64,000 bases of DNA, from sequence record OP312987.1, one strand, 5' to 3'. The notes below the pieces were generated by a model that did no database searches, was not told the DNA's origin, and saw only the letters and a list, made by a program, of their open reading frames with translations. The position numbers and the translations under genes are program-made. Positions within the stretch are counted from its first letter, which is position 1, and every line of letters begins with the position of its first letter. This document shows, one piece after another, positions 1-64,000 of the stretch. The DNA is from Escherichia phage vB_EcoS_Uz-1.

Positions 1-2015
1 TCTATTTTTCTGTAGGTGTAGACTTGGGTGGATACAAAGTCATTTATGATAAGACTACTCAACGCGCTTACTCATTGCCCGTACTTCCAGTAGGAACCAC
101 TGCTGTAAGTCTTAGTGAACATGCAGTCTTGGTTCATTCGGCAGGTACAGTTGATTTGGGTGAACTGGCTGCTGCACGTAGAGAGTTTGTATGCTTATCT
201 GATTCATTTACTACGGGCTTAGTAGTAAATACTCGAAATGAGCTTTTGATGCATAATGGTATTGGTTATACCTACTTAGGTTCTCTACCCGTAACTATTG
301 TTGAAGGGGCCAACCCTGTTGGCAACACGGATTGGAAGTCCCAAACGGATCCTAATTTGCGTGCTCAGTTGGCATCTCAGGATGGTATGACTTTAATTGG
401 TAGTGTACCCGACGTAACTGCCCTGGCTTCTGTTGGAGCAACAGTAGGGTCTAGTATAATGCTAGATTCGTACTCAGGCTCTTCCGTTGGTGGGGGTATT
501 ATGATTGCGGTTCCTAATACTACTCCTGTAGATGAAGTTGTAACTTTCACCGGTGCAGGAGTGGTCTGGAAGCGTAAGTTCTTTGATGGCACTGCTACGG
601 TATACGATGCAGGTTATACTGGTACGGGGGATATTGCCCCATTCATTAACAAGGTAAACTCTGCCGGTTACGATTGTCTTGTACCTACATCAGGGACTAT
701 TAGTACACCTATCTTACTGGATGTAGCTAAGGGGGCTTTAGTAGGAGCCAATAAGTGTACCCTTACGGAAATGGAAGGTGTAACAGGAGAGTATTATTTA
801 ACCGTAATCAATTCTAATACAGATTACACAGCCCGTGATGCCATTAATGCTACTGCCCTATTAACAGGTATTTCCTTTGTAGGTAAAGGTACTCGAAAGA
901 TGTGCTTGGGCAGTAGTACTGGAGGGGAGATAGCAGAATTACGTATATCTAACTGCGGGTTTATATCTACCGCAGGTATTGAGTTTAAAGATAATGCATA
1001 CCGTATCCTGTTTGATAAGTGCACCATTTCTCGCAGTTTTACTAACTCTGTAATCTTTAATTCCCCGGTTAATGCTGGTGAGGTTATAAAATTCAACCAC
1101 TGCTGGATGGTTGATAATGGGGGTCCATTTACATTTGAGAATGGGCAGTTCATCTTTGATTCATGCTCATTACCAGCAGGTAAAAAGGCAGGCTACTTCG
1201 ATCCAGTAGTGGCATTAAGTGATAATGCTACCTTAGTATTTGCTAACGGTAATATTGAGTATCAACCCGGGCAGAGTTTTGTAGGCTTTACTGTGAGTGG
1301 AAGCTCACGCCTCAGTATTAAAGATTCTACTATTCTGCTTCCAGAAGGCTACAGTACAGTGCCTATTGTTAGTAATGGTGATGGGGTAGTTAGTTTAAAT
1401 AACTGCTCATTGCCCCTCTACGGTAACACAACGATTGCTACTGGATTTGCTACAAGACAGTTGATAGGCGGTGCAAGTAAAAAAGTAATGTCCAGAGGGT
1501 GCTTCCCTCGTGCAGGATTTATTACAACTAACTGGAATCTAGGGAGCATTGTAAGCCCATATATTAATAGTATTAGCAATGGCTCAGGACAGTTTGGAAA
1601 TACATCTAACTGGACACTCTCGCAAACTGGAACAGGTGCTGTCACTGCTACTACAGCAAATGATGTTCCTAACGATTTAATGTTTACAACTTCTTTTGTT
1701 TTATCTGTACCATCAGCAGATGCAGCAGCTAACTTCACTCAAACAATCATTGATTGTGAACCGGGTCGTTATTTTCAGTTTGGTTTTTGGGCTAAAAATA
1801 CAACAACCACCTTGGCGTCAATTAGATTCCTGGACCAGCAAGGAAATGCTGTTGCGGATTCCATAGGATATATCATTCCAGTAGTAAACACGTTCAACTT
1901 TTACGCTTTGGTGGATTGCGTTCCTCCAGGAGCTTACAAAGCTGAAATTAATTTTAATGTTTCTTCAGTTGTTGGAGGCGTCGTAATACACAATGCAGTT
2001 TATGGATTGATTTAA
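1..2015 (+). CDS. tail fiber/tailspike-like protein with beta-helix-type repeats; 5' end probably outside the window
   Basis: ORF track 24..2015 begins with TTG and the frame stays open to the window edge. Repetitive G/N/S/T-rich segments resemble a right-handed beta-helix. Sits at the distal end of the late structural module. Confidence 0.5.
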   Translation, partial: YFSVGVDLGGYKVIYDKTTQRAYSLPVLPVGTTAVSLSEHAVLVHSAGTVDLGELAAARREFVCLSDSFTTGLVVNTRNELLMHNGIGYTYLGSLPVTIVEGANPVGNTDWKSQTDPNLRAQLASQDGMTLIGSVPDVTALASVGATVGSSIMLDSYSGSSVGGGIMIAVPNTTPVDEVVTFTGAGVVWKRKFFDGTATVYDAGYTGTGDIAPFINKVNSAGYDCLVPTSGTISTPILLDVAKGALVGANKCTLTEMEGVTGEYYLTVINSNTDYTARDAINATALLTGISFVGKGTRKMCLGSSTGGEIAELRISNCGFISTAGIEFKDNAYRILFDKCTISRSFTNSVIFNSPVNAGEVIKFNHCWMVDNGGPFTFENGQFIFDSCSLPAGKKAGYFDPVVALSDNATLVFANGNIEYQPGQSFVGFTVSGSSRLSIKDSTILLPEGYSTVPIVSNGDGVVSLNNCSLPLYGNTTIATGFATRQLIGGASKKVMSRGCFPRAGFITTNWNLGSIVSPYINSISNGSGQFGNTSNWTLSQTGTGAVTATTANDVPNDLMFTTSFVLSVPSADAAANFTQTIIDCEPGRYFQFGFWAKNTTTTLASIRFLDQQGNAVADSIGYIIPVVNTFNFYALVDCVPPGAYKAEINFNVSSVVGGVVIHNAVYGLI

Positions 2016-2023
2016 TTAAAACT

Positions 2024-2047
2024 AAGGCCCAAACTGGGCCTTTTCTT
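2024..2047. terminator. bidirectional intrinsic terminator between convergent genes
   Basis: Hairpin AGGCCCA-AAC-TGGGCCT followed by TTTTCTT, lying between the stop at 2015 (+) and the stop at 2046 (-). Confidence 0.5.
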
Positions 2048-2672
2048 ATATAGAGTTTACTGTTTGCATTACCTCAACCGATACTGCTGTTAGGGTAATT
2101 ACTTGCCCGGATAAGTTAAACATACCCAACTGAATACCATCTACCATGAAAGGGTCAGATGAACCAAGTGTGTAAGTAGCTAGTACGTTATCCCTATTAG
2201 CTATGTCCGTACCCTGTACCTTAACACTAGTGTCTGAACCAACTACTGTAGTTCCATTGGTTCGTCTTGTTTGTGTTCTCCATTCTCTTGCTGTACCAGC
2301 ACCTCCTGTAATAGTTCCTGATATACGTACACTGAACATTACCTGGGTATTCCTGGTTCTAATAGGGAATTTAAGATTACCTCCTTCAATTGTTAATGCT
2401 GCTGTACCCCCAGGTGATTTAGTTATCCATGGTAATGAAAAGTAATTGAGCCAGGACTGGTCATTTACTACCTGGCTCCCGGTCCATGTATACAAGTCCA
2501 GAAGGAAAGTATCTTCTAACTCTGTTGGTGGGATGGGTAGTAGTTCAGGGGGAAGCTCTGAAACGTTATTAGCAGAAACTATTCGTTCCCCATAGCTTCC
2601 CACGACCAACAAACCACCCTTCATTTTGCACACAACATCCTTACCACTTTGGAAAATATCTTTAATAGACAT
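2046..2672 (-). CDS. hypothetical beta-rich protein encoded opposite to the late module
   Basis: ORF track 2046..2699; the more likely start is the second Met (MSIKDIF) at 2672. Convergent with the tail fiber gene and divergent from the lysis genes. Confidence 0.45.
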   Translation of the reverse strand: MSIKDIFQSGKDVVCKMKGGLLVVGSYGERIVSANNVSELPPELLPIPPTELEDTFLLDLYTWTGSQVVNDQSWLNYFSLPWITKSPGGTAALTIEGGNLKFPIRTRNTQVMFSVRISGTITGGAGTAREWRTQTRRTNGTTVVGSDTSVKVQGTDIANRDNVLATYTLGSSDPFMVDGIQLGMFNLSGQVITLTAVSVEVMQTVNSI

Positions 2673-2796
2673 AGATACCTCGTAGTTGATACCAGACACT
2701 ATGTCTGGATGTACTCCATCATACTAAGTATTATCTAAGAGTCATCTTATGATACGACCCTATTGGGGTTTCTAACTTTACAACTACGGTAATATT

Positions 2797-3126
2797 ATGA
2801 ATGAATCGGGTGAACTGCTCCTAGTCAGACTGGAGGAACGATTGAAGACTCTGTTTGAGAACCATACAAGGGAAAGGCAGGACCGTGAGAAACTGGAGGA
2901 AACTCTGGTGGAACTACGGGATTCAATCAATGACATAGGCAATAGACTGAAAAATGTGGAAGAGAGCATCACTAAGTCTGAACCCACCATTGAAGAGTTC
3001 ATCACCATTAAACATAAGGTTGCTGGTGCTGGGATTTTTGGTAAGTGGGTATGGGCTGGAGCAGGTGCAATTATTGGTGTATTGGCTGCTGCAAGACGGG
3101 AGATATTCGCATGGTTCGCAGGCTAA
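2797..3126 (+). CDS. membrane protein with coiled-coil N-terminus and C-terminal TM helix; holin/antiholin candidate
   Basis: 109-aa ORF with a charged N-terminal half and a G/A-rich hydrophobic C-terminus (AGAGIFGKWVWAGAGAIIGVLAA). Immediately upstream of the holin-like gene and endolysin. Confidence 0.4.
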   Translation: MNESGELLLVRLEERLKTLFENHTRERQDREKLEETLVELRDSINDIGNRLKNVEESITKSEPTIEEFITIKHKVAGAGIFGKWVWAGAGAIIGVLAAARREIFAWFAG

Positions 3127-3371
3127 AAAGAAAAGTAGAGTTAGTACCTAACTGGAAAAGATGCTGGAAGTGGGCATCCATTCAGATTAGTACATTTGGG
3201 TTAATTATGTTTTCTGCTATAGATATCATTCAACCAATGCTGACAGGATTACCCCGTCACATCCTAGAAGACATTCCCCATGGTTCAAATATTGCAATCG
3301 CACTCTTTGCCTTAAACATCATAGGCAGATTAATACGATTCCGACCAAAGGAAGATTCACATGAAAGCTAA
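3111..3371 (+). CDS. holin-like protein with two TM helices
   Basis: Start re-derived as ATG 3111 with GGGAGA 7 nt upstream (track ORF starts at 3045). Two hydrophobic helices and a charged C-terminus, directly before the muramidase gene. Confidence 0.4.
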   Translation: MVRRLKRKVELVPNWKRCWKWASIQISTFGLIMFSAIDIIQPMLTGLPRHILEDIPHGSNIAIALFALNIIGRLIRFRPKEDSHES

Positions 3372-3996
3372 ACAGAAACTTGCTGCTAAAGGTGGTGCAG
3401 TGGGAGGAGTTGTCGCTGCTATCCTGGGGGCAGTGTTCTATATGGAAGGGGGATATGTAAATAATCCCCGTGACCCAGGTGGGGAAACTAATCATGGTAT
3501 TACCCAATCGGTAGCTAAGACTCATAAAGAAGTTCTGGCTACTGAGTACGGTTGGGATGGTTCTATGAAGGGTTTATCTAAAGAGATGGCTGCTGAGATA
3601 TACATTGATGACTACGTACTCAAACCTAACTTCGTAGCCTTCGCTGATATATCCCCTGCTGTAACACATAAGCTGGTAGATGCTGGTGTTAACACTGGTG
3701 TAACCCGTCCGGCTAAGTGGTTACAGTTATCTCTTAATGAAATGTCCCGTGATGGCAAAGACTACCCTAAAATACAGGTTGATGGTAAAGTCGGTACAAG
3801 TACTGTTAATGCATATAAAGCATTACAGAAAAAACGAGGCAAAGTTGCAGCATGTCAGGTAATGATTAAGCTGCTTGATGCTAAACAACTGAACCACTAT
3901 ACCTCATTAAACATGCCAGACTTTACGTATGGTTGGGTAGCTAACCGAATTGGCAATGTGCCACTGGAGGCATGTAATGAAGATGCTAATCTCTAA
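3361..3996 (+). CDS. endolysin, N-acetylmuramidase (GH108-like) with N-terminal signal-anchor (SAR-type)
   Basis: EGGYVNNPRDPGGETNHGIT motif typical of GH108 muramidases. N-terminal G/A-rich hydrophobic segment GGAVGGVVAAILGAVFY. AAGGAAG RBS before ATG 3361. Confidence 0.7.
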   Translation: MKAKQKLAAKGGAVGGVVAAILGAVFYMEGGYVNNPRDPGGETNHGITQSVAKTHKEVLATEYGWDGSMKGLSKEMAAEIYIDDYVLKPNFVAFADISPAVTHKLVDAGVNTGVTRPAKWLQLSLNEMSRDGKDYPKIQVDGKVGTSTVNAYKALQKKRGKVAACQVMIKLLDAKQLNHYTSLNMPDFTYGWVANRIGNVPLEACNEDANL

Positions 3997-4483
3997 AGGT
4001 TGGCCTTATCTTCTGGTGGTGGTCCTTGGGGCCACCATTTACTTTTGGGGTAATTCCAATGGACAGTCTACTGTTCAAAAGAAGTGGGATGCCCAAAAGG
4101 TTGAAGACCAGAAGGCAACGCAAAAACTACAGGATAAATACAATGCTCTCCAAAGAAACCATAGTTATGAAGTCGGGTTACTTACTTCCCGGTTGCAGAC
4201 GGCTGAGAGTAATTACGCAAGTGAGCTTGCTCGCGTTAGCAGTGATTACGACAGCCGGATGCAACAGTCTGAAAGACGAGCATCGGTATATAAACGTCAA
4301 GCCGAAGCCGGAACCCTTGAGTGCAGAAGTCTTGCAAGCCATGCAGCCAGACTCGACAACAGTCTTGAAGAAGGCAGACGTTTGGTTGAAGAACTCCGGG
4401 CAACTGTTAGACTCCGTGACAACCAACTAATTGAGTTGGGTAAACAAATTCAGGCTGACCGTAAACTTTTTGAACAGGAATAA
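3977..4483 (+). CDS. i-spanin (Rz-like): N-terminal TM plus coiled coil
   Basis: Start re-derived at ATG 3977 with GGAGG 6 nt upstream. N-terminal TM ([13 protein letters not shown]) then a long Q/R/E-rich predicted helix. Contains an embedded +1 frame lipoprotein ORF. Confidence 0.6.
4167..4430 (+). CDS. o-spanin (Rz1-like) lipoprotein embedded in the i-spanin gene
   Basis: +1 frame ORF wholly inside the i-spanin. [32 protein letters not shown] reads as a signal peptide with a lipobox-like TAGC. Start taken as ATG 4167 within track ORF 4026..4430. Confidence 0.55.
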   Translation: MKSGYLLPGCRRLRVITQVSLLALAVITTAGCNSLKDEHRYINVKPKPEPLSAEVLQAMQPDSTTVLKKADVWLKNSGQLLDSVTTN

Positions 4484-4485
4484 CT

Positions 4486-6756
4486 ATGGAACACCAAGAC
4501 ACTTTTAAGCCTTTACCAGACCCGGCTCAATCAGATAAGTTAACGGACTGGAAGAAGGAACCAAGTATCCAATTACTGAAGGGTGATTTGGAATCTGCTA
4601 AACCTGCTCACGATGCAATCATGGCACAGATTCGTGAGTGGAATGACTTAATGGAAGTTAAGGGTAAGGCTAAACCCCCAAAGGTTAAAGGACGCTCACA
4701 AGTCCAACCCAGACTGGTTCGCCGTCAGGCAGAGTGGCGATATGCTCCATTGTCTGAGCCGTTCCTCTCATCTAATAAACTCTTTAAGGTAACTCCGGTT
4801 ACTTTTGAAGATGAGTTAGCTGCTCGTCAGAATGAACTAGTCCTTAACTACCAATTCCGTACTCAGCTTAATAAAGTAAAACTGGTAGATGATTACGTGC
4901 ATAGTGTCGTAGATGACGGTACTGGTATTGCTCGTATTGGTTGGGAACGTAAGACTGTTAAGATTAAAACGGAAACTCCAGTCTTCCAGTTGTATCCTAT
5001 TGAGAACCAGGAACAAGCAGATGTTCTTCAGCAGGCTTTGCAGCTTCAGGCAGAGAATCCTCGTGAGTATGACGAAACAATGCCAGAAGATATTAAGGAA
5101 GCTGTTAACTACTTCAATGAAACTGGGGAAGCTACTTACGCAATCCAGACAGGAGTTACTGAAGTAGAAGTAGAGAAAGCACTGGTTAACAGACCTACCG
5201 TTGAGATGCTTAACCCTAATAATGTAGTTATTGACCCAAGCTGTAATGGTGATTTGGATAAGGCTCTGTATGCAGTTATCTCCTTTGAAACTTGCAAAGC
5301 AGACCTTATGAAAAACAAAGACCGTTATCACAATCTGGATAAGATTGACTGGGAGAGTTCCAGTCCCATTACTGACCCAGACCATGAAAGTAAAACTCCT
5401 AGCGACTTCCAGTTTAAGGATGCTCTGCGTAAGAAAGTAGTTGCTTATGAGTACTGGGGATTCTACGACATTAATGATGACGGTTCCCTGGAACCAATTG
5501 TTGCTACCTGGATTGGTTCTACTCTTATTCGTATGGAGAAGAACCCATTCCCGGATGGCAAGTTACCATTGGTAGTTGTTCCTTACATGCCACGTAAACG
5601 TGAACTTTACGGTGAAGCTGATGCTGAACTCTTGGGTGATAACCAAGCAATCCTTGGTGCAACTATACGTGGGATGATTGACTTGTTGGGCCGAAGTGCA
5701 AATGGGCAACGTGGTTACCCTAAAGGGATGTTAGATACTCTGAACCGACGTCGATATGATGATGGACAAGACTATGAATATAACCCAATGCAGGGTAATC
5801 CTAGTCAGTCCATTATGGAACACAAGTTTCCTGAGTTACCACAGTCGGCAATAGTGATGACTCAGATGCAAAACCAGGAAGCAGAAGCATTAACTGGGGT
5901 TAAGGCATTCTCCGGTGGTGTAACTGGTTCAGCTTACGGTGATGTTGCTGCTGGTATTCGTGGTGCACTTGATGCAGCATCCAAACGTGAGATGGCAATC
6001 CTTCGTCGATTAGCTAAGGGTATGGCAGACATTGGTACTAAAATTTGTGCAATGAATGCTGTGTTCTTATCTGAGAAAGAAGTAGTACGTATTACTAACG
6101 AGCAGTATGTAGAGATTAACCGTGAAGATCTTAAAGGTAATTTCGACATTGAGGTTGATATTAATACTGCTGAAATTGATAACCAGAAATCCCAGGACTT
6201 AAGCTTCATGGTTCAAACGTTAGGTAATACAGTTGACCAGACTATTACGTTATCCCTTGTAGCTAAGATTGCAGAACTTAAACGTATGCCAGACCTTGCA
6301 CATGAGTTACGTACATGGCAACCACAACCAGACCCTATGGAAGAACAGCTTAAGCAATTGGCAATTCAGAAAGCACAGCTTGAGAATGAAGAGTTGCAAA
6401 GTAAGATTGCACTCAATATGGCTAAGGCTAAAGAGGCTGCTTCTAGTGGTGACCTTAAAGACCTGGATTATCTGGAGCAAGAATCTGGTACTAAACATGC
6501 TCGTGATATGGAGAAACAAAAAGCACAATCCCAAGGAAACCAGAACCTTCAGATAACTAAGGCGTTGACAACACCTACTAAAGAAGGTGAAACTACCCCC
6601 AACATATCTGCTGCTGTTGGATATAACGCTTTGACTAATGGGAACTCTATACCAGAACGTGATTTAGCTGCTCAGCAAGACCCAGCTTATTCGCTTAGTT
6701 CCCAATACTATGACCCTAGCCAAGACCCAGCATCGGCTCTTGGCATGAACTTGTAA
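4486..6756 (+). CDS. portal protein (N4 gp59-like by size and position)
   Basis: 756-aa ORF directly after the lysis cassette and upstream of scaffold and capsid genes; size matches N4-like portal proteins. No motif search run. Confidence 0.6.
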
Positions 6757-6769
6757 GGCAGACCTTCAT

Positions 6770-7114
6770 ATGAGTAAAGAATCAACAATCGCTGGACTGG
6801 AACATCGACTGGAAGCTGCTAAAGGTGCAGTTGCACATGCAGAAGATGTACGTAAACTTCTGGAGAATCCACTGTTCCGTAAAGTAATTCTTCGCCAGTT
6901 CTGTGTGGAAGATTGTGCACGTTACGTGCAAGAGTCTGGTGACCCACTGCTTGAACCAAATAACCGTGCAGATGCATTGAACATGGCTCAAGCTGCTGGT
7001 CACTTACGTCGTTGGCTCGACCTCGCCATTCGTATGGGCGAAAACGAAGCTGACGTTATTCTACAGGTAGAAGAAGAACTCGACGCAGTTCGTGCTGAAC
7101 CTGAAGACGAATAA
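6770..7114 (+). CDS. hypothetical head-module protein
   Basis: 114-aa ORF between portal and scaffold-like genes, tightly packed on the same strand. Confidence 0.45.
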   Translation: MSKESTIAGLEHRLEAAKGAVAHAEDVRKLLENPLFRKVILRQFCVEDCARYVQESGDPLLEPNNRADALNMAQAAGHLRRWLDLAIRMGENEADVILQVEEELDAVRAEPEDE

Positions 7115-7133
7115 TTAACCGGAGATATTTCCT

Positions 7134-8354
7134 ATGACTACGGAAGCTGCAACCACAGCTTCCGACATTCTCGCAATGTCGGATGATGAGATTCTGAATA
7201 TGGAAGCCCCAGCAATTATTGCTGAGGAAGATACTTCCACTCAGAACAACCCAGAAACCAACGGCGTACAGGCTCCTGAAGAAGAAGTTGACACCCCTGC
7301 TGTTGAAGACCTACCAACCGAAGAAACCTCCCCCGAAGCCGAACCAGATGAAGAAGATTCAGCAAATCCTTTAACTTCTGATAAAGTTGATGATAAAGTT
7401 GTTGACACAGAAGTTGATAGTAACGGCGAGCCGATTACTAAAGCTGAACCTTCTACTACTGAACCAGGCCAGGAACAGGAAGAAGAAGGCAAACAGTCTG
7501 AAGGTCTGCCTGCTGACTTCAACTATAAGGAAGGTTACGAGAAGTTGATGGCTCCTTTTAAAGCTAACGGCAAAGTGATTACTCCCCGTTCACCGGAGGA
7601 GGCCATTAGCCTGATGCAGATGGGTGCTAACTATACTCGTAAGATGCAAGAACTAAAGCCTTACCGTAAGGTAATGCTGATGTTACAGAACAACGGTTTA
7701 ATGGATGAGGATAAACTTTCTTTCCTGATTGATCTGGATAAAAAGAATCCTGAAGCTATTAAGAAGTTGCTCAAAGACTCTGGTACAGACCCTCTGGATT
7801 TTAACCCAGATGAGGAAATTAACTACCAGGGTGGCAATCACCGTGTTACCGACACCGAAGCAGATTTTGCAACCGAAATTGACGACTTAAAGTCTACTCA
7901 AGAAGGACAAGCTACATTAGGTGTTATCGGCTCGACATGGGATGCTGCCAGTAAAGATGCTCTTTACCAGAATCGTGGCCTACTTCAGACTATTCACGAA
8001 CAACGTGAGAATGGTATTTATGACACCATTGCAAACGAAGTGAACCGTCTTCAGATGTTAGGCCAGATTCCGGTAGGTACTCCGTTCATTCAGGCTTATA
8101 ACCACGTCGGTAACCTCCTTGCACAGCAAGGGGCATTTAACCGAGTGACTAAGCCTGAACCGGTACAAGCAGTTAAACCAGTAGTTCAGCCGGTAGTGCG
8201 TGTAGCACAACCTAAGCAGACTCTGGCTAACAGTGAGCAAGCTAAAGCAGCTTCCCTTAATCGGGCTGCTACACGTAAAGCTACACCTATTGTAAACCCA
8301 CTCGCTATGAGTGATGAAGATTTCGCTAAACTCCCAGTACCGGGTAGTCTTTAA
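7134..8354 (+). CDS. putative scaffolding protein
   Basis: 406-aa ORF immediately upstream of the capsid gene with a highly acidic, low-complexity N-terminal region (E/D/P/T-rich). Confidence 0.4.
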   Translation: MTTEAATTASDILAMSDDEILNMEAPAIIAEEDTSTQNNPETNGVQAPEEEVDTPAVEDLPTEETSPEAEPDEEDSANPLTSDKVDDKVVDTEVDSNGEPITKAEPSTTEPGQEQEEEGKQSEGLPADFNYKEGYEKLMAPFKANGKVITPRSPEEAISLMQMGANYTRKMQELKPYRKVMLMLQNNGLMDEDKLSFLIDLDKKNPEAIKKLLKDSGTDPLDFNPDEEINYQGGNHRVTDTEADFATEIDDLKSTQEGQATLGVIGSTWDAASKDALYQNRGLLQTIHEQRENGIYDTIANEVNRLQMLGQIPVGTPFIQAYNHVGNLLAQQGAFNRVTKPEPVQAVKPVVQPVVRVAQPKQTLANSEQAKAASLNRAATRKATPIVNPLAMSDEDFAKLPVPGSL

Positions 8355-8370
8355 ACAGGAATAAGATGAT

Positions 8371-9573
8371 ATGTTAAACTATAACGCCCCAATTGACGGC
8401 CAGAAATCTAGCATTGATGGTGCTGGTTCCGACCAGATGAATACCTATTACTGGCTGAAGAAAGCTATTATTCAGTCTCGTAAAGATCAGTACTTCATGC
8501 CACTGGCTAACACCATTAACATGCCGAAGAACTATGGCAAGACTGTTAAGGTGTATGAGTACGTTCCGCTGCTTGACGATAAGAACATTAACGACCAGGG
8601 TATTGATGCCAACGGTGCTACCATTGTTAATGGTAACCTGTACGGTTCTTCCAGAGACGTTGGTAACATCACCTCTAAACTGCCTCTGCTGACAGAGAAT
8701 GGTGGTCGTGTTAACCGTGTAGGCTTTACTCGTCTGTCTCGTGAAGGTTCCATCCATAAGTTTGGTTTCTTCTACGAATTTACTCAAGAGTCCCTGGACT
8801 TTGATTCTGATGACCAACTGAAAGAACACCTGTCTCGTGAGCTGATGAACGGTGCTGTACAGTTGACTGAAGCTGTTCTCCAGAAAGACCTGTTGGCTGC
8901 TGCTGGTACTGTACTGTATGCAGGTGCTGCTACCTCTGATGCTACCATCACTGGTGAAGGTGCTACCCCGTCTGTAGTTTCTTATAAGAACCTGATGCGT
9001 CTTGACCAGATTCTTACTGAGAACCGTACTCCGACTCAGACTACTATCATCACTGGTTCTAAACTTACTGATACCAAAGTACTCGGTGGTACTCGTGTAA
9101 TGTACGTTGGTTCTGAACTGGTTCCAGAACTGAAAGCGATGAAAGACCTGTTCGGTAACAAAGCATTCATCGAGGTTCAGCACTATGCTGATGCTGGTAC
9201 TCTGATGAATGGTGAGATTGGTTGTATCGACAAGTTCCGTATTATCCAGGTTCCTGAGATGCTGCATTGGGCAGGTGCTGGTGCTCAGGTTACTACTAAC
9301 CCGGGTTATCGTTCTTCTATGGTTAGTGGTCAAGAACACTACGACGTATTCCCAATGTTGGTAGTTGGTGATGACTCCTTCTCTACTATTGGCTTCCAGA
9401 CTGATGGTAAGTCTGTTAAGTTCTCCATCATGACTAAGATGCCTGGTCGAGAAACTGCTGACCGTAATGACCCGTATGGTGAGACTGGCTTCAGTTCCAT
9501 CAAGTGGTACTACGGTATCCTGGTTAAACGTCCGGAACGTCTGGCTCTGATTAAGACTGTTGCTCCTCTGTAA
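8371..9573 (+). CDS. major capsid protein (N4 gp56-like by size and position)
   Basis: 400-aa ORF after the scaffold-like gene, followed by a strong intrinsic terminator; size matches N4-like major capsid proteins. Confidence 0.6.
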
Positions 9574-9589
9574 TAGTCCTAAATAAAAC

Positions 9590-9615
9590 GAGGGGGACTT
9601 ATGTCCCCCTCTTAA
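9590..9615 (+). terminator. intrinsic terminator after the capsid gene
   Basis: Perfect 9-bp GC-rich stem GAGGGGGAC-TTAT-GTCCCCCTC followed by TTAAC. Confidence 0.5.
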
Positions 9616-9640
9616 CAAAACTAATTGAACCACAGGAAAT

Positions 9641-10282
9641 ATGAACATGAGCATTAACGATAAACCGACCACTGACGTAGAACTGGGCGTACAGGGCAAC
9701 GAAGATACCGTTAACGATATTGCAATGCCTAGCGAACTTGAAGTTCTTAAGCAACGTGCAACGTTGATGAATATTAAGTTCTCTAACAACATCTCCGTTG
9801 AGAAACTCCGTGAGAAGATTGAAGCTGCACAAGCAAAAGATGAACCAGAAGTAAAAGAAGCTGCTGTTAACCCTTTAGGCGAAAAACAAGAAGCTGGTGT
9901 TAAGAAAATGACTCTGGGTCAGAAGATTCGTGCAGAGCAGACTCGACTGATTCGTGTACGTATTCAGAACCTTGACCCTAAGAAGAAAGATCTGCCAGGT
10001 GAGATTATCACCGTAGCTAACGAATATATGGGTACTGTACGTAAGTTTGTTCCATTCGGTGAAGTCACCGACAATGGTTATCATATTCCGTACTGTATCT
10101 ACGAGTTCCTTAAAGAACGTAAGTTCATCAACATTACGACTCGTAAAGGTAAGAATGGCTTACCGGATATCCGTGCAACAGAAGCACGAGAGTTCTCCAT
10201 TGAAGTATTGCCTCCGCTGACTGAAGCAGAATTGGCTCAACTGGCTCAAGCACAGATTGCTGCTGGTAGCCTGAACGATTAA
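9641..10282 (+). CDS. hypothetical virion-module protein
   Basis: 213-aa ORF in the structural gene block on the late strand. Confidence 0.45.
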   Translation: MNMSINDKPTTDVELGVQGNEDTVNDIAMPSELEVLKQRATLMNIKFSNNISVEKLREKIEAAQAKDEPEVKEAAVNPLGEKQEAGVKKMTLGQKIRAEQTRLIRVRIQNLDPKKKDLPGEIITVANEYMGTVRKFVPFGEVTDNGYHIPYCIYEFLKERKFINITTRKGKNGLPDIRATEAREFSIEVLPPLTEAELAQLAQAQIAAGSLND

Positions 10283-10300
10283 CGTATAAGCTACAGTTCA

Positions 10301-10338
10301 ACACGGCTCACTGGGGTAACTCCGTGGGCCGTTTCTTT
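10301..10338 (+). terminator. candidate intrinsic terminator
   Basis: ACGGC ... GCCGT stem enclosing a structured loop, followed by TTTCTTTTT. Confidence 0.35.
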
Positions 10339-10352
10339 TTGAACCAAGAGGA

Positions 10353-11195
10353 ATGATTATGTCTTGTTCTGCTGAGGTAGAAGCTAACCGACTCCTAGAA
10401 GAGTTGACTAAGGGTGATGACTTTACCCTTCCCGATGTTGATATGACTGGTCCCGAATGGGATATCCCTGGTGGGGATGATTCTCCAATCTTTGGTGCTA
10501 TTGATAAAATATCCAACGAATCTCTTACTACTCGAGAAGTGGGTGGTAGTGGTACGTTTGATGCATTAATGGAATCTGCTCACAATCATCTTAAAGCTGA
10601 GTTTAAAGCTAACCGTATTACTGGTGGTGAATATACCAAAGCATACATTGCTATGATGGAATCTTGCATGAGCAATGCTGTTCAGTTCTTACTTGGTCGT
10701 GACCAGGCATACTGGGCTGCTGCTATGGCACAGATTCAAGCAGTTACTGCTCGTGTTCAACTGGCAACGTCTAAAGCACAGTTTGTGCTGGCTAAGATTC
10801 AGGCACTGTCTGCTAAGAGTGAGTATGCTCTTACTAAGATGAAGATTGCTACTGAGTCTGAAACGTACTGTGCTGCACTGTTTAACGCTAACCAGATGTT
10901 ACCTCAACAGCTTAAATTGCTTACTGAGCAGACTGAAGCACAACGTGCACAGACACTTGATACCCGTAGTGATGGAGCTACTGTTACTGGTTCTGTAGGT
11001 AAACAGAAAGAGTTGTACTCACAACAGATTACTTCTTACCAACGTGATGCAGAAGTTAAAGCATCCAAGCTGTTTACTGATGCATGGATTACTCAGAAGA
11101 CTATTGATGAAGGCTTGAATCCACCTAATGGTTTCACTAATGCAAGTATTGATACCATTCTGACCAAGCTGAAGTCTAACAACGGGCTGAACTAA
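10353..11195 (+). CDS. hypothetical virion protein
   Basis: 280-aa ORF in the structural block; helical, Q/A-rich. Confidence 0.45.
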
Positions 11196-11196
11196 T

Positions 11197-13850
11197 ATGG
11201 GCTTATTCAGTGGGAAGACCAAAGTATACGTAGCATCCTCTGTCTATAACATGGCAGGGGATATACATAAGCGTCCAAACTATATGAAGACTGTAGTCAT
11301 CGGTAAGATTGTTGCTGATACAGGATTCACTATGGCAGATACTATCTCTGATAGTTATCTGAATGGACCGGGTATTCGTATGCGACTGTTCTCCAGCTGG
11401 AGTAAGAACCACTATGACTCAGAAGTTGGTATGGCAGGAGCTTCATTAGGTGTGCTGGCAAAGATTGACCCTACTGTTATAGAGGGTCAAATTACCCCAC
11501 CTGCTGGAGAATCAGTCTATGTTCAGGCAGCAGAGATTGGCTTTGCTGACTTTGAGCAATGGTGTGACCAGTATCTTTATGAGAATGCTCCAAGTCGAAT
11601 CATGGAACGATTCGACATAGACATTGATGAAGATACCAATGAAATTACTATGACCTCCCTTGATGGAGGTTCTACCATTACATTCACACCTACTAACTTT
11701 GAACCAGGTGCTTTATATCTCTATGCTGATTACTCATTCTATAAGTCCCCGGCTACCAATCCACCGGTAGTAGGACCGACTACTGTCTATGATGATGAAG
11801 ATGACTTACCGTCTACTTTGTTGTGGACTACCATCTCAAGTGATACGACAGCTAATACAACCAATCTTACTAAGACTATACAGACCCATTCTGTTTACTC
11901 TGATGGTAGGCCGGATGAAGACAGTACTGTTACTGAACCAAGTGTGGATAACTGGAACTCTTATGTTAAGGTTTACCGTAGAGGATTCACTGAAAAGCCT
12001 GATGACGTAACTGTAGTTGTATCTGACAGAGTAATGACTCATACAAAGTTTGGTGAGGTTCAATCCAGTACTACTGTAACTACCAATGTTGTTAATTTAG
12101 GTGGTGGTGTTACTCGCACTGACACAATCACCACAACTACAGAGACACTGGTTCGTAAGTACTCATCCCAGACTACTCGTACTGATACTGAGATGACTGC
12201 TGTTGGTACACCTAAGATGCTTATCTATAAGCAGAACTCTGGCAACGTTGCACTTGATTCCCTGTTTGAGACTGAAGCTACTGATAATCGATTCTACCAT
12301 TTATTCCAATCAGGAATGATAAACAATGGGTAGAGAATGACCCAATCTATCCTCACTGTAAGAAGGCACTCTATAAAGCTACTGGTGGTAAGCTCAATAA
12401 AGTAGTGACGGAGCTTAAGAAGAATGACGACATAGGTGATATTCAATACATCTATGGTACATTTGGTGTATCTCTTAATACTCCAGAAGATACGGCTAAG
12501 GAATACATCTACCGTTTCTTTCAGATGGCTACTGAAGCATTCCCACCTGACCCAACTTACCCTACATTGGAAGCAGTGATTGCAGGTTATCAGGCAGCAA
12601 ATGATGCAGTCGATGCATACGTAGAATGGTGGAACAGGCAGGAAGGTCAGATTGTTGGAACACCTCCATCTCTTCCAGAATACCCTGTTATACCTAAGCG
12701 AGAGTTTAGGATACATAGTAATAAGCAGTATAAGTACGACATGACCATTGGTTGGAACTACGTGTCTGAAACTACCCATTCCGGTGAAGCATGGGCTGGT
12801 GCTAAGCAAGGACAACTTCGAGCCAGATATGCAGGAGATATAACTCTTACCCGTAAGAACATACGTACTGCTAGTACCTACTGCTATGCTAACAAACTAG
12901 AAGTTACCACTACGTTTTATTCTATGCAGGAATACGAGTTACTTTGGCAGGATGGTAATGACACTTACCGTAAACTTAGAGTACTGGGTCTAAATCACAA
13001 CAATAGGGTATATAAGAATAAATCAGTAAGTATTGATGTTGCCGAAGCAATGGGAGATGCAGAGGAGAGTGGGTTCATTATCCCACTACACACTAATATT
13101 TACCGTTCAATGTCACTGGTTCGTAGTACACAACTGTCTACTGCCTGTTCCTACTTAGTGATGAACTCATACAAGAAAGTTAAGCAGAAATGGTATCAAA
13201 CCTCTGCTTTTAAGATTGTGGTCGTTGTAGTTGCTGTCGTTGTATCTGTATTCACTATGGGTACGGGTGGTGCAGGTATACTTGGGGCATATGGTGCAGT
13301 TGGTGCATCTCTGGGTTTTGTTGGATTAGCTGCTGTAATAGTTGGTGCTGTAGCAAACGCCATAGCTGCAATGATTCTGGTATCCATTATTACTAAAGTA
13401 TCTACTTCACTGTTCGGTGATAAGCTAGGTTTTATCATTGCTGCTATTGCCTCAATGGTAGCCATGAACGTTGGTACTGCTTTGTCTACTGGTACATCCT
13501 TATCCTCCCTAGCTGGTGAAATGATGAATGCTCAAAACATCATGCAACTTACCAGTTCGGTAGGTAATGGTATTAGTCAGTATATTAATGCATCCACGGC
13601 TGCTACTATTCAGAAAGCAGAGAATGTAATGCAGCAGTACAATACTGATATGATGGCAATCAATAAGCAGTATGAAGAAATGTTTGGTACTGCTGGGCAG
13701 GGTGTAATTGACCCTATGCAATTTGTGTCAATGGAGTCGTTGGATTCTTTCCTCTCACGTACTCTTATGACTGGTTCGGATATAGCTGACATGTCTTTAA
13801 ACATGGTTGGCAGCTACTCTGATATGACTCTTAATACAGACCTTGTTTAA
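11197..13850 (+). CDS. large virion protein with a long G/A-rich hydrophobic segment; apparently split by a frameshift near 12290-12400
   Basis: Track ORFs 11197..12333 and 12405..13850 (GTG start). The downstream frame is open and protein-like for about 39 codons before its annotated start, overlapping the end of the upstream ORF. Combined length about 884 aa. Hydrophobic glycine-zipper-like stretch encoded around 13196-13470. Confidence 0.4.
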
Positions 13851-14307
13851 CAGGAGAATCCCCATGGATTTGTCATTCTTAACAGGCAACCAAACCCCAC
13901 AGCCAGCTGCTATGTCTTGGATGTCTAATAACAATCAGAACTTTAATACCCCAGCTATGAACTACAATCCGGGTGCAGCTATTGGTATGAATGCAGGTAC
14001 AGGATTAACTACCCCTACCTCTTTCTTATCTGGTTCAGCTAATCAGTTGGGTATGAACGTACCTACCTTCCAGCTAGGACTTGGTGCACTTGGTTCATTA
14101 GCCAATATCTATAGTGGTTTCCAAGCTAATAAGTTAGCCAAAGACCAGTTGAACTTTACTAAGAGTGTTACTAACACTAACCTGAATAACCAGATTAAGT
14201 CTTATAACACTGCACTGGAAGATCGTGCTCGTAGCCGTGCTACAGCAGAGAACCGTGACCAGTCTACTGCTGATGCTTATATTGCAGCTAATAAACTAAC
14301 TCGTTAA
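13843..14307 (+). CDS. hypothetical virion protein
   Basis: 154-aa ORF, N/Q/G-rich, overlapping the upstream gene end by 8 nt. Confidence 0.45.
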   Translation: MFNRRIPMDLSFLTGNQTPQPAAMSWMSNNNQNFNTPAMNYNPGAAIGMNAGTGLTTPTSFLSGSANQLGMNVPTFQLGLGALGSLANIYSGFQANKLAKDQLNFTKSVTNTNLNNQIKSYNTALEDRARSRATAENRDQSTADAYIAANKLTR

Positions 14308-14319
14308 TAGGAAACTATC

Positions 14320-15186
14320 ATGGCTCAGATAACCTGGCGTAATGTTGATGCACCTAACTTCTCTGGAGTTGGTGACAGCATTCGCACATTTGGCAACATG
14401 ATTGGTAACGCCACCTCCGGCTTAAGTGATGCACTGGGTAATTTCCAGAACGCTGCCAAGCAGGAGGCTGGTAATGCCGTCATGATGAATGCTATGCAGT
14501 ACCAAGACCCAACTGAGTATCGTAATGCATTAGCATCTGGTGCACTGTTTCAGGGGGTTGACCCTTCATTGGTAAACCAGCGTACTCTCCAGAATCTGGA
14601 TGAGCGAGCAGGTACTCTTCTGTCTCAGCAAGGTCAGCAGGGGATCAATGACTACAATGCTTATCGTTTTGGTCGTTTACAGAATACTGACTCTGCATTA
14701 GATAATGCTTCCCCAGCTATTCGTTTACTGTCTGAGGCTTATCAGTCTGGTGACCAGAATCGTATTAATGCTGCATTAGGTCAGACCCGTGAGGCATTAT
14801 CTGCATTACCTGCTGACCAACAACTGGATATGTTGAGTCGTCTACAAGGACAAGGTGGTCAGGCTATTAACCAAGCACAGAATCGTTTTGATTTGGGTGT
14901 GGCTCAACGTAATGATGCGGATAGTCAGGCAGCTATGGGTGTAATGTCACAGATTACCCGTGGTTCTGAGAACCTAATGATGCTCGTTTGTTGGCAGAGG
15001 CGTATAGTAAAAACCTGTCCCCTGTTGCACAGGCACGTTTACAGGAAATGCTTGCTCGTGCATACCGGTGTTTATGGTAATAATGTTGGTGCTACGTCTG
15101 CTCCGGGTACTGCTGGTACTCGTCAGGGTTCCCCTTATGATGTTACTTACCAATTTGCTGGTACATCTACCCTATTACTCAAATGA
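14320..15186 (+). CDS. hypothetical virion protein; possible internal compensated frameshift pair near 14975 and 15070
   Basis: 288-aa ORF. Between about 14975 and 15070 the annotated frame reads as garbage (LMMLVCWQRRIVKTCPLLHRHVYRKCLLVH) while the +1 frame reads protein-like (EPNDARLLAEAYSKNLSPVAQARLQEMLARAY) and is bounded by stops. Confidence 0.4.
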   Translation: MAQITWRNVDAPNFSGVGDSIRTFGNMIGNATSGLSDALGNFQNAAKQEAGNAVMMNAMQYQDPTEYRNALASGALFQGVDPSLVNQRTLQNLDERAGTLLSQQGQQGINDYNAYRFGRLQNTDSALDNASPAIRLLSEAYQSGDQNRINAALGQTREALSALPADQQLDMLSRLQGQGGQAINQAQNRFDLGVAQRNDADSQAAMGVMSQITRGSENLMMLVCWQRRIVKTCPLLHRHVYRKCLLVHTGVYGNNVGATSAPGTAGTRQGSPYDVTYQFAGTSTLLLK

Positions 15187-15446
15187 GTATTGGTGATGTA
15201 ATTAAACACCAGGATGGTATGAAGACGAACCAAGGTGCTTCACCTGTTGGTGCATTCCAAATTAACCAAGCTACTCTGAAAGACTTCGCTCCTAAAGTTC
15301 TTGGTTCAGATTGGCAAAGCCAGCCTCTTTCTCCTGAGAACCAGGATAAGATTGGTAAGGCTATCTTTGAGGCCCGTAAGAATGGCAACCTTAAAGATAC
15401 CTGGGCTGCACTTCCTAACTCTACCCAGGTGCTTATAAGGATATGA
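15183..15446 (+). CDS. hypothetical protein, ATGA-coupled to neighbours
   Basis: 87-aa ORF; start overlaps the upstream stop (ATGA) and its stop overlaps the next start. Confidence 0.4.
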   Translation: MSIGDVIKHQDGMKTNQGASPVGAFQINQATLKDFAPKVLGSDWQSQPLSPENQDKIGKAIFEARKNGNLKDTWAALPNSTQVLIRI

Positions 15447-16279
15447 CTTGGGAACAGATTAAACCTGTTATTGCTCAAGCCGAGGTGGGAGCTGACCCAC
15501 TCGCTATGGTTCAGAATAATCAAGGTAATCAGGCAGTATCTACTCTGGCTCAGGGTATGATTGGTACACGTTCTATGCAGGATAACACCGGTAGTCTTAA
15601 CACTGACTTCCTTGGTACTGTCACTGATAATACCCCAGTAGGTGAGATTGCTAACCGTTTGTTGGAAGGTGACTTTAAAGGTGCTGACCGTAACTGGGTA
15701 CTGAACCGACTGAATGATATTTCTCAACGTGGGAATATGTCACCAGCTATGGCTGCTGCTGTTATGCAACGTGCACAGACCGGTGTTCCAGAAGGTTATA
15801 TTAGTCGTGCTATTGATGCAGTTAACCCATTCATTACCAATGAAGCTGGTAATGGTATGCGTCTTAATGACCGTCTGGTAGATCAGTTAATTGAGGGTGT
15901 ACAACGTGGTGAACCACTGGAAGGTAGTGTGCGTAATCTTGGACGTGCTCAAGCTATGCAGAATATTCAGGCAGCACAGACTGCTTATGATGCTGCTGTA
16001 GCTGCACTGACAAATACCCAGAACAAGATTAACACTGGACAAACTGGACTTACTGCACTGTTACCTGCACGTCAGGAAGCTGTTACTAAAGCTGCTGCAA
16101 TGCTTCAAGCTGCCCAAGCTCAAGTACAGGCTGACCCAGCTAACCTGGCTCCAAGAGGTTTTCAGTCTCAGGCTAGTGTGGACAGGGCACGAGCCAAGGA
16201 AGATGAAGAACGTGCTGCACGATACTTACGTCAGGCACAAGGTTTGCCTGAGTATATGCAACCAAGACAAAATCGGTAA
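15443..16279 (+). CDS. hypothetical virion protein immediately upstream of the virion RNAP
   Basis: 278-aa ORF, A/Q-rich, ending 76 nt before the giant polymerase gene; may belong with the two preceding ORFs as one gene. Confidence 0.4.
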   Translation: MTWEQIKPVIAQAEVGADPLAMVQNNQGNQAVSTLAQGMIGTRSMQDNTGSLNTDFLGTVTDNTPVGEIANRLLEGDFKGADRNWVLNRLNDISQRGNMSPAMAAAVMQRAQTGVPEGYISRAIDAVNPFITNEAGNGMRLNDRLVDQLIEGVQRGEPLEGSVRNLGRAQAMQNIQAAQTAYDAAVAALTNTQNKINTGQTGLTALLPARQEAVTKAAAMLQAAQAQVQADPANLAPRGFQSQASVDRARAKEDEERAARYLRQAQGLPEYMQPRQNR

Positions 16280-16285
16280 TACTAA

Positions 16286-16310
16286 TAAAAGCCCTTCGGG
16301 GCTTTTTTCT
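16286..16310 (+). terminator. intrinsic terminator
   Basis: AAAGCCC-TTCG-GGGCTTTTTTC, a GC stem followed by a T-run. Confidence 0.5.
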
Positions 16311-16354
16311 TAACAGGCTTACTGTAGAGTAAGCTTCCTATATACGATATAAGT

Positions 16355-19300
16355 TTGAACAGGAAACATGCTATGTCAACATTTGACCGTCTGGCAGGTT
16401 TCGCAGACAGCATCACTAATGCTAAGCAAGTCGATGTCTCTACTGCAACCTCCCAGAAGCAAGCTGCACAAGGGCAAAGCCCTTTCCAATTAACCCCAGA
16501 GAATGCTTACAATCTCCAAACAGGTCGTGTAGGTAATCTTGGAATCGGTGCATTCGAACCAGGTTCACTTCAGGCAGATTTCACTCAAGCCTCCCCATTA
16601 GAAATTCTTAATAAATACGGTAATGAGCAAGGTCTACAGATTCTTAATAGCCGAGCTAATGCTGCTGATGCTGTACGTCAGGACTTATCTAAACAACGTA
16701 CTAACGCAGAAGCATTTGGCGATACTCTTTCTGGTGTTGGTCTTGGTGTTGCTAATACCCTTGGGGGCATTGCTGCTCTTGGTACAGGTCTGGTCAATGA
16801 TAATGCCGGGGCATCCATTGCTTCTGGGATGGATTGGCTGAATGAAGGTGTACATAATCTACAGTCTGATGCACTGAATGCTACCCGTAAGGTTGTTCAG
16901 AATCAGAACCAGATTTCTGCACAAAAGAACCAGAAGCTCTATAAGCAAGACATTAAAAATGGGGAGAGCAATTTAGTTGCCTCCTTGTCTCGTATTGGTC
17001 GTGACGCTTTTGATTCTGTTGCTAATACACTCGATAATGGTATGTCTGCTACTGACGGGTTAAGTGAGGGTGTTGGTTCCCTCTTTACTGGTGGTCCACT
17101 CATCCGTGGTGTATCTGCACTTGGTAAAGTAATGGTAGGTGGTAATAAAGCTGTTAAAGGCATTACCCTAGCTGCTGAGTTAGGTTCACGTCCTGCACAG
17201 GTTGCATTGTCTGCTGGTCGTGTTGCTGCACCTGCTATTGCAATTGGTGGTATGGAAGCAGGTGGTGCATACCAACAGACTGCTTCTGAAATCATGAAGA
17301 TGCCCATCAATGAATTGGCAAGTAAGTCTCCTGTTTATCAACAACATATTGCTGATGGTTTATCTCCTGATGAAGCACGTCGTCAGACTGCATCTGAGAC
17401 AGGTATCACTGCTGCTGGCTTAACTGCTCCAGTTGCTGCTGCTACCGGTCCACTGGTATCTCGCTTTGAACTTAACCCACTTAAGGTAGGTTCACTGGCT
17501 GGTGCTGGCTCTAATATGCTGCGTGAAACTGTAGAAGAAGGTATTCAGTCTGGTACAAGTCAGTTTGCACAGAACAAGGCAATTCAGGGTAATGTAGATG
17601 CTAAGCGTGATTTGCTTAAAGGTGTCGGTGAGCAAGCAGGTCTTGGTGCACTTTATGGCTTCGGTAGTGCTGGTGTTGCTCAGGCTCCAGGTGCAACTGT
17701 TAAAGCTGTTGGTGCTTCTGCTGGGCCTGCTTTACGTACTACTCTGGCAGGTGCTTCTCTGGTTGGTAAGGCATTAGCAAAAGTAGCCTCTCCTCTTACT
17801 AACATCCTGGTTCAACGTGGGGAAGAAGTTGCTAAGCGCAATGAGCAAGCATCCCCTGTAGCTGATGCTACGGTTAATGCTGCTGCACAGGAAGCTGCTT
17901 CTCAGGCAGAACAAGCACAGGCAACTGTACAGGAAGCAGTAGATGCAATGGACATCTCTCCAGAAGAGAAGGCTGCTGCTACCCAGTATGCTGCTGACTT
18001 AACTCAGGCAATGAAGTTTGACCCTGTAGAATTGGAACAAGCTAACCCAGTAATCCGTGAAGCTGTTTCTGGTTCCACTAACCGTGTAGAAGCTATTCAG
18101 AAAATGGCTGACTTGGTTAATACTGCTGAAGACCCTAACGTTCAAATGGAAGCTGCAATCCAGATGTATGACAATATCATGTCTATGGATAGCTTCATTA
18201 ATCGTGACCCGGGTGCTCTGGCTAATCTGGAACAGGGATCTCCTGCTGCTACAATCGTAGACCAGTTCTCCGGCCTGATGGCTAACGTACAGAATACCCC
18301 TAAAGTACTTCGTGCATTCCGTGCCATCCATTCCATGATTCAGGAACAGGCTGAAGCAGGTAAGCTGAAGGCTACTGAAGAAGCTAATCAAGCCCAAGCA
18401 AACAACATTGCTATGGCTGCCGATGTATCTCCAGAAGTACTGGATGCAGATTCAGTGAACATGGTTCTGAAACATGCAAGTGAAGGTAAGATTACACTGG
18501 GGAATCGTCAACGTGCTGCCCTGCAATCTGCTGCTGCCTTGTTACAGGGTGCACGAGAGTTCGACGCTAAAGCAGAAGAACTAGGCTTACGTCCTCAGGA
18601 CATTGTTAGTAAACAGATTAAAACCGACGAGTCTCGTTCTAATGAAGGACAGTACTCTGCGTTGCAACATGCGAAACGCATTCGTTCTGCGTATAACTCT
18701 GGTAACTTCGATTTGGCCTCCGCTTATCTGAGCGACTTTATGAAGTTCGCCCAGCACATGCAGAATAAGGTCGGAGCGTTGAATGAGCATCTGATTTCGG
18801 GGAATGCGGATAAGAATAAGTCTGTCCATTATCAGGCTCTCTCGCCTTCCCGTGAATGGGTACGTAGTCGTACTGGTCTTGGTGTCAATCCGTATGATAC
18901 CAAGTCGGTTAAGTTTGCCCAGCAAGTAGGACTGGAGGCCAAGACCGTAGCTGATATTGCTAACGCACTTGCTACGGCTTACCCGGAGCTTAATGTTTCT
19001 CATGTGAAAGTTACCCCATTGGATTCACGTCTGGACAAGCCTGCTGCCCAGGTAGTTAAAGAGTTCCGTCAAGGTGGTCTTGATGCCACTCAGTCTCAAC
19101 AGACTAATGAACCAGTGAATCAGGTTGATGAAACTCCTGCACCTGTGCAAGAGGCCACTACTACTGTACAGCCTAAAGCTAAACCAGTGGTAGAAAATAA
19201 GACTGTTCCTGTTAAGGAGACTAGTTCAAAAGCAGAAGAAGTCTCTACTACCGAATCCGAAAGGGATGCTTATGTGAAAGAAAATACTATTTCACAGGAC

Positions 19301-22300
19301 ATCCTCAATAAGAGTGGTGATCGTAGAGAGAGTCCTTGGCTCTTTGCTGATGGTACTGTTGTTGGTTCTAACGGTGATCACATTAGCCTGTCCGATGTAT
19401 TTGGTCACGATGGTTATCGTGATATGTCTCTGGACACTGGTGCTGTACGCTCCACTTTCTACAAAGGTAGTGAGCAACCATTTGTATCTCTGCAATTGTT
19501 TGATAATCAGAAGTTGACTGCTAAACAGTTTGATACTGTTAAGTCCTTTGTTGATGCTAACAATGCACTGATTCAAGTAGGTGTAGATACTTCTGGTCGT
19601 AATACCAATAACGTTGAGAAGGTAGAGGTATCACTGGCTCAACTGAAAGCAGACTATACTGTTGGTGGTAAACCTTTGTCTGAGATGGAAACAGTGTTCC
19701 CTGTTTATAACAATGACAAGACACCGAACCAGTTCCTTAAAGCATTTACCCTACCAGAAGAACCTAAGTCTCGTACCATTGGCTCTGAATCTCCTTTGAC
19801 TGATGTTAAGAAAGCACTGTCTTCTGCTGCTCGCTTTGAAGCATTCACTCAAAAAGAAAATAACGCTCTCACAAGTGATGTGATTAAGCGTTATCAGGAC
19901 TTAATGGACTTTGGTGAAACCCTGAAGACTACCCTGTCTGACCGTCTGACTAAGTTCCTTGCTAACAAGAATGTCGGTAAACGCTTTGCAGAAGGTACTG
20001 AGGCTAACCGTTGGGTAGGTGGTAAGTTACTTAACATCGTAGAGAAAGATGGGGATACCTTTAAGTTTAATGACCAGTTGTTAGAGACTGCTGTACTTGC
20101 TGGTCTGCAATGGCGATTGACTGCTACACAGAATGCTGCCGTTAAAGATATGAAAGACGTAGCTGCTATTACTGGTGTAGAAGCATCTCTGTTACCTGAA
20201 GGTATTCTGGCTGACTTCGAGAATGCTCAGACCCTGGTTGAAGCTACTAACTCACTGGCTCAAAAGATTGAATCTTATTGGGGTCTGAATCGTAATCCTA
20301 ATGCACCACTGGGTTATACCAAAGGTATCCCAATGGCAATGGCTACGGAGATTCTGTCTTCTCTCATTGAGATGGGTGAAGTTAAAGAATCTATGCTTGA
20401 TGTGTCTGAGATTGACCCAGATTCCAATAAGACTGTTGGTCTGTATACCATTGAGAAGCTGGATGACAATGATGCCATTAATAAATTCCCTACTGCTATT
20501 GAGGAAGCTGTCCTCTTAGAACCAGAAGAGAAAATGTACTTCGGTGACGACATTCCTTCCGTGGCTCAAACTCAGTTACGTAACCCGGCTGTTAAGAATA
20601 CCCCTGAGCAGAAAGCTGCACTGAAAGCCGAACAGGCTACCGAGTTCCGTGTACACATGCCGATGGTTAACTTCTATGAAGCATTGGGACGTGACAACAT
20701 TCTGGAACTGATGGGTGCTGGTACTCTTAACCCAGAACTACTGAACGTGAACACTGCTAAATCTCTGGAAGGTAAAAACCTGTCCGTATCCATGGCATAT
20801 GATTCTCTGTTTGGTGTAATCAGCCAGATACGGGAACAAGAGAATGGACTGGATACACCTATCCATTACGGTTACAACATGACCCGTGTAGGTCGTATGC
20901 AGATGCTTGGTAAGAACAACCCACAATCCAGTAAACTGGTTCGTGAAGCAATCTTACCGACTTTCTCTACTATCGACTTGAGTAATGAAAACAGCCAAGC
21001 GTTCTCTGACTTCCAGTTAGGACTGGCTCAGGCATTAGGCATCAAGGTACATAACATGTCCCGTGAAGCTATGTCTGAAAAGTTGACCAAGGCTCTGGAA
21101 GGTAATCTGAAACCTGCTGTTGATATGATGGTTGAGTTTGATAAGTCTGGGCACTTACCTGCTGATGCAGTAGATATTCTGAAGACCTCCTGGGTGGATG
21201 ATAAATCCTTCGTAGCTCTCATGGCTCTGATGGAATATGCCCGTTACCTGAACAGTGATGACCGTGCCAACTTTACTACTCCACTTTACGTTGAAGCTGA
21301 TGGAGTAACCAACGGCCCGATTAACGCAATGGTATTAATGACTGGTGGTAAGTTCACCCCAGACTGGATTAAGAATACTGCCAAAGGTGGCTTGTTCTTC
21401 GGCAAAGCTGGTAAGACTATGAACGAACATCGTTCACAGGATGACAGTGTTGACCTGTATGAAGCATCTACCAATGGTCTGCAACAAGCCCTGAATGAGT
21501 TACGTACTACTTACCGTAACAACGTTCCGGTTATGAGCCAGATGAATCATCTCCAGAAGTTAATGGACCTGTTCATCAAAGACTTTAACCTGAACGAAGA
21601 CGGTACTCTGGACCTGAAACGTGGTATCGCTAAAAACCCACTGACCATTACCATCTATGGCTCTGGTGCACGTGGTATTGCTGGCAAGATGGTTAGTGCA
21701 ATTACTGACACCATCTATGAACGCTTCAGTGACGTTCTGCAAGCACGGGCTGCTGACCCTAGCATTTCCCCGGCTATGGCAATGTTTGGTAAGGAGGCTG
21801 CGTCTGAGGCTGATGCTCAGGCTATGCTGGATACTTTCCTTACTTCTATGGAAGCACTGACTGGTAATGTTCCAGTTATGCGTAAAGGTGAATTGTCTAT
21901 TCAGCAAGTAGAGGGTGCTCTGACTGGTAAGTTAGACCCTCAGAAATTTACCGTATCCGGTAACGCCCTGAAGAACTTACAGGAGAACATGCTCCATCTG
22001 TTCGTTGAACCAATGCGTACTGGTATCCGTAATACTGTTGGTGAAGGTCTGATGCACTCTACCGAGAACTTGCAGAAGGCTACCCAGATTCAGTCTCTGG
22101 TATTGCAGGATATGTTCCAACAAGCAGTACAGGCTAAGCTGGCAGAAAAAGAAAAAGACCCAACCTGGAAGAAGGGTGATTTCTTAACCCAGAAAGAACT
22201 GAATGAAATCCAGGAATCATTGTCTCCATTGGCTCCAATGATTGAGACTGGTTCGCAGACTTTCTACATTGCTGGTAGTGAGAATACTGATGTTGCTAAC

Positions 22301-25300
22301 CAAGTGCTGGCTACCAACTTAGATGACCGTATGCGTGTGCCAATGAGCATCTATGCTCCTTCGCAGGCAGGTGTTGCAGGTATTCCATTTATGACCATTG
22401 GTACTGGTGATGGCATGATGATGCAGACCCTTTCTACTATGAAAGGTGCTCCGAAGAATACCCTTAAAATCTTTGATGGTATGAACATTGGTATCAACAA
22501 CATCACCGATGCAAGTCGTAAAGCTAACGAGGCTGTGTACACTTCCTGGCAGGGTAACCCTATCAAGAATGTTTATGACTCCTTCTCTAAGTTCATGAAG
22601 AATGTAGACTTCAGCAAACTGTCTGATGAAACCAAACAAGCCATTGCTAAGTCTGCTCTGGAATATGACCAGCGTGAAGGTGCTACTGATGACCTGTTAC
22701 GTGTTGGTGCTGAACAGATTGAACGTAACCTGCGTAACATTGCTCTGGGTGTAGATATTCGCCACAAAGTAATGAACCAGGTACAGACTACTGTTGACCA
22801 GATGGCAGCTGTAGGTGCTCCTTACGTTAATAATGGTAAAATCTCTCTGGAAGGTCTGACCGTAGACCAGCAAGTAGCTAAGCTGAACGAACTGTTTGAT
22901 GCTGAGTTAAACAAGCGTCGTGATGCAGTACGTGCTGCTAAAACAGAACCAGAGAAAGAAGTACCAGCAATGGAACAGGTTGGTCGTGTACTGAAGTCTG
23001 GTGTACGTCTACTGTCTAATACTGCTATCTCTAAGCTGGCTAAAGAGATGTCTCCGGAACAGCAAGCAGTATTGAAAGAAGTACAGAAATCCCTTGCTGC
23101 TAAAGACTACAAGGTTGTTTACGGTACACCTTCTCAACTGGATGCATACGCTATTGAGAAGAATATTACTCGCCCAGCACCGGAAGATATTGAAGCTGCT
23201 GAAGCAGGTAATGCGTATGGCTGGACTAATTTCGAGGATAAGACCATCTACTTAGTTACCCCTTCCTTAGAGACTCTGGTTCATGAATTGGTACATGCTT
23301 CTACTTTTGAATCTGTACTGGCTCACTATGAGGGTACTCCTAATGAAGCAGTCCAGAACATTGAAGACCTGATGAACCAGTTCCGTGCTCTGGATGTTAA
23401 GGATGAAACTCCGGCAGTACGCGAAGCATACGCAGATGCACTTAATACTATTAATGGTCATTTATCTAATGGCTTCATTGAACCAGCAATGGCTAAAGCT
23501 GCTGCATTAAATGAGTACATGGCGTGGGGCTTAACCAACCGTGAACTGATTAGTAAGCAGAAGAAAACTACTGCACTTAAGACTATGGTTCAGGCTGTAT
23601 ACGAAGCAATCAAGCGTCTGGTATTTGGGCGTAAGAAAGCACCAGCTAATGCAGATGATATGTTCTCAGGCTTACTGTTTAACTCTGCTGTAGTAATGCG
23701 TGGACAAGCTCCTACTGCTGCTGTAGCCAAAGATACTACCTTGTTCCATAACAAAGCATACGGTGACAATACTCGTCTGGAAGAGCTAGGGAAAACCTTT
23801 GATAAGTTGATTACTGATTACATTGGCTCAGAACCAGTACAGCAAGTAATTCGTAAAGGTAAGTTCTCTGATGCAGTAGTGAATGCAACTAAAGTAACTC
23901 GTGATGTTCAGGCTCATGGCTTCACTATGAATATGCAGGAACAGCGTCTCTTTACTAACATCGTTGCTGCTCTGGCTATTGAAGCTGCTATTAATCCTGC
24001 TGTCCCGGCTCGTGCACAGGAATACTATACGCATGTTACTAAGAACCTGACTGTTGAAGCATTCATGGCTGACCCAGATAGTACTAACCCTGCTGACCGT
24101 TACTATGCTCAACAGAAGTTCGATACCATCATGGGTGCTAACAACATTGAGTTTGATGCACAAGGTCGTTCTTCCTTACTGCCTACCTTTGTTGGTCTGG
24201 CAATGGTAAGTGAAGAAGTACGTAGAGTATTGGCTGACATTCCAGTTATGAAAGCAGATAAGCAATCCGGTAATACAGTTGATGCAATGCTGACTAACAT
24301 CGGTACTGCTGCAATGGCTAGTCTTAATGCTCGTGTAGCAGGTGATACCAAAGCTACCAACGTACAGGAAGGTATGGATGCACTGGCTCAGACAATCATG
24401 CAGACAAGTCTTAATGCACAATCCTTCTACGATTCCGTTGCTACTCCTAGTGGTAATGCTATTGATCGTGCTAACCAGTATCTGGTGGACTCTATTGATG
24501 TACTGTCTACCCGTGCTTTAGAAGGTGCTCGTGAAGTTGCAGCTAATACTAAGAACCCGTTGGTTAAAGGTGCTGCTCATGCTGCACAACTAATAGCTGC
24601 TATTGCCACAGAAAAGAATGGTGCAATCGTAGCTGAGGGTGTTATGGCTGCAATGAACCAGGGTAAGGTATGGCAACCTTTCCATGACCTGGTTAATGAC
24701 TTAACTGGTCGTACTAAGAGCAATGCTTCTGTATATGATTTGATTAAAGCAGTTCGTGCACAGGTACAAGCTGACCGTCAGCAGTTCCGTGAACATTTGC
24801 CTACCACTATCGCATCTAAGTTCAGCCGTAAGCTTACTAATGATGAGTGGAAAGCAATGCATACTGGTATGGGTAAAGCTGACTTAGCTGTTTTACGCGA
24901 CACTATGTCTCTGGCTGAAATCCGTGACTTGCTGACTGACCAGAAGATTGTTGACCGTGAAGTGAATAAGCTGGAAGCAGACTTGCAGAAACAAGCAGGA
25001 CGTAACTGGCCTCTGATTAGTCGTAAATCTAAGCAACTGGCTCAGTACATGATTAATGGCACAGTTGGTAATAATCTGCTGCGTAATGCTACTGCAATTT
25101 CCCGTATGCTGGGTGAACGTCAGGCTGCACGTTCTACTGTAGATGTAGCTCAACTGGATAAACTGATTACTCTGTATGCACTGGAAGCAATGAGTAAGAC
25201 TGACCGTGAGATGTTATCTTCACTGGCTCAGACAGAAGTTGAGGGAATGGACTTTGCTACTTCTTATCTGGTTGGGCAGCGTAAGGATGAAATGGCTAAA

Positions 25301-27085
25301 GCCAAATCTGATACTCGTGCAACCCTGAACCAGTACAAAGGGTATATCCCCAGTGAGACTAAACAGGGTGTTAACCTGATTGTTGCTGAAGATAGTCAGT
25401 TTGCTGATTTGATTGAGAAGTCCTACGTACGTTTAGGTACATATCAAGGTAGTTCTGCTAATCGTGGTCCAGCACGTAGCTACTATTTTGCACCGGTACA
25501 GGCACAGGCTCCATTCTCACAGGGTATCCTACAGAACGTTCGCAATACTGCTGGTGGTGTAGACCTTGGCACAGGCTTTACGATGGGTTCTATGGTAGCT
25601 GGTCGTATCACTGACAAGCCGTCCGTAGACCGAATCACTAAAGCACTGGCTCGCGGCGAGCGTGGGAATGAACCACTGCTGCCTGTATATGATGATAAAG
25701 GTAATGTAGTTGCTTATGAGCAATCTATTGACCCTAATATGCTGAAGCACATTGAGGGTGAAAATCATCTTGCTCGTGCAATCGGTGTATGGCGTGGTCG
25801 TCAGGTAGAGGAAGCTAAGGCTCAGCGTTTCAACGATATGCTGATTGAAAACCTGCATAACATGTATGAGAACGACATTAAGATGTCTGCCTCTAATAAG
25901 TCCCAGTACGTGAATCTCCTTGGTTCTAAACTGGACCCAGTAACTGCCGATGCACTTAAACTTATGAACAGTGAAACACGTCAGAAAGCTGAAAGTCTGT
26001 TTGGTGAAGGTGAACTGTGGGTACGGCGTGACATGCTGAATGATGCATTGGGTTATCGTGCAGCTTCTGTAGGGGATGCCTGGTCTGGTAATTCTCGTTG
26101 GTCCCCGGAAACACTGGATACCTTCAAGAAAGCTATGCTAGGTGTATTCGGTAACCGTGCTTATAAGTATGTAATGGGTGGTGAGAACCTGGTTCAGAAT
26201 TTAGTTAAAGAAGCCAAAACTCTGATTGTAGTTAAGTCAGTAGTTGTACCTGCTGTTAACTTCTTAGCTAACCTTTACCAGATGGTTGGTCGTGGTGTAC
26301 CTGTTAAGAACATTGCCAAGAGCATTCCACAGAAAACTGCTGAGATTAACCAGTACCTGAAATCTCGTCTGCGTCAGGTAGATGCAGAAGCAGAATTACG
26401 CGCAGCTACTAACCCGAACCAGATTCGTAAGCTTAAGGCTGAAATTCAGTCCATTACTGATAGCCATAAGCGTATGAGTATCTGGCCTCTGTTAGAAGCT
26501 GGTGAGTTCTCTTCAATTGCAGATGCTGGTATTGGTCGTGATGACATCCTGATTACTGAAGGTAAACTTCACGAATACATGGATAAGCTGGCTGATAAGT
26601 TACCTAAGTCTGTACGTAATGCTGGACGTTATGCACTTATAACCAAGGATACTGCTCTCTTCCAGGGTATCCAGAAGACGGTTGAGTACTCTGACTTTAT
26701 TGCTAAAGCAATCATCTATGATGACTTAACTCAGCGTAAAGGTAAGACTAGTGAAGAAGCACTTGGACGTGTAACAGAAGAGTTTATTAACTATGACCGT
26801 CTGCCAGGTCGATTCCGTGGGTATATGGAGAGTGTCGGTTTAATGTGGTTCTATAACTTTAAGATTCGTTCTGCAAAAGTTGCAGTATCCATGATTCGTA
26901 ATAACCCGGTACATGCAGCTATGGCTATGTTGGCTCCAACTCCTACCATGTTTGGTAACGTTGGTCTGCCTATTCAGGACAACATCTTCAGTATTGCTGC
27001 ACAAGGTAATCTCGGTTACTCCTGGGGCTTCGGACAAGGGCTACGTGCCCATAACCTGAACCCTTGGCTCAATCTTACTAACTAA
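16355..27085 (+). CDS. virion-encapsidated RNA polymerase (N4 gp50-like giant vRNAP)
   Basis: Single uninterrupted 3576-aa ORF (10.7 kb) at the end of the structural module. This size and placement is the hallmark of N4-like phages. Polymerase motifs were not verified by alignment. Confidence 0.85.
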   Translation: MNRKHAMSTFDRLAGFADSITNAKQVDVSTATSQKQAAQGQSPFQLTPENAYNLQTGRVGNLGIGAFEPGSLQADFTQASPLEILNKYGNEQGLQILNSRANAADAVRQDLSKQRTNAEAFGDTLSGVGLGVANTLGGIAALGTGLVNDNAGASIASGMDWLNEGVHNLQSDALNATRKVVQNQNQISAQKNQKLYKQDIKNGESNLVASLSRIGRDAFDSVANTLDNGMSATDGLSEGVGSLFTGGPLIRGVSALGKVMVGGNKAVKGITLAAELGSRPAQVALSAGRVAAPAIAIGGMEAGGAYQQTASEIMKMPINELASKSPVYQQHIADGLSPDEARRQTASETGITAAGLTAPVAAATGPLVSRFELNPLKVGSLAGAGSNMLRETVEEGIQSGTSQFAQNKAIQGNVDAKRDLLKGVGEQAGLGALYGFGSAGVAQAPGATVKAVGASAGPALRTTLAGASLVGKALAKVASPLTNILVQRGEEVAKRNEQASPVADATVNAAAQEAASQAEQAQATVQEAVDAMDISPEEKAAATQYAADLTQAMKFDPVELEQANPVIREAVSGSTNRVEAIQKMADLVNTAEDPNVQMEAAIQMYDNIMSMDSFINRDPGALANLEQGSPAATIVDQFSGLMANVQNTPKVLRAFRAIHSMIQEQAEAGKLKATEEANQAQANNIAMAADVSPEVLDADSVNMVLKHASEGKITLGNRQRAALQSAAALLQGAREFDAKAEELGLRPQDIVSKQIKTDESRSNEGQYSALQHAKRIRSAYNSGNFDLASAYLSDFMKFAQHMQNKVGALNEHLISGNADKNKSVHYQALSPSREWVRSRTGLGVNPYDTKSVKFAQQVGLEAKTVADIANALATAYPELNVSHVKVTPLDSRLDKPAAQVVKEFRQGGLDATQSQQTNEPVNQVDETPAPVQEATTTVQPKAKPVVENKTVPVKETSSKAEEVSTTESERDAYVKENTISQDILNKSGDRRESPWLFADGTVVGSNGDHISLSDVFGHDGYRDMSLDTGAVRSTFYKGSEQPFVSLQLFDNQKLTAKQFDTVKSFVDANNALIQVGVDTSGRNTNNVEKVEVSLAQLKADYTVGGKPLSEMETVFPVYNNDKTPNQFLKAFTLPEEPKSRTIGSESPLTDVKKALSSAARFEAFTQKENNALTSDVIKRYQDLMDFGETLKTTLSDRLTKFLANKNVGKRFAEGTEANRWVGGKLLNIVEKDGDTFKFNDQLLETAVLAGLQWRLTATQNAAVKDMKDVAAITGVEASLLPEGILADFENAQTLVEATNSLAQKIESYWGLNRNPNAPLGYTKGIPMAMATEILSSLIEMGEVKESMLDVSEIDPDSNKTVGLYTIEKLDDNDAINKFPTAIEEAVLLEPEEKMYFGDDIPSVAQTQLRNPAVKNTPEQKAALKAEQATEFRVHMPMVNFYEALGRDNILELMGAGTLNPELLNVNTAKSLEGKNLSVSMAYDSLFGVISQIREQENGLDTPIHYGYNMTRVGRMQMLGKNNPQSSKLVREAILPTFSTIDLSNENSQAFSDFQLGLAQALGIKVHNMSREAMSEKLTKALEGNLKPAVDMMVEFDKSGHLPADAVDILKTSWVDDKSFVALMALMEYARYLNSDDRANFTTPLYVEADGVTNGPINAMVLMTGGKFTPDWIKNTAKGGLFFGKAGKTMNEHRSQDDSVDLYEASTNGLQQALNELRTTYRNNVPVMSQMNHLQKLMDLFIKDFNLNEDGTLDLKRGIAKNPLTITIYGSGARGIAGKMVSAITDTIYERFSDVLQARAADPSISPAMAMFGKEAASEADAQAMLDTFLTSMEALTGNVPVMRKGELSIQQVEGALTGKLDPQKFTVSGNALKNLQENMLHLFVEPMRTGIRNTVGEGLMHSTENLQKATQIQSLVLQDMFQQAVQAKLAEKEKDPTWKKGDFLTQKELNEIQESLSPLAPMIETGSQTFYIAGSENTDVANQVLATNLDDRMRVPMSIYAPSQAGVAGIPFMTIGTGDGMMMQTLSTMKGAPKNTLKIFDGMNIGINNITDASRKANEAVYTSWQGNPIKNVYDSFSKFMKNVDFSKLSDETKQAIAKSALEYDQREGATDDLLRVGAEQIERNLRNIALGVDIRHKVMNQVQTTVDQMAAVGAPYVNNGKISLEGLTVDQQVAKLNELFDAELNKRRDAVRAAKTEPEKEVPAMEQVGRVLKSGVRLLSNTAISKLAKEMSPEQQAVLKEVQKSLAAKDYKVVYGTPSQLDAYAIEKNITRPAPEDIEAAEAGNAYGWTNFEDKTIYLVTPSLETLVHELVHASTFESVLAHYEGTPNEAVQNIEDLMNQFRALDVKDETPAVREAYADALNTINGHLSNGFIEPAMAKAAALNEYMAWGLTNRELISKQKKTTALKTMVQAVYEAIKRLVFGRKKAPANADDMFSGLLFNSAVVMRGQAPTAAVAKDTTLFHNKAYGDNTRLEELGKTFDKLITDYIGSEPVQQVIRKGKFSDAVVNATKVTRDVQAHGFTMNMQEQRLFTNIVAALAIEAAINPAVPARAQEYYTHVTKNLTVEAFMADPDSTNPADRYYAQQKFDTIMGANNIEFDAQGRSSLLPTFVGLAMVSEEVRRVLADIPVMKADKQSGNTVDAMLTNIGTAAMASLNARVAGDTKATNVQEGMDALAQTIMQTSLNAQSFYDSVATPSGNAIDRANQYLVDSIDVLSTRALEGAREVAANTKNPLVKGAAHAAQLIAAIATEKNGAIVAEGVMAAMNQGKVWQPFHDLVNDLTGRTKSNASVYDLIKAVRAQVQADRQQFREHLPTTIASKFSRKLTNDEWKAMHTGMGKADLAVLRDTMSLAEIRDLLTDQKIVDREVNKLEADLQKQAGRNWPLISRKSKQLAQYMINGTVGNNLLRNATAISRMLGERQAARSTVDVAQLDKLITLYALEAMSKTDREMLSSLAQTEVEGMDFATSYLVGQRKDEMAKAKSDTRATLNQYKGYIPSETKQGVNLIVAEDSQFADLIEKSYVRLGTYQGSSANRGPARSYYFAPVQAQAPFSQGILQNVRNTAGGVDLGTGFTMGSMVAGRITDKPSVDRITKALARGERGNEPLLPVYDDKGNVVAYEQSIDPNMLKHIEGENHLARAIGVWRGRQVEEAKAQRFNDMLIENLHNMYENDIKMSASNKSQYVNLLGSKLDPVTADALKLMNSETRQKAESLFGEGELWVRRDMLNDALGYRAASVGDAWSGNSRWSPETLDTFKKAMLGVFGNRAYKYVMGGENLVQNLVKEAKTLIVVKSVVVPAVNFLANLYQMVGRGVPVKNIAKSIPQKTAEINQYLKSRLRQVDAEAELRAATNPNQIRKLKAEIQSITDSHKRMSIWPLLEAGEFSSIADAGIGRDDILITEGKLHEYMDKLADKLPKSVRNAGRYALITKDTALFQGIQKTVEYSDFIAKAIIYDDLTQRKGKTSEEALGRVTEEFINYDRLPGRFRGYMESVGLMWFYNFKIRSAKVAVSMIRNNPVHAAMAMLAPTPTMFGNVGLPIQDNIFSIAAQGNLGYSWGFGQGLRAHNLNPWLNLTN

Positions 27086-27091
27086 ATAAAA

Positions 27092-27119
27092 AAGCCCCTC
27101 TATTGAGGGGCTTCTATTT
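27092..27119. terminator. bidirectional intrinsic terminator between convergent late and early/middle units
   Basis: AAGCCCCTC-TATT-GAGGGGCTT with A-run on one side and T-run on the other, between the stop at 27085 (+) and the stop at 27120 (-). Confidence 0.55.
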
Positions 27120-27611
27120 TTACTGAGCTAACACCCAATCTTCTGCTAATACATCTGATTGAGATGGAACCCATGGCATAAACTGGTTATCAACGGTTTT
27201 AATACCCAGCCAATCCCGTTTCTCACAAACGGTATTTTCATGTTTATCCATGGCCCAATTTTCACCAGATACTAAGGTGATATACATTCCTTTTCCGTTC
27301 CAACCTTTACGGGTCATTCTAAAGCCTGATTTGAGAATCTCTACTGCATGACCAAAGGTACAACCTTTTTCTACGTCACGGTATGCAGCTTCGAATGTAG
27401 CTTTAGGTGACCAGCTAATATAGCCACGGAATTGGGGATGGTTGGACTTAGAGTCTGGATACTCGACTAAGTAGCCTTCTTCTAGCGGGTCTTCATCTGC
27501 TGGTACATCCCAACCACGAAGTTTGCAGTATGTTTCTTTGCTCATCGGGAAACCATTTACACACTTGGTTCCAATGTAGTTGGTGAAATGGACTTTAATT
27601 TCTTCTGACAT
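27120..27611 (-). CDS. DUF2829-like phage protein
   Basis: C-terminal KGWNGKGMYITL ... DW motif typical of DUF2829-type phage proteins, recalled from memory. Start re-derived at ATG 27611 with GAGG RBS. Confidence 0.45.
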   Translation of the reverse strand: MSEEIKVHFTNYIGTKCVNGFPMSKETYCKLRGWDVPADEDPLEEGYLVEYPDSKSNHPQFRGYISWSPKATFEAAYRDVEKGCTFGHAVEILKSGFRMTRKGWNGKGMYITLVSGENWAMDKHENTVCEKRDWLGIKTVDNQFMPWVPSQSDVLAEDWVLAQ

Positions 27612-27729
27612 AACTACCTCAAATGAGAAAGCCCTCACTAGGAGGGCTTGTTTTGTTTTGGCTTCATGAGCTTACTACTTTGTCGGGTAGTTCAGTACCT
27701 TTCGGTAAAAACTACCATACACCTTTGAA

Positions 27730-28110
27730 TCAAATGGTGCAACCACCACCATCACAGGTATTGTTTTCTGCAAAAGAAGCCAGAGCCTTAGCTGTTTCTT
27801 CTTTCTCATGCATTGCTTGACGTAGCAGGTAACCTTCTAATTCCCAAATCTTATTGAATGCAATTTCGTATGCATACTGACGGCCCTTCTGCTCATCATA
27901 GATGGCCGGGTCAACGCAGGCAGATACACCTTCAACTTTGAAGTCGTTTTCCAGGATGATAACACAATAGGTTACTAGACCCAGGTTAGCCAAATCGTCT
28001 GCCGGTAGTGCAGATGGATCAACGAATGCAGACTTCACTGCATCAGCACCATTAAAATAGTAAACGCTCTTAATCTTAGCTTCGATTGCTTCTTTACTTA
28101 CTGTTGCCAT
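27730..28110 (-). CDS. hypothetical protein
   Basis: Start re-derived at ATG 28110 (MATVSKEAI) with GAGG RBS; followed by a hairpin terminator. Confidence 0.45.
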   Translation of the reverse strand: MATVSKEAIEAKIKSVYYFNGADAVKSAFVDPSALPADDLANLGLVTYCVIILENDFKVEGVSACVDPAIYDEQKGRQYAYEIAFNKIWELEGYLLRQAMHEKEETAKALASFAENNTCDGGGCTI

Positions 28111-28170
28111 TATTAGCCTCATAGAGTGGTTTGAGTTTGTACTTAAACATGACTGCGTTCATTAATACTC

Positions 28171-28198
28171 AAATAAAAAAGTCCCCCAGAGGAGGGAC
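28171..28198 (-). terminator. intrinsic terminator (minus strand) downstream of the tRNA region
   Basis: On the minus strand a GTCCC/GGGAC stem is followed by TTTTTTTATTT. Confidence 0.5.
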
Positions 28199-28423
28199 TT
28201 AGTAGCTTTAACGCAGCTAACGAGGCTAGGCCAGTCAACTACTACCACTAGTGTTTGTACCAGCGATGCGGGTTGATAGCCCGATAGTAGTAAACTGGGT
28301 TTGAGATTTTTAGTGTTCTCATAGCGAAACCGTCAGGGAGAATAACAATAAATAGAGCCACGGACTGTCTTACCAGTGTTGTCTTTAGAATGCTATGCAA
28401 TCAGGACTATGTTCTCTATTAAT

Positions 28424-28500
28424 GGGTGTCCACTACTGGATTTGAACCAGTGACCTTCCGATTATTAGTCGGTTGCTTTCCCAGTCTAAGCTAAGTGGAC
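28424..28500 (-). tRNA. tRNA, canonical cloverleaf; anticodon reads AAU by hand fold (Ile-type), isotype unconfirmed
   Basis: Minus strand GTCCACT-TA-GCTT-AGACTGGGA-AAGC-A-ACCGA-CUAAUAA-UCGGA-AGGUC-ACUGG-UUCAAAU-CCAGU-AGUGGAC-A. Perfect 7-bp acceptor stem, D-arm, T-arm with TTCAAAT loop; anticodon stem has one mismatch. Confidence 0.6.
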
Positions 28501-28945
28501 ATAAATGAGTGAGTCATGCCAGGCTCTAACTGGCTCCTTCTTCGCAATCCTTACATACCCCTACATAATTATTGCGTTAAGCTTTTATTGTTTAAGTTTA
28601 AGTGAAGGCGTTCTTGCTGACTCATAATTGGGTGGGCGTTTGACGAATGACTAGTTCGTTACTACCCGTTTGCCATAAGTACCTGGCGACTTTGGTTTGA
28701 GGTGGGAGTCCGAGTCCTGTACAGCCTTACCGTTCACACATTGGCAGCATATCTAGAATTGCACTTCCGGCAACTGGATTTAACTGTTACACCTCAAATA
28801 TGGTAGGGGCGTCCAGAAGTCTCATCTGGTACTTACGCCGTCGTATGGTTACGACTTACCCCCATAATCTTACTAATTCAGAGTAGCACTGCTCCATGTT
28901 TGGCCTTTGAACTCCGGGATGGATTAGTGCAATGCTACTTTGAAT

Positions 28946-29069
28946 TGGTTACCAGTGAGGGATTCGAACCCCCGGTTGGAGTCTATAGCTTACCGCAGCA
29001 GCTCTCCAATCTAGCGGTGTCACACTTAGTCCAAACTTGAACATATCAAGCTATCTCGTGCAACTGATA
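28946..29069 (-). tRNA. tRNA-like element with encoded CCA; about 124 nt, non-canonical by manual folding
   Basis: T-arm GGGGG-TTCGAAT-CCCTC, then ACTGGTA-A-CCA. The only partner for the 3' acceptor strand (TATCAGT, one G-U) lies about 120 nt upstream. Confidence 0.3.
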
Positions 29070-29071
29070 AT

Positions 29072-29137
29072 TGGTTCCGGCGTCTGGACTCGAACCAGAA
29101 CACTTATGCCGTGCACGACACTAGTACCTACACCGGA
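29072..29137 (-). tRNA. tRNA-like element with encoded CCA; about 66 nt, lacks a foldable D/anticodon region
   Basis: Acceptor TCCGGTG pairs with CGCCGGA (one G-U). T-arm TCTGG-TTCGAGT-CCAGA, discriminator A and CCA, but only 29 nt between acceptor and T-arm. Confidence 0.3.
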
Positions 29138-29203
29138 ATTAATTGCCAGGGATTCCACCTGGTCCATCTGTTTTTATAGTCACTCAGATATCGTCTGGAC
29201 TGT

Positions 29204-29279
29204 AGGCATGGGTGGGAATCGAACCCACAAACCATTCAGCACTGTAGCCTCACGCTCTACCTATTTGAGCTATCACACA
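29204..29279 (-). tRNA. tRNA-like element, 76 nt, with canonical D-arm and T-arm but unpaired acceptor and anticodon stems in my fold
   Basis: D-arm GCTC-AAATAGGTA-GAGC and T-arm GTGGG-TTCGATT-CCCAC at canonical spacing; acceptor and anticodon stems do not pair by eye. Confidence 0.35.
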
Positions 29280-29572
29280 CCATTGATTAACTCCCCGTTT
29301 CTAATACACGGACGAGGACACTCCATGGTCGTTTGATAATCAGGACGACTCACTCCCGACTGACGCTTGGCTTATTAGGCTGCCATCAGAACAACATCAT
29401 CGTTTGCATTTATGTTATTGGTTCGTTTCTAAAAAACCGCATAATCGCTTACGAAAACTATCAAAGAGTACACTAAGCACAGGTAGCTACCCTGCCGTCT
29501 TCTCCACCTACACCGGCTACAGTGTAAACCTCCGCACGTTAGCTTAATGTACTCATTGATAGGATGTCAGTA

Positions 29573-29642
29573 GGTCGGGGGCTGGATTCGAACCAGCGAG
29601 AGAAGTAGCGACCATCTGCACATGCCTACGTGCTACCTCGAC
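29573..29642 (-). tRNA. tRNA-like element with acceptor, D-arm and T-arm but no clear anticodon stem
   Basis: GTCGAGG ... CCCCGAC acceptor (6 of 7 pairs), D-arm GCAC-GTAGGCAT-GTGC, T-arm GCTGG-TTCGAAT-CCAGC; only 20 nt between D-arm and T-arm. Confidence 0.35.
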
Positions 29643-30027
29643 CATTATAATAGGAGGGAGGGGACGAATCCTCCCTTTATATCCTATATTGCATGTAAGA
29701 TCTAACAGTTCGATGTTGTAGGTAGCTAGGCTATCCGACATTTAACCCAGCCATATAGGGCTTATGTGATTAGAATGCTCAACATTGAGCGGTTAGTTTG
29801 ATAAGGGATCTGAAGCCTTATCCTAAAGATACTAACCTTTGGGATATAGCCTAAGATTCAGAAATGGCCCCTATAGGGAGAGGCCATTGATTAACCCGAA
29901 TGTTGCTTTACATTTTCTGTGATAACCAATTCTTAAAATAGTCTACCTGACGGATGGGGGCCACCCCTAGCGTCAGTGCCATACGGCAAAGATTAAGTTA
30001 AGAAAGGTTATGATAGGAGTTCCTATC

Positions 30028-30228
30028 TCAAAGGATTCTAACAGAACCATTTACGATATTAACTACTCTTTTTAATGCTTCTACTTCACCCTCTCTATAC
30101 CAAGCATATGGTACTAAGATTTTGCAGCCTTCTGATTCAATGTGAAATGCTTTCTTTCCTTCAACGGGTTCTCCACCCATGAAAGAACTAACCTTTCCAT
30201 TGAGCCAGTGAATAGTAAATTTGTTCAT
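30028..30228 (-). CDS. small hypothetical protein
   Basis: Track ORF 30028..30327; the N-terminal 33 codons are poly-N/low-complexity, so the internal ATG at 30228 (MNKFTIHWLNGK) is preferred. Weak RBS. Confidence 0.3.
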   Translation of the reverse strand: MNKFTIHWLNGKVSSFMGGEPVEGKKAFHIESEGCKILVPYAWYREGEVEALKRVVNIVNGSVRIL

Positions 30229-30462
30229 ATTAGTCTCAGTTGAACCAATGGACTGGGGAGAGTATTCCAATCCACTGGTTCGGTTATTGTTGTTATTCTG
30301 GCGGCTTGTCACCACCGTGTTTACCACTGCATTTCCACAGGATAATGACAGTGATGATAAAAGCTATGTATGGAGCCGACACGTCTATAATCCTGACCAG
30401 TAGTAGCATCAGGACTATAAACACTACCACACCTAGCAGCAGCTTCTGAGCCACCTACCAGA

Positions 30463-30903
30463 TTAACTACGTTTAAGGCCAGCGAACAGTGAAGGCTTAG
30501 TAGCAGGTTTCTCTGCTGGTTCTTCAGCCTTAACTACTTCCTGCACAATTTCTTCTTGTGCTTCTGGTTCAGCTACAGCTTCTTCGTTAGGCTCCGACGT
30601 AGAACTCCCGTTCGGACCACCAGTAGAGGTCTGGGTTTCTTCTTCCTTTACCTCTTCAACCACTTCTTCCGGTTCCGGTTCTACCGGACGGTGTTTGGCT
30701 TCCTGTGGGTTCTTACGAGAACGACGTGTCTTCTTCTCTACTCCCACGGGTGGAGCATCATGACTTACCTCTTCGTTGATACCAACGGAGGCTGTACCAT
30801 CTGCATTGATGACAATACTAATGTCACCTGCAAGATTGATTTGATCATCGACATAAGCCTGTACAGCAGCTTCTACTTCGGACTGGTTCAAAATGATTTG
30901 CAT
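30463..30903 (-). CDS. hypothetical protein with acidic, proline/glutamate-rich C-terminal half
   Basis: 146-aa ORF with a folded-looking N-terminal 50 aa followed by a low-complexity E/P/V/K-rich tail. Confidence 0.45.
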   Translation of the reverse strand: MQIILNQSEVEAAVQAYVDDQINLAGDISIVINADGTASVGINEEVSHDAPPVGVEKKTRRSRKNPQEAKHRPVEPEPEEVVEEVKEEETQTSTGGPNGSSTSEPNEEAVAEPEAQEEIVQEVVKAEEPAEKPATKPSLFAGLKRS

Positions 30904-30904
30904 G

Positions 30905-31459
30905 TTACGCCTTTAATAATTTAATGAGGTTCTGGAAAGCTGGGAGATTTACACCAGCGTGGATTGCACCGATTGCATCTGCTAAGTGCTCATTCTTATT
31001 CAGAAGTTTGCCTTTCTTATCAGTGAGCCAGTTGGCTTCTGGATAGATGGCATGAGCAGCACGAATCATCGTGTCCTTAGATGCAGTTTTATCACCGACC
31101 AGTGCAAGTTTGTTTTCAATTGGGGATACTTCAAAGATTGGACAACCCAATGCACGAAATGCACCAATTAATCCTACGCATACACCATAGGATTTCATAC
31201 CGTTAGCAGACTGGGAGCCTACTGGTACTTCTACGAATACTGCTTTAGCAGACCGTAACCATTCCTCGCAACCGAGAAACAAATCATGAGCGGCTTGTAT
31301 ATCTTTGGAGTTGGTTCGAACTTGTTTGTTGTGGTCAACTTCAGTTTGAACCAGTTTAAGTTCGACCTGCTCGAAAACGCCGGACTCAATGTCCAGCATC
31401 CCACGAGCTAAACCCCAATTGCGGAGACTAATGTCTGCACCAACAATTGGGATTTTCAT
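30905..31459 (-). CDS. RuvC-like Holliday junction resolvase
   Basis: N-terminal MKIPIVGADISLRNWG and C-terminal EHLADAIGAIHAG resemble the RuvC catalytic and C-terminal motifs; by eye only. Confidence 0.5.
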   Translation of the reverse strand: MKIPIVGADISLRNWGLARGMLDIESGVFEQVELKLVQTEVDHNKQVRTNSKDIQAAHDLFLGCEEWLRSAKAVFVEVPVGSQSANGMKSYGVCVGLIGAFRALGCPIFEVSPIENKLALVGDKTASKDTMIRAAHAIYPEANWLTDKKGKLLNKNEHLADAIGAIHAGVNLPAFQNLIKLLKA

Positions 31460-32262
31460 TAACGCTTACCGAACAGTGATTTACCACCAGCAGGAGCAGT
31501 ACCCGTGCCAGCACCTGGTTTAGGTTTAGGAGGCAAGCCACCTTTGCCATTACCACCAGCAGAACCCTTGGTCTTATCACGGGTTTTGCCTTTGTTTTTC
31601 TCCAGCCATGCTGCATAGAATACAGCCAGTTCTGGGGTCAGTTCTTTTTCAGCCTTCTCTGCTTCCTGAGCCTCGACGACTGTGACCAGCAGTTCCGGAT
31701 GAAATACTTTCTGAATCTCGTTTACTTCACGAGTTTCACCGGAATCAACGTAACCGTTGTCACCCTTAACCTGCTTGGATTCCAGAACTTTTTCCAGAGC
31801 GAAGGTAACAGTCTGACCAACCAGGTCAACTGGAACCATGACAGATTTATTAACTTCTGCTTTGGCATCGAAGTCATAGACTTTAACAATCTTCTCTTCG
31901 AAGTCAGCTTCAGGCAGTTCCGTACCGGTAGCCATCAGCATCATGTCATTGATGACGGTATAACCTGGCAGGAAGTATTCTTTACCGTTCTTCTCGTAAG
32001 TAGGCTTATTACCTTTAGAATTACCAGAAGTGAAGTACACCTGTGCACGGAACTCACCAGCATGCATGCCAGCGGAACCTTTCAGGTTTTCAATGATTAA
32101 CTGCATCCAGTCTGCACCAGAGTCAGCTTTACCAACGTAAGCTACTTTGACCTCTCCGGTGTAGATATCAGTCTCTTTTGCACCGAATCCACCACCACCA
32201 AGGGTGTCTTTTACAGCTTCAACGTTTTTGGTTTTTTCTTTCAAGTTACTGAACAGGGACAT
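31459..32262 (-). CDS. putative single-stranded DNA-binding protein with G/K-rich C-terminal tail
   Basis: 267-aa ORF in the replication/recombination block, with a C-terminal KGSAGGNGKGGLPPKPKPGAGTGTAPAGGK tail. Size and position fit an N4 SSB-like protein; not alignment-verified. Confidence 0.35.
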   Translation of the reverse strand: MSLFSNLKEKTKNVEAVKDTLGGGGFGAKETDIYTGEVKVAYVGKADSGADWMQLIIENLKGSAGMHAGEFRAQVYFTSGNSKGNKPTYEKNGKEYFLPGYTVINDMMLMATGTELPEADFEEKIVKVYDFDAKAEVNKSVMVPVDLVGQTVTFALEKVLESKQVKGDNGYVDSGETREVNEIQKVFHPELLVTVVEAQEAEKAEKELTPELAVFYAAWLEKNKGKTRDKTKGSAGGNGKGGLPPKPKPGAGTGTAPAGGKSLFGKR

Positions 32263-32301
32263 AATATTTTCCTAATAAGTGATTAACAACCAGGCAAACG
32301 C

Positions 32302-33054
32302 TTAAGCGTAGTATTCAGCCAGATGGTCTAAGAGTTTCTGGGCATCGTTATCAATATAAGTCTCGGACTTATCGAACATACCCATTGGGGAACGAAGTCG
32401 TTTACCAACCGACTTCTTAGTTGGACGGGTCTGGAATACGTGCTTATACCCTAAGTCACGTTCTTCTTCCGTAATTTCAAGCATCTTGTTGCCATACTTC
32501 TCCAGTTCCTTAATGTCTACACGCTCTGCGTAAACCACTGTAGAGAAGTAAGCCTCAAGGCCATTGTTCTTCAGAGAGCCTTTCACTGGGATGAACGTTT
32601 TAATCACACCAGCAGCTTCGTCGAGTTCATCTTTGGCATGGGCAGTAATAATTACCGGCTTACCAAACTTAACAACTTTCTGTTGCAGCAGTATTTTAAA
32701 GAACTGTGCAAAGTCACCCCATGCTTTCTGGGTATTAGCAGATGGCAGTACATACTGGGATTCCAGCATATCCATCATGAAGGTAGCAGAGTCGATAATG
32801 ATACCGTCAACATCGTCTGCCATTTCTCCACCCGGGGATGCAACATCAAACGCTTCCCAAATCTGGTATGGGTCTTCAATGTTGTAGGTATTGAACTTGT
32901 TACGGAAAGGCAGACGTTTACCTGCTTCTGTATTCAGGTAGAGCCAGCGTTCCTGGTTCCTGATGTTACGCAGTGATGCTGATTTACCACTCGCTGAGAA
33001 TCCTGCAATCAGGATTAGCTGAGTGTTCATATCATTGGAGATTTCTTCGGACAT
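32302..33054 (-). CDS. RecA-like/Sak4-like P-loop ATPase
   Basis: Walker A GFSASGKS and Walker B IIIDSATF in a 250-aa protein. Confidence 0.5.
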   Translation of the reverse strand: MSEEISNDMNTQLILIAGFSASGKSASLRNIRNQERWLYLNTEAGKRLPFRNKFNTYNIEDPYQIWEAFDVASPGGEMADDVDGIIIDSATFMMDMLESQYVLPSANTQKAWGDFAQFFKILLQQKVVKFGKPVIITAHAKDELDEAAGVIKTFIPVKGSLKNNGLEAYFSTVVYAERVDIKELEKYGNKMLEITEEERDLGYKHVFQTRPTKKSVGKRLRSPMGMFDKSETYIDNDAQKLLDHLAEYYA

Positions 33055-33110
33055 TATTTTTCCTCGTTTAATTTAGGAGTCCTTCAAACCAAAGAAAGAC
33101 TCCTGTTTAC

Positions 33111-35263
33111 TTATTTGCCAGCGTAGCGTTTAGCCACGGTGACCATTACGGTTGCATTCAATTCATCATCAGGTAATGGATTAGCCAGCTTCTTATTGAA
33201 TGAGTGGACGGCTTGCTGTACTTGAGCAAAGTCCCAACCACTGTCAACCAATGCCAGTGCGTACTTAATCATTTGATTATTACGATTACCGGAGGCAATA
33301 CGACTAGCGAACCAACGCTCCAGATTATCCAACGACTGTACTTCCTTCATCTGGTTCTGGAACTGCTCGTTCTTACTAGTACGAGGAATAAAGTCACGCA
33401 CATCTAACAGATTTGCATCAAGGTTGTAATGATAAGAACCAGTCTCACAGGACATCCACTTCTTGGCTCGTTGGTTAGCTGACTCATCTGTTTCGAATGG
33501 TAGCCAAGCCATAACGTTATTCATGAACTCTTTGTATTCCTCTGTATCGAGGTGTAACTCATAGTTCATTGGAATAATCAGACGGAAGCGGTTCTCTTCA
33601 TCAGTATGACGCTTGGTGGTATAGGTCATGAACTTATATTCCTTCATCAGTTCATGGCACGTATGCAGTGGTACTCCACCATCACAGTCAATAACAATCA
33701 TGTTAAATCCTGGGATAACGTTCTCTTCAGAACGATGCCCATTCTTCATGTGATGGTTTACCCAGTGCATACCGGGAGCTTGGGTTAATACATGCAACTG
33801 GTCGAACGGTACGCGTTCACCAATGTAGTCATAAGCAAAGCTATCACTATATGCCACTATCATCTCATTGATGTCAGTCTCTTTAAGAGTTTCACCACGG
33901 AAGAACTCAATACCCTCATTGAAGGTCTTCTTAATGATGATGTGCTGTTTGTAACCCCATGCAGTAGCAAGAGTCATCATTTCATTACGAGCTGCATTAC
34001 CACTCTTATAGAATGGTAAAGACTCCAGCAAGTCAGCATGAGTTACTTCTTTACCTACGGAGGCAATGTACTTAGCCAGCTTCACATAGGCTTTTTCACG
34101 ATTAAGGATTGTCTGGAATGCTGCCCCAGATTCCTCTACAAGCAGAATTGCTTGTTTAAGGTGAGCCATCTCAATAAATGAACTCTGGTCAACAAATGCC
34201 AGTGCACCTGCCAGCTTAAGAGCTTTGAAGTAACGGTGGGAGATTTCAGCTTTACGAATCTCTTCGTGGTCAGCCATAGCTTCTGCTTGTTTCTCACAAT
34301 CAATTTTGTAAGTAATCAGGGCAATACCTACAGCATCTTCCACAATCATCTTAAAGCCAAACAAGTTTGGGTCAGCCAGACTATGGAAGTGGTTAGCCCA
34401 TTTACCAAGAGACTGTACGTTATCCTGTTTAATCAGGTTACGGTAGATTTCTTCTGGGGTTAGTGTTGCATGTGCTCGTTTGTCTAAATGCCCGATGGCA
34501 AACAAACAACGACGTGCATAACCTGTATCAAGGAAGTCATAGAACTGGTCCTCAGTCTGACCACCATCCAGCAGTTTACTCGGAGTACCAAACAACAGCA
34601 GGTTAGTTGGAGTCTTACCGTCCAGTTCTTCACCACGAACGCTTTCAGCAGTATTCTTGGTCAGCTTCTGCTTAACCTTACCCTGGTCATATAGCTCCAG
34701 AAACAGAGTTAATACATCAGAGTTAGCCAACAGATTTGAACCAATTTCATCAATTTGAAGATTGATTGAACCACATCCAGCCATTAACAGTTTATGACGT
34801 AGCTGTTTAACTGCTGGTGGAGTACCTGAGTCAAACGTAAACGGATATGCTCCGGCACGTTTATATTCTGCTTCAACTTTATCAAACTCTTCCTGCTGGT
34901 CAGTACCTTGACGTGCAGAGCGTTCGTTAGCAATCTTCCATAGACGGTCATTTGCAATGACGGGCATGGTGTCTTCCATAAAACGTTTACGGAAGCCAGT
35001 CATGAACCCGTCTTCGATGATATTACTGAGTGACCTTTACCGAAACCAGATGTAGCCAACGCTATAGCGTAGATGTTTACCGGCAGGTCACCACGGTCTT
35101 TAGTTACGATGGTTGCACCCATGCAGGATGCCATTTTAGCCAAGAAGTAGGCTACTTCGACACGGAAGAATCCCCGGTCATTGTTCTGGGTTTTATTGCA
35201 GAGCACATCTACGATTTCTTCAATCGCTGGATGGTGCACTACTCCGGTAAGGTCAATACTCAT
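33111..35263 (-). CDS. primase-like replication protein; apparent frameshift near 35028-35041
   Basis: Track ORFs 33111..35003 (630 aa) and 35000..35320, with real start at ATG 35263 overlapping the upstream stop as ATGA. The frames join at GGTAAAGGTCACTC (coding strand), consistent with a 1-nt deletion. Primase assignment is tentative (acidic DxD-type motif VIDCDGG). Confidence 0.4.
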
Positions 35264-36240
35264 GATGGAAAATATCTCTCTCTTTGTTTGCAAATGGTCG
35301 CGACAGGGCAGTATAAACAACGCTTAACCTGCCCCTCCACGACCTTGATAGCACCCTTGCCACCTTTTTCAGCCATGAAGATACGGGCAGATGCCATATC
35401 GTCAAAGTTTTTGGTACTTCTGGCTCCAGGCACATCTACCTTAGAAGCATCAGAGAAGTATTTGAATTGTGGCTCTGTTCGCCACAACTCCTCGTCAGTA
35501 CATTCAGGAATTTCCTCTTCAGGAGCATCCCAGTACTTTTCGATGAGGTGAATCTTCTCTTCCACCCAACGTTCAGTCTTCTCGACAGATAGCAGCGGAA
35601 TATCCTTATGCATAATACGATTAGCAGGATAGTTCGGGTTGCTATTAGCCATGTGTTTCATGAAGTCAGTGAAGATGTAGTTAATACGGATTACATCCTC
35701 CGTAATGATGTCGTTATGAATCCAACGGTACAAGCTGCCTTGCATCTTGTGTTCATCATCACGGGAACCGGCAACCCAGGAATAGGTTGAGGTAGACTTA
35801 AAGTCTTGCAACAGACCTTCCGTTACGATGTCGAACTTACCACCGATAGTCCAACCCTTAACTACCCTGGTTCCACGTTGTTCAATGTAGATTGGGATAA
35901 GGTCTGGGTTAGCATCAAAGTCTGCTTTGGTTGGGTTAATGACTACTGCATCAATGACTCGCTGAGGATAGCCTAGTTTCTTCAATGCAGTCTTATGCCC
36001 CAGCTTCCAGGCTTTCTCAATAGAATCATGCAAGCCAGTACCCATTGATGTGGAGACGAAATCCATAACATCAATGGATTGTTCACTGAGATCTACGCGA
36101 TGCTTCATGACGATTTGCTTAATGGGTTTAAGCAATGTAGTAGCAGACAAGTACTTAGGATTGTCTACATAATCATACTCGTCATGTAATAGCCATACAG
36201 CTAGTGCAAGACTAACGTCGTGTTTGTTGGTAAGTTTCAT
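35260..36240 (-). CDS. PD-(D/E)xK nuclease with C-terminal cysteine cluster (Cas4/RecB-like)
   Basis: GKFDIV ... LQDFK motif plus C-terminal CLYCPVATIC and an upstream Cys, compatible with a Cas4-like Fe-S nuclease. Its first 21 codons are duplicated upstream of the adjacent HNH gene. Confidence 0.5.
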   Translation of the reverse strand: MKLTNKHDVSLALAVWLLHDEYDYVDNPKYLSATTLLKPIKQIVMKHRVDLSEQSIDVMDFVSTSMGTGLHDSIEKAWKLGHKTALKKLGYPQRVIDAVVINPTKADFDANPDLIPIYIEQRGTRVVKGWTIGGKFDIVTEGLLQDFKSTSTYSWVAGSRDDEHKMQGSLYRWIHNDIITEDVIRINYIFTDFMKHMANSNPNYPANRIMHKDIPLLSVEKTERWVEEKIHLIEKYWDAPEEEIPECTDEELWRTEPQFKYFSDASKVDVPGARSTKNFDDMASARIFMAEKGGKGAIKVVEGQVKRCLYCPVATICKQRERYFPS

Positions 36241-36734
36241 AACAGTCCCAATTGCTTATTAGTTTTAGCAAACTCACCATAATGAGTTATAGCAGCTTCA
36301 TCATAGAGAACAGCAGCTTCTCTTGGGTCATCTGTAAAACCTAATGTAATTGGTTTACTGTTAACCCAAATAGTTGCTCTGTATTTACCTAAATTCTTTG
36401 AAAAGGATACCCCCTTAAATCCAGATGTGTTTGTTTTAGATAAAACAGCACTCTGGTTATTCTGCTTGTGGGTCGCTTCTCTGAGGTTATCTATCCAGTT
36501 GTGATGGCGAATATTGTCCTTATGGTCAATCCTATCCGTAGGCCATACACCGTGCACATAGAACCATGCAAGGATATGCCCATAGTACAACACACTATCT
36601 ACACGGAGTTGAACGTAACCACTCTTCATTAGGTAACCAGATACCTTTCCGGTATTCCTACGAGTAAAAATCCCGGAAATAGGGTCATAACTAACAAGCT
36701 GTAAAAGCCTGTCATGGGCAATCCTCTGTTTCAT
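36237..36734 (-). CDS. HNH homing endonuclease with AP2 DNA-binding domain (intact)
   Basis: HNH_3-type core (HGVWPTDRIDHKDNIRHHNWIDNL) and AP2-like C-terminus (SGFKGVSFSKNLGKYRATIW ... AAVLYDEAA). 165 aa, free-standing between replication genes. Confidence 0.7.
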   Translation of the reverse strand: MKQRIAHDRLLQLVSYDPISGIFTRRNTGKVSGYLMKSGYVQLRVDSVLYYGHILAWFYVHGVWPTDRIDHKDNIRHHNWIDNLREATHKQNNQSAVLSKTNTSGFKGVSFSKNLGKYRATIWVNSKPITLGFTDDPREAAVLYDEAAITHYGEFAKTNKQLGLL

Positions 36735-36740
36735 AATTAG

Positions 36741-36803
36741 TTACTCGTCATGCAATAGCCATACAGCCAGGGCCAGTGATACATCATGGTTGTTGGTTAT
36801 CTT
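36741..36803 (-). repeat. recoded duplicate of the first 21 codons of the nuclease gene, ending in a stop, directly upstream of the HNH gene
   Basis: 36741..36803 encodes MKITNNHDVSLALAVWLLHDE then stop; 36177..36239 encodes MKLTNKHDVSLALAVWLLHDE as the true gene start. About 76 percent nucleotide identity but 19 of 21 amino acids identical. Confidence 0.6.
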
Positions 36804-36805
36804 CA

Positions 36806-37282
36806 TTAGTAAGTAATCCTGTATCTGTGAACCCAGTTCCACTTAATTTCACTTAGCTGATTGAAGTTATACGAGTAAATTTCATCTCGTTCATCTTTAT
36901 AAACAATCTCAATGAATGAAAATTCTTTAGTGAAGTGAGGTTTACCATTGTTTGTATGGTGCCAATAACTACCAACGGTATTTACATTCGTAGCAGGATC
37001 CGGAAATAACTCACTAGCTAACTTCTCTTTAGCGAGAATACGATTAGCGTAATGAACCAGCTTCTCAGCATCATACACCGAAGAGTTTCCTGGTTTACCA
37101 TTACCCATACGGGCAGCAGCATTTCGCCATAGAGCCTTAAAGGCACAACCTTCATCGAAGGTCATGCCCAGTGCCTGGATAATATCCTCACACTCTGCTT
37201 GGTATGGCTCTTGCTCTTTCCGTTGGGGGTTCTTAACTGGTACTACATACCAGTTATTCAATCCACCGGAGAGCTTAGTCAT
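36806..37282 (-). CDS. hypothetical protein
   Basis: 158-aa ORF between the DNA polymerase region and the HNH insertion. Confidence 0.45.
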   Translation of the reverse strand: MTKLSGGLNNWYVVPVKNPQRKEQEPYQAECEDIIQALGMTFDEGCAFKALWRNAAARMGNGKPGNSSVYDAEKLVHYANRILAKEKLASELFPDPATNVNTVGSYWHHTNNGKPHFTKEFSFIEIVYKDERDEIYSYNFNQLSEIKWNWVHRYRITY

Positions 37283-37587
37283 TATTCCCCCTTGGGAATC
37301 ATGTTTGCCTGGAACTCTGGTTCAGACATCAGACCCAGGTTGTTAATGGACAGATAAACAATGTCTTTCAAATCAACCGAAGTGTCGAAACGCTGGTCCA
37401 GACTAATTTTAAGAGAGTGATTGGCACGGGCCAAATCTTTATAGGTCACATGAGGCTCGTCAGTGAGCAGCATTGTGTTCATAGTAAGCAGGGAGCCATC
37501 ATCAGCTTTGGGAAGCTGGAAGATTACCTGTGCTGCTACCATCCAATGATATTTTCTGACAACGGTTTCTTTAGTACTTTTAGTCAT
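37282..37587 (-). CDS. hypothetical protein
   Basis: 101-aa ORF directly downstream of the DNA polymerase gene. Confidence 0.4.
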   Translation of the reverse strand: MTKSTKETVVRKYHWMVAAQVIFQLPKADDGSLLTMNTMLLTDEPHVTYKDLARANHSLKISLDQRFDTSVDLKDIVYLSINNLGLMSEPEFQANMIPKGE

Positions 37588-40050
37588 GCGAATGCCTTTT
37601 GAATTATTTGATGAACTTCATCTGGGGTAGCGTGATTTGGAATTTCAATCTCGTTAGCCCACGTTGGATAAAACAAGGATAGTTCCCCACCCAAACCAAC
37701 TTCTGGATGAGCAATATCAGGATGGTCTTGCCAGTTAACGGCTTCAACCAAGTGCTTGTTCGTATACTGTAAGGTATCCATGTTGTCACGGATCATGAAG
37801 TATTGGGCATCATGAATGTGAATACAAGGACGGATATCTAACCTGAACTCACTGGTTCTGACTTTACGCATAAACTCTGAGCCAGCACGGTTATTAAGTA
37901 GACACCAGCTTTGACCTAATGCATTACCAGCAGTTCTGCCTTCAGCTTCTGCTTCATACGGAGTCTTACATGTCCCACGTAATACCTGAGCCAGTAAAGG
38001 AGTACGCACTCTTAAACCAAATGCAGCAGTTACATAACCAGTCTTAGCAGCTTCGTCTAGCTTAGCCTGAACCCACAAATCACTAACTACATAGAGATCG
38101 TGATAACGTTTCTCCGTAGTTTTAGCCTTCTCTTCGGAGAAGCCACAGTTTTCATTAAGCCCATGTAAGTACCACCATAGGTAAGCAGGAAGGTTGGAGC
38201 CTTCGAGTCACTACGTAATGATTTGTACTTATGCTGAATGGAATTAATGGATTCTACTGTGTCTTCTATGTCTGGCATCTGCTCACCAAAATAAGCATAT
38301 GCACGGAGACTGTGACCATCATAGCCATCGGTATATACCTTAAGCTTCTGCGGGTCTTTAGTAGTTAAAGCTGAGATACGGTCTTCAAGGCTTGCAAAGT
38401 CCAGTCCACAAAATATCCAACCTGGTGGTGCTTCGAAGCATTTCTTAATCTTCTTGGCGTATTTGGAACCACTGGGGATGGTCTGTAGATTAGGCTCGGA
38501 CGCTGAGAGACGTCCTGATACTGTGCCTCCAAATTGAGGTTACCGAACAGGTAGTGCCATCCATCTGGTCCAGGTTGTGCATTACGGAAAGCTGGGATGA
38601 ATGAAGTGATGATCTTATCCACCAGCTTATAGTCGATAAGTGCATTGAGCAGTTCCTTAACATCTTCACTCTGCGTATGTGTACGCAGTGCTTTAATAGT
38701 GTCACCGTCAGTAGCAGGTTGCTTGCTCTTAGTAAGACCAAGAACCGGTAAGCCGATGTAGTCAAATAACAATTTCTGTAATTGTGGACCAGAGTTAGGA
38801 TTAAACTCTATGTCACAATCAGCCAACGTTACCTGCTTCTTCTTAAGCTTGGCATTCTTATCGTCTACCCATTCCTGACGAAGCATCAGGGTGAAGTTCT
38901 TCATGAGCTTAGACTCACGAATAGTTTTCAGAGCCTGGTTCCTGTCAGTTTCCATTTCTTCAGCTACTTGGTTAACGGTTTCCATATTCATGGGCATACC
39001 GGTTAACTGCATCTGAATAATGTCTTCGCAGGCTGGTTTAAAGATGTTGTTATAAACATCTAGTTGGTTATCAGCTACCAGGGTATCCCAGTGTTTCTCG
39101 TAGGTGTACCAGGTACACAAACCATCAATAAGGTTGTATCGTAACAGTTGCTCATTAGGAATGAGACGAATGTCTTTAATATCATCCTGAGCATAGTTAC
39201 CAGCATACTCCTGAGCCTGCTCTTTTAGACTAAGGTGATTACCAGCACAACTGTTAGTAGCTAAATAAGTAATTAATTTAGTACAGTCCCAGTTACGCAG
39301 CATGATGTCCATGCCATGCAGTAAGCCTCCAGTATCAATCAGGTTATCCATGAATAACTGATAAATAAGTATGTACACATCATAACTAATGTTGTGATAC
39401 ATCTGCCGTTGGGTGTACTTAATGAAGAACTCACGGAGAAGATTTCGAACAATATCATTACGATTGATTCTCCCATAAGGTGCTTCAGTAGCTCCCCTAA
39501 TTGGCTCGTAATCCACATTAAAGGCTATGCCCTGTGTCTTACTCCAACAGAACGTAATTGTTCCTATACCTGCGTTATAGTGCTTTAAACCGAATGCCTC
39601 GATGTCTATAGCCAGAGGCTTATTCATCTCAAGCAACTGGTCTAGCCAGGCTTTAATCTTTTCTGGAGTATCTGGATAGGCTTCAAACTCAATGATTCCC
39701 TGACCTGGTTCAGCATACTGCCCACGTATGTGGTTTAGTAATGCATCCATACCCTGAGCAATTTTGGCTCTCACTACAGGTGGGTCATAAAAGACCTGTC
39801 TGTAACTAGGCGTATAGATAACTTTCTGTTTACCCCATACTGAATCACAAACATAGCCGAGATTAGCCTCTGCTTTAGCCTCTTTAGTCAGTATTTTGAA
39901 GTAATCAGAATCGGTGCAGATAATGTACTGGGTCTCTGCATCATCCAGTACTTGCTGCAATTCCTGCTTTATGAACTCCTTAATCTCTCTTGCTGGGGTC
40001 TTCTTCTTGCCCGGAGCAGAGTGAAGTTCAATAAAGATGAAGTCTTCCAT
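37584..40050 (-). CDS. DNA polymerase, family A, with 3'-5' exonuclease domain; at least two apparent frameshifts
   Basis: Fragments 38365..40050, 38087..38278 and 37584..38078. Exo motif LAIDIEAF; FNPNSGPQLQKLLF; motif A (GLDFASLEDRISA) readable only in a shifted frame after a break near 38531-38546; motif B (KAPTFLLTYGG); motif C (IHDAQYF). Second break at an A-run (ATGAAAACTGTGG) near 38143-38155. Confidence 0.7.
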
Positions 40051-40169
40051 GCTTAGGTCATAAGGCAGCAGGTAGGTTTAATCATCTCCTCCCTTCGGAT
40101 TTGATGACCGAGGATAGCAATAGGATACTTACCAGTATCCTGAGAGGTGATGTAACGCATAGCTTTACC

Positions 40170-40700
40170 TTAAAAGATCAGATGGGAAGCTGCATAATAC
40201 TCAATAGAGGGCAGAATCTTCTCATACTGCTTGATTGCCATAGCATCACCAGCAAGTGTCCAGGCTGCTTCACGAGTACGTGGCAGACCTTTGTACTGAC
40301 CAGTCTGATCTTGTGCTACCAGACATTCAGGCAGGGCATCTCGTACATCCTGATAAGACATACAACCACGAACCAGGCGATATACAGTCTGGTTCACAAG
40401 GTGTACTTCCATAATCAGACGACTGGAGGCTTTCAGATACTTGTCCATTGCAGGCCATAGTTCTGGATTAAGCGTTAATCGTTCACCATAGGTTGGGGGT
40501 CTGGTAGCATTAGAACGCTGATAGAACTCCCCTTGGTGAAGGAATCCAGCCGATACATCTACACCATTGATGCGATCATTCTTATCAATGATACCGTTTA
40601 ACACACCATCAAGACGAACCAGTTCTGCTAAGAACAGGTGTTTGACTATCTCGCTGCTATTGGCAACTTGACCAATAGTCGCTGAACCAATCTGAGGCAT
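40170..40700 (-). CDS. hypothetical protein
   Basis: 176-aa ORF between helicase and DNA polymerase. Confidence 0.45.
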   Translation of the reverse strand: MPQIGSATIGQVANSSEIVKHLFLAELVRLDGVLNGIIDKNDRINGVDVSAGFLHQGEFYQRSNATRPPTYGERLTLNPELWPAMDKYLKASSRLIMEVHLVNQTVYRLVRGCMSYQDVRDALPECLVAQDQTGQYKGLPRTREAAWTLAGDAMAIKQYEKILPSIEYYAASHLIF

Positions 40701-40710
40701 ATATCCTCCC

Positions 40711-42021
40711 TTAGAAAGTTAGACCACCATACTTACTGGCAAGATTGCCATAGAACACTACACGCTTACGGGCACGAGACACAGCTACGTAAAGCAGACG
40801 AGCAACCATATCCGGTTGGCGACAACTTGAGAGGTCATTTGCATCAATGAAGATTGTGTCGTAAGTAGAGCCTTGTGATTTATGGACAGTACATGCATGG
40901 GTAGCACGTAGGTCTGGAATGGTTTCTTTAAGACGGAAGTAAGGTTCCCAGTTTTTCTCTTTACCTAACCATTTAACCAAACGGTTGAAGTAGTCTGGAT
41001 CAGTAGGAACTGGAACTTCACTTACGATACCACCGTAACCAAGGTCAAGAGTACTATCACGAACTTCCAGTTCCAGGTCACCTGTAACCTTAATCATGCG
41101 AGTACTACTATCCTGGTCGATGAGTTTTACGTCTTGCTCGATAGACAGACGATTATCCACACCTAAGCGAACAGCAGAGTTAGATACTAGTTGCTCGCCG
41201 ATGGAGTACTCACCTACGTAACCATTAGCTTCACGGATGTAGTTATTGTAATTAATAACCTGGTCATTCGTATAAGCAACAATACGGCTGTTGGTAGGTT
41301 GAGTGAAGTGACTGAGAACCAGTCTCTCCATCTCTTCTTCCTGTACCCAGTCAATGATACCCGGAATACATTTAATAGGCAGGAAGCCTGTCTTACCCTC
41401 CACCGTATCACGCAATTGCTGGTGCAATGCTTTAAGTTCCGGTGCATCAGTACGCATCTGTTCAGTCAGATAGTGTGTTGGGATATTACCTGCATACACT
41501 GGAGACTTATTCTCTTTAACAGGTAAAAGCTGAGAAGCATCGCCTACGAATACCAGTTTGCACTGGTGAGTACCTTCACGAGCATACTTAAGTAACTGGC
41601 GGTCAATCATGGATGCTTCATCTACGAAGATGATTTTGTTCTTCTTAATATTGAATGATTTAGATGGTACGACATTAGCCTCACCAGTCTTAAAGTCATT
41701 CTTAACAATCAGACCCTGGAAGGAGTGATAGGTAGATGTTGGACGTCCTGTAGCTTGAGCCAGTACTTCAGCAGCTTTGTTCGTGGTCGCAGTCATGACA
41801 ACTTCGTTATACAGAGGCTTGGTTCCCATTAGAGAACAAGTTTCTATATATGCAGGCATAGTGTCATCAATGAGGTGCGACATCAGGAATGTCTTACCAG
41901 TTCCCCCAGGTCCACTAATATTGAATTCTGAGGCATTAGGGTCGAGCAGGAAGTCGAAGAACTCCTTCGCAACCGCTTCTTGCCCCTGGTTCAGTGGGGC
42001 TTTGGTAGGTTTGGAAAACAT
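40711..42021 (-). CDS. SF1 DNA helicase (Dda/RecD-like)
   Basis: Walker A GPGGTGKT, Walker B FVDEASM, motifs TVHKSQGSTYD and AVSRARKRVVF. GGAGA RBS before ATG 42021. Confidence 0.7.
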   Translation of the reverse strand: MFSKPTKAPLNQGQEAVAKEFFDFLLDPNASEFNISGPGGTGKTFLMSHLIDDTMPAYIETCSLMGTKPLYNEVVMTATTNKAAEVLAQATGRPTSTYHSFQGLIVKNDFKTGEANVVPSKSFNIKKNKIIFVDEASMIDRQLLKYAREGTHQCKLVFVGDASQLLPVKENKSPVYAGNIPTHYLTEQMRTDAPELKALHQQLRDTVEGKTGFLPIKCIPGIIDWVQEEEMERLVLSHFTQPTNSRIVAYTNDQVINYNNYIREANGYVGEYSIGEQLVSNSAVRLGVDNRLSIEQDVKLIDQDSSTRMIKVTGDLELEVRDSTLDLGYGGIVSEVPVPTDPDYFNRLVKWLGKEKNWEPYFRLKETIPDLRATHACTVHKSQGSTYDTIFIDANDLSSCRQPDMVARLLYVAVSRARKRVVFYGNLASKYGGLTF

Positions 42022-42032
42022 TAAAATCTCCA

Positions 42033-42056
42033 GTAAAAAACCCTCCGTAGAGGGTT
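42033..42056 (-). terminator. intrinsic terminator (minus strand)
   Basis: AACCCTC-CGTA-GAGGGTT followed on the minus strand by TTTTTTAC. Confidence 0.45.
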
Positions 42057-42516
42057 AGATGTATGGGGTTAAATCCGGGGGAGTGTAGTCTTTCCCCTTC
42101 ATGACTTTCTTGTTCTCATTGAAGACAGGTTCCCCATCCTCAAACTTAGAGTAGTTAGAGCGATTGACCTCACTCAATGCTCCCGGGACATTCATCCCAA
42201 GGAAAGTACCGACGCCAGTTGCTGTAACAATCTGGTCTGCCAGTGAATCCAGCAAAGCCAAGCGATTGCTATTTGCTGGGAAGATAGCCATGTGGTCTGC
42301 TTTCATCAGCAGAGATAATTTACCCAAAGCAGCCTGTGCATCGGCTAACACTTGCATACTATCCTCGCAGGATGGGGTCAACTCATCTAACATTTCTGCT
42401 ACTTCTTCCAGATGACAACCAATCTGGGTACTAATGTTCTTACTCGTCGGATTTGGTACTGCTTTCCGGAACCAGGCTTCCGTATTTACCAGCGTACAAA
42501 CGGATGAACTTGTCAT
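42055..42516 (-). CDS. putative MazG-like nucleotide pyrophosphohydrolase
   Basis: AWFRKAVP ... HLEEVAEMLDEL helical EE-x-x-E pattern resembling MazG/HisE-type NTP-PPases. Start uncertain (GTG 42522 or ATG 42516); overlaps the upstream gene by about 77 nt. Confidence 0.35.
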   Translation of the reverse strand: MTSSSVCTLVNTEAWFRKAVPNPTSKNISTQIGCHLEEVAEMLDELTPSCEDSMQVLADAQAALGKLSLLMKADHMAIFPANSNRLALLDSLADQIVTATGVGTFLGMNVPGALSEVNRSNYSKFEDGEPVFNENKKVMKGKDYTPPDLTPYI

Positions 42517-42835
42517 GCTCACTCTCTTGGTTAAGGTGGCGATTATTATATGCTTCCAGAATCAAGTCTCTTACATATGAGCGAATCTCATAAGCAGGAC
42601 CAACTTGTTCTGACAGCCAATCTGCCACATGGGTTGGTAATGGACGGAGTACATTCTCCATGAACGTCCGACGTGTGTCGGCTGGTTCAATGTTTAAAGA
42701 ACGCAATCGCAGAGTAACCGTAGTGGGGTGAACCCCCAACGTCTTAGCGATAGTTGCGAGGGACAGACCAACAGCATTCATACGAATGATGTCTTCATCA
42801 GTTGCTTTGCGATTACTTCTGAATACTTTAGACAT
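42440..42835 (-). CDS. helix-turn-helix DNA-binding protein
   Basis: 131-aa ORF with HTH-like segment LSLATIAKTLGVHPTTVTLRL. Confidence 0.5.
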   Translation of the reverse strand: MSKVFRSNRKATDEDIIRMNAVGLSLATIAKTLGVHPTTVTLRLRSLNIEPADTRRTFMENVLRPLPTHVADWLSEQVGPAYEIRSYVRDLILEAYNNRHLNQESEHDKFIRLYAGKYGSLVPESSTKSDE

Positions 42836-42897
42836 AGCTTATTTCCTCTTCAAAGATAGCCTCACTTTATTACAAGTGAGGGCATTTGAACAGGCTA

Positions 42898-44946
42898 TTA
42901 CTTAACGTGCTTTGACAGCTTAGTAGCCAATTTGCTCTCTTCTTCAGTCAGACCCATTGCAGCTGAAGACTTCTTAGCTGCACGCTTATAGTCTTGTAGG
43001 GCATGACCTTTCTGATAGTCAGAGATAGGACTATCTTCAGGATGTACGCAGATTATCATGGCATGTTTACCAGTAATGGCAGGCTTATATTTAGTGGGTA
43101 GAACGGTCTTAGCTTGCTTCACTGGTTTTGGTTTGCCGATGGGTTTAGCTGTGTAAGTTGTACGTACATCAGCAATCTTAGCCACTACATCGGAACCAAC
43201 TCCTAAAGCAGCCCATGGCTTACGGGCCTTGCCTCGCATTTCCACAAGCAAATCAGCAGCAGCTAATTTATCTTCTGGGGTTGTTGCATTGAGGAACTCT
43301 TTGACCAGTTCCTGGATTTGTTCTTTCACAGTAGGAGCCTTCTTAATAACGGGTTTAAGGTCAGTAGCCTTCACTGGTTCAGAAGCTACAGTTTCATTCA
43401 GTGACTCTTCCATATTCAGTGCTTCTTTATTAGCAACTGTACGGAATTGTTCTACAGAACCAGATGTGAGATTAGTATATTTGAGGTTAGTACCACGATG
43501 TCCACCAACCATAACAAGTGTGGTAGGTGAACTATGGTTCCCAACGATGGCATCATTAAGCAACTTCTTACCTACTTCTGTCTTAGACAGATAGATACCG
43601 TTGTTAACGTTGCAACGTTCCTCTTCCGGCAGTTCAGCAATAATGTGATATGCAGATACACGCATCTTATTAGTGCTGTACTGAGGAACAGCAAATACAT
43701 CTTCTGGTGCTACTTTACCAAGGATAGTTACGTTACCACCGAAGCTACGAATGTAGCTCATGGATGCTACATGCAGACCATTAGAACAGTCCTGGCGACG
43801 GTCAGGGTCTACCAGGTCTTCGCGTACCTGCACTTTACATCCTACCCATTGACGAATGTTGCCTGAGTGACAATCAACGAATACACGTTTACCATTCTCT
43901 AGACTTCTATACTTCAGACGTTTCAGGAACAGGATTGAACCATCATCAGCAATAGGTAGCTCAGCAGTTTCCATGAACTTCATCAGGTCTTCAACTGAGT
44001 GTAGACGGTCTTTAATTACTGGAGCCAGACGCTCAAGGAACTTAGTAAAGCCCTTGTAGTCTTTCAGTTGGGCAGACTGACGCAAGTGACGTTGCAGGTT
44101 CTCAACTCCAGGGATAACCCCATCGTTGGTAACAGCAACAACCACTTCATCTTCCTTCACATCAGTGTGGAAGTTAGCGTCATCAGTACTAATAGCACCC
44201 AATGCAGCCAGTTTCTCAGAAGCAGCAGCCAGCTTATCCTGATTCGTAACTTTAACCTCTTCTACATAAGGCAGTGGAGTTTCATCGCGACTGGTAAATA
44301 CAATGTGTACTCCTTTGATATGTTTGGCTTGTTTAGCAAACTCACTCATTTCATCATCGGATACTGCACGAATTGCAATAGGCCATTCTTGCTTAAGAAT
44401 GCTGTCAGTATGCTTATAACTCCAACACAGTACATCATTAATAAAACGAACCAGTGCAGGATGGTTATGGTCCTTGTCCCAACCAGTAACCCACATCAGA
44501 TTGTCACGTTTATCGTAACAACCGTCTGCTACTGTTACTTCTGGTTCATTAGCCTGGACAGCCAGGAAGGTATCCATAGCTCTAGACACCAGCGTCTTAG
44601 TGGGATTTCCCAGCTTAATATCTGAGACGATTCGGGCTGGTTGAGTACTTGTACCATCTTCGAAGAACTCTTTGAGTTTAGCCTTAGCTACCTTGAAGAA
44701 ACGGACGAATCCGTTAGTGTTCTTCTCTGCTTCCAGATATTCAGTACGCAGGTTTACTTCTGGTGCAATGTTTACTTCTATCTGGTCTTTGGTAGTTCCC
44801 AGACCTTTGGTTTGTGCTTCAGATACAATACGAGCAACCCGTGGGTCGCTCTGAGGATATACAATCGTGGAGCCATCAGGCTTCCACAGTGTAAGGTTAC
44901 GACTGTCAACTGCCAGTGCGATGATAGAAATCAGTTCGATTTTCAT
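42898..44946 (-). CDS. large hypothetical protein immediately downstream of rIIA-like gene (rIIB-like by position only)
   Basis: 682-aa ORF following the rIIA-like gene on the same strand. No motif recognised; the rIIB label is positional. Confidence 0.3.
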   Translation of the reverse strand: MKIELISIIALAVDSRNLTLWKPDGSTIVYPQSDPRVARIVSEAQTKGLGTTKDQIEVNIAPEVNLRTEYLEAEKNTNGFVRFFKVAKAKLKEFFEDGTSTQPARIVSDIKLGNPTKTLVSRAMDTFLAVQANEPEVTVADGCYDKRDNLMWVTGWDKDHNHPALVRFINDVLCWSYKHTDSILKQEWPIAIRAVSDDEMSEFAKQAKHIKGVHIVFTSRDETPLPYVEEVKVTNQDKLAAASEKLAALGAISTDDANFHTDVKEDEVVVAVTNDGVIPGVENLQRHLRQSAQLKDYKGFTKFLERLAPVIKDRLHSVEDLMKFMETAELPIADDGSILFLKRLKYRSLENGKRVFVDCHSGNIRQWVGCKVQVREDLVDPDRRQDCSNGLHVASMSYIRSFGGNVTILGKVAPEDVFAVPQYSTNKMRVSAYHIIAELPEEERCNVNNGIYLSKTEVGKKLLNDAIVGNHSSPTTLVMVGGHRGTNLKYTNLTSGSVEQFRTVANKEALNMEESLNETVASEPVKATDLKPVIKKAPTVKEQIQELVKEFLNATTPEDKLAAADLLVEMRGKARKPWAALGVGSDVVAKIADVRTTYTAKPIGKPKPVKQAKTVLPTKYKPAITGKHAMIICVHPEDSPISDYQKGHALQDYKRAAKKSSAAMGLTEEESKLATKLSKHVK

Positions 44947-44950
44947 CAGA

Positions 44951-47516
44951 TTAGTTACCTTTCAGTTTATTTAGACGATTACGGTAGAGGGACTTAAACC
45001 CAGGAATATCCTCTGGATTCTTCTTAAGGTGTTTGACCAAACTACCTAAGTCCAGCGTCTGTAGGATGTCATTTTTATTCCAGCTATAACTGAATAATTC
45101 TTTGTAATCATTAAGTATTTTAAAGTACTTATGATTACGCGGATTAGTCATTATTGCATATGGCTCTAAGTCATCCACTGACTTAATACAACCCATTTCA
45201 ACAAGTTTTTCTTTGTTGTCGTGTGGTCGATTCCGTAGAAAGTCATATGCCCATTCATATTCTGGTTTAAAAATCAGATTCTGTAATGGTTTGAAGGTTA
45301 GACCAGTATGTCTAGGATTTCCCAGTATTCCCTGTCATCCAGTCCTACGTATTCCAGAATACCAATACGGTGTTCAGTAACATATTTCTTGAAGCCTTTA
45401 CTGGTAATAACTGGCATCAGCTCCATAAAGCGAACATCATCAATGTGGATAGCACCTCTCCGTTTGGCCTTGTTAGCTTCGATTTGATTACGGCAGACAA
45501 CAGTCTCTGCTCTCATCTCATCAGATAACTCATACCATTTCCACATGGTTCCAATTCGAGCAGTTACTGGGCTACCTGAACCAACCTGATTGGCTAGTAC
45601 GTAGTACTTAGGTTGCTCTACTTCAACGAAACCAGACTTATCATGGCGACTTGGGTCTGCAAATTCCTTCTGAATATAAGGCTTTGGTTCCCAATCCCCA
45701 TTTTTATTCCGTATTTGGGTAGCACCAAGAACTGCATTCAATGAAATCAGAGAATTAGTTTTACCTCCTGCCTTGGTTTTATTGGCAGCGATTGTCTTAG
45801 ACCGTTTCTCAGCAGCTATCTTAGCTTTCTCTCTACGGAAGTTAGTTGGTTTGTCCCACTCATTATATTGAGTAAGGTCGATTACCCGATAACCCATAGC
45901 AGTGAACTTAGCCACAGCTTCTTCTGCTGCACCCTTCTTAGGTCCAACGACGTGAACAAAAGCTGTACGCTCCAGGTCACCTCGATCGTACTCAGGGAAG
46001 TACGAGAAAGAGTCTGCACAGTCAGACAAACGTCGGGTAACTACAACGTTTTTGGTAGTGAATATGCCAATACTTTGGTGGGAGTTATTGTATATCCTAA
46101 AGTAGTCAGTAAGTTTACCTTTTACCAAGTCAACACGGTTACCTTGATTCATTATGTAACCAGACCACTTAATACCAGAGGTTTTCAAAGCAGCCAGCTG
46201 AGGTAAGTGCAGATGGCGATATACTAATTCCGAGAATGGGGAGTATGTACTTTCTTCACGAGTATCCTTAAGAGCACGCATAGCCTTACCATACAGTTTC
46301 TTAAGACCTGCGTATTCAGGACGAGCTAATAATGCCTTATTGGATAAATTACGCCAGTGCTTGATGTAATGCTTACGTTGCTTAGCCCACAAACTAGAGG
46401 ACATATAGCGTTGAACAGTTCTGTCTGTAACAGCACCCAGGAATGATGGATACTCCCAGAAGCGAGTAGAGGATTTAGAAGCATATTCTTCAACCTGCTT
46501 AATGGCTTCAGGAATCTTAGCCTTAATCTCTTTCTCCATACGGTCTACTAAATCTACACATAGAGTAGTAATACCATCGTCGGTTAACTTCTGGTTAGAC
46601 AGCGTTTCTCGACTAGGAGCAATAGCTAAAGTGTCTGGTGCAGCCTGAACTACTAGATTAGAAGCACCAATAATATTCATGAAGTTGAGGATAAGGCCTA
46701 CAGCTTCTTCACTAGCTGGGCTGGATACAATTGGTACATTACATTACCGTAGCGAACGTATATGTTACTGCTACCCATATAGCCTTGATACCATCTATCA
46801 GACATATCATATGAACCAGGTTCAAATGGCATGCCTAGTGTATCCAGTAGAGTGTAGTCGCCTTGTTGAATACTATTACTCTCGTCTGTTCTAATGAGTT
46901 TGGGAGTACTTAGCTCAGCTTTAATTTCACCGTTAAACACAATTGATTTGATGTAATGAATAAAGGTATTTAAATCATGTTTGCCTAACTGGAATTTAAC
47001 TTCCAGACCAGATTCCTCAGTAGGAATACCAGTAATAATAGGAACAATACCAGGCTTACCATCATTCTCAATTGCAGCCTTAGCTACGTTATATACAGAC
47101 ATCTTCCCTTGGTTCCATGATGTAACCTGGAAGCTATCTGTATAAGCGAATGGGGATTTACATCCCAGACCAAAGCCACCAGTAACACTACTGTTGGACT
47201 TCTTGGTAGATGCACCATAGACACCATAAATGGAGCCAATGAGTTCATCTTGGATACCGTTACCGAAGTCACGGAAGGTAATAAAGTTGTCAGTATCAAT
47301 GGTAATACGGATAGGAGTATCAGTCTTACCTGCTTCAATATGGGCATCCCAACTGTTACAGATAGTTTCACGGACTACTGCCAGAGTAGGGTTGTTATAC
47401 AAGGAAGTACTTAATACATGAAAGAATGCCGGGTCATCAGAGATGCCAAAGGCGATTGCTTCTTTGCCACCCAGTGTCGCTGAAGTGGCTGATTGATTGG
47501 TATCTGCAACTAACAT
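44951..47516 (-). CDS. rIIA-like protein with GHKL-type ATPase N-terminal domain; two apparent frameshifts
   Basis: Fragments 46698..47516, 45298..46680 and 44951..45196, about 855 aa combined. GHKL-like motifs ETICNSWDA, RDFGNGI, GGFGLG. Adjacent frames are open and protein-like across both junctions; the second is at an A3 run (TGGGAAATCC, coding strand) near 45315-45324. Confidence 0.55.
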
Positions 47517-47543
47517 TTATTTACTCTCCAGTTTAAATGTTGC

Positions 47544-47735
47544 TTACATTAGAACTTGTTTACACTTATCAAAAATAGCTTTACGAAGTTCAGCTTCTTC
47601 CCGTGGTTCATCATTAGGATGGTGACCTACAGGACTATTTTGAAAAGCATTCATTAGGAATAAGACCTGATACTCGGTTAAACCATTAATCTGAATGCTA
47701 TACGTTTTCTCTGAGGCGATATTTACATTAGCCAT
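47544..47735 (-). CDS. small hypothetical protein
   Basis: Track ORF 47544..47792; start preferred at ATG 47735 (MANVNIASEK), overlapping the upstream gene end by 8 nt. Confidence 0.35.
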   Translation of the reverse strand: MANVNIASEKTYSIQINGLTEYQVLFLMNAFQNSPVGHHPNDEPREEAELRKAIFDKCKQVLM

Positions 47736-48102
47736 TGCGTTTACCTGCCATTGCTTGTAATACAAACACAGCCATATCTGATGCCATGTCATCTGTTATA
47801 TCGTTGACCGTTCCATATGGTAGTGGGCCGTTCTCTTCCCAGTTATCTAACGTGTTTTGTACTTCAGCTAAACCAGCCTGAATCATTTCCTTGCTTGGTT
47901 CCAGCCATAACTTACGTTCCTCTGCTAGTGCAGCGATGCATATGCATAGAGAGGCAATGTTAGCTGGACAAGCAGCAATATCACCAGTTACTGCAATCTC
48001 ACTGAGTGGGACAGCCTTACCGGTTTTACTATGAATTACTTCAGGGTTAATCATGAATTTGCTCCAGGTTATGGGCAGGAATAGGGAAGCATGGATAGTC
48101 AC
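47728..48102 (-). CDS. hypothetical protein
   Basis: 124-aa ORF. Confidence 0.4.
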   Translation of the reverse strand: MTIHASLFLPITWSKFMINPEVIHSKTGKAVPLSEIAVTGDIAACPANIASLCICIAALAEERKLWLEPSKEMIQAGLAEVQNTLDNWEENGPLPYGTVNDITDDMASDMAVFVLQAMAGKRNG

Positions 48103-48259
48103 CGGTAGGGTCCAGTGTTACTGACACATGCAGTGTATTTGTCATTTGGGTTAGCATCTGAGCAGCATTGAAATCATCCTGGATACAGGCATATACAATG
48201 TCGCCCTTCTCACCCTCACACATTACGGGTGTGTCTTTGATACGGTATTTAGCAGGCAT
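48047..48259 (-). CDS. hypothetical protein
   Basis: 70-aa ORF immediately downstream of a terminator hairpin. Confidence 0.35.
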   Translation of the reverse strand: MPAKYRIKDTPVMCEGEKGDIVYACIQDDFNAAQMLTQMTNTLHVSVTLDPTGDYPCFPIPAHNLEQIHD

Positions 48260-48286
48260 ATGCCCTCCTGAAAGAGTTAATTGAAA

Positions 48287-48314
48287 CCAAAAAAGACCTC
48301 CCGGAGGAGGTCTT
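48287..48314 (-). terminator. intrinsic terminator (minus strand)
   Basis: AAGACCTCC-CGGA-GGAGGTCTT followed on the minus strand by TTTTTTGG. Confidence 0.5.
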
Positions 48315-48318
48315 AGGT

Positions 48319-48534
48319 TTACTTACGATTTTGTTCTACAAATCGTATCATTTGTTTTTTCACTTCTTCTTGCTCACGAATTGCTTCGTAGTCACGAGCA
48401 AAGTAGTAAACACACCATAAACCAATCTCGCTTACAAAGAACAGAATACTAGCTCGAATGAACTGCATATCTGTTTCTACGACAAAGGCAACTTTGTATG
48501 CGTAGGTCAGTGTTAGTAGGGTACTAATTAGCAT
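48319..48534 (-). CDS. small membrane protein
   Basis: 71-aa ORF with two hydrophobic helices. Confidence 0.4.
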   Translation of the reverse strand: MLISTLLTLTYAYKVAFVVETDMQFIRASILFFVSEIGLWCVYYFARDYEAIREQEEVKKQMIRFVEQNRK

Positions 48535-48553
48535 TGCGTATAGAGCTAGTTTT

Positions 48554-49498
48554 TCATTCTGTAATTGTTTCTCCGGGGATTAGTTTACGGAATTGGATGA
48601 AATCCAGTAAGTTGCCAGAATACAGCTTACCTTCACGGTCCATAGATGTAACACCCTGTTCCCATGTTAATGGGTTCTGGTTGTTCACATACTTATCACC
48701 AACAGTCATAGGAGTTGCCTGGTGTTCGGTAGGGGATGCATGAATAGGTTGGTTTTCAACTAACTTAGCAAACAATCCTAAGTCCTCTTCAATAGTAGAT
48801 GGACGGCCTTCGAAATTGTTGTAAGAAGCACGAGCACAACGAGCAGCACTTACTTTAAGAAGTAAGCCATACACTTCTTCACGACTTGGCTCATCACGAG
48901 TAATTCGCTGATGTTTGCAGTAATTATAAGCCCCGACACGATCAATATGAGCAATATACGGTAAATGCCATTCCCCTTGTGGGAGTGCTCTCGTAGTGCT
49001 TTCATTGTGTGCCTTACGCATTGCTTGAGCCAGTTCACGAATCTCTGGTTGAGCGTCCTCATGGTCACGCAATCCATAGAAGTTAGTCCAGCTAGTTGAA
49101 GTTACCACTACACGGATATGTGTGAATGGTTCCAGAATACGGTTAACAATCTGCTTATGTACTTGACCACGACGAAGCATTTCTGCATAGGTAGCAGCAC
49201 TGGACGCAGCCTGATTCCAGATAAAGATTGCATCTACGTTGGTCTTCGGACTGAGTTCCTCAAATGCCTGCATACCCTTCTGGTTCTTACCCCAGTGACT
49301 TGGCATCACTGGTTCATTACGAACCTGTTCGATGAACTTAGAAGTAGGGATAGCACGACTACTTGAAGCATTTCGGTTGAATACACGGTGAGTCATAAAC
49401 TCACTGTGGATGAATCGGGGGTAAACCAATTCAAAGGTAGTAATACGAGTTCCTGTTTCTGGGTGAACGGAATCTGCAATGACAGTTGCCTTAATCAT
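48554..49498 (-). CDS. thyX: flavin-dependent thymidylate synthase (ThyX)
   Basis: ThyX signature RHRxxxxxS present (EFMTHRVFNRNASSSRAIP); 314 aa. Confidence 0.7.
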   Translation of the reverse strand: MIKATVIADSVHPETGTRITTFELVYPRFIHSEFMTHRVFNRNASSSRAIPTSKFIEQVRNEPVMPSHWGKNQKGMQAFEELSPKTNVDAIFIWNQAASSAATYAEMLRRGQVHKQIVNRILEPFTHIRVVVTSTSWTNFYGLRDHEDAQPEIRELAQAMRKAHNESTTRALPQGEWHLPYIAHIDRVGAYNYCKHQRITRDEPSREEVYGLLLKVSAARCARASYNNFEGRPSTIEEDLGLFAKLVENQPIHASPTEHQATPMTVGDKYVNNQNPLTWEQGVTSMDREGKLYSGNLLDFIQFRKLIPGETITE

Positions 49499-49941
49499 TA
49501 GAATGACCTTAGATAGTTGGTGATACCACTTCTCGTCTCTGTAATCCTCTTAACCTGAACATATACCAGCTTAAACTCACTACGAGGTAGTTCTTGTAAT
49601 ACTGCTATACCTTCGGTAAGGGCCACAGAACACGCTACAGCGGTTTCTTTTTTAAAGGAGTACAAGTCTTCATACATGAGGGCTTCATACTCCCTACGGA
49701 GCATACAGAGAGCATCTCTTGCTTTATCACTTACTTCTTGTGAACCAGCAGACATAGCTAAGCTGTATATGATAAAGACTTGTTCAAAAACAAAGTCCAG
49801 TAATCTATCAGGATTGTTAGTCCCCATAAATAATTTTGTTGTGTAGGAACGAGCTTTACGGTTGAGTTCATACTCATCCTCTATGCCTTTATTGTAAAGA
49901 ACAGGATTTCGTTCCCTTTTCCGTAGGAATGGGATACGCAT
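49498..49941 (-). CDS. hypothetical protein
   Basis: 147-aa ORF, start overlapping the upstream stop. Confidence 0.4.
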   Translation of the reverse strand: MRIPFLRKRERNPVLYNKGIEDEYELNRKARSYTTKLFMGTNNPDRLLDFVFEQVFIIYSLAMSAGSQEVSDKARDALCMLRREYEALMYEDLYSFKKETAVACSVALTEGIAVLQELPRSEFKLVYVQVKRITETRSGITNYLRSF

Positions 49942-50321
49942 TAGTATTTACTGCCTCTTCTATACCAAGGATAGTGATGGGTAGTACTTTTACCTTTGAA
50001 CACATCCTTAGTACGCGGATTCTTTTGTATTTGAGCCAGGTAAAGAGGTATTTCGTCATAACACGGGTTAAGCCAAAACAAATCTATGATTCGGTCTACC
50101 TTAGTTTTCAGATTAGGTTCTAGGGGAATGTATGAATTAAAAGGTCTGCTAGTAGTCCATCCTCTCTGAACAAGAACCTGCATTGTTGTATAAAGATCTA
50201 ATTCATTTCCATTCTCTACTTGATCATGAATAGTTTTACCTAAAGTAAGCATTGCAGTTTGTTCCAGCTTACTTAAGTCCAATCCTTGCAGGATAGACTT
50301 ACCATTTTGTCTACTTGACAT
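49941..50321 (-). CDS. hypothetical protein
   Basis: 126-aa ORF following a terminator. Confidence 0.4.
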   Translation of the reverse strand: MSSRQNGKSILQGLDLSKLEQTAMLTLGKTIHDQVENGNELDLYTTMQVLVQRGWTTSRPFNSYIPLEPNLKTKVDRIIDLFWLNPCYDEIPLYLAQIQKNPRTKDVFKGKSTTHHYPWYRRGSKY

Positions 50322-50334
50322 AAGAGTACCTGTA

Positions 50335-50364
50335 AATAAAAAAGCCCACTGGTTAGGTGGGCTT
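50335..50364 (-). terminator. intrinsic terminator (minus strand)
   Basis: AAGCCCAC-TGGTTAG-GTGGGCTT followed on the minus strand by TTTTTTATTT. Confidence 0.5.
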
Positions 50365-50476
50365 GGGTTAGGAGATGGATAAGCAATGAGCTGGAAGTAA
50401 CTTCCGCAAGCACCACTATGTAATGATGCTTAGATTAGTTACTCTGCTTTGCTACTACCGTTTGAGACTACAACAG

Positions 50477-50716
50477 TTACGATTGTAGTCTGAGACTGCC
50501 TTTATTAGACAGTGCCCAAATTAGTGCTACTACCCAGAAGACTAAAGACCAGCCTAATACGATATTGAGCACACCAATGCCCCACTTGGAGGCATGGCCT
50601 CGTGCAAAAGCAATGATAGTAGGGATGAGGTATACAGCTATTATGAATAAGAAAACAAGGATTGCTGCTAAAGATTCCATGATGGTTCCTATGTGGGGTT
50701 GAGTTAGTTTCTTCAC
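50477..50716 (-). CDS. small membrane protein (two TM helices)
   Basis: 79-aa ORF, strongly hydrophobic. Confidence 0.45.
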   Translation of the reverse strand: MKKLTQPHIGTIMESLAAILVFLFIIAVYLIPTIIAFARGHASKWGIGVLNIVLGWSLVFWVVALIWALSNKGSLRLQS

Positions 50717-50753
50717 AAATAGCCCAACTATGCTGGGCTATTTAGGCAGCTAC

Positions 50754-50963
50754 TTACTCAGCATCTTTGCTTGCAGAAGCAAGAGCTTTCTTCAGGTAAT
50801 TACGTACTGAACGATAGGTTTCTTTAGTATCCATAGCATTATCATTTACGAAAGTGATACGTGCACAATCAGACAGCGGAATCTGCTCCACTGCAATTAC
50901 ATTTGCAGCATTAATGGTTACACGTACATCTGAGGTTGCATGAGTTACTTGAAATACTGACAT
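50754..50963 (-). CDS. hypothetical protein
   Basis: 69-aa ORF. Confidence 0.35.
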   Translation of the reverse strand: MSVFQVTHATSDVRVTINAANVIAVEQIPLSDCARITFVNDNAMDTKETYRSVRNYLKKALASASKDAE

Positions 50964-50972
50964 GTTGTTTCC

Positions 50973-51479
50973 TTAATTAAGCCGTCTAGCAGCTACTGGT
51001 TTATCTTCCTGGTTCTGATACTTGCCATTGTAATTAGCAGGTTCTTGAACCAGATGAAATAATACTTGAGCTATCCCAGCACCAGCCGGGATATGCAATT
51101 TCTTACGACCATGATAGACCAGTTCGAGGGTAAGATACCCTTTCCATCCTGGTTCTATTACGGTATTGAACACTGATAATGCACGTCTTGCCCACGTAGA
51201 CTTATCGTGAACGATGGCTACACAGGACGGGGACATATTAAACTTCTCAATTGCTGAGGCCAAGGCGAACTTACCGAGATGGCGTGATACTTGATTTCCA
51301 TCAACGACTTTCACCATTGGAATCAACCCAAATAAGCGATAGAAGGTAATATCCTGTTTGATACGAATATCATAACCAGCTTCACCTAATCCGTAGCTTA
51401 CACCATGCTTAGATACCTTACGGTCTGGGACATCCAGCAGCTGAGATGAACGGTATAGAGAATTACCATTAACAACCAT
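50973..51479 (-). CDS. dCTP deaminase/dUTPase-family protein
   Basis: SYGLGEAGYDIRI and GWKGYLTLEL motifs resemble the dCTP deaminase/dUTPase fold. Confidence 0.55.
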   Translation of the reverse strand: MVVNGNSLYRSSQLLDVPDRKVSKHGVSYGLGEAGYDIRIKQDITFYRLFGLIPMVKVVDGNQVSRHLGKFALASAIEKFNMSPSCVAIVHDKSTWARRALSVFNTVIEPGWKGYLTLELVYHGRKKLHIPAGAGIAQVLFHLVQEPANYNGKYQNQEDKPVAARRLN

Positions 51480-52651
51480 TATTTCATTCCTTTAGGGATA
51501 TGAACTACCTCCCCAAAAGGTACGGTAGCATTGGGATTATTCAGAACACACCAGATGATAGGAATATCAAATGGCAATTCTTCCATTGGACGAACATACA
51601 TATCGGAGAATATGATTGCAGCGGTTGGCTTATTCTTAATAATCCAATCACGTACTGGTTCCAGGTTTGTACCACCACGACCTGTAATCTTAATCTCTTC
51701 AAATGTATCTTCTTCAGTGATGTCTATCTCTTCTTGGATAATATCGTCGAAGGTAATTAGGGACATCTTCTTAGGATTGAACTGGCTTTTAACGTAGGCA
51801 ACCTCTGAGTTAAATCGCAGAGAGTCTGCACTACTAATAGAACCAGATACATCTTCAAAGTAGGCCAGGTGTCGTAAACGTCCTTCATCATCTTCCATAG
51901 AAGGTAGATAGATATCAGTAAAACGACGGTTAGGTCTGGCCCATGTATAACGTGATTCATCAATGTCGGTAAAAAGTTCATCAGAACTTCTTGCCATGGA
52001 ACCACTGGTTTAAGAAATTGGGTAATAACCTCTTCCATACGACCAGCACCCTTACCTGGCATCTGTCCACCAGCCATTTTCTGGCTTTGCATTGCACGTA
52101 CTACGTTGTTGACAACAGCACCCTGGGACTGCCCGGAGTGGGGATTTCATGTCGCCAGCAAGACCTGCTCCAGCACCCCCTGACGGCTTCTGCCTTTTCT
52201 GAGGGTTCTTCATCAAGTCATCGTAGATATCTTCTTCGACCCATCCTTTATATTGAGGGTCTTTGCAAATACCTTTGTCGATACCAGTGAATTTGTAACC
52301 ATCTTCTTCTAACTGAAGGTTAATGAAGTGGTCACATGCCTGGTTCCAGACTTCTGGGTCACGGCTTCCACGACGGATGTCATGTAGATATGCCACATGC
52401 CAGAGTTCGTGCATTAACACTGTTTCTCTTGCGTCTGGACACATCCAGATAAAGAAATCTGGATTGAAATGGAGTTCTATCCCATCGGTACATGCAGTGG
52501 GACAATCCTCGCGTTTCCACGAGAACTTAAGACTACATAGTAATGAACCAAAGAACGCAGCGCTTCGACCTAGGAAAGCCTGAGCTTGAATACGATCATA
52601 TTCACGCATGAGTTGTTCATCTGTGAGACTATGCGTAGGTATACTGTTCAT
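51479..52651 (-). CDS. metallopeptidase-like (HExxH) plus VWA domain protein; two apparent frameshifts
   Basis: Fragments 52052..52651 (HELWH motif), 51757..52092 and 51479..51997 (VWA MIDAS-like DVSGS). First break at a C4 run on the coding strand (plus strand GGGG at 52140..52143). Confidence 0.5.
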
Positions 52652-53129
52652 TAGGGTGCTCCATGATTGGGGTGATAGCCATACAGTTTTTCAGCCGCTT
52701 TTCTGGCGTCTATGGCATCTTGCTTGTCTGCAAAAGTGCCCAAACTTACCAGACGTGTTCCATCAGATATAGCTGCATACCAGATGGAATCACGCTTGTG
52801 CCAGTACACACCAGTAACACCACTGGAATTAGTTACCCGTTTCTTTTGGTTTCTGGTGTTAGTTCTGCTGTCTACTAATCTAAAGTTACTTAGAAGGTTA
52901 TTAACCCTATTGTGGTCTAGGTGATCAATCTGCATACCTTTCGGGATAGGTCCATTGTGCATTTCCCATATGACACGGTGCACTTTGTAACTTTTGCCCT
53001 TATAGTTGAAGCATAAATAACCATCGCTATTTAGATTACCTACCTTTTTCCAGCAATGCCTCTGGAGGCTACTGTAACTTTCCAGAATAGCTCCCCATTT
53101 ATGTAAACGAGTATGTCATTCCAGTTCAT
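52651..53129 (-). CDS. HNH homing endonuclease with AP2 domain; disrupted by a 1-nt deletion in an A-run
   Basis: True start ATG 53129 gives MNWNDILVYINGELFWKVTVASRGIAGKR then stop; the downstream frame continues VGNLNSDGYLCFNYKGKSYKVHRVIWEMHNGPIPKGMQIDHLDHNR (HNH_3) and an AP2-like C-terminus. The frames join at GGAAAAAGG (plus strand T5 at 53045..53049). Confidence 0.6.
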
Positions 53130-53136
53130 GTTGTGA

Positions 53137-54188
53137 TTATCCGTGAATGTAGCGGGAGATGTTAGCAGCAGCCTTACGCCATTCAGGGGTAGCCTGAAGT
53201 TCTGGCAATGCTCTGCCTACTGTACGAAAGTACAGAATCTTATGAGTGAACGTTTTAAAGCGTTCAATGTACTGAAGAACATCAGCGAAGTTTTCCTCAG
53301 TAGTTTTGTTAGCCAGATGGTTAACGGTAGCCCAACACAGGTTATTATCTTCCGGTAGTGTACAGCCCATAGGGTCTTTGACTACCTTATCAATCGTAAT
53401 GATACGATTGTACACCTGTGTAAATTGAACAAACTCTGTAGCCTTACCAGCAGTAACGTGTCCTGCATAGTAGATAGAATCTTCATCAGGCAGAGCACCT
53501 TCAGGACGGTTCTTGAGGTCTTTGTTAACAAAGTCCCAGGTACGAGGGCAACAGAACGTTTTGTTCTTATGTGCTGGGTCGAAGTCATGCAGATAACCGG
53601 GGTTAGCATGTAAGAATGCAACCAGACGTTCATCCATTGTTGTGGAATCATTACGTCTTCAACAAAGATGTCGAAGTTAAGTTCCATTTCGAAGTGGACA
53701 ACACGGGACTGCATTGCAGTACCCAGTGGGTTAACGATGGCACGGTCAGTAGCTTTGTTACCAGCACAGATAATCATCACATTAGGATGAAGTTTTTTCT
53801 GACCAGTCATACGGTCTAGAATCAGTTTATATGCAGCAGCTATTACTTCTTTGCGAGCAGATGGGAACTCATCAAGGAATAAGAGCCAGCCATTATATCC
53901 TTCCGGTATTTTATCCCCTTCAATTGGGAATAAGTCAGCGAATGGAATAAACTCTGCACGGTCACCATTACGGAATGGTAAGCCAGAAAGGTCTTCCGGG
54001 GCAGAAGTTGACAGACGATGGTCTATCAACTTCATACCAAATTCTTCTGCAATAGAACGAATGATTGCAGATTTACCCATGCCAGGTGATGAAGTCAGGA
54101 ACGGTACGTTACCTGCTTTCAAAGCACGGATAATAAAGTTACGAGCTTGACGTGAATTACATACGGTCAAGGAGTCAATGCTTGCCAT
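53137..54188 (-). CDS. MoxR-like AAA+ ATPase; N- and C-terminal parts in different frames
   Basis: Walker A SSPGMGKS, Walker B LLFLDEF, sensor-1-like ICAGN in 54188..~53650; a protein-like C-terminal ORF 53137..53637 in another frame, while the N-terminal frame continues as low-complexity garbage. Could instead be two genes. Confidence 0.5.
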
Positions 54189-54222
54189 TTACTTACTCTC
54201 CTAAAGCTAATGGAATTACTGA

Positions 54223-54552
54223 TTAAGATTTAGTGCAGGGATAGGCCTTGTGTACTGAGTACACAACAATTTGAGATGTATTCTTCATCTTGAGGATTGC
54301 AGAGTCATAAATAACCACTTTGGCAATCTTAGGCAGAATGACCGAATATTTAATACCTTCTGGAACACAGTTATCTGTGCTCTCGATGTAAGAGATCATA
54401 CTGCCCATGAAGAAACCTTGTCCGAACGCATCACGAGTGTCATCCAGGTAAGCCTGAGCACCTTCCAGAATTGGTTCTGGTTCAATTGCTTGTGCACTTG
54501 GGGCTAAAGCTATCAGTGCAGCTACTGCAATACCTTTAAGTAAAGTTTTCAT
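54223..54552 (-). CDS. small secreted protein with Sec-type signal peptide
   Basis: N-terminus MKTLLKGIAVAALIALAPSAQA with an AxA cleavage-like site; 109 aa. Confidence 0.5.
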   Translation of the reverse strand: MKTLLKGIAVAALIALAPSAQAIEPEPILEGAQAYLDDTRDAFGQGFFMGSMISYIESTDNCVPEGIKYSVILPKIAKVVIYDSAILKMKNTSQIVVYSVHKAYPCTKS

Positions 54553-54738
54553 TTAGTTACCTTTCATTTCATTGAGTTTAAGTACACCGATAGGGGTTAA
54601 TGACCACCCAAGACCAGCATTGAACTGAACTAAGCCCAGCTTCTTAAGAGACTGTGCGGTTTTGTTATTACGGTTGCTGGTGGCAGAACCACCTTGAACC
54701 ATACGAAGGAAGATTGCTTGGGACTGAGTTAATTTCAA
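54553..54738 (-). CDS. hypothetical protein
   Basis: 61-aa ORF, start overlapping the upstream stop. Confidence 0.35.
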   Translation of the reverse strand: MKLTQSQAIFLRMVQGGSATSNRNNKTAQSLKKLGLVQFNAGLGWSLTPIGVLKLNEMKGN

Positions 54739-54944
54739 AGGTAATATCCTTCCAGGTTTATTGGTGTTACAAATGTATTTGCTGATAGATAGAATGATTT
54801 ACCAGTTTCTACAGCAACAGCAGCAGGTTTGCCTTCAGGTAGGTGAATCTTTAAACACACTGTCTGGTTATAAATAAAACCATTAGCAGGCTCTACATCA
54901 CCGAAAGTTACTTCATTGTTCTCAGAACGATTTGTTACTTTCAC
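54735..54944 (-). CDS. hypothetical protein
   Basis: 69-aa ORF, ATGA-coupled. Confidence 0.35.
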   Translation of the reverse strand: MKVTNRSENNEVTFGDVEPANGFIYNQTVCLKIHLPEGKPAAVAVETGKSFYLSANTFVTPINLEGYYL

Positions 54945-55201
54945 TCATCTTCTCCTTCATCCGGTAGCGGTGATAAATCTACACCTAAATGCTTCAGGCG
55001 TTTCTCTAAGTCATCTACCTTATTTTGATAAAATGACAGTAGCTCAGGTAGTATTCTTGTACGAGCTTGCGGTCCTAAATCCTTATCGTAAAAGGATACT
55101 TTCACCATATGTGGAGCTTTCTTCAAACTAGCTAATTGCTGTCGGTTGTCGTTGTATTCTTCATACAATTTCTCAACCAAATGTAGATTGTGGATATTCA
55201 T
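54941..55201 (-). CDS. hypothetical protein
   Basis: 86-aa ORF, ATGA-coupled. Confidence 0.4.
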   Translation of the reverse strand: MNIHNLHLVEKLYEEYNDNRQQLASLKKAPHMVKVSFYDKDLGPQARTRILPELLSFYQNKVDDLEKRLKHLGVDLSPLPDEGEDE

Positions 55202-55386
55202 TTCTTCTCCGGTACGAACTGCATTACACAGCTTTGATTACGAGGGATATTAAGTTCACATTCATGCTTGAGGGTTTGTGTTACAGAGTTTGGAGTAGAA
55301 CCAAAATAGGTATTGGAGATAGCTACGAATCCTGCACCTATTAAACCACCTAGTAAGAATGAGAAGAATGCAATCTCTTTATACAT
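55198..55386 (-). CDS. small membrane protein
   Basis: 62-aa ORF with an N-terminal TM helix. Confidence 0.4.
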   Translation of the reverse strand: MYKEIAFFSFLLGGLIGAGFVAISNTYFGSTPNSVTQTLKHECELNIPRNQSCVMQFVPEKK

Positions 55387-55446
55387 TTCCTGGCTCCAGA
55401 TGTAGAAAACCCAGTCAATGCTGGGGTTTATCTATCAGTTTATACT

Positions 55447-55707
55447 TTATAGACCATGTGGTCGGCATAGACTACCCGAACCAAACGAACGGTGTCCAAG
55501 TCGGCCCAGGATTAGATTGCTTACTTCAGCAGCAGCACGACTGAATGCTTTAAAGTCAAAAACTACGATACCAAAGAGTGGGGCTGCAATAGCAGCTACC
55601 ATGATTGGAGTCAGGTCAACCAGTGACATACCCAAGATTAAGTGAGCAGCGTAGGCAATAATACCCATTCCAACACCACAACCATATCCAATAGCAATTT
55701 TACGCAT
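55447..55707 (-). CDS. small membrane protein
   Basis: 86-aa ORF with two G/A-rich hydrophobic helices. Confidence 0.4.
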   Translation of the reverse strand: MRKIAIGYGCGVGMGIIAYAAHLILGMSLVDLTPIMVAAIAAPLFGIVVFDFKAFSRAAAEVSNLILGRLGHRSFGSGSLCRPHGL

Positions 55708-55844
55708 AGTTACCTTCTTAGTTAGTAAGTTGATTTACATATTCATATAACAGACAAACAATAGTCAAAAAAGACTCCCTTCAATAGGGAGGTCAAACTT
55801 GAGGGTTTCATTTCAGGGTTTATAACCCCAAACAAAGAATACCC

Positions 55845-56678
55845 TTATTCTGCAACAGTAATAGCGATGGTTACATCGACCTTACCGTTGGTAACTACTA
55901 CAGAAGTAGCTTCACCAGCAGCTACAGGTTTAACTGTCAGTACATTACCAGCAATGGTAGCTGTAGCACGGGCAGAATCTGGGGCAGTCTTGATAGACAA
56001 AGTACCCGCAGATGAACCAACAGGCATAGCAATAATGGTTACAGTCTTACCATCAGTGGTATCGTCAGCAACAGACAGAGCCAGTGAAGCAGGAGTAGCT
56101 ACCAGTGAGCTTGCTTCGTAGTAGCCTACAGCCAGCAGTGATTCATCTTCTACAGTGGTTCCATTAGCATCAGTAACAATCACTTTATAAGTACCAGCAG
56201 AAGCAGCGGTTACGTCATTAAGAGTCAACGTTGCAGTAGCAGCAGATGCGTTATCACCAGAATCAATATCAGCGAATGCTGCACCAGCAGTATCAGCTTT
56301 GAATTGCCATTTATAAGTAAATGGTGCTTTACCGCCTGCTACATCAACATGCCAGTTAATGTCTTCGCCTTCGATAGCGGAGACTAAACGGGGCAGTTTG
56401 GTAGCAATAGTTAATCGTGGGGTAGCTTTCATATCAATAGAGATGGACTGCATATCCACGATGTTGTTAGGCCAGAAGCCTTCTTCAGCTGGGTCTTTAG
56501 CAGAACGTTTATATAGCAGATCACGTACACCATGAAAGATAACTAAGCTATCTGGGTAAGTGGCATCTGGATGTACAAAAGTACCTACTTCTACGGAACC
56601 ACCTGGGATAGAACCACTGGCATCCAGTACAGTTGCGACATTGGTGGTTTTGTTAAAACCTACTTTTAAAGTTGGCAT
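55845..56678 (-). CDS. Ig-like domain protein; capsid decoration protein candidate (N4 gp17-like by position)
   Basis: Start re-derived at ATG 56678 with GAGGA RBS. Ig-like patterns (APFTYKWQFK ... GTYKVIVTDANGT) and a Big_2-like C-terminus, adjacent to the RNAP II genes. Confidence 0.5.
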   Translation of the reverse strand: MPTLKVGFNKTTNVATVLDASGSIPGGSVEVGTFVHPDATYPDSLVIFHGVRDLLYKRSAKDPAEEGFWPNNIVDMQSISIDMKATPRLTIATKLPRLVSAIEGEDINWHVDVAGGKAPFTYKWQFKADTAGAAFADIDSGDNASAATATLTLNDVTAASAGTYKVIVTDANGTTVEDESLLAVGYYEASSLVATPASLALSVADDTTDGKTVTIIAMPVGSSAGTLSIKTAPDSARATATIAGNVLTVKPVAAGEATSVVVTNGKVDVTIAITVAE

Positions 56679-56724
56679 ATCAATTTCCTCATAAGTAAAT
56701 AGCAGGATTAGTATACATGACATG

Positions 56725-56753
56725 TAAAAAATAAACCCTCCGTTAAGAGGGTT
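56725..56753 (-). terminator. intrinsic terminator (minus strand)
   Basis: AACCCTC-CGTTAA-GAGGGTT followed on the minus strand by TTTATTTTTT. Confidence 0.5.
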
Positions 56754-56934
56754 AGTTGTTTACACAGTAGATAGCGAAAGCTATCCATCCTGCCATTACA
56801 AAGCATCCTAGTGAATATGCCCCATAGTAGCAGTAAGCAAACTTAGACTTGTGGGCACGGACTATCGTAGCCAGAACCAGTACAGATAAAACTATCAGTA
56901 TTAACTGAGAGATTACTTCAAAAGGGATTAGCAT
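56752..56934 (-). CDS. small membrane protein
   Basis: Track ORF 56752..56967; internal start at 56934 (MLIPFEV) preferred because the first 11 codons overlap a terminator hairpin. Confidence 0.35.
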   Translation of the reverse strand: MLIPFEVISQLILIVLSVLVLATIVRAHKSKFAYCYYGAYSLGCFVMAGWIAFAIYCVNN

Positions 56935-56951
56935 AGTTGTTACCTCCAAGC

Positions 56952-56984
56952 AAAAAATATGCCTCACTCCCGAAGGAATGAGGC
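56952..56984 (-). terminator. intrinsic terminator (minus strand) after RNAP II large subunit gene
   Basis: GCCTCA-CTCCCGAAGGAA-TGAGGC followed on the minus strand by ATATTTTTTG. Confidence 0.45.
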
Positions 56985-56991
56985 TAGTTTA

Positions 56992-58209
56992 TTAACTCAA
57001 CGCATAGTCTGTTTCAAGAATGTCCTGCCAGAGGCTGTCATCCAGCTTACCAGCAGAGAACTCTTGCCCCAGTACCTGAGACAGGATGAAGCCCAGTAGG
57101 TCACTCTTAGCAATATCAGACAGGATCTGATTGTACTGACGACGCAGGTCATTACCGTAGTTAGGATGGCAACGGAAGCAGTCATGTACAGTCATTACAG
57201 GGAATGGTTTCTTAGGCAGAGTGTCAATCATATCTGCTACTACCTGACGGTCTACATAAGCAATAGTACATGGGTCAAGATAGTCCAGGATGGATAAAGA
57301 TAAGAAGCCAGACTTCTCATAATGGCTCCATAGCTCTTGTACCTTCTCCAGATTACCTGCAATCTCCCCATATTCTGATGGACCTTCATCACAGAGTTCT
57401 CGCACAGCTTCCACTAAGTCACGTTCGAAGTTACAACGACGTAGCATCTCACGCACTACCATCCCATCAATAGAGTGAGTGATGTTAGCAGAGAGCATAC
57501 GGGTCTTCTCTTCAGTACCCTGAACCATACGGGTGATATCAAATGGTTTACCTAAGAAGTTAACAGTCTGTACTTCTGGAACCATGACCTTAATCACAGC
57601 ATGGAAGTTGTCAGGCAATACCCATACGTAACGATTAGCATCCGGGTTACCACATTGCAGTAAGAACTTGTTCAATGCCCAAGGACCACTCGCAACCGTT
57701 TCCATTACATTCTCAAAAGTCTTGAGACGAATACCTTCACCGAATACTTCTTTAGGCTTAGCTTCTGAACCGTAGAACGCAGTCATAACTGCCTGCTTAG
57801 TGTCACTACGTTTAATACGTGAAGCTTCACCAAGGATGTCCAGCATCTTGTGATAGATAACTGTATAAGCATCACGACGTAATGGCTTACCATTCTCTCC
57901 CATGTAGTTAACTACGTTACACAGTTCAGCAGCAGAGCGGTCACCAGTCAGACAGGCCAGTAACTGTAAGCCAGATGATGTAGCATCCAGAGCTACAGCA
58001 TAACCAATAGGCTTACCAGCTTTCATATCCTTCCATGCGTTTACACCAGCATAAAACAGTGCAGATTCTTCAGCTTCATCTACCAGATTAAGTAGGTTAG
58101 CTTCATTCTCATCGAACCAGCTAATACGTTCATCCCATGTCTTCTTATCTAAGCCATAGTTGTTAGCGATATCTATTTTCAGGTATTGTTTAGCGGTTAA
58201 CAGTTGCAT
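56992..58209 (-). CDS. phage RNA polymerase II catalytic (large) subunit, T7-like single-subunit RNAP C-terminal half
   Basis: T7-RNAP-like motifs LDATSSGLQ (A), TAFYGS (B) and HDCF (C). Start re-derived at ATG 58209 with AAGGAA RBS; the track ORF starts at a GTG 30 nt upstream. Confidence 0.75.
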   Translation of the reverse strand: MQLLTAKQYLKIDIANNYGLDKKTWDERISWFDENEANLLNLVDEAEESALFYAGVNAWKDMKAGKPIGYAVALDATSSGLQLLACLTGDRSAAELCNVVNYMGENGKPLRRDAYTVIYHKMLDILGEASRIKRSDTKQAVMTAFYGSEAKPKEVFGEGIRLKTFENVMETVASGPWALNKFLLQCGNPDANRYVWVLPDNFHAVIKVMVPEVQTVNFLGKPFDITRMVQGTEEKTRMLSANITHSIDGMVVREMLRRCNFERDLVEAVRELCDEGPSEYGEIAGNLEKVQELWSHYEKSGFLSLSILDYLDPCTIAYVDRQVVADMIDTLPKKPFPVMTVHDCFRCHPNYGNDLRRQYNQILSDIAKSDLLGFILSQVLGQEFSAGKLDDSLWQDILETDYALS

Positions 58210-58415
58210 TTTATGTTCCTTTTGCTTCTTGCTCCCCACTATGGAGAGCCTGCTTATTGGATGGTTAGGCAGTTACTACGTCGGCAGATAGTTTATAAAT
58301 AATGGTTTTACTCTCAGGGTTTTGAAGCTTGTAAAGCTTCTCAAAGTATAAGCACTTCACATATGTACCTGAGTAGACACACTCTTCATTAACCCATAAT
58401 TCATAGGAGCCAATG

Positions 58416-59234
58416 TTAGTCTTCATTTACTAACTCTTTATCTGCGAACTCTATGACTGCTTTGTTATAAGAGGTTCCCGCATAGTTAATGTGGTATCCA
58501 CAGGCATAGGTTCGCCCACTCTTGTCATACTTATGCGCTAGTGAGAAGTTATTACCTTCTTTGGTCACTAATTCCATTACTTCCTTAGCAGTACGGCTGT
58601 ACTTTTCAAAGGCTTTAACACGTTTCTCATATTCCTGACGGGTTTCACCCTCTTTGGGCTTATCCATATTAGGACGAGAGTCTTTTACATAGTTAGCAAC
58701 GTCCCAGTTAATGCTTAGGCGTTGATTATTCATACGGTTGATATGGTCAAGACAGACATCCATCTCGTGATGGTTCTTCTTGAGGATGATGCTTCCCCTG
58801 CTCTCGTAGTAACCTGTATCACGGTTACACAGAACAGGCTTAGGAGCACTTACAATAGGTAATGGATACTGGAATGCTTCCAGTTCCATCTGAACATCTT
58901 CACTAATCTCATAGATAACACCGAACTTGTCGATGGTAGGGTCATAGTTGAAGCAGTCATTCTCTGCCATCTTATACAGACAGTCAGCAATGTACTGAGC
59001 ATCATCTGAGTGACTCATTAGGGAGCCAATCATAGTCTGAATGTCAGCACGTTTATGTAGGGCAATCTGCACCATTGCATCAATGAGCAGCTTATAATCA
59101 ATTTCCAAATAGGCAGCAAATGCCTTAAAGTCAATTTCTTCGGAGTCCTCAAATTCCTTCCTCATGCGAGGCAGTAATTGATTTTTATTGAATAGGACTT
59201 CAAGCTGCTTCTGATGTTCAATAGATGAGTACAT
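58416..59234 (-). CDS. phage RNA polymerase II small subunit, T7-like RNAP N-terminal half
   Basis: 272-aa ORF immediately upstream of the catalytic subunit on the same strand, AGGAG RBS. Assignment by synteny with two-subunit N4-like RNAP II. Confidence 0.55.
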   Translation of the reverse strand: MYSSIEHQKQLEVLFNKNQLLPRMRKEFEDSEEIDFKAFAAYLEIDYKLLIDAMVQIALHKRADIQTMIGSLMSHSDDAQYIADCLYKMAENDCFNYDPTIDKFGVIYEISEDVQMELEAFQYPLPIVSAPKPVLCNRDTGYYESRGSIILKKNHHEMDVCLDHINRMNNQRLSINWDVANYVKDSRPNMDKPKEGETRQEYEKRVKAFEKYSRTAKEVMELVTKEGNNFSLAHKYDKSGRTYACGYHINYAGTSYNKAVIEFADKELVNED

Positions 59235-59268
59235 CGCATATTCTCCTAATTGTTATTTAAATCCTTAA

Positions 59269-59283
59269 GCTGCGGAGCAGCTA
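59269..59283 (-). promoter_or_regulatory. candidate virion-RNAP hairpin promoter (5-bp stem, GGA loop) upstream of RNAP II genes
   Basis: Plus-strand CCTTAA-GCTGC-GGA-GCAGC, 35 nt upstream of the start at 59234. Shares the CCwTAA-NNNGC-GGA-GCNNN pattern with two other sites. Confidence 0.6.
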
Positions 59284-59287
59284 TTAC

Positions 59288-59548
59288 CTAACGCTTAGTC
59301 CAAAAGGTAATACGAATACTGTTCTCTTGGCCAAGGTAGTTGATACGTACATATAAACCATTACCGCTAAATTCATTACTTTTTTCTTTATAAGGCCATA
59401 CTAGACTACGCATTGGTATTTTAACGAAACCTGATATGTGACCTAGCTTAGTACGACCCTTTAGTTCGTTCTGCAATGCACAGTAGATATCATGCCGTGT
59501 GAGTGCTCTGGCTCTAACCTGAGCAGCCCATAGTTCTTCATATGTCAT
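59288..59548 (-). CDS. hypothetical early protein
   Basis: 86-aa ORF, ATGA-coupled to the upstream gene. Confidence 0.4.
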   Translation of the reverse strand: MTYEELWAAQVRARALTRHDIYCALQNELKGRTKLGHISGFVKIPMRSLVWPYKEKSNEFSGNGLYVRINYLGQENSIRITFWTKR

Positions 59549-59928
59549 GAGAAGGTTCCCCAGTAGATATAGTCATCTCCCAGAATAGGCTTCCAGGCTT
59601 CATCAAACATGACATTGCCTGTAGCATTGGCAAACATAGGAGCAATTTCTTCATCCTTATAGCCAGCCAATCCACAACCAATACGTGTTACTTTAAAGTC
59701 CCACTCTGGGTGTGCTGCTGCATATCCCATGAAATATTTTACGAACATATCAATAGCTTCTAAGGGCATTGTTTTAATGTTCTGGTCTTTAGTAGGAATT
59801 GCATAGCTGCAACCATAATGACCAGCTCCCATACCCCAGCGAGCACCGTGTTTCTTATACGCAACTTTCGCTGCACCAGCACCGTGACGGCCTGCTAAAT
59901 TACTACCGAATACGAAGATTTCTTTCAT
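59545..59928 (-). CDS. hypothetical early protein with glycine-rich nucleotide-binding-like motif
   Basis: 127-aa ORF; N-terminal IFVFGSNLAGRHGAGAAKVA resembles a Rossmann-like phosphate-binding loop. Family not identified. Confidence 0.4.
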   Translation of the reverse strand: MKEIFVFGSNLAGRHGAGAAKVAYKKHGARWGMGAGHYGCSYAIPTKDQNIKTMPLEAIDMFVKYFMGYAAAHPEWDFKVTRIGCGLAGYKDEEIAPMFANATGNVMFDEAWKPILGDDYIYWGTFS

Positions 59929-60004
59929 TTGCAGTGATTCCTTACTTCTTTATAAAAGATAAGTGCAGTCGGCCTTGTATTCACATTGGCTAGCTCTGAA
60001 CACA

Positions 60005-60109
60005 TCAGAGCATACTCATGTCATGCTGTTCTTTCTTGGTTCGACAGTGACCACACTTGCTATCCCATTGGGATGCATAGCCTTTCCCACAATTACATTG
60101 TTTGTTCAT
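60005..60109 (-). CDS. 34-aa zinc-ribbon-like micro-ORF (below the 60-aa track cutoff)
   Basis: MNKQCNCGKGYASQWDSKCGHCRTKKEQHDMSML with a four-Cys CxC...CxxC pattern; its ATG overlaps the upstream stop as ATGA. Confidence 0.3.
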   Translation of the reverse strand: MNKQCNCGKGYASQWDSKCGHCRTKKEQHDMSML

Positions 60110-60354
60110 TTAAAAGTACTCCATGGTATGGACTCCAAGTAATTAATTTTGTAAATAATCTTACTTCTTATTTCTCCACCAACATCTTGTACATGGATTA
60201 GGTTTAACCTTTGTGCTTGGGTTATAGTAGCTGCAAGAGTTCTCCCCATAATATTTGATATTTCTATAAAAGATTTATTGGATTCTACTAGTATCTTTAA
60301 ATTAGTATTATCTAAGTTACTCCACTCTTTAGAATGATTTGCTGGCTTATCCAT
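60106..60354 (-). CDS. hypothetical early protein
   Basis: 82-aa ORF. Confidence 0.4.
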   Translation of the reverse strand: MDKPANHSKEWSNLDNTNLKILVESNKSFIEISNIMGRTLAATITQAQRLNLIHVQDVGGEIRSKIIYKINYLESIPWSTFK

Positions 60355-60727
60355 TTGGATTCTCCACGAAATAGTTATACATAGCCTTCACTAGCTTCTC
60401 TTTAATAACCTCACCATGACATGGTTTCGGATAACAGAAGCACTGTAAGGCCAGTCCTTTCTCGTCAATGGCTTTATTACCCAGACGATTGAGTTCATCC
60501 AGTACAACTGGATTCTTTATCATTATCTGTTCTTGCAGCCAGACTTTATACTTAGCAATTACTTGCTCCCTGGTTCCATGTTTACCAATGACGAATGGAT
60601 TTCCAAGAGGTGAACCACGTCCAATATACTCACCGGATTTACCGTGATGTTTGTTAACAATACTAATTGGACGTGCAGATACACCCAGCAGAGCATTGGT
60701 GTTATCACCTAATGAGATAGTTTTCAT
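60347..60727 (-). CDS. DUF4326-like protein
   Basis: YIGRGSPLGNPF motif followed by a conserved W, recalled as characteristic of the DUF4326 phage family. Confidence 0.45.
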   Translation of the reverse strand: MKTISLGDNTNALLGVSARPISIVNKHHGKSGEYIGRGSPLGNPFVIGKHGTREQVIAKYKVWLQEQIMIKNPVVLDELNRLGNKAIDEKGLALQCFCYPKPCHGEVIKEKLVKAMYNYFVENPNG

Positions 60728-61038
60728 GGTTTAAGTACCTGGAATGCGAATACTGGACGTTTACTACGCCATTGGTTCATGGCTAGTTCACTGGCAGGAG
60801 AGCCATCATGTAAGTCATATATGAATGTAATCATATACTCTGGTTCTTCCGGGAAGTTCTCTGTAGAGAAGGGTAAACCAGCTTCTTTAATACAGGTAAT
60901 CAATGGTGATTCTGGTTCACAATAAACAGTGAACTCTTCGTTGAATGCTTTACTAGTCTGAGATACATAATCAATATTACGCATCATCTTATCGACGTCA
61001 GTAAATGTATTATCATGTACTACTACAATAGTTTTCAT
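60724..61038 (-). CDS. hypothetical early protein
   Basis: 104-aa ORF, ATGA-coupled. Confidence 0.4.
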   Translation of the reverse strand: MKTIVVVHDNTFTDVDKMMRNIDYVSQTSKAFNEEFTVYCEPESPLITCIKEAGLPFSTENFPEEPEYMITFIYDLHDGSPASELAMNQWRSKRPVFAFQVLKP

Positions 61039-61226
61039 ACTGGCTCCCTGCCTGTAAATGCTACTACTTTTCCTGACATATTCCGTAGGGTTACCTGTGC
61101 TGAGTTAACATCAGCAAATTGCTCTGCAACCCAGTTAAGCATCTCAGGGTCATTATTTAATTGTTTGTTAATCACAGTTTTACTGTCTGCTGTTACTAAA
61201 GTGATTTCATAATTTTCAATATTCAT
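61035..61226 (-). CDS. hypothetical early protein
   Basis: 63-aa ORF, ATGA-coupled. Confidence 0.35.
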   Translation of the reverse strand: MNIENYEITLVTADSKTVINKQLNNDPEMLNWVAEQFADVNSAQVTLRNMSGKVVAFTGREPV

Positions 61227-61480
61227 GCTACTTTCTCCAGCGTTAGGTAAACGTTATTATTGACAATACTCAAATCACAAAAACCAATCTCTTCTTGTCT
61301 CCCAGAGGATACCCAGATATTGTTTTCTGTTAGCTTAGGTTTTTTAGAGAATCCTATTAGTGAGGTATTAGCACTCTTATATTGACGAGGTAGTAATGCT
61401 ATATACTTAACCCAGTGAGGCACTTGAATAGTATGCTTCATATATTCCACAGTCTTGCCTGTAGGATATGCAATAATCAT
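61223..61480 (-). CDS. hypothetical early protein
   Basis: 85-aa ORF, ATGA-coupled. Confidence 0.35.
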   Translation of the reverse strand: MIIAYPTGKTVEYMKHTIQVPHWVKYIALLPRQYKSANTSLIGFSKKPKLTENNIWVSSGRQEEIGFCDLSIVNNNVYLTLEKVA

Positions 61481-61698
61481 TTCTGATACCCCTGTATATA
61501 GTTAATACGGCGAATACGTTGAGTAGATGCTTTAACAGCCATCTGTTGATTCTCTTCTTTATGCTGATTATTCAGCACCTTATCCCATTCTTTCTGATTC
61601 CGTTGTTTCTGTAATATACGACTACACTTCTTATGATTAGCAACTCCTCTTCCTTTATTGCAAATTGGGCAAATACCATAATTAGTGCTGAACAACAT
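61477..61698 (-). CDS. small basic protein with CxxC motif
   Basis: 73-aa ORF; GICPICNKG near the N-terminus and a K/R/Q-rich remainder. Confidence 0.35.
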   Translation of the reverse strand: MLFSTNYGICPICNKGRGVANHKKCSRILQKQRNQKEWDKVLNNQHKEENQQMAVKASTQRIRRINYIQGYQK

Positions 61699-61703
61699 TT
61701 TGT

Positions 61704-61934
61704 TTATTCCTTAGTAATGTGATTGGCAGTATAGAAGTCATTAATCTCTGATTGGGTAGTATCAGCATAACCGGATACACCGGTTTCTTTATTAACCCAT
61801 TTATCGAAGCACTCACTGTGTCCATGTGTACTAACTTTTACCCATGTACTGGTTCCAAAGAATGTTTTTTTCTCTACTTCTGCACCAATACCACGTTCAT
61901 TATCTGCAAAGCGTATTACCTTATATTTAGCCAT
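61704..61934 (-). CDS. hypothetical early protein
   Basis: 76-aa ORF. Confidence 0.35.
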   Translation of the reverse strand: MAKYKVIRFADNERGIGAEVEKKTFFGTSTWVKVSTHGHSECFDKWVNKETGVSGYADTTQSEINDFYTANHITKE

Positions 61935-62235
61935 TTAAAGCCTCCATTAATATTTTGCGAATAACGTTAACATCAGATTCAGTACCAATTAAACCAACAG
62001 GTTTCTTTGTACTATCTGTGACAAAGGATGCAATCCTTTCCATCTCTGCTGTAATTAGTTTGTCCCCACTAATAAGACGATTACGGAGGTAAGCTTCATA
62101 AGCTACCTCTACATCTTCTACTGTGGTTCTTTCATTACGAGTGAATGGATTACTTAATTGAAAGGGTAAGTGGATACGGATATTCCTGTCAGCTATCTTA
62201 GCTGATTGAGGAAGTATACAAACAATTTCATTCAA
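61927..62235 (-). CDS. hypothetical early protein
   Basis: 102-aa ORF. Confidence 0.4.
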   Translation of the reverse strand: MNEIVCILPQSAKIADRNIRIHLPFQLSNPFTRNERTTVEDVEVAYEAYLRNRLISGDKLITAEMERIASFVTDSTKKPVGLIGTESDVNVIRKILMEALNG

Positions 62236-62277
62236 GGTTATTTCTCCTATTTAAATACATATCTAACTATTCAGGAA

Positions 62278-62306
62278 TAAAAAATAGAAGCCCTCCTAAT
62301 GGAGGA
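62278..62306 (-). terminator. candidate intrinsic terminator (minus strand)
   Basis: CCTCC-TAAT-GGAGG stem followed on the minus strand by CTATTTTTTATT. Confidence 0.35.
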
Positions 62307-62426
62307 CTCCTAGTTACTTGATACATGAATGGTTGAAGGTAACAATCTTACGTACTGGTTCAGACGTCTGTTTCTTAGCAACCAGACGTTCTTTCATCTT
62401 TTGCACGTCTTCTCTGGTTCCCATGA

Positions 62427-62609
62427 TTAATGATTTACGCATGATTTAGTACTCCACATAAAGTTAAAAGGTTTATTCTTACGTACAATTCTTACAACCA
62501 TTTGATAGCCATTGAGTTGTACAACACCATAGTGTCGTTTCTGTACACCAGTGTGATACCTACGAAAGATACATTCTTCAATGGCATCATCTATGTTAGT
62601 GAATATCAC
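62427..62609 (-). CDS. hypothetical early protein
   Basis: 60-aa ORF, ATGA-coupled to the upstream membrane protein ORF. Confidence 0.3.
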   Translation of the reverse strand: MIFTNIDDAIEECIFRRYHTGVQKRHYGVVQLNGYQMVVRIVRKNKPFNFMWSTKSCVNH

Positions 62610-62794
62610 TGGTTCCTCTTTGCAAACTCTTCTGCTTGTTGCTTGTAGTACTGAGTCATTGCTTTCTTGTGTTTAATACTAGCAATGAGACACTCGATAG
62701 TAACGAATGGCAGTTTAGCAATAAGCAACCATTTATGACGTAACTTCCAACCCAGAAAGTAGAAGATTACACAGAAAGCGATGAAGTCTAACAT
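62606..62794 (-). CDS. small membrane protein
   Basis: 62-aa ORF with an N-terminal TM helix. Confidence 0.35.
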   Translation of the reverse strand: MLDFIAFCVIFYFLGWKLRHKWLLIAKLPFVTIECLIASIKHKKAMTQYYKQQAEEFAKRNQ

Positions 62795-62896
62795 GGTTAC
62801 TCCTTCATCTAATATAAATCTATATCTATCTGGTTACTGTTTTAGTACCCTTCGTCTAAAGATGCTCAAAAAGTAGAAATAGTTTATCGTCTAGTT

Positions 62897-62926
62897 AAAA
62901 ATAAAAGACTCCCCGAAGGGAGTCTT
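62897..62926 (-). terminator. intrinsic terminator (minus strand)
   Basis: AAGACTCCC-CGAA-GGGAGTCTT followed on the minus strand by TTTTATTTTT. Confidence 0.5.
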
Positions 62927-62934
62927 ATGGTTGA

Positions 62935-63315
62935 TTAGAAAGTCAGTTTACGAGCATATTTATTCTCGTCTGCTGGGATGTCAGCAGCCTCTGCTTTCAC
63001 ACGACGAAGTTGAACTTGCAGGTTAATGATACCTTCTTCACCTGGTTCCAGGTTCTGAGCATATTCGATTAACTGTTCCAGCAAATCGTTCTGTGCACAA
63101 CGCATAGCACGGAAGTCAGCATTGCTGCTGTTAGTAGGCAGTGGTTCCTGAGTATCCAGTGGAATACCAGTAGGCAGAGAGATGAATTTCTCATCTTCAG
63201 AGCCTTCATTAGCAATATAACCAATGTTCAACCAGAACTGAGCCTTAGGCTTAGCAGTTTTAGCAGTGGTAGCAGCAGTGTTAGATTGACCGAAAGTGAA
63301 TTTTTGAATAGACAT
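62935..63315 (-). CDS. early protein with acidic C-terminal tail
   Basis: Start re-derived at ATG 63315 (MSIQKF) with GGAGA RBS 8 nt upstream; track ORF 62935..63408 extends further. C-terminus [18 protein letters not shown]; lies 100 nt downstream of a hairpin promoter. Confidence 0.45.
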
Positions 63316-63421
63316 TTTGTACTCTCCAGATTTATGTGATTTACGGGTGAACTCGTCGGTGAGAACACCCAAACAAAGGGATAAAAGTTCAATGATTAGT
63401 GGATGCATTTACATCATCCAT

Positions 63422-63438
63422 AAGACGCGGAGCGTCTT
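63422..63438 (-). promoter_or_regulatory. candidate virion-RNAP hairpin promoter (GGA loop)
   Basis: Plus-strand CCATAA-GACGC-GGA-GCGTC (stem extendable to 7 bp), upstream of the gene starting at 63315. Confidence 0.6.
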
Positions 63439-63533
63439 GGTTTTTAGAAGTAGAAGTAAAGTAGATAGTTATCTACTTTTGACTATCTATCTAATGTTCA
63501 AAACAGGAGACTCCGAAGAGCCTCCCAGGTGAT

Positions 63534-63857
63534 TTAGTCTTTAGTCAGGATGTCAATTACTTTTGAATATTCTGCGTTATAGATACGAGCGTTTTCTGAA
63601 TCTTTGCAGAATTCCTCAATACTTTTCTTACGCAGAGTCTCGTTCATAGCTGTTTCTTCAGCTAATTTGTTTACGAATGTATGCATTTCTAACTTAGTAC
63701 GGATGGCTTGTTTCTCTGCCATAGTAGATACATATGAGTTAAGCATACCTACTGCTTTAGTAGCTGTGCCAAATGTATCTGCAACAGTAGTAGCAGCTGA
63801 GTTAACAGTACCAAGTAAAGTTCCTGCGGTCATACGTACAGTAGCTTGAGTAGTCAT
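63534..63857 (-). CDS. hypothetical early protein
   Basis: 107-aa ORF directly downstream of a hairpin promoter. Confidence 0.4.
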   Translation of the reverse strand: MTTQATVRMTAGTLLGTVNSAATTVADTFGTATKAVGMLNSYVSTMAEKQAIRTKLEMHTFVNKLAEETAMNETLRKKSIEEFCKDSENARIYNAEYSKVIDILTKD

Positions 63858-63900
63858 GATGATAGCTCCAATAGTTGATGATAGGACGACATGTCCATAA

Positions 63901-63913
63901 CATGCGGAGCATG
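63901..63913 (-). promoter_or_regulatory. candidate virion-RNAP hairpin promoter (GGA loop)
   Basis: Plus-strand CCATAA-CATGC-GGA-GCATG, 44 nt upstream of the start at 63857. Confidence 0.6.
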
Positions 63914-64000
63914 TGTAACGTGTAAGGTGGGGTAGGGTAGTGGCTACAGGGTCAACATACCGGGGGGGGTAGTTGAGTGTAAGGGTGTAGCCCCTGCCAC

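Follow-up and report, generated by a model that had tools for sequence, protein, structure and literature searches.

The right end of the 64,000-nt stretch of Escherichia phage vB_EcoS_Uz-1 DNA analyzed here (OP312987.1; hereafter the window) carries three small hairpins upstream of predicted early genes. The locus raises the question of whether these hairpins are early promoters for a virion RNA polymerase (vRNAP) that enters the cell with the phage DNA, as was originally predicted. Judged by its sequence, the phage is a Gamaleyavirus (G7C/Bp4-like, Schitoviridae), that is, an N4-related coliphage, and Escherichia phage Bp4 of the same genus showed 94% identity to the 5-kb region. The window is oriented in reverse to the N4 genome, and the genome's physical left end is at base 64000, which aligns with the left termini of N4 and G7C.

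Three GGA-loop hairpins on the template strand

All three hairpins were present on the plus strand, 0-2 nt from the predicted positions. They are intergenic and lie 5' of minus-strand genes, the plus strand being the template, with 3-nt loops and stems of 6, 7, and 6 bp at sites 1, 2, and 3, respectively. In site 1 (59263..59282, the putative P3 orthologue) CCTTAA at 59263-59268 precedes GCTGC-GGA-GCAGC at 59269-59281, with the stem reaching 6 bp as AGCTGC-GGA-GCAGCT; the loop centre (-11) falls at 59275, the CC at +2/+1 at 59263-59264, and the spacer is TTAA with T at -1. Site 2 (63418..63438, the putative P2 orthologue) consists of CCATAA (63418-63423) and GACGC-GGA-GCGTC (63424-63436), with the stem extended to 7 bp (AAGACGC/GCGTCTT, 63422-63438), the loop centre at 63430, the CC at 63418-63419, and the spacer ATAA. 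In site 3 (63895..63914, the putative P1 orthologue) CCATAA (63895-63900) is followed by CATGC-GGA-GCATG (63901-63913), the 6-bp stem being (A)CATGC-GGA-GCATG(T); its loop centre (-11) is at 63907, the CC at 63895-63896, and the spacer ATAA (-1 to -4). Read from the sequence, every site has a template C at the predicted +1 (59264, 63419, and 63896) and a second C at +2. The starts previously expected at 63419 and 63896 were retained, and the one expected at 59265 is better placed at 59264.

The possibility that these are chance inverted repeats in AT-rich intergenic DNA, without any function, was confronted with the motif counts. The heptamer GCGGAGC occurs exactly three times in the window, always on the plus strand and always at sites 1-3, and by itself it is not enriched (3 observed vs 2.49 expected), as a chance origin would have it. 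Against such an origin, the full motif CCWTAA-N3-GCGGAGC gave three exact matches vs 0.00 expected (100 shuffles), and the sites occupy one strand, intergenic DNA, and positions orthologous to N4 P1-P3. The original prediction had named as evidence against a promoter role a motif equally common inside genes or on the opposite strand. This was not observed; beyond these three, neither strand of the window holds a hairpin that combines a 5-bp stem and a 3-nt loop with the GC-GGA-GC core.

When 41 nt of single-stranded DNA around each site were folded, the hairpin came out as the minimum-free-energy structure (-5.5 to -6.9 kcal/mol). These energies are modest (z-scores -1.4 to -3.4) by standard nearest-neighbour parameters, which leave out the special stability of GNA mini-hairpins. 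Sigma-70-like sites were scarce in the early region (3 vs 22.1 expected), as would be expected if the host RNAP does not transcribe it early.

Correspondence with the N4 promoters, early genes, and vRNAP

In vivo as well as in vitro, vRNAP initiation in N4 has been mapped to P1-P3 (Haynes & Rothman-Denes 1985; Glucksmann 1992; Dai 1998; Davydova 2007; Gleghorn 2008; all summarised in PMC4496689). The N4 early promoters lie in the part of the genome that is injected first, its leftmost ~10%, 5' of gp1, gp2, and the RNAPII genes. Each is a template-strand inverted repeat with a 5-7 bp stem and a 3-nt loop, with a template C at +1, 11 nt from the loop centre and 8 nt downstream of -8, and a transcript that begins with G. 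The promoter type is further defined by specific vRNAP initiation on ssDNA, or on supercoiled DNA with gyrase and SSB, and by early transcripts that resist rifampicin in vivo. Its requirements are a GC-rich heptamer centred at -11 in which -11 is a purine, -10 is G, -12 is A, and C(-9) pairs with G(-13) to close the loop, and the recognised features are listed as -11A/G, -10G, -8G (contacted in the stem through the major groove), +1C, the closing C:G pair, and the loop's 5'G and 3'A (PMC4496689). When the loop centre is placed at -11, all these recognised bases fall into place at sites 1-3: +1C, -8G (the first G of GCGGAGC, at 59272, 63427, and 63904), -9C, -10G, -11G, and -12A, the bases that N4 vRNAP reportedly reads, are all present.

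For direct alignment the promoters were read from the N4 genome. N4 P1, gtCCATAA-GTTGC-GAA-GCAAC-gtgtaacgtgta, corresponds to site 3, gtCCATAA-CATGC-GGA-GCATG-tgtaacgtgtaa; N4 P2, atCCAAAA-GAAGC-GGA-GCTTC-tt, to site 2, atCCATAA-GACGC-GGA-GCGTC-tt; and N4 P3, CCAAAA-GCTGC-GGA-GCAGC-ttattgcctaac, to site 1, CCTTAA-GCTGC-GGA-GCAGC-tattacctaac. The stem of site 1 equals that of N4 P3, and the flanks of site 3 equal those of N4 P1. The differences are a GGA loop in site 3 vs GAA in N4 P1, compensatory changes in the outer stem pairs of sites 2 and 3, and ATAA or TTAA spacers vs AAAA in N4 P2/P3, with -1T in site 1. In both phages three template-strand hairpins stand in the same order before the same genes (gp1, gp2, and gp15), at 93, 570, and 4725 nt from the terminus for sites 3, 2, and 1 vs 96, 565, and 4554 nt in N4. 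The proposed alignment to P1-P3 was therefore borne out in sequence, flanks, order, terminus distance, and downstream gene, and sites 3, 2, and 1 are very probably orthologues of the N4 early promoters P1, P2, and P3. From this orthology we infer the promoter activity, start sites, and relative strength of the three sites.

The first early gene, 3' of the P1 orthologue, encodes a 107-aa gp1 orthologue (63534..63857, minus; 67% identical to N4 gp1) and would have a 39-nt leader counted from the predicted +1. Next to site 2 lies the gene for a 157-aa gp2 orthologue (62935..63408, minus; 68% identical to N4 gp2, which binds ssDNA as a cofactor of RNAPII). Its ATG at 63408 is homologous to the annotated N4 gp2 start and would give a leader of 11 nt, a minor deviation; an alternative internal start at 63316 carries a GGAGAG Shine-Dalgarno sequence. 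The gene for the RNAPII small-subunit orthologue (N4 gp15, annotated 'RNAP1'; 272 aa, 58416..59234, minus, 65% identical) lies 3' of site 1, with a predicted leader of 30 nt. The distance of 35 to 110 nt between hairpin and gene start, claimed earlier for every site, applies to sites 1 and 3, where the ATG lies 35 and 44 nt, respectively, from the base of the stem; for site 2 it requires the internal ATG at 63316 and fails with the N4-homologous one at 63408, 16 nt from the stem.

The hairpins, especially that of site 2, might also be taken for intrinsic transcription terminators or insulators instead of promoters. Site 2 is followed by GGTTTTT on the plus strand, the consensus scan listed 63421-63439 (+) as terminator-like (8-pair stem, GTTTTTAGAA tail), and the P2-type hairpin has T-rich tails in several relatives. 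The region, however, has no plus-strand genes to terminate, sites 1 and 3 lack a T-run, and on the gene-bearing minus strand none of the three hairpins is followed by one. Separate canonical terminators are already in place after gp1 and gp2. The first, at 63505..63527 (minus; GGGAGGCTC-TTCG-GAGTCTCC, then TGTTTTG), was read from the sequence and is absent from the terminator scan owing to its short T-run; the same terminator-like hairpin follows gp1 in N4, and here it would close the P1 transcription unit before P2. The scan gave the second after gp2 at 62905..62926 (minus; AAGACTCCC-TTCG-GGGAGTCTT, then TTATTTTT) and another further into the early region at 62285..62312 (minus; 12-bp stem, then TTTTTTATT). 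Nor would a terminator explain why the GGA loop is invariant, why -8 is G, and why the CC keeps a fixed distance; these are exactly the elements that vRNAP reads (PMC4496689). We consider a terminator or insulator role highly improbable.

The same window encodes, at 16373..27085 (+; 3570 aa from ATG), the enzyme that is predicted to use the three hairpins as promoters; it is 66% identical to N4 vRNAP and matches its solved structures. The protein keeps the promoter-contact residues K114, R119, W129, K849, K850, D901, and R904 (N4 mini-vRNAP numbering) along with the catalytic and initiation residues; K437, R440, E557, D559, and D951 are likewise conserved. K267, in N4 one of two lysines melting the stem base, is replaced by N. 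Altogether, the alignment to P1-P3, the identity of the downstream genes, and the encoded vRNAP support the predicted reading of the hairpins as virion-RNAP early promoters.

Conservation of the hairpins in related phages

Covariation of the outer stem pairs around a fixed GC-GGA-GC was seen across contigs of related phages. Searches of IMG/VR showed complementary arms in 22 of 94 TCCATAA-N3-GCGGAGC matches vs ~1.5 expected, all 22 on N4-like contigs; among GCG[GA]AGC heptamers of the window and the N4-like loci the arms were complementary in 56 of 69. Across 37 distinct related sites, the five core pairs, three of them variable with up to four Watson-Crick types each, were paired in 97-100% of cases and all four types appeared at two core stem positions, in an alignment mixing paralogous and orthologous sites, so that its cell counts are not independent events. 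The covariation score reached 0.453 vs 0.119 in shuffles (0/500 shuffles attained it), and slid controls scored much lower. The test upheld the earlier claim of compensatory stem variation around a fixed loop. Dozens of related contigs preserve the hairpins while their stems change in a compensatory manner, which also speaks against functionless repeats; with the full-motif count and the complementary arms in relatives, this effectively refutes a chance origin, whose probability we regard as negligible.

PhAPEC7, ECBP1, and several IMG/VR contigs share the core of site 3 unchanged, and one IMG/VR contig (L051) has the same core and 3' flank as site 1. The -1 base, A in sites 2 and 3, is T in site 1 and in 8 of the 37 related sites; -1T appears tolerated. 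In N4 structures the initiating GTP stacks on a -1 purine, a conserved tendency and not an absolute requirement (PMC4496689). None of the 25 best GenBank matches carried a promoter annotation under the match.

Stable DNA mini-hairpins of the GNA type could alternatively serve replication priming (cf. ssi origins) or packaging/terminus recognition. GCGNAGC mini-hairpins are indeed found at the primase recognition sites of phage G4 and RSF1010 ssiA (PMC13037366), and site 3 lies only 93 nt from the genome terminus, but site 1 sits 4.7 kb away from it. Each of the three hairpins precedes an early gene by a short, fixed distance on the template strand, vRNAP initiation has been mapped to the orthologous N4 sites (PMC4496689), and the polymerase contact residues are conserved, which leaves very little room for such functions in place of the promoter role. 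The hairpins may combine the two, acting as promoters and in replication or packaging.

It is possible, but rather unlikely, that the early promoters are tuned unlike those of N4 and that a regulatory or insulating element has been added between the P1 and P2 units. Candidates for such tuning are the -1 pyrimidine at the P3 orthologue, before the RNAPII genes, and the loss of K267 in vRNAP; the added element might be formed by the P2 hairpin, including its T-run, and a conserved 10-bp AT-rich palindrome (63458-63479) just upstream.

Proposed mechanism and comparison with known systems

The mechanism by which sites 1-3 would act as promoters is taken from N4, and we infer it for the present phage. 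The vRNAP would be injected together with the left genome end (the right end of the window), and host DNA gyrase would supercoil the entering DNA so that small cruciforms extrude at the inverted repeats. The non-template hairpin would then be melted by E. coli SSB, whereas the GCGGAGC mini-hairpin of the template strand would stay intact, probably because the sheared G:A pair in its GGA loop stabilises it. The polymerase would bind the template hairpin with a Trp stacked on -11G, reading -10G, -9C, and -8G via the loop and the major groove, and would use the 4-nt A/T spacer as a ruler. Initiation with two GTPs opposite the template CC would take place at the predicted starts (59264, 63419, and 63896), followed by leftward transcription along the minus-strand genes. 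P1 would drive gp1, P2 would drive gp2, and P3 would boost the RNAPII genes; the products of all these genes together would build the middle-transcription machinery.

The feature is already known: hairpin promoters of the N4 type are textbook matter, and DNA hairpins that serve an injected single-subunit RNAP are among the best characterised unusual promoter types. The significance of the result beyond correct annotation is limited; the gain lies in exact predicted early starts and transcription units for a Gamaleyavirus whose nearest GenBank relatives lack promoter annotation, and in showing that N4-type promoters are recognisable from raw sequence. In a related phage, Klebsiella phage KP8, identical sequences are already on record as putative promoters: the same motif appears there as putative P1-P4, and putative P2, AAGACGCTCCGCGTCTTATGGA, exactly matches the reverse complement of site 2 (PMC6950046 Table 1). 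The motif is also present in the Enquatrovirinae G7C, PhAPEC7, and ECBP1; the window has three sites, whereas G7C, KP8, and some IMG/VR relatives have 4-5. The mini-hairpin of the N4 promoters is GCGGAGC, and mini-vRNAP binds promoters with a GGA loop at a Kd of 2 nM (PMC13037366).

The N4-like Pseudomonas phages LUZ7 and LIT1 also combine hairpins of at least 4 bp and a conserved 3-nt loop with an injected vRNAP (PMC9163698, PMC3715699), but differ from the window phage in sequence motif and host. Their transcription start sites (TSS) were mapped by experiment and begin with G (PMC9163698; PMC3715699), which in LUZ7 confirmed the hairpin early promoters (PMC9163698); the LUZ7 TSS lie 13-14 nt from the hairpin centre vs 11 nt in N4 and, by prediction, here. 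The vRNAP itself is a diverged T7-family enzyme and shares with T7-type RNAPs the specificity loop, the intercalating hairpin, and an upstream recognition element (PMC4496689). T7 promoters, however, are double-stranded 23-bp sequences, whereas those of the N4 type are single-stranded, structured as hairpins, and dependent on supercoiling and SSB.

Three hairpins in the early region and their N4 counterparts

Direct inspection of 59000-64000 together with a motif scan confirmed the three GGA-loop hairpins, each preceded by CCWTAA, on which the original prediction was built. All three small hairpins were perfect and lay on the plus strand, the template for the minus-strand early genes. Site 1 (GCTGC-GGA-GCAGC, 59269-59281) had CCTTAA directly on its low-coordinate side, and CCATAA occupied the same place at site 2 (GACGC-GGA-GCGTC, 63424-63436) and site 3 (CATGC-GGA-GCATG, 63901-63913). 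Counting flanking pairs, the stems of sites 1, 2, and 3 comprised 6, 7, and 6 bp, respectively, and in ssDNA folding each hairpin was the MFE structure (-5.5 to -6.9 kcal/mol).

The genome-wide hairpin search proposed earlier restricted the GC-GGA-GC core to these sites, although 116 hairpins with a 5-bp stem and a 3-nt loop were found per strand in the full scan. The heptamer GCGGAGC occurred in the 64-kb window only at sites 1-3, always on the plus strand, and was not enriched by itself (3 copies vs. 2.49 expected). The composite CCWTAA-N3-GCGGAGC had three exact matches vs. 0.00 in 100 dinucleotide shuffles, so the enrichment was limited to the full motif.

The 5-kb region shared 94% identity with Escherichia phage Bp4 and approximately 90% with PhAPEC7, ECBP1, and further phages of the genus Gamaleyavirus (Schitoviridae, Enquatrovirinae). 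The same hairpin scan applied to the N4 genome recovered three template-strand sites: P1 at position 96 (gtCCATAA-GTTGC-GAA-GCAAC-gtgtaacgtgta), P2 at 565 (atCCAAAA-GAAGC-GGA-GCTTC-tt), and P3 at 4554 (taCCAAAA-GCTGC-GGA-GCAGC-ttattgcctaac). The window is oriented opposite to the N4 reference, and its last base aligned with the left physical ends of the N4 and G7C genomes, hence the window extends to the first-injected end of the genome. The terminus alignment (63914-64000) included a conserved G/C run at 63962-63969 and the terminal motif GGTGTAGCCCC.

The three sites corresponded to P1-P3 one for one in sequence, distance, and downstream gene. Sites 3, 2, and 1 were located 93, 570, and 4725 nt from the terminus. 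Site 3 shared both flanks with P1, site 2 shared the frame atCC...GC-GGA-GC...tt with P2, and site 1 was identical to P3 in the stem-loop and the 3' flank. The downstream genes were orthologous to N4 gp1 (67% identity), gp2 (68%), and gp15, the RNAPII small subunit (65%). Terminator-like hairpins after gp1 (63527-63505, found by eye) and gp2 (62926-62905, from the terminator scan) indicate a unit structure as in N4. These data support the reading of sites 1-3 as early promoters, whose activity we infer by orthology.

The recognition code and the cognate polymerase

The N4 virion RNA polymerase (vRNAP), which is injected with the phage DNA, specifically recognizes -11A/G, -10G, -8G, and +1C on the template strand, while extrusion and stability require a C:G closing pair and the loop 5'G and 3'A (PMC4496689). 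In the same 2015 review, a sheared pair forms between -10G and -12A, D901 and R904 read -9C/-10G and -8G, W129 stacks on -11G, K114 and R119 bond -10G and -11G, four A's act as a ruler without contacts, and +1 and +2 are paired with two GTPs (PMC4496689). With the loop centre set to -11, all these bases were in place at 3/3 window sites; the CCWTAA motif resolved into CC at +2/+1 followed by the 4-nt ruler, with predicted template +1 positions at 59264, 63419, and 63896. The spacer was A/T-rich yet variable, which fits the ruler role. Site 1 carried T at -1; in the N4 structures the initiating GTP stacks on a -1 purine (PMC4496689), and among 37 distinct related sites the -1 base was A in 27, T in 8, and G in 2.

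The vRNAP of this phage is encoded by a 3570-aa ORF (16373..27085, plus strand) that matched all solved N4 vRNAP structures (E = 0), with 66% identity to N4 vRNAP overall and 70.5% across the mini-vRNAP domain. Residues K114, R119, W129, K849, K850, D901, R904, K437, R440, E557, D559, and D951 (mini-vRNAP numbering) were conserved, and K267, replaced by Asn, was the sole change among the residues compared. The mini-hairpins may have an additional, non-transcriptional role such as priming or packaging, but this fits poorly with the conserved polymerase contacts and with the location of site 1, 4.7 kb from the end.

The terminator scan also flagged site 2 (63421-63449, plus strand), where GGTTTTT comes after the P2 hairpin; in several relatives, P2-type hairpins likewise have T-rich tails. 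Intrinsic termination was nevertheless rejected as the main function, since the region has no plus-strand genes, T-runs are absent at sites 1 and 3, and the fixed loop, -8G, and CC would be left unexplained. On the plus strand the P2 hairpin with its T-run may hinder antisense transcription or aid extrusion.

Evidence for selection on structure and the search for further sites

IMG/VR was scanned with TCCATAA-N3-GCGGAGC, leaving the 3' arm free. The arm was fully complementary in 22 of the 94 matches vs. approximately 1.5 expected, and all 22 were on contigs that carried other N4-type sites or were 54-77 kb long; the remaining 72, scattered chance matches, served as an internal control. When only the heptamer was used as an anchor in the window and the N4-like loci, complementary arms accompanied 56 of 69 occurrences. 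Pairing at each of the five core pairs was 97-100% in the set of 37 distinct sites, with all four Watson-Crick types at two positions. The covariation score reached 0.453 vs. 0.119 in shuffles (attained by 0/500) and was far lower in slid controls; as the set mixes paralogues and orthologues, its counts represent non-independent events. Compensatory stem variation around a fixed loop, part of the original prediction, was nevertheless supported by at least 10 different stems around an invariant GC-GGA-GC. Chance inverted repeats are excluded by the covariation, the excess of complementary arms, and the composite motif count (3 vs. 0.00).

A relaxed scan of the window (3-nt loop with a purine centre, C:G closing pair, stem of at least 4-5 bp) revealed no additional hairpin combining a GC-GNA-GC core with CC at +1/+2. 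Both features were absent from a 5-bp GGA hairpin on the minus strand (loop centre around 41066, start coordinate 41073) and from a 4-bp GGA hairpin at 38137 (plus strand). In the hairpin TCAGCTA-TCT-TAGCTGA (62191-62203), CC preceded the loop centre by 11-12 nt, the spacing expected of a promoter, and the stem was kept in PhAPEC7 and G7C, there with the loop CTT. This hairpin was rejected as a vRNAP promoter because of the all-pyrimidine loop and its position within ORF 61927..62235, and its conservation may be mere coding conservation. The AAGTAGAW motif was weakly enriched (11 vs. 7.0 expected).

Related phages had four or five such hairpins vs. three in the window, with sites at 512 and 802 in G7C, 6675 and 6931 in the IMG/VR contig L051, and 6010 and 6441 in the N4-like locus L058. 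The extra copies were located between gp1 and gp2, where the relatives carry inserted genes, hence promoter number varies with the gene content of the early region.

Other features of the region and comparison with known systems

The N4-homologous ATG of the gp2 orthologue (63408) was only 11 nt downstream of the predicted P2 start, without a Shine-Dalgarno sequence; an in-frame internal ATG at 63316 was preceded by GGAGAG. N4 gp2 has the same layout, and the N-terminal extension of 32 aa was conserved between the two proteins, so the gene may use a near-leaderless start or yield two forms of the protein. A perfect 10-bp AT-rich palindrome (63458-63479, AAAGTAGATA-gt-TATCTACTTT), with GATAGATAG repeats before it, was located in the interval from the gp1 terminator to the P2 hairpin. 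Five related loci carried this palindrome in exact form, and a related inverted repeat (GATAGTT-caat-AACTATC) occupies the equivalent position in N4; the palindrome may act as a regulator site or as the stem of a second terminator. Sigma-70-like promoter matches were strongly depleted in 56000-64000 (3 vs. 22.1 ± 4.9 in shuffles), consistent with avoided initiation by host RNAP. Elsewhere in the window, ARAGORN detected three tRNA-like genes on the minus strand (28423-29643): Ile-aat, Cys-aca, and Ala-cgc.

Promoter annotation under the match was present in 0/25 best GenBank matches, hence the sites lack annotation but are not unknown. The literature cites GCGGAGC as the mini-hairpin of N4 promoters, and mini-vRNAP binds GGA-loop promoters with a Kd of 2 nM (PMC13037366). 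Hairpin early promoters were predicted in LUZ7 and LIT1 (PMC3715699) and confirmed in LUZ7 via TSS mapping (PMC9163698). Putative P1-P4 with the same motif were described in Klebsiella phage KP8, whose putative P2 is the exact reverse complement of site 2 (PMC6950046). Sites 1-3 represent the canonical N4 early promoter, a feature already known.
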